Made by a program: the position numbers and the translations under genes. A DNA stretch of 60,960 nucleotides, counting the filler, from Sphacelaria rigidula (Eukaryota), in assembly GCA_964200075.2 (NCBI GenBank). It is 2 parts of 2 records of this genome, joined end to end, with 100 filler letters (N's around TTAATTAATTAA, not from the genome) between each part and the next. Parts side by side here need not be neighbours in the genome. Positions count along the whole stretch, not along the records: positions 30,550 to 60,960 come from CAXNAA020000062.1; 1 more part is not named here. The stretch is one strand, 5' to 3'. Under the pieces are notes generated by a model that was given only the letters and a program-made list of their open reading frames with translations, was not told the DNA's origin and ran no database searches. Below, piece by piece: positions 1-60,960 of this stretch (the stretch's first letter is position 1; every line of letters starts with the position of its first letter).

Positions 1-814
1 AACCCGCCCGCCCTCCTCGCCATGGAACCAGAATGACAAGATAATCATGAAGATAATCCCAACGTCTACAAGATCCCCCCCCCCCCCGCCCCCCCCACCG
101 AAAACCTGGTCAGGCGAGAACCCGGCGTGCTCTGTCCCGGATTGTAGGGGCGGGCCCACTGTTGGGTTGGCGTCGGTTGGGGATGACGCTGTAAAACACG
201 CCACTCACTGCGTAAGCTAGGCAACCAGGTTACCGGGTTTGGTTTTGTGCGCTCGAGTTTTGTTTTGCGGTAACCATGATGGTCGTCGAGCTAGATTATG
301 CTGTGCCGCATGGGAGAACCTCAACTCCGCACAAAGGGGATGATCGTACTATGTAGTGTTCACATGGTGAGACACCCATGAGGCAGTGTATAAGCTGTGG
401 CTGTCTCTGGAAGTGGCGATACCAGAAAAATGAAGCAACCCAGTGGAGGGTATCATGTAAATGCAAGAAAATCAGTAGGCTTTGGGCCGAACAATCTCAG
501 CAGGATGCAGCTCACCCTTCATGCGACTCGCCGAACACACCACGGCGCTTCGCGCTTGGTGATTGATTGCGAGCCTGGTCCGACGAAAATCCAGCGTGCT
601 CCGTCCAGGCTTTGTAGGGATGCGGGGTCAATGGTCAGCATACTATTGCATGCAAGATCATGAGTACACCCCCCCCACCGAAAACCAGGATCAAGAACTG
701 AAAATGCAGTCAGATCAATTCTACCACATCATACGTAAAATCAGCAACGTGTACACACAAATTCTTTGCAGGTGCATTTCGCATGGCTTCCTTCACCTTG
801 ATATGACAACCGAC

Positions 815-1663
815 GTCGGGGGTCCCGGTTGTCGATGAGGATTGGTCCGACGACTGCCAGTGGTTCGAGGCGGCTGCCCCGGTGGTTCTAGCGGAGGGGC
901 GAAGGGTCGATACTACGCTGAGATATGCGCGGCAGCTGCTGCATACGGTGGGATCCCCGGTCGCCACCGGCGCTTCTTTGCCGAGTGAGGCCATATCCAC
1001 GTTAAGAATGTTAGTGTCCACCTTTATCGGCATGGGGAAGTGGGAGGCGGGGGGCGGGGATGTGAGGGGTCGCAGCGAAGTGGTGCAAAACCTACGAGAA
1101 GTCTAACCTTGTACTCGTACAGCCATCACAACTGTTAGAGTGCGTTGTGTCCACCTCAGTTTACTTCCAGTAGCATAAGGTGCACTCTCGGCAATCATTT
1201 TTTTTCGAACTCAAATAACCACGTGTACGGCATGTTGCAAACCGTGGACAAGAAGAACTTGCGTGTGGTCTGCCGCTATCTTGAGGAGATTAGATTCATC
1301 CGCGATGTGTGTAGGTTGAGCAACACGCGCATTTTTCTTAGAATAATCGTTCTCAGCGTAAGCGAGTCATGAATTGGACAATTTTGGAGGCGGTTTTGAG
1401 TTTCTCCGCGATTTGAGTTTTCCAACGTTATGTTCGGAGCAAGTGGGCTTTAAAGATACACTGAATCGTTTGACGCAGAATCGGGTAAGGTCGCTGGCTC
1501 AATATAAAGGGGAATACCTGGGGGGGGGGGGGGGGGGGGAGGTTTCCAAAAAAAAAGGGGGGGGGGTTGGCGAAGCTCCTAACGGACAGCCCCGGCGGGG
1601 AGAAAGTACCCCNNNNNNNNNNGTGGTGGACGCGGGGGAGAGGGGGGGGTGGGGGCGGGGAAG

Positions 1664-1701
<38 letters not shown>

Positions 1702-4700
1702 GGGAAGCTTGCCAAATAGAAGTGGGTGCAGTTCGCGAATCTACCTAGAGTACAGCCCTGACGGCAGATAATGACCCCATCAAGTTCTCAGGGATGCCCT
1801 CATGCACGTTTCTAGGGACGACAGTGTGGGGCAACATTTTCCCGGCATCTCTGTATTCCCGTTAAGATACATGTAAGATATCGCTAGCTAGGGTAGGTTG
1901 CCAACTTTTGATTGGAACCGATCACGTGTTCAAATTCAGTGTTGTTCGGCCGCAAATGCATCACACATCGCCTGACACCCCTTTCTCGCTGAGATTGGCC
2001 GGGGAGGGGATGCGTTGATTTTATTCCCGGGAAATTGGGGCGGAGGAGGGGCAGCGTTCATGAAGTAGTCGGGTAAGGTGGGTATGTTCGAATAGTGCCT
2101 CAAGCGTGTTCATGGGGTCGCCATGTGTATTCAACAGGCCCTGAAGATACATGATGGCCCCTACCTGTAGTCAGGGAGGGCATGAAACAATATCCTCCCC
2201 GGGGTGTCTGCAGACCCGTTGAGGAGCACATAAGGAATCTCTAGTTGGGGTAGGCTGTAGGCTTTCTATTGGCACCTGTTGCGTGCTCAGCTTCAGTGTT
2301 GATCGACCGTAAATGGCTGACATATCGGAGAACACTCCAATTCCCGCTGAGATTGTTCGGGGAGGGGATGCGTTTGTTTTATTCTTGGAACGGGAATGGG
2401 GCCAGGAAGGGGTCTAAAAGGGAGATAGTGGGGTGAGTATGTGTTCATGATACCTCCCGCGTGTGCAGGGGCCTCACCATTCGCGTGTAAATGTAACTGC
2501 CTGTTCGAGTAGCGTAAACGGTAAATAGCACACATCGAGTTTGGGATATATACTTGATTGTTCACATGTTCTATCGAAGCGTCTGGGTGTTTAGGTGCAT
2601 CGTGGTTCGTGTGTAACATGCCAAACGGTAGAAACCACCCTTGTGGAAATGCTATTTTTTGGGGGGGAGGTGTAATGCGTGAGAGGCCCGCGTGCCTAGA
2701 GGACCGCACCGTAGCTCAAAACACCTCAAGATCGACATTATTCAACACCAATCGGGCCAGTATCTGAAGGGACCACGCCCCTGACCCTAACCCCAACCCC
2801 ATCCCCAACACTGACCCTGACCCTAACCATAGGGGTATTCAAACGCCGATGCGGTCCTCTAAGCACGCGGTCCTCTCATGCATTACAGGGGGGCATCCAT
2901 CAAATCCCCGGGTGAGGAACTTGCGCCGTCCTTCATTTTTCACCCTTTAAGCAACCTAAAGGCTCTTTTACACGATCAAATCGTATTGCCATTCGCACGG
3001 TATAGATCAGGACGGTGAATACTCCCCCCCCCCCCCCAACTCACCATACACATCACGCCCCCGCGGCGGCCGTGGTCTCTTTTTCTTCGCGACCATGCGC
3101 CCCACCCAAAGGCTCTTTTACACCACCAAACCGTATTGCCATTCCCACGGTATAGATCAGGACGGTGAATCCCCCCCCCCCCCCCCCTGAATTCACGATA
3201 AACATCAGCCCCCGGGGACGACTGTGTTCTCGTTTCCTGCGCCATCATGCGCCCACACCCAAATCCGACCTCGCCATTGACACGGGATATATCAATTTAG
3301 GATGGATTTGTTTTCGAGGATAAATCTTGGGAACCTTCAGTAGCATCTACAAAGGTTTCGAAAAAAAATCGAAGAAAGACTTGCACTTCTATCATATCCC
3401 TTGCTTACAGGGGATTCTGACAAATAAAAACAGTTTGAAAAGTTTCTTGTATGGGAACGAAAGAAGGTCGACATTGCTCGATGAACACGGAATTTTTCAA
3501 ATTGTGGATGGATTCTTGTGGCGGTGAGCGAGGCCACAAATCACAGCCGGCGAATGCATGCATATTCCCCCCCCAAAAAAAAACCGATACGTGTATAAAG
3601 GTTCCCAAAGTCCATCCTGAAAAAATAAAACACCCGCGAAGCGTAAAATCTCGTCCTCGACCTTGTTTATATTCTATTGTGGGCCATATAACACGGGATC
3701 TTACAAACGGGGGATGGATCTTTTATTGGGGATGAGAAACCCGGAGAATTAAAACCTTCGTATCTGGACCAAATCTTCGGAATATGGTTTCATTTCTTCA
3801 CCTACTGATAGCTATTGACAACTGCTACACGCCATGGAAATTTGGATTTCGATCACCGAAATGTTGGGGTCCTAGGTGAAAAAAATCGGAACCATCTTGG
3901 CATCCGTTCAGACACCCGGAATTCCCCCAAACTGTTTTTTTACCTAGGACCCCAAGATTTCGGTGATCAAAGTCCAAATTTCTGTGGTGTGTAGCAATCG
4001 TCAATAGCTGTCTTTAAGTGAGGAAATAAAACCACATTTCGAAGATGTGGTCCAGATACGAAGATTTTTATTCTCCGGGTTTCTCAACCCCAATAAAAGA
4101 TCCATTCCCAATGTATAAGATTCCGTGTTGTATGCTAAATTCTCGGCTCCAAACAAGTGTTCTCATGTATTAACCCCACAATAGCAAACACGCGGCCTGG
4201 GTTTCTTTCCAGTCCCGATAGCCCTGCTATGATGAATGTACACACATCGTTGTGCTGCCCATATTCAGATGATGGCGTTCATCGGTTATGAATAAAAAAC
4301 AACACACAACGAGGGTCCATGAGAAACTAGTACTTTGTGTTCAAGAAGACGACATTCCGCCTGAGAAACAGGGCTCATTCCAAGGCCGCACGCTATATCC
4401 TATACGATGTGGTGATAAACAGTTACGATTCAGATTCGAAGACTCACTATATTTCCCTGATTGAGACACGGAGCCTTGAATTATTCGCACGTTCCTGAAC
4501 GCACAGGCCACTCCTGTATATCGTATAGCCGCTATCTGCTGATTCGCAGCAGCTATACACACATGCGAGAAGGAGAATCCAACTACTGTCTGCTACAGTA
4601 CAGCATAATGAAACGACAGCCTACGAGAGAGCGTCGTGGTACCCGAAATATTGCTCATCGCGCTCGGACAACGGCGTGCGGCGGTTACACGACGAGACCC

Positions 4701-5522
4701 CATCATACTGTAAATAGTACAGTACAAACAAGTCCGACACTGCACAAGTACGCGACAGCAGTATGAACTACGGTCGAACAGGAAATCACGCGGAAAACTG
4801 TCTGTGAGGTACATGCAGACCTGCATGCAAGAGTACAAAATGCAGTGTGCAGACGCAAATCACGCACGGCAGAGGGAGCCACAAACATGCATACATGCAC
4901 AGACCTTCCGGGTCCAGCTTCTTGGCGGAGCCGACGCTGATTTCATCGGCAGGGTTCCTTCTCCAGCATTGGTCTGGTTCCCCCATCCCAACGGCACTGA
5001 AGTATTGCTCGTTTGCTGGACAGAATGGCGATGAGTGGCCCACCCAAAATCGGAAGGCGCCCTTTGCGTGGCCTTCTGGCGCCTCTCACCATGAGAACGA
5101 TCAGCATTGCCGCCACCACCGTTATCGCCACCACTACTCACGCTTGGATCAAACCAGCGCATGCTTCTTGGGTGTGTCCCGCCATCCCTGACCATCGGAT
5201 AGCCAGCACTACTGCTCGGAGGTGCTATCGGGTGTTGTTCGGCGAGGGGAGGGTACTGCGGTAGAAGCGGCGGTTGCTGCGGTGTCGCGTCGAACGCGGA
5301 GGGCAGGAGGTACTGCCAAGCCGATGGCGGGGGCGGAGGGGGCGTCAGCGGCGTGGTCGAGTACCCCCGGCCCGGCTGGATGAACTGTAGCGGTGGTGGT
5401 GCCGGAGCCGCCACGCCACCGGATAAGGAACGGAGCGGGCCGGCCTGGGGCATGGCGTCCTCGCACACCACCTCGTCCTCCTCATCGCTGTCTACGAGCG
5501 CGAATTCTGACCCGAAGTTCAT
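815..5522 (-). CDS. 5' part of a multi-exon gene: proline-rich N-terminus followed by a Sec23/Sec24-type zinc knuckle (resembles 'circularly permutated Ras protein 1-like'/vWA proteins); continues beyond the window start
   Basis: Exon 1 5522-4905 (MNFGSEFALVDSDEEDEVV...PPRSWTRK|gtctgt). Probable exon ~1744-1519 (poly-Pro, low quality, contains Ns). Exon 1091-~815 encodes VDTNILNVDMASLGKEAPVATGDPTVCSSCRAYLSVVSTL, i.e. the TGDP-x-x-CxxC first half of a Sec23/24 zinc finger. The second CxxC and any vWA domain are not in the window. Confidence 0.6.
2671..2887. mobile_element. Small foldback/MITE-like element with a telomere-like core
   Basis: ~40 bp terminal inverted repeats (TGTAATGCGTGAGAGGCCCGCGTGCCTAGAGGACCGCA ... 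TGCGGTCCTCTAAGCACGCGGTCCTCTCATGCATTACA) around CCCTGA/CCCTAA/CCCCAA hexamers at ~2778-2829. Confidence 0.7.
2959..3260. repeat. Tandem duplication, unit ~150 bp
   Basis: AAGGCTCTTTTACAC...GTATTGCCATT...GGTATAGATCAGGACGGTGAAT-polyC occurs at ~2959 and ~3109. Confidence 0.8.
3690..4129. mobile_element. Foldback non-autonomous DNA element with ~200 bp inverted arms (AACACGGGA... termini)
   Basis: 3690-~3890 is the reverse complement of ~3935-4129. A related partial copy lies at ~3280-3510 and a family member at 60418-60846. Confidence 0.75.
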
Positions 5523-7289
5523 AGTACTTGATGTTGAACGTATCTTTGCTGAGAGCTCACAAACGATGCAAGTGTCAGGTAGCAGTACTGCACGTGTTGA
5601 TGCGGGTAGCAGAAGAAAGGGATGCTGCTGCGAAAGGCTTTCGGTTGTTTTGTGGCCCCAGGGAGTCGAGGCTGGTGTGAACGACCGAAACGGCCGAAGA
5701 GAAGCCAGGAAGGTGATGTAGGGGAGAAACCGTGGGGGTATTATTGCTCTGTATAGACCCTGGTACTCGAAGGCTATGACACTTCACGCTGATCGTTCAA
5801 CCAGGGAGCACGACAACAGTCCTGCCGTAATATACCTCAGAGGGATCAATGAGTAGGTACAGCCTAACACGTGTCACTCGACATTGGAACGACCTGCCGC
5901 AGCCGTTTTTATTCGGTATGACCAATCTCTCGTCAAATTAGGGGTCCACGTATACGATGTACTATTGGGCGTTATTCTACGGTGTGTGTAACATAATAAA
6001 ATACCCCTGCCTTGACGAGCTTTCCGGCGAGGGCTAGCAGAAGTACTAACGGACGGCTTTCGAATCCTGAACAATACCTAACCCGTCCCTCGCATTATGG
6101 ATGTCTCCGATATTGCTAGTCAGAAACTCCGGGGTCATAAAACTATTCCGAAGTGAGGTTTTGTGCGGTTTTTGTTGTGCCAGGAATTCGGATTCTAACC
6201 TTTATTATTTTATTACATAATCGTGAGCAAAATCTTGGTTGAGCTACCCTTGGTTTGATATTTCGAGTTTGGTCTTTCGGAACAACGTGATGTCAGAGCT
6301 TCTCTTACTATACAGAGAAACCATATACTTCGTACATACTTTCGTTCAGTAACTCAGCAGGTCAGAGCTGGAAAATGATCGATGCTAAACGATACCACAA
6401 CTCGCGTCATCGTGGCAGTTCGTACTTTCATATAGGTGCTATAGGAACTAGCACATCGATGAAATTTTAGACCATAGCCACGGAAATGCGCAAGCGAAAA
6501 CCCTTGATTGATCTCTCGAGCTTAGGCTGCTGTCATTGAACAGTACGTGCACTTCCAATAAGTACCTCGTCATAAAACGCATCCAAACTCTCGGAACACT
6601 TTCGATTGCGCCGCAAATTTTGCATGCGCCCATGTGTAGTAGTTGCTCTGCACGAACATGCGAGTAGAGAGGCAACGCGATACACCCGGGGCCGTCGTGT
6701 CCCAGCTAGCAAGGCTATGAGCGAGTCTTGTTCTGGTGCAAGATGGCCGGTGAGAGTCTACCACAGATGTCTGGTAGAGAGCAGACCCCATCACTGCAGA
6801 GCCAGCAGGACATGTAGCTTTCTCGGACCCTCGTTCGGGCGGCCCTTACCTGCGCCGTGTGCGGCGCTGTTTCAAGGGGGGTGGGTTGGATTTGGGTAGC
6901 CCACAATACTGGCTCTGTAACATTGTGCTTCGATCTGGTGCCTCAGACTCTGCTATTGGTCCCGGTACTGCTTAACGGTACGGGTGGTAGACACGATTGG
7001 TGCCTGACGGACCAAGATTCGTACGCTTGCACCTAAGACGTCCCTGGCAGCAGGCGTCTTTTGGATGTGGTTGGAAGGCGTCATGTGTGTCAGAGACGGC
7101 TGGAGGAATCAAGATCCAAAGGCATTGAGTACTTCGCTCTGCTGCTGTCAAATATATATAGGGTACAGGGCGTTTCACATACGATAAACGGCATGCGCAG
7201 AAAGATTGGTCTTTGTAGCATGCCCCCTTTCGTCTGCTGCCCCATGGATTTTTTCAAGATTGTGTTCTGTACGGGCATGTGCTGTAGGG

Positions 7290-9160
7290 CATGCGATTCC
7301 TCACAGAACTCTCAGAAATGTCGGGTACCGGTGTGGCAATCTTACAGAAATCACAGAAAACAGCGTTGTCGTGAGATTGAGAGTAGAGGATACGATCGAG
7401 AGTGAGAAGCGGTCAATTGATTACTAAATCGTTTCAGTTCCGAAATGATCCTCCACAAGGCCCGATACGCTTTCTGTAGAAGCTTGCCACTGAAGCCCTT
7501 GATATCCCAGAGTAGGATATGGACATGTACCTGTAAGCACACGCCAGTGTTACAGGTGAAGAAAAGCACACACGGGGAAAAAAAACTGTTCAAGTTAAAG
7601 CGAATGATAGGACCCACTCTCGATCAACGCTCTACTCTCATTTTCACGAAAACGTTGTTCGAACTTGTCGGGTACGGAATGAGAGGCTTACAGACAACCG
7701 TACCGCACATCGGGTATTTCTTCAAGGGCATACCCGCGCTCCGGGTACGGGTATAAATTCTGTACCGAACTCACAGAACTGTGGGGTAAGATTATGGAAG
7801 GCGTACAGAAACGACAGAAGGTGTCGGGCAGGGTTTGCAGGTTGCACAGAAAATCGTCCCCGCAACCGGGCCCCCGGTAACGGTACGGGAGGCTTACAGA
7901 ACTCACATAACTATCGGGTACCGATGTGAAAGTCTTACAGAAGTCACAGAACTGTCGGGTACAGTAAATACCTGGGAAAACATCACGGGTATACAGAAAA
8001 CCGTACCCTAATGAGAACACAACCTTGTTATCAGCATCCCTGTGATGGGACCTACGTCACTACAGGGGCGACCTACAGATGACAGTTCACGAACACTCTG
8101 AACGGGGTCTACAGAGAAGGACTACACAAATACTCACAGTAGTAGATATGCACGGGATCGTCAACATCTATCGGTTTCACATACTCTCCCAGAGAGTACG
8201 TGAAGGAATTTCCACGGCTGCCCGCTCTCTGGAAGCACTTCGGCACCACGAAATCGTCCATGGCCGTGACAACTTTCGGGGGCAGCTCATACTCTTTGCC
8301 GTGCATATCGATAACGGCGTGGGTTTGATGACCACAACACAACCACCACCAATATCGATGACCTGCGTCTCGCTATCCCCCTCGTGGAGCGGATGAACCG
8401 CCCTCGCTCGGACCACCATCACTCGAGTCTAGGATGATCCATCCTGACGCTCTGCAGTACTGCTCGTGTTTCGTGTTTCATTCAGCAGTACCTCGTAGCT
8501 CGTCAGATTCCAAACTGAAAGAATTCCAAGTTTGAATTTTTATTGGTGTCGTAGTCTTGAATGAAGGAGTAGGGTGGGTTGACTGATGGAAGGTAAAGGT
8601 TCAGGCCATGAGGTTTTGTCTTGATTCAACCTAAATCCATATTTCCCCAAGGCATAGACCGGTGGTTGTGCCTGCAATCGGATGTATCAACAACAGTATA
8701 CCCTTACCCCGGGTAAGGGTATGGAAGACTTACAGAGCTAATAGAACTGTCGTGTACCGGTATGAAAGTCTTTCAGAGATTTCAGAACTTGTCGGATAAG
8801 GTATGAGGGGCTTACAGACAGCCGTACCGCCAATCGGGTTTTCTTTCAAGGGCATACACGCGTTCCGGGTACGAGTATACATTATATACAGAACTCACAG
8901 AGTTGTCCGGTAAGGGCATGGAAGGCGTGCAAAACTAACGGAATTGGTCGGCCAGGGTTGGGAGGTTGCACAGAAACTCAAACCCGCAAACGGGTATCAT
9001 ATCAAGAGCATACCCGTGCCCCCGGTGACGGTACGGGGGGCTTACAGAACTTATACAAATATCGGGTGAGGGTATGAAAGTACAGGACTGTCGGGTGCGG
9101 TAAATATCCGGGAAAAACCCCAGGTATACAGAAAACCGTTCCCTTCAGAACACAACCTTG
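7290..9160. repeat. Two direct copies (~7290/7660-8026 and ~8690-9160) of a dispersed repeat built from ACAGAAC.CACAGAACTGTCGGGTA subunits
   Basis: Both copies are collinear and end in ATACAGAAAACCGT.CCCT...GAACACAACCTTG. Confidence 0.75.
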
Positions 9161-9374
9161 GATATTTTCGCATCCTAACACAGATAAGATGCACCTCTTC
9201 CGGGGCTTCTTCCGTTGGCATGGGTATTGCCGTCATAGTACCAAATGGATCACATGCATCGTTTGATCCATGCATCGAATTGCTTTTGTAAAGATGTTCC
9301 TTTTCATCTACGTACAGCGCTTATAACTCCTCGCTTGCCGCCGGTCCGGTCCACTCGTAACTTCGTTACAGGAC

Positions 9375-12300
9375 ATGGGAAATCTGCAGACCCTTGTCCC
9401 GCTAGCGCGGAAGCAAAGCGCGCAGCAGGCTACGTCCTCGGCACAGCTCCTCCACGCTATTGACTCAGGAGACATCGATATTGTGCGGGCAGTTTTGACA
9501 CAGCCCCCTAAAGGCAAGTCACATAGCCATAAGAGGTGGTATCCCATTTGCAGTTCGGAGGAATGCAGAGTTAACTTCACCTTCACCCCAAGAATCACTG
9601 TTTCTCCACCACCCCCCGCCCACCTTTGTGGTGCAGTACCAGCACCCCAGAAACCGGGCTGGCGAGTATACGCTCCCGCGTTTTCGGCTTCGCGGCGCCG
9701 CACACCACCTTCACCGATACGTGTATCCATCTTTGAGCCTTTCGAGATTTTTCTTCCTGGTTCCTGGGTCAGACTCCGCATTTGAGACAGACAGACCTGA
9801 TGGGTAGTGCTGAAGAACAGCGAGATAATCTGTAAGTATATCGATGTGCATACAGAATATCTCCTTTGATGTGTCTGGTTAGTTGCTTGCTACCTAACAG
9901 CAGAACACTCAAGGTGTACCGTCGTCAGCGATTTAAAAAAGTTATTTCGCGTGCTACCGTACATCCCGGTAAACGTTTGAGAACCACTTCGGGGATCAGG
10001 AGGTACTAGGCGCGCACGCTCCATATTGCGAAACAAAGATCATATCTGCACTCAATATTGAACGACTTACGGACTGACTGGTCCTCGAGGTCCTGCGATT
10101 ACCCAGCCCCAGGTTCTGATCACTGGGTATTTTAGCTCCATTGAAGCAATCGTGGTCTCTCGTGAAAACATGTAAAGATTCATAGGGCGGGAAAATGTGT
10201 TTTTCAGACCAGTATCGGTGGGTAATACCCTCCTGATAAAACGAGGTCCGTACTATGTAGCACCCCGGAACACAAGCAACTTCACGATTGTGTCCTGAGC
10301 ACCATCTGCTTCTGGTCCCACCGTCTGTCGACGCTAGAACTTTCGAGTGGTGTGGAAGAACACTATACGAGAAAATTCACAATGATTCCAAACTATGACA
10401 AGTGCCCAACCGAGCTCTGTATAGCCCGGGGAGGGATGGATCAATCCCGGTCGCTCTCGTGAATAATTTTGCAGACGCTCAATACTTATATTTACCCGTT
10501 CATTGCGCAGAGCCGAAATACATATGTTTTGGACCAGAAGCGGTCAACAACACCCCCATTCAATTCAACGCATGAGTCGTTCAGTATTTAGCGCGACGAT
10601 GATTTTTGTTTCGCATTGCGGAGAGGATGCCTTTTGTCTCCCGATCCCCAAACTCCGGGATCAAACGTTCCCTGGGATGAGAGGTGGCACGCGAAAAACC
10701 ACTGAAAATCGCCGACAACGAAAAGATTACAAAACACCCCTGGTTCAGCTGGAAACTGCTGTGGTGTCTTCGAACTTTTTCACGTACCCTCGCCATTGTG
10801 TGGTATAAAACTCCTCATCGTGCATGTCGAATCTTCTGGTGGTATCGGTTCCTTAGTTCAGTACGGCACGTTCATTTCGTGACCCTTCGCATGCTTGCGC
10901 CATGTAAAATAGCATGCGATGTCGCAAACCGTCTGTTGTGCTATGCTGTTCTGTTCACGACGCATGATAGTCGTGACTGTAGATGCAAACGCTCTTCACT
11001 CTCCGAACTTGCACCGCAACGCGCGCATGCTCTGTTCTTAAAACCGCGGCCTCCCATCACATGTAAATGAGTCGCGCAAGGTTGCATTGTGCTCTCTAGA
11101 TGCGCTCGACCGTCGGCGAAATCAACAGACAACCTGTCTTCATCTCAAGCTCAATATGCGCCTTTTGTCAAAATTGACTCGTGCTACCTTACATATCCCT
11201 TGTAAATCAATCTCCGCCTGAAGTTATTTCGAGTTTCGACGGCGGGAACCAGGCCGTACGCATTCGACAGTAGGCGCACATTTTACTGGCTATTGGTCTA
11301 TTTCGTCATTCTTTCAAAGATAGGGGATGTCGTGGATGGAACACGTGGTGTTCATCCGCTTAAAGCAAATCTGGAAAAATACGAATGCTTTTTTTCCAAA
11401 TGACGTCTTGTTGTCTCAGCTCACAGCTGCGGCAGTGGGTAGATAAGTACCACGAAGCACGAAGTCACCATCACTTCTAGAAGATTGCACCACTTACGTA
11501 TTGCATTCATTGCCTTTGTGTAGTGTATTGAACGGTTTGCTGGGTGCTGATGTCACAGCGAGTGGGTGTGTACACAACTTGACACGAAATTGCCAACCAT
11601 GCATACAACCCCCAGCTCCTCCACGCGTCCGCGGGGCTGACGTTCTCCCATTTCTGGATAATAGAGTGATGGAGACCGGAAAACTCTCACCATGCCTGCG
11701 CCAAAACTTCACCTGGACGTTGTTACTGTAGAGGTGTTAGTAGGAATGAGGCAATCTCGAGAAAACATGCCTCTTTGCTTGTGCGTTGTACTGTCGTCGC
11801 AACCACGCCTTGCCCACTTCGTTGTTCCACATCATAGCATCCCGTTTCGAGAGCGCCTCGGGTTTTAAAATATCTCGGATATACAGTAGAGGACCATTCC
11901 CGGGCGAGTGGTTTGATGGAACAAGACGATTTTTAATCCCCCTTCCGTCCTTGAACAAAGCAGGCATTAGGGGTGCGTTGTTAGAGCCAAGTTTGGACTC
12001 GGTACACAAGATGCGAACGCCCCTCATGGCGGCGGCGGCGACTGGTGACCGCGCGGTGTTCATGGCCATATTAAAAGGAATCCATCGACTGTTCCTCTTG
12101 GGCAAGGTGTTTGGCGATCAAGAATGATCCTTTTGTTCACCCGTAAGAAAACGAGCCGGCTGTTGTTCTGTTCGGAGGTGCAGTTCAATCCAGGTGTACT
12201 GGTTTGGTTAGGAGTCGATGACCTGTTTCGAATAGGACCGATGGGTCCGAGTCGTTATAGCGCTCGATGTTCTTATGCGAATGTGGGCAGGGGCATGTGG

Positions 12301-15300
12301 ATCTAACGTGCAGTTTGACGTTTTGATGAGAAGCACCGGTGCTCCCTCACGCCATCGGTTTTCAGCGTAGAAGGGGAAGTGCCAGGGCAAGATCTCATCA
12401 CATGTAGCGACCTTCCTCGCAAGCTACATCACGTGTTTCAAGTCACGTACGATGACACCACGTCTTGATTTCCAGTTTATTATTTCGCCCACGCGTTCGA
12501 GACATCGATCCAGAGAAGACGACCGGCCGGCGCGTATTCGGTACACAGACCCTCGAGAAGCTGTGAGGACTACATGTCGTGTTGGCGTCGATACTGCTCA
12601 TCTGACGCTGGCAAAACCTTTCGTCAACAGCCTTATACCGTGTAAGTACCTCATTCCACCGCTCTTGCCCCACGATATCCACGCGAGACGCCACAAGAGG
12701 GAAGGTGAAGGATCGATGAAGCTGCAGCTAGAACTCCAGGATCTGGATGGGATGTCAGTCGCGATGCTTGCAGCAGCAAGCGGTAATGCCGCCAACCTGA
12801 GGAATGTGCTCGACAAAGTCCACGAATTGGAGGCAGGTCTATCCCAATGCTGTTTGCATACGAGATGATACATGACTTTACCCTCTTCTCGATACGCGTG
12901 TCCTTCAACCTGCAGCTGCGACGGTTGGTTTGTCGCTTCGAGCTGCTTGCAACCGACTGACCAAGCTACATGCAATGCTACTGTAAATAGGTTTGGAGTG
13001 AAAAGTTGGAAAAATGATTCGCATCTTCTTCGCAGATCTACTGCAATCACCGAATGTAGAAAACGAATGTCCTCTTCAACACCATGACAATTATACTCGA
13101 TATATTGACTGACACCTCCTCCAGCGCGCTTGGTTGCTACTGTTTAATGTCGAACGAAAGCCCTGTTGGCACAACATTGTCGATCTTCCCACTCGACTTG
13201 ACGCACTGAAATAGGCTACCGAAGCTCTAGTCGCAACAGACTACCATGGGGAGACTCTTCTCATGCATGCAGCAGCATCGGGGCAACCAGCCAGCTTCAA
13301 TGCAGTATTTGAGGCATTTGACCGGGCAGACTTCACTGATGACAAGGTGAGGCGCCCTTTCCCCATAGAAGTAGATGGATACCGTCGAAGCTGATGGAAG
13401 TAATCGCACCGCAGGCATTCTGTGATGAGTCTACCGCGAGCCGTGGAGATACGGGGTGGGTCGACAGCATGTTGGGGAAGAAAAGAGGATACGGTGTATG
13501 CCGGATCAGAGCGGATGCCCACTTAGGTATAGTTGTCAACTGGCTACCAGTTTAACTGACCAGTTGCAGTTATCTGGTACAGCTGGTTAACTTATCGATC
13601 TAGTAACCAGTTATTCACTCGACATACGTGTCATACTCCAAAGTGTTCTGTGTACATATGTGTCATACTCAAGTAAACAATTCTGAAGTATTGTCGTACT
13701 ACAATAACTGTGGGGACGCTGTTACAGAGGCGAGTACATGACCGCACAGCGCATACACCTATAGACGTAGACACGAATATCGCAGAAAATATATTCGGGT
13801 ATAAAAACAAATAGAGATTGGGTCCGGACACTTGTTCATTGAGCAGATCTGAAATGTGAAGCAAGACTGTGTTTCGTAGCGTTGTTGTGTGTGCTTTGCT
13901 TTATTCTGTCGGCATCGAGCGTCAAGCATTCAGTGGTGGCTGGTCAATGTGATGCCGAAACACGAGGAAGAGTCGAGATTTCTGTTGAATTTTCCTGGCT
14001 GATGAAGTCACACTCAATCACGTTACCGAGTTGTCATGCTACTTTAGTAGTTTCTGGCGGTTGGGTGGTACACGCGAAACGCTATCTATGCTGCACTACT
14101 ACTGTCTCATCGCTTCGTTTTTTTTTAGTTCACGTCGCAAAGTTTAGTGATGTTTCATGTTCCACCATACGTAAATATTTTTGTGCACCGATTTCGTGCT
14201 CGAATTGCAGGCGCTAGGCGGCTAGAATTTAACGCGATCTTGAACAGATGTAACGCCAAACGGCGTAATTTTCTTGCCTCCGCGGCGCACCCCTCACCAG
14301 CTGGGGGGGGGGACGTTTACGCGACTCCGCCGCGCTGCCTTGCCAGGCAACGCTGGCGTAGTCGCGGGGCGGATTCGCCGCGAGTCATCATCCAGTTTGA
14401 ACTGATAATTGTAACTGGTTGTGATGTTTTGCAACCAGTTAACTGGTAAGCCATACTAGTTCACCACTCTACACTCAGGTCAGTCAAGATTGACGGGGCG
14501 AATACGTCGCACATGGTATCAAGCTTGTCATGAGAGGAGAGCAATGCCGAGTCCGGTGGGAAATACCTTCATGAAATTCCAGTAGTTTCCGCAACCGCAC
14601 ACAAAAGTTTTGCGTGAGACCGCAAAGAAGAACGCAGTTCTTGTGAGGCTCGAAAGTGTCGATGGGGTGGTTGCGTGACGGGTGATGTCACGGTATCCGT
14701 CGGAAGGGCACTGTACCTGACGAAATTTAATACCGTGCAACCCGATACCGTGATGGATTATACAGCCTCAGGGACTGCTCGCAATATCCTTTGCTCGAGG
14801 TCATGAAGTCGTGATTTTTGTTTCTGCGTCTCTAGTGCGAAGCTGCACGGTTTCACCGAGGGTGGGAAAGAAAGCAAGGTCGAACGCGCGCGTTAGCTGT
14901 TCTATGTAGTGGGATCAACATCCAGCACCCTTGAAAATCGACTGTCGCTCATCAGGCCGGATAATATGGTAAACAGATTTTTGGTCCACGGATTGTTCAC
15001 TTTGAGCGCGTTTGAGCCCTATTTTCACCCTTAAACAGGGAAATCGCCAACACACGTCTCGGACGCTTTGCATCACTCCACAGAGAGGAGCCTCGTCTGC
15101 TTTTCAGATTCGCTTGGCATAGAGGTTTCGAGATTGACCGCTGAATAATATTGCGTGTGCAAAAATCTGTGCTTGCCGACCCCCGCCAGTTGGGAGCCAA
15201 GCAAATCTGAAAAGTGGGCTAGGCTCCTCTCTGTGGGGTGATGCAAAGTGTCCGAGACGTGTGTTGGTGAGTTTTCCTGTTTGGGGGTCAAAAAGTGGCT

Positions 15301-18300
15301 CAAACATCCCAAAAGCGAACAATCCGTGGGCCAAAAATCTGTGTGCCAAAACATCCAGCCTCACGCACATGAATCCATCAATATCCTTGACAATCACCGT
15401 TCGTATCACAGATACCCAGACAAAATGTGTGTCTGAAGGCATCCATGAACCTGTGTCGGGTGTATTCTGCAGATTCAGGAGCAACTCGTGGCAACGGCCG
15501 GAAACGGCATGACGGTGCTCATGATCGCGGTCGCATCGAGAGACAGCTTATGTTTAAGAGCTTGCGCCTTGGCGTGCAGGACCGTCCTATCTCCCTACGA
15601 CGTAAGCTGGAGGATGTCGTGGATATATCACTATCACGTGGATACATCACTGTCAGCTTTCCATTCACTCATGTCGTTTTCAACCGTTTCTTGCCAATAC
15701 GAAGAAGCACGCCACCAACGCAATTCGCGTTTCTCGTTGACAAGCGCCTGATCTTGAGTTCGTGACAGTGCCGGGGTCAATACGACAAATACCGCACGAG
15801 CAAGCACGAGCACTCTAGCGTGTCGCATTTCTTTCTCAATTCGTCCCCCCCCCCCCTCACCTCTCTCTATTATATGTCTTATTCCGCATTCACGATGCAG
15901 AGTTTTGTTTGTCGTTTCTCTTCTCTCTCTCCAACGTAGCTGAACGAACTTCTTAATGCAACGGACGAGGACGGGATGACTCTGCTCATGCATGCTGCGA
16001 ACCCGGGCGCGAAGTCTACTTCGAAGTTCAGCGCTTCTACGGCTTCAGTAGATCCGAACGGCAAAGGATCTGAACACACTGCGAACAGGCATAAATGGAA
16101 AACGGCGGCCAGGCGAAGTGCACTCTTGCTCACCATCAAACCGTCCTCTGACACCGTCTTACCAAAATCCACGCCACAGCAAGATATACCAACAGCCACG
16201 GCGTCCGCGCCTCCACCACCGTTGCCGTTTACAGCCGGTGAGAGAAATAAAGATTCTGGTGCGGTGGCGGGGGAAGTTCGATGCTTGTCGCGGATAGTGA
16301 TGGACACGTACTACACGTTAGGGCTGACCTAGATGTTGATGATTGGCTGATAGGTTGATTGACTGTCGCACTTCAACTGACCACCCATAGGTCCAGCCAT
16401 GTGCTAATATATTGATGTATCGACTGATACCGGTGCCATTAGCCGAAAGGAGCACACGTGAGAACTTGGGAATCGTGGCCCGGCATGATCGTTGATAAGT
16501 ACACACAGGACTGGTATAAAAATGTAGCAATTGCCCCCGGCAACAAGGATACGTGCTCGTAACCGACAGGTGCCGCCAGCAACGATGTCGAAACCGGGGG
16601 CCCTGCTTCTCCTCAATCGCCCGATTCGCGTGATGAGAACAGCGTGGTGTCCATTGCGCACCCCGAAGAAAGGGTGCACCAGGACAATTTCGGCAAGAAC
16701 TTCCGCGGGGACTTTGAACTTGACGACCCTGCCCAGTACCGGGGGTCTGCGGAAGTGCGACGTCTAGCGCGCTTTGACTCGGCTGTACCCGTGCTCAAAG
16801 CAGCTTTCAGTCTCGCACAAGAATGCTTGCATAGAACCAAGGTGCGGAGCACTGTAGACTCGAGGAGTTCTTGAGCTGTTGGGGAAGAATGTACACAGGG
16901 TTATGCGAAAGAGGTCGACGGTGAAACTGTTACCCTAGCGGAGGAGTACTGGCGGGAAAGGTCGAACCAATTGTTGATGTAATGAGGTGTTTTGTGTTGC
17001 TCCACAAGCACTTCAGGTGATGGATTTGCTCTGTGTTTCACCAACGTACTCGGGCACTACTGTCGTGCAATGAGCCAATGTGTATTGTTGTATGATACGC
17101 GGGCAGATATCATAACTTACCCCATCTAGTGAATGGATACTTGGGGTAGAGGCACCTGGAATTCTGCTGGAACCCTTAATGAGGAGGCCATGTGAAAGCA
17201 GCCCCCGTCCCAGGCTACCCTCGAGTGAAGCAGGGCTTCAAGGGTCCGACGAATCCTTTCCGGTTACGATCACCAAATCTACGATATCTGGGGATTGATC
17301 GCTCGAAAGCGAGATAAGTATTTTCCGCGGGTCTGAAGTTGTTTCGCAAATGTTGCACTATTTACGTGCCTGGAGTGCGCGTACCGAGGGTGCAATGCTG
17401 AAAACAAAACCCAAGGATTGATTCGTGCGATACAACTCAGTTACACTAAAAGCAAGAGGTGTTCAGACGAATCGTTATTCGTCCGAACCCTTGGGTGCTT
17501 TGCATCGTCAATGCCGGCCCTCCGCCAAATCGTGCACCAGCACAAGAAACCATATCACTGATGTATAATGTAATAACTTGGAGCGCGGTAAATCTGATGG
17601 TGTGGTGTCATCACTCGACTGGTACAGCAGGAAAGGGTGACTAGAAATGTTGGGCTTTCCGGTGACCCCCGCTTCGGGTATTTCCCTAATCATCTCAGAC
17701 ATGCACTCCTACGTACGAACGTAGCAAGTAGGACCTGCGCAGAGGTGGTGCCGAATGGAAAAATTCCAAGTTTGCGACGAAACAAATATCGTTATCTCTC
17801 TGTGCCTGCCATTGCTGCCGCCATGGTGTTTTGAAAAAGTGCAGATCTTGTTGCCGTGGATCTTTGACTGTCTATGAACACCACTCTGCCGCCATAGCCG
17901 TCCCCGAGGTCCTGAGGAGTCGGCTGAAGTAATGCGTGCTCTGTACATGAGCACCCGTCCCCGGAATTCCCGTATTATCTTGGGCATATGTTCGGCGAAT
18001 CCACGCATGCGTTAGTAACTTGGACACGGCCGACTATGAAAACTGGACTCGTCCACACCTTTAGAGGGGCCTTAGAAGGTGCTGCCTTCTCGAAAATTCT
18101 CAATAACTGCAAGTTGTTCGAAACGGTTAGAAAACAGTTATTACCCGCAAACCAGGCGTCGTATTTATTCAATTTGCCCCTGTCGCCGCCGTTCGTCTTC
18201 AGTGGTATTAGCTGGATGTTCCGAGAGCGGCACTTCTTAGCTCTACGCCGATGTAAAAGCCACTCATGAAACGGGGAACAATGAAGCGTAATTGTCACGT

Positions 18301-21300
18301 TCAGGAGATATCAAGGGACCAAAAAGCATTTTAGGAATCTGCTCCTTCTTAAAATTATTCTCGATCAGGAGCTGAATTCCTTCAAGTAGTGCTGAGAATA
18401 GCATTGTGCCTTTTGTGTAACACCTAGTTCATCAAGGATCTTCACCACTTTTTTTCTTCGTCACTTCAAAATCCTCGCTTCCTGCGGGACGACTCCGTGA
18501 TCTCAAGGGATCAACCCAGTAAAAGTCGGGCACTTTCGCATCACGGATAGGGTCATCATTCCCGCACCGCGTCGACTGTCGTCATACAAACGCAGCCAAA
18601 CAGGCTCTTTCTCTTTCTCACATCCTCCCGGTTTGGACGACGTAATTCAGACAGTTCGAAAACAACCAAACGGAACCCATATAGCTGGAATTCAACCTTT
18701 ATTTCTCTTTGCCCTAATATTGTCAGCTGTACCAGTGGACCACCCGGGCGCGGCAGTCCTCAAGACATGTTTGCATACAATCCCACTTTTGCTACAATAT
18801 TACACCTTACTACAGAAATAGATAATGGAATCTTGTATCTTACAATACCACCGAACGCTCCTTTTCACGCTGCTGTAGTTGCGTAACCACCTGAGGACTA
18901 AGGACTCGTGGGGCCGGAGCATCGTGACTCACGCTGTTCTGTCGGGAAAACGGATTCTGTTCGAGGTGGCGCTAGCGTTCACACAGGAGTACATTCTTGC
19001 TGAAGAGGTAAGGTGGCGAGAAATGTTGCGGATGTCCTCGAGCGTGGGACGGGTGACATTTTTGTGGCGCTTTTTTGCTTTGAGTATGACTTGCCGTTCA
19101 CTACGAGGCATTTCGTGTTCTTTCGTTTCTGCCCGTCCATGCTGATCAGCTTCCGAGGATCTGTTAACGGTGCGACACTCCTAGCAATGCCATGGCGCAC
19201 TGGATAGACACGTGGCATCGGTTAAACTGTGGCTCCGAGAGTGTATTGCGAGGCGTTACAACTGTCGATATAGGGAACTGTTCGTTCGAGGCTGCATTTT
19301 TGGTGTAACGCTCATGGACGGATCGATGCTCTAATTACAGCCGGAATTACTCAGTACCTACCTGATGAAACCGCGGCAAGCAGAAAGCGCAGTGGTGGTT
19401 TAACGGTAGATTATGCAACCGAATGCCCCGTGCACAGGAGAAAAGACGACACTGATCACGGGGGGGCTGGGGAAGGAGGGACACATGGGGCCGACCGCCA
19501 GGATCTCCAGAGTAGAGTCATTTTCCAATGGCCTATCCTTCTTGGGAACGCAGAACCTACTACAGCCGCACAGAACGTGTCGGTTCAGAGCCACACATAC
19601 ACAAGTGTCGATAAATTGCCGACAGCGAACACGTATTGTATCCTGTAGCACGTGGTGCGTGGGTGAAAAACATTATTCGACACCCTTCCTTTGTGTGCTT
19701 ATATACGACACTACGTACGTCGAACCTCAACATAACCGTTGTTTAGCCAACACTGCAATAAGCACAAACTGACTCTGCCATGAAAGAAACAACCCACCCG
19801 GGTTCACACCATGACATGAAAACATCAAATCACGACCGCACGAGGTGGAATCCTTACCAGTGCATATCTCGTGGTAATGAACTTCACCCCCCTCTATGAC
19901 CAGTAGCCTTATCGTCGGGGCGGCAGTCCACTTGAGGGTGACATAGCACATGATTTCAGGCCTGTGCTCTGAAACAATCACATCCCAGCTCGTGAAAAAA
20001 TACTGCGGCTGTTGAATATTTTTCAAAGCCTTCTTGTGGGAGCAACTGCTGTCCACAGGCAGTGGCTTCATGAATATGTCGACCGGTTGCTCAGTCAACA
20101 CCACGTGCTGCACACGAGCCACTTGACCTGCAATGAAATCTCACACTAATGGTGCCTCACATAATCCGAATGGTTTTTGGTTGTGCCAGCTCTGTTGGTT
20201 TTAGCCCATGCAATAGCACCCTTATCGTCCACGTAGACTGCATGGTCAAGCGGAGCTTCCTTCGCTGCAGCACTCGTACCACTTCGCCTGAAGGGGTCAA
20301 CCGAGTCACATTGATATGTTTTTTTCCAAAAAATGCCACAGCTACACCCCGAAACACAAAACTTCCCCCAAGACTGATCGTTCATCATCGGACTTAGCGT
20401 TATTGACGTATGTTCTTATCCTCTCTCCGAACTTTTCACGCAAGTAATACCAAGGTCACGCGTGTAATTGAGATCCTCCAACATCCTGAGCACTCTTCGC
20501 CAGGCTTGAGCACTCGCATTCTCGTTGTGGAGGGAAGCTGCTCTGACAGCATGAGCGATTTCGGGGCAAGTGTCGTTCGATAGCCGCATGAGTGAGCCAA
20601 CCGCCGCCCGGCACCTGTAATGTCCTGCTCAGTTCTCATGGGGGTCGAAATACGCGGGGGTTGGGGCAGTCCTGACGACATTGGACCTATCAAGAATGCA
20701 TTCGATGAAGGCGACTTGGGACACCTCAGGAATCCCCTCTTCCAAGACACGCGAATAATCACACCCAGCAATACTCATACCAACTCTCCTAGATTCTCCT
20801 CAGGGAAATGATTGTTGAGTGTAGTAGCTAAATTGTTATCCTCTTTCTCCGTACGCATCACAAACCTGTAATCCACATGCGCTACTGTACCACCCCATTA
20901 TCCATCCCTTCTCCGTCCATCATCCTCAACAAACACGGATTCACCAAGCTTTGTTCGAAGCCATAGAGGGAAAGCGTAGCACTTAGTTTTGAAACACACT
21001 GCCTTGCAGCCTGCCCGATCCCGTATAACGTCTCGACTTCACGATTGATGCGGGAAAAGTTGATGTCCGCCCGCATCTCTTCGTGGGTTCACGCGCTCGT
21101 CCGACGTCTCCACGAATATCCCAGACGCATCAGTTGGAGTAATCCTAGGGTAGGTCGAGTAGAATATACTCAATAGCGGGGTATTTTGAAACACGTATTT
21201 AAGGTACTCAACATAGCGTAGAGTGTCAGGAGTCGTACCCGAAAAACAAATGGAGAACGACATTCCTGGGATAGCACGATGCATGGCCTTTGACTAGTGG

Positions 21301-24300
21301 TGAGCCTAGTATATTTGTCCTTAAATACTCTTCAACTATACTATGCCAAGCTCCCGATGCTGGCCCACTTGGGTGCGGAACGGTTTGGAGTATCAACCCT
21401 CGGGTATGCATACCTCACGCAACCTACAAGATCATAGGGGGTGTATTTTACCTGATGCGCCAAAGCACACTGACTCCGCCCCGCCTCTCGTATGTTCTGG
21501 TGCAAGATCGTTCAAGACCATCCCACTCACCGAGGATTATTTTCCCCCGACCAGCAGCCGATGCTGTGGTTTAATTTCTTGAACCCGAGTGTCGAGGAAT
21601 GCCTGGTGTGTACCTACTCGGAGACTCCTCCGTTCCCTCAGCTCCGTGAGCTGTCGAGTGGTTTCCTACATCTGACCTCAATTGCTGAATCATTGATGCT
21701 ATCTATCTCGAGCGGTTGCCTGCAGACTTCTGATTTCATCGTCTGTACCCCCATTGCCGCCATTGTCCTCTCCACCCTTCAATGCTCAGGCATCATAAAA
21801 GCTGTACCAGCCAGAGGCCGACAGACTCACGCTAGCGTGAACAATGCTTTGATTACAGACGGGATCACTCAGTGCCTCACTGATGAAACCAGAGCGAGCA
21901 AAACGTGCTGTAATGTTTGGACAATAGAATATAAAGCCCAATGCCCCGTGCGCAGGGGTCAGGATAACACTGCTCGAGGTGGACTGGGAACCGCGGGACA
22001 CACAAAGCCAACCAGCCAGAATCTTTAGATCGGAATCATTCTCCAATGACTCATCTCCGTCGAAATGCCCGAATCTGCTCTGCCGCACGGCTCATCTTGG
22101 TTCAAATCCACACACAAAATGCGATCACATCGCAGACAAGACACACATACTGTATCATGTAGCCCTTCGTCCGCGGGTGAACTTACGTGGTTCGACATTG
22201 ACTACCGGCATGGGGCCAACGGATTTGTGTCGTGGCAGTAGATCGTTTGATTCGGATGGCACGCTCCACAACACTGGTCAGGTTCACTCAATATTGTCGC
22301 TCTATGCTGAAATGACCTCTGCCTTGCCAAGCAGGTAGATTTGCTTCTGAATTCTGTTGACAGGGACGAGGACACATTGAAGAATTTGGCTCGAATAGTC
22401 GATGGGAAAGATGAAGATCTCGTTGAAACCGTGTCGCGGAGACTCCGGACACTCAAGGCAAGTGCACCGTCACGGCCGATGCGAAAGGCCGAGAAAGTCG
22501 ATGCCTACTGAGTTGCCGTGGGGGCGGGGGGCGGGGCTGATACTTCGACCGAAATGATCAATGCTGTCACAGCGACACGACGTGAAATCCCCACAATATT
22601 TTGTGTCCTGGTAGATTTAATTCGTATCCAGGTAGGTTTCGAGATTAAGAAATTTCCGCGGCTTCAGCGAGCGCCACGTGCGCACCCTGAGACCGAGCGA
22701 CACAGTAGGGGGTGCGAACGGTAACATCCGAAGTTGTGGTCTACTTGCTTCTTGCTGGTCTCTCAACCTATCTTGCGCAGAAAGCTGTGGAAGAGAGAGC
22801 TAAGGAGTCTTCTATTGAAGCCAAGATGCAATCCTTCGTTCCTGGCAAGCTCATTGTCGTGAGTGCAAACAGCAAGTATATCGTTCAGGACACACGTGAG
22901 AAAATTCCGGACGTTGCTCACAACTCGCCCTCGCGGCAGTGCGTGATCGAGTGCTATACAATGCGACGGGGCGCTGTCTGCTTCTCCGTCGAGGGAGGCC
23001 CGGTATCGATGATATGTAACACTTCTTGCTCTCGATAAGTGTGCGGATACGTTCCGCTCGTGCCTCGAGTCGCGTGTAGCTGCCGTCAGGCGGAACACAC
23101 TTTGAAGCCTGGCATTCCCGACGGGTTCAGTCACGAAATCCACAACGACGATCACGCTCTCACCCAATGGCAATGCGGTTTTCCATCTACATAGTACTTA
23201 TCCAGACCCGTTCCCCCCGTGAAATACATGTGCTGAAGAATTGTACCCTTGATGTTTTAGGTATAAAACCTCTTCGTCTTGAAAGACACCTCTACATATT
23301 TCACAGGATAGGAGATAGAAAAATTAGCAGCATTCCAGTCGGTCGCGATCACATCCATGACCTGAGGCACGGACTTCTGGAGTTTTGAGAAAGACCAAGT
23401 GACAGAGAACGTGTACTTACACTACTCTCATGATCAAGGCTTACACTACATGCTGTTGGTGCGCAGAAACACATAGCAGAAACGCACACACACCTTTCTA
23501 TCAAAGTGCTTTGATGCCACGACCAAAGGGAGTAACCGCTGCACAAAATAGGCCCAGCATCACCGACGGCCCGAATGTGCGGGCAAGTGTTCAACGAGAC
23601 CAGCAGGCGCCCGTCAAGAAGACCCTGTCTGCGTGTTTGCAAAAAACATATCCCATCAGCGCTGTTTGTCAGTGAGACGTGAGAAAGAGGAAATAAGGGC
23701 TTGTTTCCAACTCCGGGGGATCAAGAAAAATCGAATCGAGGAAGAACATAGTTGGCAGCGGTCAAAATATGAGGCAGGATCACTCCAGTTCGGCTCCAAT
23801 AAGGGATCATTCAAGAATATTTTCCTAAAGCCTCACCGCTACCCCTGACCCCAGCCCCAATTCAGGGAAGACCGAGGACCCGCGGGCGAGCGGTGTGCAT
23901 ACTGCTCCCAACGCGTTGTGTGCGCAGTGCTGTCTCAACTCGGCGCCTCGACTCGGTAGACTCTACTGAATAATCGCATGATATGAAGCTCAAGCTTAAT
24001 TTCACGTTCTTACTAGCGGGCCGAGTCTGCATATGTCAAGTGAACGTGATCTGTACTCGGGGGTGCTTGATGAACGCAAACTGCATGGTAGCGACGCTGG
24101 TCTCTGATCTCGACCACCAGATCGATACTGACGCCATGAAACACTAGATGAGACTCCGCAAGGTTCTTGCTGGCGGTAGTACTGCTCGTCGGTGTATCCT
24201 AATCACCTCATCACGCCGTCTGTCCTTCTGTGCTGATCCATTATCTATCTCTCCCACTGATCGTTTTGCAGCTTTTTCAGCTGATCCTTCCCGAGTTGTC

Positions 24301-27300
24301 GGACACAGAGGACGGGCAGCTGTATTTGTTGTTGGCCCTGTGTTTCCTCTCGCCTCTCCTCTCGTGGGCAAGCGACCTACGGAAACAGGTGCAACGATCA
24401 ACGGCAGAAGGTGAATCCCAGCCGAGGTGAGCTACTCAGTTAGTCGCTACTGTAGACTTCGCTACTCCAATTCGTGGACTTGAATATCTCTCTGTTTATC
24501 GTCTATGATTTCGATGGATGGTCGCACGTTTACTTTTCCCCCCGGGATCTAGCCGTGGTCACATGATATACGTACCCAAGATGAAGGTAAAATGGAATTG
24601 CTCGCTAAAGAAGAGTGGGGGAAAACAGAAGGGCAGCACAAAAAAAGTAAACTGAGAAAAGAAAAGAACAAAAAATATGAAGGGCAGAACGAAACCAATG
24701 AAAGACAAAGCAGGAACAATAAACTAGAAATGATCGACCACTGCCATATGGCTTCGGTGGGAAACGTCTTGCCCGGAGACACGCTCATCATACTCAATCG
24801 TAAAAACCAAGAAGCCGTGGGAACGAATTGCTGCTCATCTATTTCGACCTCACTATTGGGGGTGTGAAGTTTTTATCTATGCACCCTACCGAAGCGAGGC
24901 ACAAAACCGACCCTCGCGTCCACCGGAAGGGTAGAGCACACACATGGAGATGAGGAAAGAAAGAGAGGACAGAGGATAAGGAGACGGCAGAAATGATGAA
25001 ACCCAGAAGGCATAGTACAGTAAAACAGGTATTGACACACGCCAGGGAAGCACCCTGGAAACCAAGGAAAAAACCAACAAGCATTAGGAGAGACAGGTGC
25101 ATCAGGTCCCGTGTGAGCCAAGATTCTCGCAATAATCCCTAGTAGGGTACAAAGTGGACTTATTATTCCCTCTATCAATTCCACCTTGGATTTCCCGAGA
25201 GTTGTTACTATTCTTGTGCTAGCGAGGGCAGTTCTCCAATTGGCGGCTCTCAACGCAGCAGCTCCTCGTTTGTGACGGCCGTCTGATTCTTGTTCGTGTT
25301 CGCGTCTCTAACATGAAAAATCCAGCGTTTCCAATCGAAGGCCGTGCGACCTGGCGCACACAAAAAGAAGTTCGCTCTACCAAGGCCCGTATCGATGTTA
25401 TATGGACATCGCTTGACAGCAGCAGCATGTGCTTAGGCACGATAATCTTCAGTTTATGACAATTAAACTTGGTGCTGAGCCGCTGGTCTTTTTATATTTT
25501 CACTCCCCTGGACTCGCAAGCTTTCGTCGAAGATATCTTAGTGCCAGTGAGCTAGCGAGTCCACAACCAAATGCCGTATTCACGTCCTTCTACCCTTCTG
25601 ACTCGTTGTCTTGGCCGTTCTCATGTTGGTGCCACTGTCATCTTCTCACTACCATTTACTAGAAGCACGTCGATGATCCCATGCCACCAGACTGCGTTCG
25701 ATCTTACCGTTCAAATGCAACTCGGGGCTTTTCACCGGTAAGGGGCATACTCTCAGTAGTTCGTCACCGGAATTTGTGAAGTATGGACGCGCTCGTTACC
25801 GCCGGAAGAGTCGGGAGTTTATGTACTTCGAGTAGTTTCGGAAATGCTTAAAGCTAAACGTCGACTTCTTTCTCGTTGATGTCCCATATATTCCGTCATG
25901 GGTATTGCAGGAGATCGCTCATCAGCTTTTTTTTGGCAGCTCCTGCCATGTTTGTATGGGGTGCGGGTACGAGCACCGTAGGCGAGGACTCGTTGGATTG
26001 GGGAGAAACAGTCAGCGCAACAGCCTTGGCGGTGGGGACCATCGTTATTCCGGCGATTGATGCCTTTTTTAACAGCCAACGGTTCGAGCAGTGGATAGAC
26101 AAGGTAAGAGCGATTCGGAGCGCCTGTCGTTCACTAGGTACCCTAGTGCGGATACTGCAACATGGTAATCACTATGAATAACAGCAGTCGCCGAGGCATA
26201 TCCTGTACAAACATCGTCAACCACACCAAAAGGTTGAGTGTTGGGGAAAGCCCCCCAAAGGGCGCCTACTCTGAACATTTTCTTTACTTGATGAAAAGAC
26301 GCCGTCCACAGCCGGAGACATTTGAAGAAGTCGACCGACCTTGTCGCATGTGTCACTGCACTCGCAGTAACCTCAACGTGACTAGCATTTCGTACCCCGT
26401 CATGTATAATTACATCGTTCAGGAGAGGTTTTCACCATTGCCACGCGCAACCCTTAATATCGTTTTGCGCTTCACAGCTGGCACTGAATATATTTGCGCG
26501 GGAGCGAGGGCGGGCGTAACGTAGGTCATGGTCATCAAGCGCATTGTGAAAGGCAGCCTGTGGTTCAGAACAATCGACGTCCGGTTTGACAGGCCACGCT
26601 TTCTCAACACTCACTTCTCCTATAGGCAGCACGTTATCATATTCCGGCTTAACGTACCCATGGGGTATCTGGAGTATCGTGTGAGTCATACCGACACGCT
26701 GTGTTCTTGCAAGTCAGGAACGCCTAGCACTACCCATTTTCAAATGTTCGTTTATGTTTCGTTTGGCGTTTCTGTGCCCATGTGTCGTCTGATTCTCGGT
26801 GCCCCAACGACGTACTCCAGTACTCAATTGGAAGGGTCGTCTTCGCATATAAGGTGAGCAGCACAAGCCACTACTTCGTCTTACCGTAAGCCTCGCGTAT
26901 GGTACGGCAAAAGGCACCTTCACCACGACTCTCAACGCTGTACACATTCCTCAAAGTGACCCTGCCAGCGACGATATGTATGCGCCCCCAAGTATTCTCA
27001 CGAGAGGATAGTTTACTGAATTATCGGTTGCGCGAGTGCCGCCACTCACTACATGCGTGGAAGAGATTGCAGCTAGCTTCAGAAACACCTGTTACATCAG
27101 ACATTCAGCAGACAGATATCGACACTAATCTTGATGCTGTTTCTTCGTCAAATGCGTGCCGTGCTACTGGGTAGGTGAAGCTTCAGGTCAACATTCGCAG
27201 AATAATCACCATTAAGCGGTGTAATACTATCGAATATACGTGCAGTCCAACGGACTCATTATGCCAGCAAGTGACGTTTTCCCACTGACTCGGGTAGTAG

Positions 27301-27533
27301 TACTCTTCCGTTTAATGGTGCAGGCACAACAGGCATGGGAGAAGCTAGCGAGGGTGAGGGCTGAGGCAAAAGCCGCGAGGGCAATTGCACATGTTAGCGA
27401 CAACACACTCGGGAACGGCAAAAGGAAGCCGAGAGCAGTCACGAAAAGCTCCAAGGTCGAACCAGCGATTATGACGGAATCAACCGCGGGGAACCTCGAA
27501 GAGGCGGGCTGTTCCATTTCCCCCATTCCGGAG
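9375..27533 (+). CDS. Ankyrin-repeat protein with a C-terminal four-transmembrane module (~710+ aa, 13 exons traced, 3' end uncertain)
   Basis: Phase-consistent exons: 9375-9513, 11964-12106, 12698-12832, 13215-13346, 15473-15601, 15940-16237 (or 16258), 16570-16841, 18879-19007, 22335-22457, 22781-22858, 24272-24426, 25911-26103, 27324-27533. Ankyrin-like motifs: RTPLMAAAATGD, DLDGMSVAMLAAASGN, DYHGETLLMHAAASGQ, GNGMTVLMIAVASRD, DEDGMTLLMHAA, DSWGRSIVTHAVLSGK. Four hydrophobic segments in exons 10-12. N-terminus MGNLQT fits the MGxxxS/T myristoylation pattern. Confidence 0.8.
14973..15342. mobile_element. Intronic foldback/MITE with ~145 bp inverted arms
   Basis: ACAGATTTTTGGTCCACGGATTGTTC...GCTTGGC (14973-15118) pairs with GCCAAGC...GAACAATCCGTGGGCCAAAAATCTGT (15196-15342). 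Confidence 0.8.
19990..21130 (-). mobile_element. Degenerate Ty1/copia retrotransposon pol remnant (RT and RNase H) inside intron 8 of the ankyrin gene
   Basis: LYGIGQAARQCVSKLSATLSLYGFEQSLVNPCL resembles copia RT (LYGLKQA.R.W...GF.QS..DPCL). VYVDDKGAIAWAK...HY and VQHVVLTEQPVDIFMKPL resemble the copia RNase H end. Broken by stops and frameshifts. Confidence 0.8.
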
Positions 27534-28269
27534 GTAAGAAATGGCGGAAACGTTTAGCAGACGGCGACTTGAGGATAACTTTCTCCTTGAGTGTAGCCAT
27601 GATTGTGGAAGATCGTGAAGCCGTCATTTTGATGTGTTGGGTCGAATATCGACTGAAGGCTCCCTTGAGGCAGCTGTCACGGCGTACGTCGTATGTAATC
27701 CCCTCGATTATTGCGCGGAAATGCTCCTTGAATGAATCAAAGTCACATGGGCATCAAGTATCATCGGTTGAGCGATTGTACATCATCAGTTGAGCGATTG
27801 TTCGATCATGCTTCCCATCTTCCCCTATCTCTTGGTGCCACTCCAGGGAGTGGAGGGGAGCATACACGAGCGTCCAAACGTTGGTCCAGACGCCCCCAGT
27901 GCTTCTCTTCCGAAGGCGTGAAACTAGTCCGGCGCGTTCGCTGCTTGATCACAAACTGCATAAATGTGGTGACGAGCTGGCGTCCCCGTACATCAGTGCG
28001 ATTCACATCGTGCAGTAGTAAGAAACATACTTCGCGAGCTGACGTCCCTACACATCGATACGATTTGCGCCATGCGGTAATACTCATAAAATACACTTGA
28101 CACGACAGCCGTACCTCTTACATGCCATCCCTACTCTGCAGTACCACAGGGTTTCCCGCCATCGAGCCAGTATCGCGAGCTGCAAGAAAATAGCTACCGG
28201 AAAGAGGGTGCTAGGGCTTTCACCTCCGGCTTCTTAGGCCGCTTATCATAGACAAAGTTTCTTCGGCGA

Positions 28270-29600
28270 TGTCAGAATATTTTCGGACTTTTTGGGCTCT
28301 GCGTCCAGACTTGTCAAAACGAAGATGCTCGAATTTTTCTCTCAAGCTTTATTTTTGGAGAAATCCGAAACGTTCGGACTGCAACGCAGCACTTCGGAGA
28401 GCTGCGCTGTGTGTACATCGTGGCACTCACAAGCATTCGAGAGTCATCAGATACGTTGCCAGCCCCGAAAATTCAGAGATCCCCAAAACAACAGTATTGA
28501 TATTTATGGCCCTCACAACGCACACGATGTTTCAGACGTTCGTTTGGCGTGCACGGGTTGTCCACGACTACAACGAGTTTGAAGCCGCTCATGTTGGTGG
28601 CGCAGAGTATTTTTGAGGCTATTACACTCCGATGAATGCTACACGGCGGGAAGATTGACCCTCGACAGGAGATTCAGTGCCATAAAAAAAAGGAAAACGT
28701 TTGTCATTTTCATTCCGTGGTGTCACCCCTTGATCGGTCAAGTCTCGAAAACATATTTCGGCTAACAGTGCGAATCTCCCGCCGCTCGTTAAGGTGCAGG
28801 CAAGATGGTTTCACAAGCTCTCGTACGACTTTCGAGGAGCTATCGTCTCCTGCGGGATGCGAAAATCGATGGTACGTTTTCAGACGAGATGAACGCCGAA
28901 CCGGCCGCAGATTCAGTATGAAATGTAATCCTGTTACGATCATTTTATATAGATCTCTGCTCACAGTGCAAATCTCGCATCACTCGAGGCATAATATCTG
29001 TACAGGCAAGCCTTTTTCGTGAGCTTTACCATGTCGTTCAAGCAGCTATCGTCTCGTGCAGCATGCGAAAACCGATTCGGGGTGAGATGACAGGATGAAC
29101 GCGTAAGGCCCACTATTGTCGACACTGCTTTTTGCAGAGATCTCAAAATTTCTCCCAGTTTTTGGACTCCGCGTTCAGACTTTTCCGAGAATGACACGGA
29201 ATTATTTTTTTCTCGAAGCTTCATTTACGAAAACGTCCGAAAATTTTGTATTGCAACGCAGCACTTCGGAGAGCTGCCCTGTGAATGCGCCGTGGCGCCT
29301 GCAAGCATTTGAGAATCATCAGAAACCGTACCAGCTCAGACAATTTGGACGATCTTCGAAAAAACATTGTCGCAGATTCTGAATTGATTGTGATCGTGTT
29401 GCAGCTATCTTTATAGCGACGGGTCACCCCCGATTGATCGATTCCCGAAAGCTTGTTTCAGTCCACAGTGCAAATCTTGCGCCACTTCTTAATACGTCTC
29501 CGTGTAGGGAACATCATTTCGTGAGCTATCCCATGTTCAAAGAGCTTTCAACTCGTGGTGCACGGGGAACTCGATTTTGCGTTCTGAGGCGAAGTGTGCC
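28270..29600. repeat. Cluster of degenerate direct repeats
   Basis: ~28270-28500 resembles ~29150-29390 (TGCAACGCAGCACTTCGGAGAGCTG). ACAGTGC.AATCT...GAGCT.TC...CGA units recur at ~28765, ~28963 and ~29465. Confidence 0.65.
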
Positions 29601-30449
29601 GTAGATGGGTAAGTTATACACGATCCTTTAGGGTTGGGTTGTTCCACCTCACGATTCGCGGTTCAAGCTTCAAGCCCACCTGCCGTGGATCCTATATAAA
29701 AAATAGTATCATCACGGATTGCCTCACCGGCATTTGCGGCTTTTGCAGCCCTTCAGTGTGAAGAACACGACGTATTCACAGCACTCCTGTCAGCCCCTCG
29801 GGTCGCTCGAGCGTTGCCGAGCTCGAGCTTCAATGCGCCACTAGCCCTTCCAGCAGAACACATTGATCGGGACGCGCTATCCTTTCGGTGCGGTGTGTAC
29901 TTCGTCGGTCTACGATGTTGGATAGTGCAGCGCGTTGATTTCCTTTACTCCTGATGGGACTTGTGTTCCACAGACTCCTTCAACATGTTTACAGGGAAGT
30001 ATGGTGTTTCGCTGTTGCATAGTGCGGCATGACGACTTCGTATACTTGTGTTGGCCAAACGTCGCCATTTGTTCGTGTACATCACATCTCTCATTAAGTG
30101 TTGCTACTGAGATATATTTTCATGCCCCTTCCCTGTATGAAATAGAGACAAACATGTCTACGATGTCCACCAACACTCTGCCAAAATGGTTCGGTCGTTC
30201 CGGGTCCTAATGCCTGCCAAAATATGTCGCCTTGAGGTTGGGGTTGAAAACGCACTGCCCTAGGCCAACTTGAATGGGATGGACAAGGGTTTTCCAAAAC
30301 AATAGTTCTGGACACGTAGGCCCAAAAATCGAAAAGTCGAGTTTCGAGGGGTGGGTGGGTGGGGAGGAGGGGGGGGGGGGGGGGGGGGGAGCCCCCCCGG
30401 TGGGCTCCCCTGTTGTTTGCCGGGGGGGGGGAGCGGAGGATGTGCGCGC

Positions 30450-30549
30450 NNNNNNNNNNNNNNNNNNNNNNNNNNNNNNNNNNNNNNNNNNNNTTAATTA
30501 ATTAANNNNNNNNNNNNNNNNNNNNNNNNNNNNNNNNNNNNNNNNNNNN
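30450..30549. other. Assembly gap / contig linker
   Basis: N run containing TTAATTAATTAA (stops in all six frames) at 30494-30505. A smaller 10-N gap lies at 1613-1622. Confidence 0.95.
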
Positions 30550-30914
30550 AGGCGTCCGCATAAGATGCCCAGTACCAACGTACCGCGCAGATATCGGAAC
30601 AGTTTTCAATGTGAAGAACAACAAAAACAACAGCAAGTGCGGATGTACCCTCTCTACGGCGTTTCCCGGTCGATTCTGTTAATTCGACGTTTTGAAGAAT
30701 CTTTCATCGCAGAGGAGTGGCAAGCAGTGTCGGAAACCGTGAAACCCCCATGACAGCAACACCAGGAAGACAGGTGCACTGAATTCTTCCTCACACCTGC
30801 TGCTCGTGGCACCCGAAAACGTTAGTTTATTTCGTGATGACGTACTAGAGAAGGACAATGAACATCGACTTCCAGTAACTTACACACGAGTCACTCCGCA
30901 CACTTGAGCTTTAC

Positions 30915-33900
30915 CTGCACCGTTATAAACTTCAGCAGGCGCCACCGGCTTGGAAAGGGCAGTTTGTAGAGACGCGGGATCACCATCGAGGAAGGCCTGA
31001 ACAGCTGACTGGTAGGCTTCGCTCACGCACCTACCGTGAAGGAATTTTTACCGAACATTAAGACACCAAGATACGAACGACTCGTCTCAACTCCTGTCAA
31101 ACACCAGTTCCGAATATTACGAGCTGGACTACACATGTACGCAACGTTGCAGCAACATCTCAAGGAGAGGCCGATTCTACGCGGGTTGGAATCACGTGCC
31201 AGCCCTCAGAAACACAGGTGTCTCGATGGTTTATCCGCATGTTTTGAAACAGAAACTTGGATATTCTCACGAGTCATCGTCATCGGGCAATACCATACAG
31301 GCATATCCACAAGCGCAGCGTAGGAATCACAACGAATTCAACTGCATTCCGGAACTCGGATCAGATGAATGTCGGTGATAAATGATGGATCACAATGATG
31401 GCTCACAAGACCTGCAGACTATCAAGTCAATGACTCCCAACATCGTTCATTTCTCGTATAACGCTGTGCTCATTGCTCAGACAACTGCACGCCACTCTCA
31501 TGCTAATATCATCGCTCATGAGCCCTCAGAAACACAGGTGTCTCGATGGTTTCTCCACATGTTTTGAAACAGAAACTCGGATATTTTCACGAGTCATCGT
31601 CATCGGGCAATACCATGAGGCATATCCGCAAGCGCAGCGTAGGAATCACAACGATTTTAACTGCATTCCGGAACTCGGATCAGATGAATGTCGATGATAA
31701 ATGATAGATCACAATGATGGCTCACAAGACCTGCACAGACTATCAAGTCAATGACTCCCAACATCGTTCGTTTCTCGTATAACGCTGTGCTCGTTGCTCA
31801 GACAACCGCACGCCACTCTCATGCTAATATCATCGTCGCTCATAAGCCCTCGGAAACACAGGTGTCTCGATGGTTTCTCCACATCTTTTAAAACAGAAAC
31901 TCGGGTATTTTCACGAGTCATCGTCATCGGGCTATGCAATGCAGTCTCGATCATGGATGACGGCGCACAGGATTAAATTATAGACTACGGCTCCCCACAT
32001 CAATTTTTTTTCTCGGATGAATCTAGCTCCGTCTCAACAACAAGAGGCCCTGTCACACACGCAACATCGTTTTGAAGCCCTCAGAAACACAGGTGCCTCG
32101 TTTGTTTCTCCACACGTTTTGTAACAGAAACTCGGTCTTACTCACGAGTCATCGTCACTGGGCTCTACAAGGCAGCGTACAGGATATTACTGGGGATTCC
32201 TATATGTAACGACACATCGTTTGATACGGCAAGACAAGAAAAGAATGGCATGTGCCCGCATATCGTCCTCACCCAATGTCTTTGTTGACACTCAGTGTGG
32301 ACTGCACCGGGTCCGGTATACCCTCTCCGTCCCTGCCCTTGGCAGCCGAGGCAAGTATGATCAACAGACGGGGTGAGCCGTTTTTTTTCACCGGTTGCTC
32401 GCTGGATGAAAAGGTGGTGACAATCCGCGGCATCTTCTTCACCACGGTGCCATCTTCGAACCTAGGGGTAGCAATGGATAGGGGAATAGAGGAACCAACG
32501 TGAGCATCACGTCCCGCACCAGGCCTGCTCTTTTCATCATGGAAGTGAACCAACACGAGTTATTAGGTAATACATACGTTCTACAGGAAAGCTTGAACAT
32601 TCGACTCTGTACGGTGAGGAAAACCTTGCAACGAACTTCCTTGACCACAATTTGCTTCGAAGCTGGGAGGTAACTTATACTCAACAATGCGTTTGAGAGC
32701 GATTTTTTTTCCCCAACGAAACACATCATGTTGGCTACTTCATAGTGGTCACTTCCGTTATATCGTGAGCCCTTTGTGGTGGGCCACTTCTGTCATATCA
32801 CGAGACGAACAGGAATAAAAATGATGCTGCACCTCCCCCAGCACGATCACCTGTACCGTGGTAAGCGTACCGCAAACATCAATAAAAACACATCAGCAAA
32901 TGCTCCCTCAACGTTGTGAAAGCCAGTATTTCGGTGCATGTTGCCTCAGTAGCGCATGATGACAGGACCAGACTACAAGGGGCCAATTTCGTTAAATGTG
33001 TGACCTGCTGTCATGATACACGACACCAGATATCCTCAGAACCTAAAGAGGTGTTGCCGCCGACTGTGTAAAAGGTGATTATATATGACTTCAAGTATCC
33101 TCTAGCACCAATTATCTCATGTGCCACATATTTTATCATTGTTTTCGCACCTCAGCGTGTAGGCAGCTCTCTTCGTGCCCGCGTGTTTGACCTTCACCAC
33201 CTCCGCGCGGTACCACCCTTCCTGAAAGATGGCATTTTCCCACGCTTTCACCTTCCCCGAGCCTCGACCGTCTCCTTGACCTCGTGTTCGACGTGCTACA
33301 ACCGATTCCCCCTGGGAGAAGGTTGGGTACGCTCCTACAGGTGAAGCCGCGGGCATGAACAACCAGAGACGCAAGAAGTGCGATGCGGTGTCGAATACAT
33401 CTATTCTTCCTCACCAAAATTTCACGTGTCGAAGAAAGATAGAAGAGAGGCAAGCTGGGAGAAGTGACCACTCAGTTCAATTCGATCGTTTTTTCCACCG
33501 TTCTTCGACAAAACTCCTTATTTGGCCAATATGAATATGCGGTACGAAACAGGAAGATATCCTCGTACCGCCCCAACTAGTTGAGCGAGTCATTCCAAGG
33601 TGTCAAACTCCGCCTTCCCCTCTTCTGGGACATCAAACGACGGAAAAGTTCAAAAACGGCCGTCTTCCAGATTTTCCTCCTCGTGTTATGACAGCATTAT
33701 ACCAGGTTGCACGAACTGAACAAGTGTGTCGCAAATTTCAGCACCGAATTTTTCGATAAATATTCACATCGCAAGGAATTTCCGAGGTGTGTACCCTGCG
33801 ACCTCGGTGCTCGACAGGAACGAAACCGCCACATCCATGTGAACACCAGTACACTCCTCACCTTCAGCGCCAGGGTGGCTAAATGCAGCTTCGTACTTCA

Positions 33901-36900
33901 ACTTTGACCGGGCGACCTCCGCGTGAGCAGCCGCTGCTCGAGAGACGTCGAAGCCCGTGTCCTCTGCGAACGAAGGTGTTATGGAGTGCTTCACCCGAAG
34001 GGCGTGGTAGTTGCGGGCAATGAAATCCAGCTGCTTCGGTTGTAGGTATCTTCGCAGTTGTTCCAGTATGGCAGCAGCGCAACAAGAGGAGGTGAAACGG
34101 ACACGGGGAGACGCGTGCTCGTTGTACTACATGTACTTGTAAACGCTGTACCTCGCACTCTCACGAAGCAAAGAACCACGCCGCGTGAAGTGGAGCCGGG
34201 CTCGCAGTCGCACGAGTGAGCTCTATCTCGCCAAGATCGTCTAGCACAAATCGTATTCATCATCTCGCGTATGGAGTACAGTCTACAAGGAGTTCATTTC
34301 TTGCTTTGCACCCTCAGGGATTGCCACAGATCATGCACCACATGGAACACCACGCCGTGGGATATTTTTCGTTGCGCGAAGGTCGGATCCTACACTTCGC
34401 GTAGCATGACCTAGCCCGACGAACATTTCGGTCACGGCAAAAAGAAAAAGTGAACCCAAGTTGCCCCGACTGCCTGGGATGCATAGTAGTGGCGTCACTG
34501 GACGACAATAATATTTATATAGGTTGGCGGGGTAGCAAGGTAGAATCGGGGTTCGCGAGGGGGGTTGGGGAGTTAGGGATGGGTTAGGGGCTAGGGGGGT
34601 GACCCCCACGCCGGCGAATCTAGAGAGTAACGCAGTAGGGTCGTTCTTCTTCGATTCGTCGCACTCATCACCAAAAAGTGCCATGTCCAGGTAAGTGTCC
34701 GGTCCGTGACAGGCGCCCTCAATTTCATCATGTGTCGGGCAAGTACGATAATGAAGACAGCTTTTACCCTGATTTCCCAAACACGAAAGGGACCCCAGGG
34801 TCACGGTCCTCCAGCATCTCGCCATGTTGGTCTTCCTCTCGATATAGACGGTCATTTGGCAGCGGAAACTTGGCAAACGAGCGTCGCGTCCGCTGGACTA
34901 GGTCCTTCGATGTTTGAGGGATGTTCCGGCATCACGATATCGTCACGATAAAACTCATCCCCAACCGTAGTGAAAGGTCCAACTTTTGACAGTGTTCCAG
35001 GGTCTTCCTCGTGTACCATCTCTGATAAGACAAGACATTGTTCGGACAGTGGGCAGCACACATAAACACGCGCGCACTTCCCGGCGGGGGGGGAGGGGGG
35101 GGGAAGGTGTGTGCAGGTGTGCGTGCGTTCGCGGGGGGCGGCAACACTGTGCTTCCACACTTACTTCGTTCGCGTAGTATCCACGCCGTCTTCTCCGTAT
35201 AAAAATTGGTGCACGCAACCCTCCCCGTCTCGCACGGTATTGTCGTAGCTCACCTGATGAATACCACATAATGAATTTTACGAAACTGTTGAGCACTTCA
35301 AAGTATCGCATCCACCGTCTCGCGTACACAGTTCACACATCCATCTACCGCGTTCTTGACATCTTTCAAACACCCATCGAATCGTCAGACATTGATTGCA
35401 TCGATACAGAGGAGGGTGCAAAATTCTTGATCCGATACGAGTATCACGGCACAAATTTTCAATTTTGCTCCTCGTTACATCGGCCGGCGATACAGTTCGG
35501 TATCACGTAGAAGTGCTCTATTTTATCGACGTGTTTTGCCTGGTGGTCGTATCCTGCGTGATATCCATGACCATTTCACACAGGCGTAGCTTACCGCAGA
35601 ACCTCAGAATGATCGGCGTAACTACCGAAATCGACGCTGAGTAGCAAGAGTTTTCGAACCATCCCTTGACCAGTCGCAAACTTCGGGAGTTCAAGGACCA
35701 TCGCCATCGCGAAACGCACCTTCAGTTCTTCGAGGTGCTTGACCAGACAACGCTGAAGATAACCTGAGCGAGAAGTCTTGACCGCAGTGTCCACCAACCC
35801 TTCTCGCCCGGCCATACAGTGAAAATAGTATTCCTACCGCATGCGTGAATGAAGGCAAAAATCACGTGGAAAGACGCGAAATCGGGACACGTCCAATATA
35901 ACTCCCCGGATAGGACGTAGCCCTTTCGTACCGTCAGAGAATTGCCACATAGGCACCAACACATGCGAACGAGATATCATCTTGAAGATGAAAATGAAGG
36001 ACTAGAAACAGCTCAAGCGCAAGCCATTTTGAGGTACGATACAGTCGGGGACAACTGGGTACCACTGTAGTCGGCGTGTGCATCAACATCACTTGCGACG
36101 GCGAATCTTCTTCAACAACTGGCGAGAATGTGACCGCCGCTTTCCAAGTCGCGTTCCCATCGTGCTGATGCCATCGCTGCAAAACGATGACAGATGCCAC
36201 TGGGAGGCGACAGTTTCTACGACGTGCTGGTGTTCGTTCTCGCTGTGCGAATGATAGGAGAGAGCCATTCATGTCGGCGTGTTTCATGAAACACTCCAAT
36301 CGGCCAACACCTGAGAATTTTTCAGCTAAACGTGAGTCGACACGGGACAATTTCGTAATGCTGTATGCCTGTCCTCCTCTCAAACCGTACATACATAAAA
36401 ATACCAATTTCCCGGGTTGGCACGCTGCACTCGGGTCCCGCACGTCCTGTATCAACGAGAAACGTCCCCAGGTGTGGTCTCGCGTACAACCTTTCCGAAC
36501 TCACGTGCGCCCAGGGTGTTTTACTCGGTGTACAACACAGCAAATCACCTGGGGTCGGATGCCCGTGAGGAAGCGATCGGTGATGAAGCCATTTGCCCTG
36601 GGGCTTGGTTCAAATGCCTGGAAGGACGGAAGCGACTTCCCGGATATCATTACCGGAACACGGCGTCCCTCCAGAGCCTGCTGTCCCAGGGCACATGATA
36701 CCTAAAATTGGCAACATGGAATGGAGGCTCAAAATAAGAATACCTAAGGAACGTGTTTACTACAATTTCTTTGTCAAAATTCGAAAAAATGATCAGTAAA
36801 ACACAACTTGGGACCTGGGCGCACGTGAGATCGGAAGGGTTGTACGCGAGACCACACCTGGGAATGATTCACCATAGATCCTTTGGCACCCGTGAGCACC

Positions 36901-39900
36901 ATGAGGCTGAAACAGTTGTGAGGGAACGGCTTCTGCTGTCCTTGTGGGAGGCAGGCCTTGATGATGTCGGACGAAACGGGGGCCAGCGCGCTCTGCATAT
37001 GCCGGTCGATTTCCGCCAAACGATCATCCCTGAATTGTTCCAGGGGCGCACGTTTTCGTTCGCTAATTCCGGGAGATTCTTTATACTTTTTTGGCGTATT
37101 TCGACCGTGGGATGGTGCGGAATGGGAGATCTGAGCATGGTACTCCGCATTACGGAATTTTGTTGTTGAGGGTGTGGAGAATTCCACCATGGAAGCAGGC
37201 CGAGGGCAACACATGTCACGAATTTATCCCAACGAGGGAGGAGGCAGACAAATACAACTGGAGGAAACGTCACTTGTTTCTCACCTCCCTTCTCCCAACA
37301 AGTATGCGGCTGTCCGTTGCCTGATGACCTCCACCTCATCTTCCGTGAAGGGAGTATTTGACTGGCTGGAATCCCCAGGCTGCGTACCATCGGAGGAAGA
37401 TGCTCCAACGTCCCCACCGCCGTCTTGCTGACTCAACATTTCTTGCATCGCTCGTTGCCCCAGCACTTGCGACTGCCACATAAAGTAGAGAGCACCACCG
37501 TGTTACACACTACCCCTTCAATTTGGAGACTTTCGGAAATCGAAGGGCATTCGGCGATATTCAATTTCGTGGGCAACCATAATATGCAGCCTCTAGCGCA
37601 GTCGCGGAATATAACGGATTCCAAGTCCGTCATCTCCTGATCACGGCCCACAACGATAGAACATACGTGATAACTTCTGGCCTTCAACATGCCATTAAAT
37701 CGCGGTTGGTGGCGGTCGACACGTGCACATGTAACATGTGTGATGTGCTCCGTTGTGTGCTCAGAGATTGTTCACCCGGTCCAACTCGTCAGGCTAGAAG
37801 ACACGATGAGCATCGGCTTTTTGCCACCCACTATCGCATCTTCCCCGCCCTCGGCATTTATTTGTCGAGGGAAGAACGGCTCCGTATTCTTGTGTATGGA
37901 CATAATTCTCCATCACGGCACACAGAGGATCACGACACATCCTTGTTCCCACGTCGAGTACTCAGGTGGAAATGCAGGAACGAAGCTCGATAGGCGTGCT
38001 CGCATCGGAGAAGAGCCAAAGCCATACCGTGTTCACCAACTTCAGTACAGCCTCATGATGTACCAAGTGTTTGGAATACGCAGTGTAGGCAACTAGGCGC
38101 GGAGGTACTTTTCGCCGAGTCATGACGATTTATTTCATCAAGTTAACGATAGCCATCGGACTGGAAACAAGGCGAGCTCTAGAAAAAATGAACTGCATCA
38201 TGTCGTGAAATGCGTAGGGTATAGACTACTGCGTATATTGCAATATACCGTAAATATATGCGGTAAACTTTCCGACGGCAATACCTGTTATCTAGGTGGG
38301 AAACAAGATGCAATCCGATCGGGATCAGATTCTCAGTTAGCTAATCCACTTATTGCAGGCCTTTTGTTCAAATCAACAAATTACAAGCACGGCATCTCGA
38401 CAGTTATCCCGCACTTTCTCCTCCCGTCCTCCCGTGTGCAAGGGATATTTAGGGCCAAATCTATCTCGAAGTGAATGACGAACCTTGGAGATGATAGCAT
38501 GTCGCTTAATTTCCGCCTCCACGTTGAGCGTCAAGTCTTCAATCCCACAGGTGTGTCCAGCCCACTGGAGGAATATGGTGAGAACTCGCCCCAATGCCTG
38601 CACAATTCGTCAGTCACGTTTGTCGAACGGTTGCGAAGTTGCACTGGCAGTAGATATCCGCACTCGCGAATTCAGTTGCACTCATCATCGAGATGTCATA
38701 CGAGAGGTTGGCAAATACTCAATATATTTATATATATATATATATATATATATCCTGTCCGACGATGGTCCAACACAGGAAAGCAGTTACTAGTTGTGTT
38801 ATGCGCTGCCTCGTCTTTGATTGAATCACTTCCGAAGTGATGAGGAAGGTTACGATAAACAATCGCTGGTACACACCGTCAGCAGTTTACCGGCCGCCGT
38901 GGAGCCGTAGAGCTCGTGTACTGCATGTACCATCCCGAAGTCGGTCGCTCCAAAGGCTCCTTTGTCCAGCACACCCTGTTCACGTGATGACGTATTGCAG
39001 CAGAGTGGTGAGCCCCTCTTCCTTCGTAACTTTTTGCTCGCCCTGACCCCCAACACGAAGCGCAGTATCCGATACTCATACGTGAAAGTACGATGTGAAA
39101 TTGACAAGGTTTGTCGTAATACGATTGGTGTTGATTCAACTCACGGCACCAAGATGAAGGGCGATTGGCGAGGCAGACAAGTGTTGATCCTCGGAGACAG
39201 CGATTTCGTCGAGGACAGTCGTACGCAGAAACGAACCTGGAGCAACTCTCCCTCGCGGAAGATGACCTGGTGCTCATTTTCAGCAGCCCCAAATGCTACG
39301 GGAGGGGTCTTCGTCTTGCTGTCCAAATTGAGCTGCGGTAGTCCTGCGGTAAGATGCTTCACGATTGTCGACATCACCTGCGTCATCATCCGGAGCAGGG
39401 TGCGACTGTCGGCTCCGCGGTCAGGCAACGACCACTGAACCTAGACCGCAGCCAAATCTACTGCGATGTTGTTATCATTAAATCATCACCTCACACCGGA
39501 GCACAAAGCGAACTGGGGAAATGATCGCGAGGTGTACGGGCGAATCCTACTTGCATAACCGAAGAGGGGAATATATGTTCACCTGCTTCCCACTCCATCT
39601 CTGCGCAGGCTTGATTATCGCAGGCGGCAGGGTGAAGATGTGGCCAGACGGAGGAACAATTTCCAAGCCAGGCAAACCCGAGAGAGCCTGGTAAACCAGC
39701 TGTTGATACTCTCCACGAGTAAAAAAGCAATCCTGGATATCGAAACGACAAGAAAACAGCAGCAAATTGTGGCAACCCTTGCACAAGTGACGCGATGGAG
39801 TCCCACATAAGCTTGTTCACAGGGCATGCAGAGAGCGTACATACAACTTTGTCTTGGACTTCATGACATGACAGACGACCCCACGGCGAAATTCCGCCCG

Positions 39901-42900
39901 GGGTTTGGAAAAAAAGTGAGTATGGAGGACAAGAAAGCTATCGCACAAACGGGGTGAAGAAAGTAAGGATGACAAGAATACGTGCAAAACCTCATTTCTA
40001 CCCGCTGCCGTGGAGAGGGAATTCACCTTGGAGCACATTTTGACTCCGGAATCGACGTGATCTTGAATCAGGCCCCGCAGAGGTTTGCCGCTGGTCGGGG
40101 CACAGTACTGCTCATCTGTGAACGCTAGCAGATTTGCCTCCGCCTTCGCGACCTCATTCTGTGATGAGCAATCGTGGGCATTGAGGACCTGCCTTAGCAC
40201 TCTGGTTTTACGATCGAAAAAATGAGCCGGTGGATAGATGTGGGCGAGAATATCTCGTTTTGATGCAGTCGGATCAGGATGGACTACTACATTTTCGATC
40301 GAAAAAAGAGGTGTAAAAACGTGGCTGCGGCACTTGTTCTTCATTGTTGTAAGTAACATAACATCGCTGGACATGCCCGAGATGCAAGTTGATGGCGAAC
40401 ACACCTGCGGTAGGTGGCAGTTGATCTCGTCTCCGTCAAAGTCGGCGTTGTAGGTGTTACAGTTGGCGTAGTGCATGCGGATGGTTTGATACGTGGGGTT
40501 GCGAAGCACCCTGACGCGGTGCGCCATGATTCCCGGTTTGTGCAACGTCGGCTGCCGGTTAACCAGCATGCAGTCACCGTCGTGCAGATGACGCCAAACC
40601 TTAATAGAAATTGGAACAATAGCAGTGCGAGAAGGCAGCCACGAGATGGGCGTCTCAATTAGCAAAATTAAGAACACTGTAGACAGGCGCTTCTTCATAA
40701 ATAAAATCTACGGCGAGAACGTTCACAACCCCACGACAGGCACAACGGCGGCTGCTACCTTCTGTCCCGGCGTTGACAGAAGCCTCGCTGCAATGCCTCG
40801 CCGTTTCAACTCCGGCAAGCGAGCCAAATGTAACATGCGTCCCTGAGCGTCCTCCACGAAGTTTGCTCCTGTCGAGGAAGCGGACATGAAACCATCGAAT
40901 GCGAGCATCAATCGTCAGATTTCATGCAATCACGTGACACTTGGCGTTGCGGTTTCTGCAACCTCATACTGTCGGCGAACACAGTTACACCGAATGACAC
41001 TTCGACCGCACCGCAGAAAAAGTGACTTGTGTATCTCAAGTAGAAGCATGGGACTTTCGTCTCGGCAAGTTGGGTCCACGACAACTTGATAAAACCTACT
41101 CGCGAGTCATCGGACGGACTCGGGAAACACGACTTCGCCAGTCGATGGGCGGGACCGCTTCTGAGAGTTGTGATGGAAAATCCACGAGTTGAGTGCAAGC
41201 AGCACACGGTGCACACGAAATGCCTCACCGGGGTATTCATCGGCACCCGCTTCGACCAATTCTCGCATAGCCTGGACGTTCCAATCGGCTACCGGCTGCG
41301 GATAGGTGAGCTCCTTGGCGAAGCGCAAGGGGATACCGATTTCGGTGGTGCCTAGGTATGGATCTGGAGAGATGACGGACCGGCAGGCAAAATTTACGCG
41401 CTTCCCCATCATGTGCTTCCGGAACAGCCCTTCCTTCTTCTCGAGGACCTGTAAGCAAGGGTGTTGAGGCAACATGATCGACTTGGGCGTGGGCCATCAC
41501 GATCGAGGAAGCTCAACAAGTGGAAACCTCGCCACAAGAGCCTGAACATCACACTTGCGACTTGTTCCGAGCAGAAGTAGATCTGCTCTTAAAATCAGTC
41601 GCGAGAGGGTCGAGAAATGTAGGGCTTCATAGTACATCAAGGTATTTCACCTGCCTCAATCCAGGCGCCGTGTCCTTCCCTCCACGAGGATCTTTACTGC
41701 TGTCCATGAAACAGTTCACGGTTGTTTGCAGCTCGACCCAGGTGGTCAACGCGCTGAAAAGTGAAAATAAAAGCAGGGAGACAAGCGTGCAAGGAGCTCA
41801 ACGTGAGCAGAATATACCACAGCTTAATCGAAATGAGATGCGAGCACTTCACACAACTGCACGTCGCGGGTTGAGCGGGTGTGGGCATGTCAATGACATG
41901 GTCGATGATGCATGCGCTCACCCCCACGTGTCGCTGTGCCGGAGCTATGTCGCAGCCCAGATCTTGATAATCCGTCACGATGTGGTCATGCGACACGTGA
42001 CTCAGCGGGAAGGGCAACAGGCTACCTCGAAGTGAGAATCGAATTTTGTCCCCGTGATATTGCAATATATACAGGTGCTTTTACTCAGTTCAGCAGGGCG
42101 CATCACTCATGAAGGGGGCCTCAGTAAATTTGTAGATAAGTTTTCTTTGGTGACTCTTCAACAGTGTTCAGAAGTCGGCAAAGTTTTCACATCACGGGTC
42201 CCAGCACCTGAAAACGTTCACCGCTGCGAACGCCGCACAGGGTGTACGTCACGGAGTTTCGTCTTGCTCTTTCCACGACGGATCAAGACGCATTGAGAAG
42301 CCAACAATGGACATGATCTAGCATACTTGCGTGCCGCTCCCGAAAGCTACGGGATCGCTAGTAAACTTGCTCACGGCGGCACCACGAGAAAATATCGTCG
42401 TGTGTACTCGAAAATCATACCTGGCCAAGTCGTCGCCCTTGAGGCTATCCGCGTTTTTGAGCTTCTCGTTGAGCCCAAGCACCTACGTTACGATCATCGG
42501 ACACGTACATGAATCGACGAACTTGTCTTTTGTGATTCATCAGGCATTTCGTATGCAGTCCAAAAATACGCACAATACAATTGAGGTATCATCAAACTGC
42601 TGTCCGCCAAAGTGGCACAACCCCACATCGTGCATTCCTACAAAGATTCATCAGGGTTAAAAAGCTCGTGCAGATTGATCCTCACTGATCGTTCAGAATT
42701 GGATTTGCATTCTTCATCATCTGAATCTCGTTTGTTGGAAGGGAGCACTTCACCGAAATAATAAAAGCAAATGTTCACACCTCGTACGACGTCCTCCTAC
42801 AGAGATTCATCAGGGTTAAAAAGCTCGTGCAAATTGATCCTCACTGATCGTCAGAATTGGATTTGCATTCTTCATCATTTGAATCTCCACCATCCGTGAG

Positions 42901-45900
42901 AGGACTCGCACCACATTCGCCGCGTGATATCAATCATTTTACCGCTGGGGCTGCGGTTACTCATCAACTCTTTTTTTGAGTACGTTAGAACCACCGCGCC
43001 CCGTATTGGAGTGGGCTGCCGACTAGTTAATAGAAGTTAAGATACATGGTTCAAATCCCTATGCGTTGCATATTTCCCTCGAAGTATCTGATTCCCACCA
43101 CCGAAAGCGCCAGTACGTGAGTGAACCAACAAGAATTTAACCAGAGTTTGACGAGGGATGACTCGGTGGGGGAGGGCCGATCGAATCCGAGAGACCGAAA
43201 TTCAAGGCGGGTGGGGTGCAAGACGCGTCGATCCCGCGACTTTACAGACTCGTCCCGAGGAAAGGGGGGGGGGGGTTGACGTGCCACGTACCAAAAATAA
43301 CATAAAAAACGTTTTCCACATACTCGAGGTCATGTTGGGGCTAGACGACTTTCATAGACATGAGGGGAATATGTCAACGTCACGTCCATAGCTTGAGGTA
43401 TTTCACCCGCCTCTTCCAACCTGCGACAGCACAAATGGAAAAGAACGACCCACCTTTTGGAGGTAGACATTTTGCGGGTGCTCGGCGACGAAATCTCCCA
43501 TGTCCATCGGTGGTCTGAACCTCGGCGGGGGGATAGCAATCGCACGGATGAAAAATACCCGAAATCCTCCCTGTCGACATTCCGCCACTCTCTGCCTCTC
43601 CGCCTCGTCTCCCTCACCCAAGTCCTCACGATCATCATCTTCCTCTATTGCCATGCTCTTCCACGCGTTGTTCTCGCCGTACGCGAACAACAAATTAAGG
43701 ACGGCAAACTCCTTTTTCCAGAGGAGCTGCATCTGTAGCTCAACCTCGATCGTGGGCATGAACTTATGTGCAGGCTTCGTAGTGACGTCTGCACTACCAG
43801 CCCCTGCATCTGCCACTGCGGGATTGATCCCCCTCGAAATGGCGCTGCCGGGGTTGCCATCTCCGCCGTCCAAATCTTCACCGTCATCGTCACTGTCGTC
43901 CGCCGACATCGGGTCAGAGTCGTCACCAGTTTGATCATCGTCCGCATGTCGGTCGTGACCGGGCATCCCAGGATCTCGGCTCTACTTTGAGGGTCAAAGA
44001 ACACGGATGTATGATGTGTGACGGGAGTGGGTGCGGATTGGGTGCGGATTGGGTGCGGAGTGGGTGGGTGGGTGGGTGGGGGGGGGTCAATCCTCGTGTT
44101 GGATCAACTCACGTTAACCAAGAGCTGCAAGAGGAACAGAGGTACGACTTCTACCCGCACGATCACGATGTGCAGGTGTTCGCCGCTCACACATCGAATG
44201 ACTCATGGGCTGCAAAACCATCAATCACCATGTGTACTGGCACCCTGCTTCTTCATTTTTCCCTGCCGCGCTGGACGCTAGGCATGATGAGTAGCGCAAA
44301 CATGACGCCTCAGCTTCTCGTGGTGAATCGTCTCACCTGGACAGCAGATGAAATTTCCGAGTTGACTGCACGATTCGCCTGGCGGGACTTCTCACTCAGT
44401 GGTACCTGAAAATAGGTGCACCCGAAGTAAGTGTTCAAAGAGACGACGGTCGTTTCCATCGTTATATCATGCCAGACGCCATTACGCCAGAGTGTGTCTC
44501 GTTTTGGTGCATCTCAGAGACGGGCCCGTACGGCCCATATTGCTCAAAATCATACTCACAAGGCATGATGAGTAGCACAAACAACTCTAGGGATGGCTGT
44601 TCGACCCCGCGACGATTCGCCACACAGCGCATCATGTTCCTATTCAAATGTGCAAGAAAATCAAGAGTTTTGATGTGGAGGACAGAACAAGGAAAAAACA
44701 GGCTTCCTTACCCGGAAGTAAGCATGAACTGCGGCAACATGGGGGCACTTTACTCTCGGGCAGTCGTGTTATAAGACCGGCAACTCACGCCACCTTCTTT
44801 CGACCCAACGAACCATCAGTAAACACGAAGTTATGTAGGATGATAAAATATGCGGAAAGTTGTGCACAGGCTGAGGTCCAACACAATCATGTTCGCTCAG
44901 TAGGAAGGCAGCATGAGTTGCGTCAACATGGAGCACATGGCTTTCTGTGGACACATGTAAAATCATGGCTCATCATCGCGAATGTCGTGTTCTCCGATAA
45001 TATTCCCTGATTTCCAACATACACAATATCATGTCCGAAGATTTCACCTCAACACGTGCGATGTGGGCTTCAATTCGCTCTTCTCCTCATGAACTTCAAT
45101 TCACTTTCGCGCACTGGGTTCAGTTCATCGTTGTAGTGATCACATTTCGAATGCGTCAAGAAAGGAACATCACACATAATTCACGGCTACAATTTCGGTG
45201 TTCGACAGCAATCCTTGCTCGAAGCCTCACCAAGGAAATGATCGTCACCTGGAATCATGGGTGAAACCACTACTTCAAACTCAGCAGATGCGGGAAGATA
45301 GAAAAAACTGATGATCGTGCACGACGGGGCAAACAGTACGCAGGTGGGGGGCCGGAAAAACAAGGCGACCTATACATTTCTTCGAAGTCCATGATCGATT
45401 TCTCCGAATAAACCGACCCCGACACAAACCGTCATCTCAACACCGACCCAATTGCTATCAGAACCCTCGGGCGAAGATGGTGCATGATCACCCTCAGCAA
45501 GGTTCACGTCAGAGGCACTCAGATCGACGCCGCAAGCATTTAGCATCGACTGTCGAGAATTTTCTCCAGTCTGAAATCAAGTAGTCACGCTGTCAACCAG
45601 ATACGAACGCTCAAAGCTCCAGAGGTGTACTGAAAAAAAGCACGTTCGCTCAGTAGGAAGGCAGCATGAGTTGCGTCAACATGGAGCACATGGCTCTCGG
45701 AGAACACAAAAAGTCATGACTCATCATCGCGAAACGCGCTCATATCTCGAGCTATACCACCACAAAACCTGCGGACGAGCTTTGGCCCGTTTCATCTCCT
45801 GGAAGCTAGATTACCCTGACGCGTGAACGTGCACCGCACCGGTATCATACTTCCAGCTCAATAGCAACATCGTGAACATCCCCTACCGCATGTTCCAGGG

Positions 45901-48900
45901 AAAAGCACTCGCCGACGAAATATCATCGCGGCGCAAGATTTCGAACCTGAAAGAGCTTGTTGGAACCATCCTTCCTGATATTCGGAGAGAAGGCCCCGCA
46001 GTTCTGACACTTCTTGCTCTCTCCCATGGTCTTGACGAGGCTTTCCACCAACTGTCGTCTGAACATCGTAAACGAGTCGGGCGAACGAAACACCTGGATC
46101 ATGTCAAAATAATGGAACATGGCCCTGAAACGTAACTCTGGGCACTCAACTGTTCAGCACGAACTCGTGGGACACAGAGGTACTTTCAAGAACAGCTTAC
46201 CGCAGAGCCCGATTGTGACCACCACACCACCGCGCTCGTGGACGCCCCTCGAGCTCGTCCTCCAAGCTCCCGAGTATGCGATCTCGGTACCTGACCAGTT
46301 TTCATGAGGACGATACTCGCACCAGTCAACGAATGCACACAGACCGCGTACACAGATTACGGTCACGAAACGCTCATCGATCATAGATTGCAAACGTTGG
46401 ACAGCTGTTTGTGTGTGGGTTTGTGTGAATCAGGTCATTTGGCTTCCCGTTATGTTCGAGCATCCGAATCATCACCTAGCTGAGTTGGCACATTTCCTCC
46501 ACAGTTGCTCACAGACAGCGCTGGATGACAAACCACAAACGGTAAGTACCGTAGTGCAAAAGGTAGCGCTAGGGTTCTTGTCCAAGGAACATCTTTTGCA
46601 ACCAAGGGTTTGTATTTGTAAAACTCAGTCGAGGAGTCTGTGCCTGATGAGCGTCAAGTCAGTCGTTCAGGTCGACTCTGGCCCATACAATTTAGTTTTG
46701 CACTCTCAGGTTCTTGGATAGAGCATGGTACGACTCTTCAAAACTGGGGGTCATAGGTTCGAGTCCTGTAGAATATGTATCAACCAAATCGTAACTTTCC
46801 GTAAGGGTCGATGTAGGCACGGGGGCGACGTATGCACACGTACAGCGACAGGGACTCCACAATATTTGCCCTTTATCGCCACGCGACCAGTAGGGACAGA
46901 TCGGATTGCACATATCCGATCCGCCGCCCTCAAGTGCGTGACAAACATGACACCAAACCCGCCTCACCCGTTGGCGGAAACAAGGCCGTTTTTATCGGGA
47001 CTATCGCTTGTCCGTGCATCATCGCGGAAGCTGTCCTGACGCAAGTATCCCAGTAACGAATCCTCCAGTTCCAAAGCTTCTTGGGCACGCCCCGCATCGA
47101 CCAGCATGATCTGGGAAAGATACGCCGGAAAGGGGAGTGTTTTCAAGTATCTCGCACAATACGGGAACAGTACATTGCACGCATTTCCATGGCTGAAATG
47201 GCACGGTCATTTCGTGAATGGCCATGACAGGCAAGCTTGTAATTGAGGATGCCTCTACACACGGCATCAAGGGCTAGGTCACGGGGATGCCCAGAAGTTC
47301 ACCGGGTGTCTCACACCATCGTGGGAACATGCGTCCCGGGCAAGACAGGAGTAACTTATTTTCGCCATTGCGTGTAGAAGGGGACCGACGCATGTTTCGA
47401 CTATTCCGGGCCTCTCAACAAACGCCCATGTCACTTCAGACACTGTACCAAACTTGTACTGGGACCGGGTGAATGTTGACTTAATGCCCTCGCTCTTCGA
47501 CGAACATGCTCAGAAGCTTACCAGGTTCATGTCACCATTGTGGGATATTTGGCCCACGTAAGACAGGGATAACTTTTCATCATCATTGCATGTGGGACGA
47601 CAGATACGTTTTTCGATTGCTCAGAATGCTCGCGGGCTACGGTTCCGTCAGGATAGATGTGGCCGAGGTCACGTGGTTCGATACCCTCGATCTTACACAC
47701 ACATGCTCAGAAGCTTACCAGGCTCATGTCACCATGGAAGGGGGATGAAGCGAGTCGTGAGTTTCAAAGACCTAACCCCAACCCTCACGTACCTCGACCC
47801 TCACACCCCCAGGGTACGTAAGATTTCGGTCATCGTCATTGCATGTGATATCACAAGAAAGTACTTACTGCCGCTAGTAGTGGAGACGTGAAAGGGAAAG
47901 AAATGGAAAATCGAACATGCTGTCGTGCATGCGACCAGGCGAAGGCAACACCAGCGTTTTTTTCCAAGAAATCGACGTCATCCTCGAGTGCAGAACTGGT
48001 TCCGAACCATCACACTTGTAACTCGGAGACGAGGAAACACGAGTTAAGTATTCGCGACCACGAGCCAATCAATGATTGCACGAGGGACCACAGCTGAACT
48101 TCATCATGCAATACAAGAATGATTGCAGATGTGGACGTTCATCAAGATATGCGTCCACATTCGGGATCGAGATCCACAAACATACGCCTGACTCATTTCT
48201 CCGGTAACATTGCAGCCACGAGAGATCCAACACTCGACAGGTGAGAGCGTTCAGGATATGTTGGCACCCGGTCCGTCCATACCAAGACGTCAAGCTAAAG
48301 GGTATTAACTAGCTTTTCATCTAGTACCTGAGTCACGATTCGCTCCTCAACGTAGTTGCACCTAATCGGGGCATCAAATAAGTAAAAATGGTACTCCGAT
48401 ACGTCGCACGTAGGTATATGTGCAGAAGGAATCGACACGGTGGGGAAGCCCATCAGAGGTCCACCTCCGGCGCGCAGTGGGAGTCGGATTTTGCTCGGAA
48501 GCTTACCAGGTTCTTGTCACCACTCAGGATCGAACATCCTTCCAAGATGCATCCGGTAAGACAGGGATAACTTTTTATCGTCATCGCAAAAATCCCGGTT
48601 CCGGCCCCGTGTGTTTCCTCTCGATGTATGATACATTTCGTGAGAATCGTGGAGGATTTTGCCGCTTCCCGCCCACTTGAGGTTTTGCTCGGAAGCTTAC
48701 CAGGTTTCTGTCACCACTCAGGATTGAAGAATACATTCATCCGGTAAGACAGGGATAACTTTTTATCGTCATTGCAAAAACCCCGTTCCCCGCCCCGTGT
48801 GTTTCCTCCCGACGTATAATACATTTTGTGGGAATCATGAAGGATTTTGCGCTTACCAGAGGTTTACCTCCTGCGCGTAGATGGAGTCAGGTTTTGCTCG

Positions 48901-51599
48901 GAAGCTTACCAGGTTCTTGTCACCACTCAGGATCGGACATCTTTTCAAGATGCATCCGGTAAGACAGGGATAACTTTTTATCGTCATCGCAAAAAATCCG
49001 TTCTCCGCTCAGTGTGTTTCCTCTCAACATATAACATATTTCGTGGAAAAACACATCTGTCATTCAAGACGAGTTTCCAAATGCTGCGGTAAGACGGGGA
49101 TAACCTTTAACGCCATCGGAAGAAACCTCCCTTCCTGCCCCGTACTACCTCTCGACAGATTATTGTGGAAATCATCTACATCTTGCGTCATGCCCCGTCA
49201 GGAGGCTCAGAAAGGTGCAACAACCCCAAGGTGGGGTACCCCCATGTTGAGGTGAGTTATAACCGTATCATGTTTCAGATGTGCTCGCCACCCACTACAT
49301 CTCGAGTGATGTAGGCCAGAGTGGTACTTGATGGTTCGAGCGCATGTCTTCTGAAAGACACCAAAAACTAAGGGAATACAGGACACATCATCTCAATCTC
49401 ACCTTGACTGCGGCGACGCGTGTCTTCGCCTTGGACAGTCGAAGATTGTGGCAGTTGAAGCACTTGGCGCGCATTAGTTTGTACAAGGCGCCGAACAGTA
49501 GTGGATGGTAGACCGAGACGGCAAGCTACAGACCGTGAGCATTGACGGTCGCCGCCGAGAGAGAAGCATTAACAAGGTGGGATGCAGTGTCGGGTCACTC
49601 ACATGACAGTTGTACGCTAGCTTCCGAAATGCAGCAAAGGATAATGTCATCGGATAGACCCCGAATCAATACCACCACGATCTGTGCCAGCCGAAAACAG
49701 CCTTTTTTTGAGCCACACGTCACTCCTGAAGTTCGATGAACTGGCCACATGAAGACGTATCGCACATCGATGAGAAGTGCATATCAAACCACCCATGCAC
49801 GCTTTGTTGTCCAAATATTTTCTCGTGTATAAATGTATCCCGAAATGCATTACTTCCTGTACTCCGTTCAACAGCGACGGCGTCTATACTGCGCAAAATA
49901 TTGTAATTGGAGCTCATGATCTTCTGTCCTTGTGCGAGTCTCGCTTACATACGCTCTAGAGAATGAGTGCAGTCATATCTTACAATAGTGGAATGAACGG
50001 TACAATTCGACGAGTTTGGGCTGAAATTGCACACATACGTTCTACACGTCAACACATGGAAGATGACAGCGGCAGCTCAAAACATTTTGTATCGTCGTAC
50101 AGCCATGACATTTCGATTATTGCTTCTTGTATCAGGCCTTGAACGCGGTACAGGTCATGCGTTGTCTCGGTATCGATTTCACTCCACACTATAATGCCTG
50201 ACCAGATGGCCTGCGCTCGCGGTCAAAAGTTGAATTGGTTTCATTTATTTCTTCTCTCGGCTACTCGAACCGCGGTCCGTTCAAAACTAAAGCGATACAA
50301 AGTTTGAGCCCAACTCGTAGCCACCTTCATCCCTGCGCGGATGAAGACACGGGTGTGGCAGTACAGGAGTCACACGTTAGAGCATCAATGTACCATTTGC
50401 TCAGCGTTCGAGACAACACCGTTCCATCAAAGCCTTGTGCAGCAATTACCTCGATGTGTCCAATGTGCCCCGGACAGTTCTTCTGGTCTTGTCCACATGT
50501 CTCGCACATCATATGTCGGTCAACGGGGCCCAATGCAGGGTCGTAGAGACCGCTGGGGGGGGGCGCACGCAGCGACCGAAAACAAGGGGCATGGTAGCGC
50601 GGAAAAAAAAAAGCCAAGACGGGGACATGGCACAGGAGTTGAACCGCAGGATGTCACACAGTGGCACACGAATGCAGGTGGGGCACTCCTGCCGCGCGAG
50701 TGTTCGATAGCGGGTTCGCCAGAAGTGAGTTCTCGCACGGGTTACTTCAGGGCGTCTGACCTAGGATCTTCATTTCATGCAGACTGTTATGATAATGTAG
50801 TCACTTCCTTCGCGGTCAGGACAAAAAAGCGCCATCCGGGTAGGAATATTTGTACAAAGGCCTCCCCGCTACGCAGTCTAGTCTAATGTTTTCAGGGCAT
50901 CACACGCGGTATCATAGGTGCAGCGACACCAGACTGCACGTATAATGCATGTGCGACGCACCCACAAGAGACAGTGAGGCAAGATGAAAAACATGCAGCC
51001 TACTCAATGCAGACAGGATCGTGAACGTTGCGTCCGTGGGTGGCCACCGGCGATCGACCGTGTGGAACAATCGCCAACTACAGTCGACAGCTGCTGCTTA
51101 CAAGCTGTCGCCGACGGGAGCTCGGCAAGGTTGAGTCTGGCACAGAGTCAATGACGTAGGCCGTTGTAGCGACGAGACATCTACACCGCACCGTTAAAAA
51201 CCCTATGAGTGTACTTGTGCAAAACCAAATCACCAGCAATTGACGCTGCACCACAACCTTCCCCGAGCCGCCGACCTCCAGCCACACACAACTACGCGGG
51301 CCTTATGGGGAAAACATGAGGTACACCAACAAGTTAATTACAAAGAAGACAAGCAGCAGCGCTGCATCCAGGTTTGAAACTTATTTTGTCCCAGATTTGC
51401 AAGACATCTTTCCATCCTACTGCACTTCAGAGAACGTGAAATGCATCCAGTCTTACCCCGGCAGAGGGTTGTTAAGCGTGTCGAACGTAACGGGTGAGGT
51501 GATGCGCTTGACGCTGAGCCTGCGAATGTCCTCATCCGTGAAGAAGCCGAAACCTATCTCCTGCACCGCATGCCTGATTACGGTCCTGTCGTGCGACAT
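30915..51599 (-). CDS. RPA1: DNA-directed RNA polymerase I largest subunit; 27 exons traced, 3' part missing at the assembly gap
   Basis: Phase-consistent GT-AG exons: 51599-51457, 50552-50450, 49525-49403, 47110-46968, 46290-46201, 46058-45947, 44405-44337, 43981-43454, 42482-42421, 41753-41651, 41448-41229, 40868-40759, 40599-40405, 40158-40027, 39732-39583, 39377-39237, 38975-38877, 38597-38484, 37472-37285, 37029-36858, 36701-36549, 35833-35720, 35253-35165, 34049-33862, 33334-33151, 32461-32273, 31030-30915. Motifs: [41 protein letters not shown] (Pol I type); VNRQPTLH; catalytic [58 protein letters not shown]. Confidence 0.97.
31202..31288 (-). ncRNA. Box C/D snoRNA family F, copy 1 (LSU AAC[A/G]CAGGUGUC guide)
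   Basis: Minus strand: GCCC stem, box C ATGACGA, guide GACACCTGTGTT, box D CTGA, GGGC stem. D' reads CCAA here, so possibly decaying. Confidence 0.6.
31522..31608 (-). ncRNA. Box C/D snoRNA family F, copy 2
   Basis: Box C ATGACGA, D' CCGA, guide GACACCTGTGTT, box D CTGA, terminal GCCC/GGGC stem. Confidence 0.7.
31846..31932 (-). ncRNA. Box C/D snoRNA family F, copy 3
   Basis: Same core; box D variant CCGA; AGCCC/GGGCT stem. Confidence 0.65.
32077..32163 (-). ncRNA. Box C/D snoRNA family F, copy 4 (diverged)
   Basis: Only the ~87 nt core is conserved relative to copies 1-3. Box C GTGACGA, guide GGCACCTGTGTT, box D CTGA. Confidence 0.6.
37754..37924 (-). ncRNA. Long box C/D snoRNA, predicted guide for the LSU A-loop Um (yeast 25S U2921 equivalent)
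   Basis: Perfect 7 bp terminal stem TGTGTGC/GCACACA; box C variant GTGATGG; D' CTGA; 12 nt guide GGGTGAACAATC (complement of LSU GAUUGUUCACCC) one base before box D CTGA. Confidence 0.7.
42114..42202 (-). ncRNA. Box C/D snoRNA, U50/SNORD50-like LSU Cm guide
   Basis: GGGACC/GGCCCC stem, box C variant GTGATGT, guide TTTGCCGACTT (complement of LSU AAGUCGGCAAA) directly before D' CTGA, box D CTGA. The D+5 rule gives the C of AAGUCGG. Confidence 0.75.
42644..42728 (-). ncRNA. Box C/D snoRNA, U36a/snR47-like (18S Am, yeast A619/human A668) with a second guide 15 nt downstream; copy 1
   Basis: AGATTCA/TGAATCT stem, box C ATGATGA, D' CTGA, C' GTGAGGA, 14 nt guide ACGAGCTTTTTAAC (complement of 18S GUUAAAAAGCUCGU), box D CTGA. 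Confidence 0.92.
42802..42887 (-). ncRNA. Box C/D snoRNA, U36a/snR47-like; copy 2
   Basis: Near-identical tandem copy with an 8 bp stem GAGATTCA/TGAATCTC. The spacer between copies is not conserved. Confidence 0.92.
44892..44982 (-). ncRNA. Box C/D snoRNA, 18S Am guide (yeast A420/snR52 site; human A468); copy 1
   Basis: TTCGC/GCGAA stem, box C ATGATGA, 12 nt guide TGCTGCCTTCCT (complement of 18S AGGAAGGCAGCA), box D CTGA. Confidence 0.9.
45645..45733 (-). ncRNA. Box C/D snoRNA, 18S A420-equivalent guide; copy 2
   Basis: 3' half identical to copy 1, 5' half diverged; boxes and stem retained. A decayed third copy lies at ~44712-44770. Confidence 0.9.
46700..46772 (+). other. Degenerate tRNA-like sequence (possible SINE head or tRNA pseudogene)
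   Basis: CTCAGGTTCTTGGATAGAGC resembles a D-arm/A box, and GGTTCGAGTCC at 46756-46766 is a perfect B box/T-loop. No clean acceptor stem. Confidence 0.35.
47504..47593 (-). ncRNA. Box C/D snoRNA, snR38-like (LSU Gm, yeast G2815) with a second 18S guide; canonical-box copy
   Basis: ACATGC/GCATGT stem, box C ATGATGA, 12 nt guide AGTTATCCCTGT (complement of LSU ACAGGGAUAACU) before D' CTTA, guide ACCTGGTAAG (complement of 18S CUUACCAGGU), box D CTGA. Confidence 0.85.
48489..48591 (-). ncRNA. Box C/D snoRNA, snR38-like; variant-box copy
   Basis: TTTTGC/GCAAAA stem, box C ATGACGA, both guides intact, box D CCGA. Confidence 0.8.
48683..48779 (-). ncRNA. Box C/D snoRNA, snR38-like; variant-box copy
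   Basis: Same boxes and guides, shorter central loop. Confidence 0.8.
48892..48994 (-). ncRNA. Box C/D snoRNA, snR38-like; variant-box copy
   Basis: Same boxes and guides. Decayed relatives lie at ~47287-47372, ~47703-47846 and ~49080-49120. Confidence 0.8.
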
Positions 51600-52374
51600 G
51601 ATTCCGACCCCTAGCCTATGGAGCTTTCAGTAGAGTGCAGCCACTTGAACTTCAGGCGAACAAGCGTGTTGTGCAGTTATTATGGACTATGTCAAAACAG
51701 CGCTGCCCTGTCGCTTGGAATTGGATGCGACAGCCAGGTTGGAGGTGGTTGGCTGCTTGGATGCATGTCAAGAACTGAAGTGAGATGAGTAGGGAAAGCC
51801 TTGGCATGTGTGGAGAGCACAGGATAACGTACGAAACTAATTAAAGTCACCTTCGGCAGCTGTCATTATTGAAACACATTCTTGTCATTGTTCACGATCT
51901 TCTCTCCGTGGTGTGTGCGGCCATGCCGTACTCGTACACGATTTCGTGTCGTGCACACAGCACAACGAGTCCCCGGGGGTCCGTTATATTTTTACAACCT
52001 TTGCAATCCACGGAGTGATCTAATCTCAGGGAAATTTATGTAGCGTACGATCGAATTCTACGCGAACAAGACCATTTTGAAGCGTAAACGTGAGCAACAT
52101 GCGAGACGAACGGAAAAGAGCGGGGGGTTGAACGGTCAGCAGTCAGATTTCGAGAGAGAAGCTACTTCGAACCGCGCGGGCTTGCGCGAACACATTCATG
52201 TGCCATGCACATACTTGAGGCGACAGCATTGATCAGTAAAACGTGAACAGTGAACGAGAATAGCACATTCGACAACAACACGTTCAACATCAACACCAAC
52301 AACTACAACAATATAAGGGTCATCTTGCGTTCTGCATTTATGGAGGGAGATCTGAATGAAACCTAACGGTTATC

Positions 52375-52716
52375 ATGAACACGAGGCTATGGACGTTCGA
52401 TGACATAAAGGATGCCACGGCGAGGCACGAGGTTTACCGTGACTCGAACGATCCCATCAGGCACTACTTCTACGGAATCGCCCTGGAAATGGCGGGGCAG
52501 TCTGAAGAGGCCGACTTGAAGTACGTAGCCTTTCGCGTAGAAGCGCAGCAGAAGTTCGGGGATCTAGAGCGGGGAGCGGTACACTACGCTGCCGAAGGCC
52601 AAGCCTTCCCCAGAGACGAGCGACGTGCCGAGCACTACGAAAACATGGCCAAGATTCTAAAGGGACCAGAGCCCGGATCGGGGGCCAAAAGCAGTAGAGA
52701 TTGCGTCATCGCGTAG
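52375..52716 (+). CDS. Small TPR/Sel1-like helical protein with a C-terminal CaaX box (CVIA)
   Basis: Uninterrupted 113 aa ORF with coding-like GC3 bias. PIRHYFYGIALEMAGQSEEA is TPR-like and HYAAEGQAFPRDERRAEHY is Sel1-like. Ends SSRDCVIA-stop. CAA-rich leader; divergent from RPA1. Confidence 0.65.
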   Translation: MNTRLWTFDDIKDATARHEVYRDSNDPIRHYFYGIALEMAGQSEEADLKYVAFRVEAQQKFGDLERGAVHYAAEGQAFPRDERRAEHYENMAKILKGPEPGSGAKSSRDCVIA

Positions 52717-54404
52717 ATGTGATAGCATATTTGTGTGTGAAATTGGGTTTATACGTATCTTGTTCCGAGCGGATCTCGATCTGTCAAGTTCGTACATACT
52801 AGTCTAGTTGAGAGGTGAGGGTTTGTGTGCTCTGATGGTTGCGCATGCTAGAATACGATTTCGGGCTAGTTAACTTATGCATACGGTCAAAGCCCAGCGC
52901 GATACAGGTATACACGACGCCTGTGTTGATACAGATGCAGTGTGCTCAACAGAGATTCTGAATGCGTTACTCCCGCTTTCTTACCAACAAGTATTTACTC
53001 CGTGGCATGAAGGGAACCGGCATGTATAACATTCACGTCAATCGGCGACAACTTTGCTTGCCAACGATCGCCAACCCCGGGGAGGTTTCACCACGCACTC
53101 AATACTGAATAAAATCAGAGATATTTACAACATCTGCGTCTACAAGGCAGTGCGTACTTCGTGATTTCACTAAACAGGTCGGTATCCAAGCAACAAACTG
53201 TTGATGAATCACAAACAACAACTGTACGCTGTGTTCATCGAACGGATGGGGAGCAGCACGTCCAAGGTGCTGATTGTGCGCCGTTCCAAGACGTAGCAAC
53301 TGCACTGCCTCATAACACGCGACCTTTTTCTCATGGACGACACGAACGCTGAGCGAAACTTCAAACTCCATTTGGTTGACTAAAAACCACTACTTTTGGC
53401 AAACAAACCCTCAAGAGCATTACTCCCTGCATTCCATTTTACACACTCACCTATCCAAGCACTCGTCTTGCACGATGAATTTACAAGTGGATACATTGTC
53501 CACCTTTACATTCGCGCGTATACCTACTGTGTTTGCCTGTACATTCATTGGATTTCCTTCGTGACGCCCACAGGCAGTAGCTGGTGTTGAAGAATCGTCG
53601 CAAAAACTATATTGGTTTGATGTATCCAACAACAGTGGCATACATGTCGATGATCTACGCATGAAGCGACGTTCCCGTTTCAACAAAAGCAATTAATAGC
53701 ATCCTGTTTTTGATTAGCCAAGCTCTACGAAACTGTGACTACAAAACAGTGATACTCGAGAGAACGCGTAAATGATTCCCGCAGCCGGCGCTCCACTACT
53801 TCCCTAGCCGCACGGACAGGAATCTCGAATGTTTGAGCTGATTTTCATATACTCGCGACATGTCACGACACAGAGAGGCCGAGGGAAGATCGATTCCTAT
53901 TCTACTCAACTTCGGAAACCTTTTCAACTCGACAGTGGATGACCTGTTCGCTGAACAAGGCCAAGCCTCGAGAACCTCGGAAACTGTAAAACATCGCGTC
54001 AAACTGCGTCAAAGACCCGCTGTGTTGGACAGGGTGCGGCTACTACTAACAAAGTATACGCGGTACAGTCAATGATCATCACCCACTTCAGAAACCAACC
54101 CCCTTAGGCCGCACTTAGGGTACAGAGACACAAAACTCGGGAAGAGTCCCAACGAAAATGACGTAGTTATTCGGAATTAAGCGTACTTGAAACAGCTTTT
54201 ATACCGCTCGCCCACGCCCACCCGTGCCGGTGCTCGCCCAAACGAGTAGTCAGCACCACCTGTTCGTGAGCTTCGATCCGCCCCCCGCCGCCGATCACGC
54301 CCAAGGATGCAACGCCGACCGGAGGCCCCTTCACAACATCACGCACACCGTCATCGCGTATGTTCTCCCCACGTCCGCATCACCACCACCAGCGGCCACA
54401 TGAA

Positions 54405-54839
54405 TTATTCGCCGCCAGCGGTCCGTTTAAAGTCGTGTGTCCTGTCTTCTTCCGTCTCTGACAGCAAGGTCGCCGCGCGGCGGGCGCTCAAGTACTCTCC
54501 CCCGACAGCCCCGCCCGTGGACACCACAGCCGCGAACAGACTGGTGCTCTCCAGAGCTATGAGCGGATCCGGCTCCCAGCCCTGGTATAAGCCGTAGGCT
54601 ACGAGCAAGTGCGCGACAACGTTGACCGAGTCGGCCGCCGTTGCAATACCGAAGCACTTGACTGTGGCCGTGTTCATTTTCGGAGCTGCCATCTGATTGT
54701 CCGCCGGTGCGTCTTGTGGTGGCGCCCCTGGTGCTACTGTGGTGTCAGCGTTCGTCGTCTGACCCGTGCTCTGTTTCAAGTGTCGTTGTCGAGTGCGCTC
54801 GACAGCACGAGCGTGGTCAGCGCGGGCGATTTCCAGTTC
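54405..54839 (-). CDS. Probable terminal exon of an unidentified membrane-protein gene; upstream exons not resolved
   Basis: Acceptor ...gacacgcag|GAACTG, 144 codons to the stop, GC-rich coding-like composition, two hydrophobic stretches (VNVVAHLLVAYGLY; SLFAAVVSTGGAVGG). Confidence 0.5.
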   Translation of the reverse strand, partial: ELEIARADHARAVERTRQRHLKQSTGQTTNADTTVAPGAPPQDAPADNQMAAPKMNTATVKCFGIATAADSVNVVAHLLVAYGLYQGWEPDPLIALESTSLFAAVVSTGGAVGGEYLSARRAATLLSETEEDRTHDFKRTAGGE

Positions 54840-57800
54840 CTGCGTGTCCAATGAACCGAGAGAACAGCGGGAAACATGATAGGGCACAGGGAATCAGTGA
54901 TTATTGGGGTATGCATACTCTCTGCTTTCGATCATTATTCCCGACACACTGATACCCACACGGAATTCTGCTCTCTCGAAACACTGAAAACAAGCAGTGC
55001 ATTTTCTTTCCGTGTTGTCAAATCCCAACGTTCAGCTTTGACCCTTGTCTGCTAGATTGTCTAGATGTATACACTGATCTATATGCCCCAGTTTAGATCG
55101 AGATATGCAGCGCGGAATCAACTTGCAGCAAAGGGCGAACTAGAAAACAAGCCATGCATACTGCCTTCATCCCCCGCCCGAGCGAGGCACGATACCTGTT
55201 TTAGACCCTCTTTTTCATATGCACATCAGTGTGGCAGCTTTGATGCGGAGAGTGTTCTGCGCGTCCAAACTTGTACTACTACCTTCCCACGGCCGAGAGG
55301 GAGAAGCCAGCAGCAGCGATTTTATGAGCAGCTTTAGTATTATCCAAGAAACTTCCGTTTGCGACTGCTCTACACTACTTTAGGAAAGCATCTCACTGTC
55401 AGTATGATACTACTCCGCAAAAGAATAAGAGGTTAAGACAGACAAGCAGCAAAAAGCAGCTGCCCAAGGTTCGAAGCAGGAGCCGAGTGATTGTCTTTCA
55501 AAAAAGAGCAGCTTCATTTACAATAGTACGCATGAGGAATCGAACAGGGTTTAGTACCGGAGTACGACTTCTGGTTTGCTACTCCAGAAACAAACAGATA
55601 AATATTACTCGTCGTTTGTTGGTGTGATGGATGAGTTATATTTTCTGTGTATCCTGATTTTGTTGTGTGTCCTGTACCGCCCGTGACTGTACTTGTGCAG
55701 TGCTGTCACTTGGATTGAGTAGCGAACAGGGCACACACGCACACATGTCAACAGTCAACGCGACTGGCATACCAACGCCCGTCCGGCTACCGAAAACACA
55801 GCACAGCACATCACGGCAGTCGCTGCACAGAGCTAGATGTCGTATCCGCGCAGTCACCACGAGAGTACAACACGGCATATGTGCCCCATGGTACACTCCG
55901 TGCGAGCTACAACGGGCAGTATAGCGCTCAGTCAGCGTTGTACCACTCTGGTCAGGAAAGATGTAAGAAGATTCTCATGTGCGGGTCACGTGCGCCTGCC
56001 CCGGCATTTGCGATCATGCTGATGAGAGTCTCCTTCTGAAGGACCGCAACCGCAAAATGGGGGCACCACACTTTATTTTTAGCCTCGACGCTCACCCTAT
56101 AAAGATGGTTTCACACCCGAACCGCCGGAACCCCCGTGTTACTCATCCTCCGTCGATGTATTATACCGAGAGTTAGAACATCGCCTGTCGGGTCGTGCGG
56201 GCGAAGATTGAATACCGATGAAAGGCGGATAGTCAAAGCTGAAGCTTCGCGTCCGATTATCGTTTGCTCCGACACGGTCGTGTATCTGCTTGTCCAACAG
56301 AGGATGCCCATGACTCGAGGACTCCCCACCCGAGAAAATAATATGTCGTACAAAAAATGACGTTCTACTCAAAAACCAAGCCCGTGTTTCTTTAAGGTCA
56401 GGTTTGAAATCAATAATTGGCTCTCTCGTTTGCATCTTACAGTCCACCGGAGGCGAGATAGCGCTACCGCTCGGACGACTCTCATGGTGGGCAAACGACA
56501 CGCGCATTGTGCGAAAGTACAATACTTACTACATTAATTCGTCATGTCATGCTTAGAGGTCTTGCACCGTGAAGATCGCAGAGAACTGTCGCTCATTTTG
56601 TCCTAGCAAGTCATATATTTTTGCTGTGTGGGAGGTTTTCTCGGATTCTCCGGACAGCCGAAACTTGAGAGAAATCACCAGTGCGGTGAACCTGGTACAT
56701 GGAGTAAACACCGAGAATTGAGGGGTATGCGTGACCCCCCTGACCTTGACCTCTTTCCAGATCGCCAAAAACGATACATGGTCAATTTGGGCTCGGGACT
56801 TTGGTTTTCCAAGTAACAGCACCTCTATTTAGACGAACAGGTGGATGCTACGCATTTGCATGGGGATGAGTAAAAGGACAACACCTCGCCAGCTTTGAGT
56901 CAAGTCAAGTGCGTGCGCGTCTTCGCCGGGAATTCTATTCGTCAGGTATATATCTTCATGATAATTGTAAGTGATGAGCGCGAGCCGTCAAAACTGCTGC
57001 TGTATACGCAAACAAGACTTCTTCTGTCTACAGTATGCCTTAGCAGTCTCGCTATTGTTGGCGCAGAGCTGGCACACCTCGACCATGCTTTTGATGGCGT
57101 ACGGATGTCGCATCGTCTCAACTGTACCCCACTGCCCTGTGCTATCAGGCACATATGAAGCATGGTAGGGACAACAGCAGCGCAGTGCACTCGAACAAGT
57201 ACACCATAAAGGTACAGGCTGTGATCCATATGCTGCTGCTGTATCGTACATACTGCTGCTGTTTTCATTATTTTCCTCTCATCATTGTAAGTATGTTGAT
57301 TTTATTTTTCAAATGTTTTTATTTTCAATATCACCACTTTTTGTTATTTATGTTTACAATTACTAATTACTGTTATCAAACATTATAACTCTTGCCATTA
57401 TCATTGCCACAATGCGGTTGTCGTGTACGGCCCTTGTATACGCTAAAATTTCACCAGTTTCCAAAGACAACGGTACAAAACAACCAGTGTGTCATCGCTC
57501 TCCACTGTATATACACACTGTACTGTACGCTAGTGCTATCTCTGCTCAGCGTTCAGCAACAATACAAGTACAGTATGAAGCTATTGTGGCAACATAGAAG
57601 GCTGCAGGCAGCTCGCGAAGACCGCGCAGAAGAGCAATAAGCCCCTCCATTTTTCGAGTGCTTCTAGAGGTGAGGGGTCGTTGCAGAAAGGATCAATACA
57701 TACCCTGACCTTCAGGTGGGTGATACTGGGAGATTGGTACGGGAACATAATGAACCATTCGACCGATCAGAACCATAAAAAGGATGACTTCCCACACTTT

Positions 57801-59509
57801 TGGCCTGTTGCCCGACCAAAAAATCCTAGAAATGCACCTGGTTCATTGGGGGAGCCTCCTGCGACGATCTAGAAAACCTCCATTCCTTGGCTCAACGAAG
57901 GTTCCCCCCCCCCCCCCCCCCAATGAACACCCTTGGATTGTCACCTGACGATACAGTTCCGAGGATATGCTGTTGATAGTGTTCCGAGAATAAGCTGATG
58001 GCCAAATGAACCACAAAACAAAAATCGAAACCGAAAATCGACGTTGGCAACAAAAATGCTCCAGGGATAGATCGAATTTGGGCCCATGGCGACCAACAGT
58101 GGACGAACCACAGTCGGTTCAAGGGATTCAAACGCTGATCAAGAGAGTTGCACTGCTCCCCCCCCCGGACAACGCTAGTTGAACCTCACAATAGCTCTTA
58201 CTCAACCACTTATGATGTGCATGTCTTGGCTTAGATCCATCAAGAAACAGGGTTGCGCTGATTGTCCTCGCAGGACCGCACATGATAAAAAAAGTGCCGA
58301 ACTTGCACACTTCGGAACGAAACTAATACACATTGCACACATGGTTGATCTTGCCCGATAGAACCTGTCTGATCGGGAGCCGGAACTCGTTTTGCAAAAT
58401 CGATCCATCCGATTTGCCCATAATCCCTTACCCGAAAGCTTCGTCTCGGAACAGCTTTGCAGGCTGACAGTCTAGGGGTATACAGAACTTTCACGCGGCG
58501 AGTGAGGTCTTCGACGGAGAGTCGGCGCGGGCTCCCTCCCAGCTCACCCGAACAGTTTCCGGAGTCCATCATTCGTGGTTCCAGGAAATTTCTACTAGAC
58601 GAGAACATCGAAAAATTCACTTCAAGCAGATACAGTAGGACACCAACCGAAACTATGAAAGCAAACGGCTAGGTTTCGTCACAGATTGCCTAGTGTATAG
58701 CCTACTGGCGGAAAAGCCCATACTTTCATCAGTTCTCTAGGACAACGGTTGAAAGTGCACCAGGCGCATCTGGGAGCGGCAACCTTTCCCACGTGTGGCC
58801 CCTCCAGTGTTGTCAAGAGAGCTGCACTGAGCACATCGTGGCACAGATCGCGAACACCCAGAAACACCGTGGATTGTGTAAAATATAGAGCCATGACACA
58901 ATGTACTGTCTGTCCACTGAGCGAGTGATGAGAGAAAAACGATCCCCTGTATGGACATCGAACAGTTGAAACGACACAAACTCAACAAAGAATACCCGCC
59001 CCGCCCCGAGAGCATCAAGGAGGAGGGATAGAGCCAGAGAGTACTTATGGGTGTATGTTATTTGCGAATTCCAGCAGTGAACAGCGGTAGCGAGGGTGCA
59101 CCATGAACCCGACGAGGTGTCGACACCAAACACCAAAACTATACTGCTTGACTCGAGGCAACGATTTATATTCGACTGCTCGACATCCACTGGTCCATGC
59201 AGTCAGGCGTGTTGTATCACACCAAGTTGATCTCAGCATCCACGTACGCAAAATTCAGTCGACTTAACCCCACTTCGTACCACATCCACGGTTGAAATAT
59301 ACTTATTTGAGTGTGACCACCGAGATTCGGATCTTTAGTGGGGCTGACAGGCCCGACTGCTCCCGGCGTGCCCAGAATGCGTTTTGGTCCAAATCAGCGC
59401 CGATCTGAGGTCTGCCAACACCCACGTTGTTCGGGGCACCCTCTGCACCCCCCTCGCTCGCGTGTTCTCGGTATGCCTCGGGTTGTGGTCAGGGTTAGGG
59501 TTAGGGTTA

Positions 59510-59696
59510 GGCCGTGTCTTGACACACCACTTTTTGATCGAAAAAGCGCGGCGGAAAACAAAAATCTTGATCTGATAGGTCGTGATTTCAACCATCTTCA
59601 ACATAAACTACGATACTTGAAATCACGACCTATCGGATCGGAATTTTCCCTTTCCACCGCACATTTTCGATCGAAAATAATGCGCTAGACACGCCG
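59510..59696. mobile_element. Tourist-like (PIF/Harbinger-type) MITE inserted in a telomere-like tract
   Basis: ~80 bp imperfect inverted arms starting GGCCGTGTCT. TTA flanks both ends, with (GGGTTA)3 on the left and GTTAGC repeats on the right. Confidence 0.7.
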
Positions 59697-60046
59697 TTAG
59701 CGTTAGCGTTAGCGTTGTTCTAAAAATGTATCAACCATGGATCTAGGGACACGAGTTGGGGTATACTCACTCACATCGTAATACTATTAGGCAATTTGAA
59801 GGGGGAGGGGCTGGGTGGTATTCCACTTCAAACGATGACGACCAGTTTAGATCTCGGGCCGTCTTAAGAAGACAAGAAAAGTGAGAACACGCTGTGAGAG
59901 TGAGGGTAGTTCCGGCGGCTTTCGTGATTTTGTTCTTCAGCCTGTTCGATTGGTTGAAGGCTGATGCAAAATTCTCATCGCCAATGGTCAAACGACTAAG
60001 GCAAGCAACAAATGAGTACGCCCCCCCCCCCACCCCCCAAGAATCA

Positions 60047-60243
60047 GGCCGTGTGTTATCAAATTTCTTTCGACTCGAAAACGTGCGGTGGAATATCATT
60101 AATTTTGTTCGTACCTGATACGTCCTCGGCATTCATCTTCTCTCAACCATATGAGAAAATAAATAACCTGGACGTTATCAGATACAGGCGAATTCGATTC
60201 GACCGCACGTTTTCGACACCAATTACTTGTATAAGACACGGCC
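60047..60243. mobile_element. Tourist-like MITE, same terminal motif
   Basis: GGCCGTGT...ACACGGCC termini, internal inverted TCGAAAACGTGCGGT/ACCGCACGTTTTCGA, 3 bp duplication TCA on both sides. Confidence 0.75.
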
Positions 60244-60417
60244 TCAGGGCAACTATTAATCTTCGTATCGCCAAAAGTGAGAGTGGGGGAAACAATCCGA
60301 TGAGGATGCGAAAAGGGACATAAAACGGTTGCCATGACTGGGCTGTTCGGCTTTTCACAGCTGGCTTTCCCACCACCAGCGGTAGCCACGCTGTCTTTAT
60401 TCCCATCGCCAGCATTG

Positions 60418-60846
60418 AACACGGGGTTTTACAAATTGGGGATGGATTTCTTTATTGAGGATGAACCTTGCGAAGCTTCATACGCATCCAAATATTTTCG
60501 AAAAAGGGAGACCAAATGCACTCTCCGCCTGTGATGCGTAGTCTCACTCATCCTGAAAAAAGTCCATCTGAAATTGATAAAATCCGGGTTTTTTATACCG
60601 AACAATGTCGTCCTCCGGTCATGCCGGCGCAAAAATTGTTAATTTTTTTCCAAATATACTAAAAACACGGGATATTTTTCAAATTGCGGGTGTTTTTTTT
60701 TTCCCTTTAGAGGGGTGAACGAGGGCGCAGATAACGGCCCGGAGAGTGCATTTATATTTCTTTTTCGAAAATATTTCGATACTTATGAAATTTCTCAAGG
60801 TTCATCCCCAATGGAACTCCATCCCCACTTTGTAAAATCCCGTGTT
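60418..60846. mobile_element. Foldback element of the AACACGGG family
   Basis: ~110 bp inverted arms AACACGGGGTTTTACAAATTGGGGATGGA ... TCCATCCCCACTTTGTAAAATCCCGTGTT; related to 3280-4129. Confidence 0.75.
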
Positions 60847-60960
60847 ATTGGATTTCATCTTCAGTACAGTATCACTACCCCCCCCCCCCCAGTTCCAGAT
60901 GCCTCTAGGAGTGCTGCTACAAGAAAAAACAACAACTCATTGTAAGCTTCACTACTACTG

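Follow-up and report, generated by a model that had tools for sequence, protein, structure and literature searches.

Does the gene for the largest subunit of RNA polymerase I (RPA1) in the brown alga Sphacelaria rigidula also encode, in its introns, guides for the modification of rRNA? A preliminary description of a 60,960-nucleotide stretch of DNA from assembly GCA_964200075.2 (the window; two parts joined by 100 filler letters) had listed 14 box C/D snoRNA copies in six introns of this gene, all on the host strand. All 14 were recovered in the present analysis, and the set now comprises 16 box C/D snoRNA-like units that fall into seven families and occupy seven introns, the additions being E, which is doubtful, and D2, which has lost one guide; the host-strand orientation holds for all 16 (Table 1). 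Judged from sequence, it is very probable that the units are genuine box C/D snoRNA genes in sense orientation in seven RPA1 introns, and this reading is supported in that its sequence-level predictions held wherever they were tested.

The host gene and its intronic units

The identification of the minus-strand host as RPA1 stands. Its matches to Pol I rpa1 in solved structures score 127, 117, and 112 bits, versus 63–70 bits for RPB1 and 58–66 bits for RPC1, the queried exon is 100% identical to a 1304-aa Sphacelaria rigidula protein, and the introns are spliced in transcript contigs. Protein matches also show RPA1 genes in Ectocarpus, Hapterophycus, Choristocarpus, Discosporangium, and Tribonema. 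Twenty-four RPA1 exon pieces were placed by tblastn; the gene runs off the end of its contig at the N gap (30450–30549), and the C-terminal third of the protein was not found in the window by protein matches. Spliced contigs from four runs of two studies give at least 15 CT..AC joints, with 11 further ones. The host introns of A, G, E, and D are directly seen as spliced joints, and those of F, B, and C are probable introns deduced from tblastn, splice motifs, and contig arithmetic. The transcript contigs cover exons and a few stretches of intron, with the units lying outside them; this library type is not expected to contain snoRNAs.

With increasing coordinate, the families are A (four units), G, E, F, B (two), C (two), and D (five). 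Four of the seven introns are therefore multi-unit, with two to five units each; these hold paralogues of one family, and families are never mixed.

Table 1. Positions in the window of the RPA1 gene, its unit-bearing introns, and the candidate snoRNA units.
Feature	Position	Strand	Description
RPA1 gene, portion in window	30895..51599	-	protein matches, spliced contigs; CDS start 51599
Family A host intron (four units)	31031..32272, ~1242 nt	-	joint 31027>32270, CT..AC, cut +3
A1	31201..31291	-	C AUGACGA, D CUGA, stem GCCC/GGGC; D guide 12 nt to 28S AACACAGGTGTC
A2	31521..31611	-	same features as A1
A3	31845..31933	-	A1-type, D box CCGA
A4	32075..32165	-	diverged copy: C GUGACGA, D CUGA, 6-bp stem; weak snoZ163 match
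G host intron	37473-38483	-	transcript-contig joint
G	37754..37924	-	171 nt; C GUGAUGG, D CUGA, stem GUGUGC/GCACAC
E host intron	~39378-39582	-	transcript-contig joint
E (doubtful, orphan)	39409..39502	-	C GUGAUGA, D CUGA, outer stem GCUCCG/CGGAGC
F host intron (probable)	~41754-42420	-	tblastn, splice motifs, contig arithmetic
F	42114..42202	-	C GUGAUGU, D' CUGA, D CUGA; terminal stem weak, interrupted
B1	42643..42729	-	SNORD36, 50.3 bits; D guide 14 nt to 18S GTTAAAAAGCTCGT
B2	42800..42889	-	SNORD36, 50.9 bits; guide as B1; 10-bp stem
Family C host intron (probable)	~44406-45946	-	tblastn, splice motifs, contig arithmetic
C1	44892..44982	-	C AUGAUGA, D CUGA, stem UUCGC/GCGAA
C2	45645..45733	-	C1-type; 3' 50 nt identical to C1
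Family D host intron (five units)	47111..49402, 2292 nt	-	joint 47110>49403
D1	47504..47593	-	snoR38-like, 32.3 bits; C AUGAUGA, D' CUUA, C' UGGUGA, D CUGA
D2	47700..47847	-	148-nt variant; stem, C box AUGACGA, C', D guide, D box retained
D3	48489..48591	-	snoR38-like, 33.6 bits; C AUGACGA, D CCGA, both guides, stem UUUUGC/GCAAAA
D4	48683..48779	-	D3-type, 30.9 bits; spacer hairpin differs
D5	48892..48994	-	D3-type, 35.8 bits

Boxes, stems, and predicted rRNA targets

The boxes and terminal stem ascribed to each copy in the preliminary description are present: the C box is an exact RUGAUGA in six of the 16 units and has a single mismatch, with G3 and A4 kept, in the other 10; 12 units have CUGA as their D box and the other four have CCGA. 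Terminal stems of 4–10 bp (4 bp in A1 and A2) close every unit except F, for which an 8-bp outer stem is possible (42203–42210 with 42072–42079). The D'–C' spacers are unlike in sequence, and every one folds as a hairpin. The CCGA D box is always accompanied by an AUGACGA C box, a combination consistent with one position of the kink-turn tolerating a change of its pair; variant kink-turns in which the U-U position is C-U or C-C (AUGACGA with CUGA or CCGA) could be working in two unrelated families, in which case the box variants would provide a small natural test set for sequence tolerance at that position.

In a search of Rfam with E values up to 10, all 16 matches between 30000 and 50500 are to C/D-box families, 15 of them on the minus strand, and none is to an H/ACA family. 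The preliminary description had proposed Rfam as a check, and the outcome is divided: B1 and B2 match the full-length SNORD36 model (RF00049) well above its gathering score of 30, and the remaining 14 units do not reach a gathering score. D1 and D3–5 score 30.9–35.8 bits, under the gathering score of 45 for snoR38 (RF00213), so we call them snoR38-like by guide and not members of that family. Families A, C, E, F, and G are without a significant Rfam family match; the best matches for family A (snoZ163, 23.5 bits with a gathering score of 39; SNOR75, 19.7 bits; snoZ159, 17.5 bits) are all sub-gathering. Because gathering scores catch only two of the 16 units, brown-algal snoRNA genes are probably much under-annotated.

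As references for rRNA we used three complete eukaryotic rDNA units from metagenomes (L001, L013, and L039), which stand in for the alga's own; two further metagenome loci (L012 and L043) were rejected as rDNA because they have no rRNA match. With these stand-ins, 10–14 nt complements to conserved 18S or 28S segments, with the fifth position upstream of D or D' paired, are found in six of the seven families, that is, in all six for which they had been claimed. E has no complement in register on either side, and the D' regions of A, B, C, and G have no convincing second guide in register, in both cases against the stand-in rDNAs.

Six rRNA methylation sites are predicted from the locus, and four of them have yeast counterparts. 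The D guide of C1 (12 nt to 18S AGGAAGGCAGCA, in all three rDNAs) predicts an 18S A corresponding to Am420; family B predicts an 18S A corresponding to Am619; the D' guide of family D, of the snoR38 type (in D1, 12 nt to 28S ACAGGGATAACT), predicts a 28S G corresponding to Gm2815; and the D guide of G (13–14 bp, one of them G-U, to 28S GATTGTTCACCC) predicts the second U of that segment, a U in the A loop corresponding to Um2921. The available part of a table of yeast sites lists all four, and its nucleotides (A, A, G, and U) agree with the predictions (PMC5199042). The spacings agree as well: 199 nt separate the C and B targets in L013 and L039, equal to Am420–Am619, and 106 nt separate the D' and G targets in each of the three rDNAs, equal to Gm2815–Um2921. 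These four matches support a deep conservation of the Am420, Am619, Gm2815, and Um2921 guides in stramenopiles.

The two other sites have no yeast counterpart assigned. The D' guide of F (11–13 bp to 28S GAAGTCGGCAAA) predicts the 28S C that precedes GGC in GAAGTCGGC, which we presume may neighbor yeast Um1888. Assignment of this target as the U24 site was dropped, since it has no support from the rDNA position (~1885–1904) or from the available part of the yeast table (PMC5199042). Family A predicts a 28S A ~170 nt upstream of the Gm2815-like site; its target forms 12 Watson-Crick pairs in L039 only, includes one G-U in L013, and is unmatched in L001, and the target seed occurs in four of 114 loci. 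The distance to the Gm2815-like site is 169–170 nt versus 175 nt in yeast, so family A was not assigned to Am2640.

Family D carries an additional D guide (in D1, 10 nt to 18S CTTACCAGGT) that pairs, apart from a mismatch at position 3 of the guide, with the loop of 18S helix 31 and points at a U that is not a known methylation site and that we take to be the hypermodified m1acp3-pseudouridine of yeast. As read from its complementarity, this invariant guide could direct methylation at a new site or pair in the manner of a chaperone. A 22-base pattern composed of this guide and the C' box has no match in genome_contigs or viral_contigs.

The complements are concentrated on the host strand. Complementary runs of 11 or more Watson-Crick pairs adjacent to CUGA number 11 on the minus strand and one on the plus strand (500 shuffles: mean 1.96, maximum 8); those found in at least two of the three rDNAs number six and zero (shuffle mean 0.30, maximum 3), and all six fall within RPA1 introns. 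Inside the gene, 11-mer blocks common to at least two rDNAs number 13 on the minus strand, 11 of them in units, and seven on the plus strand. Complements at 7596, 17838, 23616, 32328 (in an exon), and 34903 were rejected as being at chance level with no adjacent box.

Copy history, processing, and alternative explanations

Could the units be plain tandem repeats or transposon fragments in which box-like motifs and rRNA matches occur by chance? Twelve-mer rRNA matches are frequent by chance, at ~45 per orientation in the window, and a relaxed C/D scan, with 19 minus-strand rows, also gives four on the plus strand and includes seven minus-strand matches without other support. We nevertheless find this explanation scarcely credible. 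The strict scan returns eight rows (six loci) on the minus strand versus one on the plus strand, and this asymmetry is joined by the shuffle controls, by two Rfam matches that exceed the gathering score, and by complements that lie exactly in the D/D' register, four of which equal yeast sites in nucleotide and spacing. Cores are also more conserved than flanks: in diverged paralogue pairs, core identity is 0.71–0.93 and flank identity 0.08–0.64 (random mean 0.32), which bears out the earlier observation that similarity peaks in the cores. Finally, the terminal stem of family D covaries; 30 of 30 cells are paired with three of the six pairs altered on both sides, and sliding the 3' partner lowers the paired cells to 13–60%. 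Paralogous copies are not independent, so independent support comes from approximately six families. The expectation that a repeat masker would discard the clusters as tandem repeats proved right for one of the four multi-copy introns, which TRF flagged; the other three went unreported. A different alternative, which accepts the snoRNA genes, is that only one or a few members of each family are functional and that A3, D2, D3–5, and perhaps A1–A3 are young tandem duplicates becoming pseudogenes; we regard this as a serious possibility, if somewhat short of an even chance. A1–A3 lie in repeat units of ~320 nt that are 92–97% identical, and because the spacers are equally near-identical their conservation is uninformative; CCGA replaces CUGA in A3 and D3–5; D3 and D5 are 97% identical; and D2 has lost its D' guide and has a longer, foldable spacer. 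Copies with off-consensus C or D boxes could, on this evidence, be decaying. However, D3–5 keep both guides and the C' and D' boxes unchanged despite substitutions and a 6-nt indel in the spacer, and their stem stays fully paired through three double changes relative to D1; the core of A4 is 84–87% identical to the other A copies while its flanks have diverged; and the restriction of CCGA to units with AUGACGA fits the tolerated kink-turn change described above.

If the units are genuine intronic snoRNA genes, RPA1 would be transcribed by Pol II, and each unit would recruit the core proteins Snu13, Nop56, Nop58, and fibrillarin to its C/D kink-turn, either while the intron is nascent or once it has been excised; the host intron would be spliced and then debranched, and exonucleases would trim it up to the protein-protected ends. 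Several units in one intron would have to be separated by something beyond splicing and trimming, so in the introns with two to five units an endonuclease would cut between them, a route described for plant snoRNA clusters in the available text of PMC7671301. The mature snoRNPs would pair over 10–14 nt with pre-rRNA and direct 2'-O methylation opposite the fifth position upstream of D/D'. We infer from this scheme that the units are excised from RPA1 pre-mRNA; their accumulation as small RNAs, methylation at the sites named above, co-expression with RPA1, and endonucleolytic release would follow. An alternative is that the snoRNA genes are genuine but have their own intronic promoters, independent or polycistronic, such that their supply is uncoupled from RPA1 expression. 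The distances to the 3' splice site are in its favor (160–1781 nt for 15 of the 16 units, with E alone at 35 nt), because splicing-dependent processing is described, in the portion of PMC2780460 available, as needing a short, fixed distance; also, plant clusters may carry their own Pol II promoter (PMC7671301, available text). We consider this explanation improbable, since every one of the 16 units shares the strand of the host, across seven introns of one gene, and since the same portion of PMC2780460 documents the processing of intronic clusters from host transcripts in rice and Drosophila. A bolder idea is that RPA1 in brown algae is a ribosome-synthesis 'operon' in which one Pol II transcript yields the Pol I catalytic subunit and at least six guide families; we hold this to be rather doubtful. 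If true, the capacity to transcribe rRNA would be tied to the capacity to modify it. A link with Pol I has its appeal, yet such a choice of host is already familiar among snoRNAs generally.

Comparison with known snoRNA systems

Intronic snoRNA clusters are known in rice and Drosophila, so the arrangement is of an already known kind: several same-strand snoRNA genes share a host intron. Unlike those clusters, each multi-copy intron here contains two to five paralogues of a single family, arising by tandem duplication, and a single protein-coding gene, in the brown-alga lineage, contributes seven host introns. The organization is nearer to that of plants and Drosophila than to that of vertebrates, in which the rule is one snoRNA per intron. 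The locus would provide the first worked example of brown-algal snoRNA organization, that is, intronic, same-strand, amplified in tandem, and placed in a ribosome-biogenesis host; in the literature searched, the only brown-alga snoRNAs are those of a bulk Ectocarpus prediction (PMC4513859, available part).

Among individual snoRNAs, B1 and B2 resemble SNORD36 in matching model positions 1–77 and in sharing its D guide, which pairs with 18S GTTAAAAAGCTCG and places the target A at position 5; they differ in that the D' guide region is off the model consensus and is without a conserved rRNA complement and in being two tandem copies in an RPA1 intron. In yeast, the Am619 guide is snR47 and the Gm2815 guide is snR38 (PMC5199042, available part). 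D1 and D3–5 resemble plant snoR38 in that the guide GUUAUCCCUGU lies immediately before the D' box of the model; this guide to the 28S ACAGGGAUAAC segment is present in all four, with the 12-nt complement in all three rDNAs. Unlike snoR38, their D' box is CUUA instead of CUGA, family D has in addition an invariant D guide, directed at 18S CTTACCAGGT, for which the Rfam consensus has no equivalent, and D3–5 combine C AUGACGA with D CCGA. Yeast snR52 guides 18S Am420 and 25S Um2921 (PMC5199042, available part), which correspond to the sites predicted for family C (18S) and G (28S A loop); here, unlike in snR52, the two guides are in separate snoRNAs in different introns, and the comparison is by target sites and not by sequence.

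As for hosts, the available text of PMC7671301 reports 72 intronic snoRNAs in Ostreococcus, 33% of them in ribosome-biogenesis genes, and hosts with two or three snoRNAs in consecutive introns. RPA1 is not named as a snoRNA host in the literature searched; supplementary host-gene tables, which lay outside the search, may list it. In vertebrates, NOP56 and GAS5 are multi-intron snoRNA hosts. The RPA1 transcript resembles multi-intron ribosome-biogenesis hosts in carrying several different guides within the ribosome-synthesis program; unlike them, the host in this alga encodes Pol I's own catalytic subunit.

The intronic units and their host gene

Seven introns of RPA1, the gene for the largest subunit of Pol I, contain 16 box C/D snoRNA-like units that belong to seven families (A–G, copies numbered within each), all on the host (minus) strand. 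A preliminary description had counted 14 copies in six families and six introns, which matches the present set without E and D2; its observation of C/D units on the host strand is confirmed, and its reading of them as intronic box C/D snoRNAs is supported at the level of sequence.

snoRNA-like units of RPA1 with their host introns and their exact matches to rRNA (three stand-in rDNAs)
Family	Units	Positions	Strand	Host intron	Intron evidence	rRNA match	Length	rDNAs
A	4	31201-31291, 31521-31611, 31845-31933, 32075-32165	minus	about 31031-32272	joint in spliced contigs	28S AACACAGGTGTC	12 nt	L039 only; one G-U in L013
G	1	37754-37924	minus	37473-38483	joint in spliced contigs	28S GATTGTTCACCC	12-13 nt	3
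E	1	39409-39502	minus	about 39378-39582	joint in spliced contigs			
F	1	42114-42202	minus	about 41754-42420	inferred	28S GAAGTCGGCAAA	12 nt	2
B	2	42643-42729, 42800-42889	minus	about 42483-43449	inferred	18S GTTAAAAAGCTCGT	14 nt	2
C	2	44892-44982, 45645-45733	minus	about 44406-45946	inferred	18S AGGAAGGCAGCA	12 nt	3
D	5	47504-47593, 47700-47847, 48489-48591, 48683-48779, 48892-48994	minus	47111-49402	joint in spliced contigs	28S ACAGGGATAACT (D1, D3-5)	12 nt	3

The best matches of a translated exon block are solved Pol I largest subunits (127, 117 and 112 bits, vs 63-70 bits for RPB1 and 58-66 bits for RPC1), and a 72-aa exon agrees at every residue (100%) with a 1304-aa protein that its source assigns to Sphacelaria rigidula; with RPA1 of other brown algae this exon shares 88-93% identity. 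With the 1304-aa protein as query, tblastn placed 24 pieces of exon between 51599 and 32272, and a longer relative extended the set by 31029-30895. The C-terminal third is absent from the window, the neighbouring contig (1-30449) included. RPA1 is broken off at the join between the two contigs (N runs at 30450-30549; second contig 30550-60960, 30,411 nt), and this join may be either a scaffolding gap with sequence missing or a misjoin.

Spliced contigs from four runs in two studies cover the RPA1 region with 15 listed joints and 11 further joints; all 15 listed joints read CT..AC on the plus strand, that is, GT..AG on the gene strand. Because these contigs lack introns, they can be only of transcript origin (the label 'RNA?' of the runs is a guess). 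The host introns of F, B and C were placed from tblastn exons, flanking splice dinucleotides and contig spacing (164 nt of contig between exons 41228-41446 and 43451-43981). Low-depth contigs (2-11x; exons ~260-520x) also occur within four introns (34088-34911, 35812-36525, 37598-37915 and 46376-46995), one of them spanning unit G; these may represent intron retention or stable intronic RNAs.

The C box is canonical in six of the 16 units (B1, B2, C1, C2, D1 and E) and has one mismatch in the other ten, that is, AUGACGA or GUGACGA (A1-4, D2-5), GUGAUGG (G) or GUGAUGU (F). Twelve of the 16 units have CUGA as their D box; the other four, A3 and D3-5, have CCGA. The shortest terminal stems have 4 bp (A1, A2) and the longest has 10 bp (B2); the stem of F is found in interrupted form only, with a possible 8-bp outer stem besides. 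Two unrelated families (A1-4, D2-5) have a C box whose position 5 is C, and the CCGA box is confined to copies with this variant; together, these changes would turn the U-U of the C/D kink-turn into C-U or C-C. Directly 3' of A2 and A3 we also observed, within the repeat unit, C/D-like mini elements of ~56 nt (minus strand; about 31468-31525 and about 31790-31845) with the stem GCUCAU/AUGAGC, followed by GCGAUGA and then CUGA; they have no conserved rRNA complement, and a 10-nt match in one rDNA is limited to one of the copies.

Box scans and pairing with rRNA

A strict scan, which required exact C and D boxes and a stem of 4 bp or more, returned eight rows on the minus strand (six loci and two overlapping long combinations) and one on the plus strand of the whole window. 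A relaxed scan gave 19 minus vs four plus rows; 12 of the 19 (11 loci) are listed units, and seven are without further support. With Rfam, SNORD36 accounts for both of the matches that reach a gathering score in the window. When the limit is loosened to E 10, the stretch 30000-50500 has 16 matches, every one of them to a C/D-box family and 15 on the minus strand.

As stand-ins for the alga's own rRNA we used three eukaryotic rDNAs (L001, L013 and L039) from a metagenome scan with a 5.8S motif, in which Rfam confirmed complete 18S-5.8S-28S units (five long loci tested). The plus strand of the window, that is, the sense of the target for minus-strand guides, was searched for exact matches of 12 nt or more; every family but E has such a match in at least one of the three rDNAs. 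In addition, all five family D copies have a 10-nt pairing with 18S CTTACCAGGT. The target segments are found again in 3-21 of 114 loci. All of these duplexes stop within 0-3 nt of a CUGA box (CUUA for the D' box of family D), so the fifth upstream position is paired.

With a threshold of 11 Watson-Crick pairs, the minus strand has 11 CUGA-adjacent guides and the plus strand has one; in 500 trials with shuffled guides the mean was 1.96 and the maximum 8. When a match was needed in at least two of the three rDNAs, the counts were six vs zero (shuffle mean 0.30, maximum 3), and all six guides lie within RPA1 introns; family copies are not independent, so the independent count is about six families.

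Three further complements were observed. In F (42125-42140), a 10-nt element upstream of the D box, CUUAUCUACA, pairs with 28S TGTAGATAAG, which lies directly 5' of F's D' target in the rRNA (L001 1873 vs 1884); it stops 6 nt short of the D box, and so looks less like a second guide for methylation than like an accessory pairing. The intron at 34050-35164 has, downstream of motifs that resemble GUGACGA and GUGAUGC, an 11-nt complement (34903-34913, minus) to conserved 28S TCCTTCGATGT, which is present in two of three rDNAs; as this complement lacks a D or D' box, it is at chance level. At 60225-60360 (minus), a 16-nt perfect complement to 18S (L001 position 1556; L051 and L070 have the seed as well) is followed at once by a CUGA (D-like box at 60247), with no recognisable C box or terminal stem; located 8.6 kb upstream of the RPA1 start and so outside the gene, it may be another snoRNA.

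Predicted methylation sites

According to passages in PMC5199042, yeast Am420 and Um2921 are guided by snR52, Am619 by snR47 and Gm2815 by snR38. The predicted targets of families C and B are both A and are 199 nt apart (410 and 609 in L013; 415 and 614 in L039), as are yeast 420 and 619. In each of the three rDNAs (2782/2888, 2800/2906 and 2813/2919), the predicted targets of the family D D' guide (a G) and of family G (a U) are separated by 106 nt, the distance between yeast 2815 and 2921; in the Rfam alignment of snoR38, the guide common to family D directly precedes the model's D' box. The predicted site of family A is an A that precedes the Gm2815-like site by 169-170 nt; since yeast Am2640 precedes Gm2815 by 175 nt, the family A site is not assigned to it. 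The predicted target of F is the C before GGC in GAAGTCGGC, likewise without an assignment. Position 3 of the D guide of family D forms a C-A mismatch in every rDNA examined; this guide would point at the U of helix 31, a hypermodified base in yeast.

Conservation among copies and known snoRNA arrangements

As the preliminary description had noted, copies are most similar in their snoRNA cores: in pairs with diverged flanks, core identity is 0.71-0.93 (A4 vs A1-3, 0.84-0.87; B, 0.93; C, 0.91; D1 vs D3-5, 0.71-0.72), vs 0.08-0.64 for the 90-nt flanks (random 90-mers: mean 0.32, standard deviation 0.18). Little can be learned from A1-A3 and from D3-D5, which are young tandem duplicates and resemble one another in their flanks too. 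In family D the C and C' boxes are invariant blocks, as are the D' guide with its box and the D guide with its box and stem; the spacers vary in sequence yet fold into hairpins. In the 6-bp terminal stem of this family all 30 of 30 cells are paired, and in three of the pairs both sides differ between D1/D2 and D3-5; when the 3' partner was slid, pairing fell to 13-60%.

The anatomy of the units fits host introns that would release methylation-guide snoRNPs; we infer their expression, the methylation and the release pathway from the sequence. Our literature search gave only a bulk prediction in Ectocarpus for snoRNAs in brown algae or stramenopiles, and, among the papers listed, nothing relevant on the Pol I largest-subunit gene as a snoRNA host; supplementary tables could contain a case. 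Passages in PMC7671301 describe intronic snoRNAs in ribosome-biogenesis hosts of Ostreococcus, several in consecutive introns of one host, and plant clusters processed from polycistronic precursors. The present locus differs from the described intronic or clustered snoRNAs in its host (the catalytic subunit of Pol I), in the use of seven introns of one gene, in the single-family copies of each cluster, and in its brown-algal lineage.
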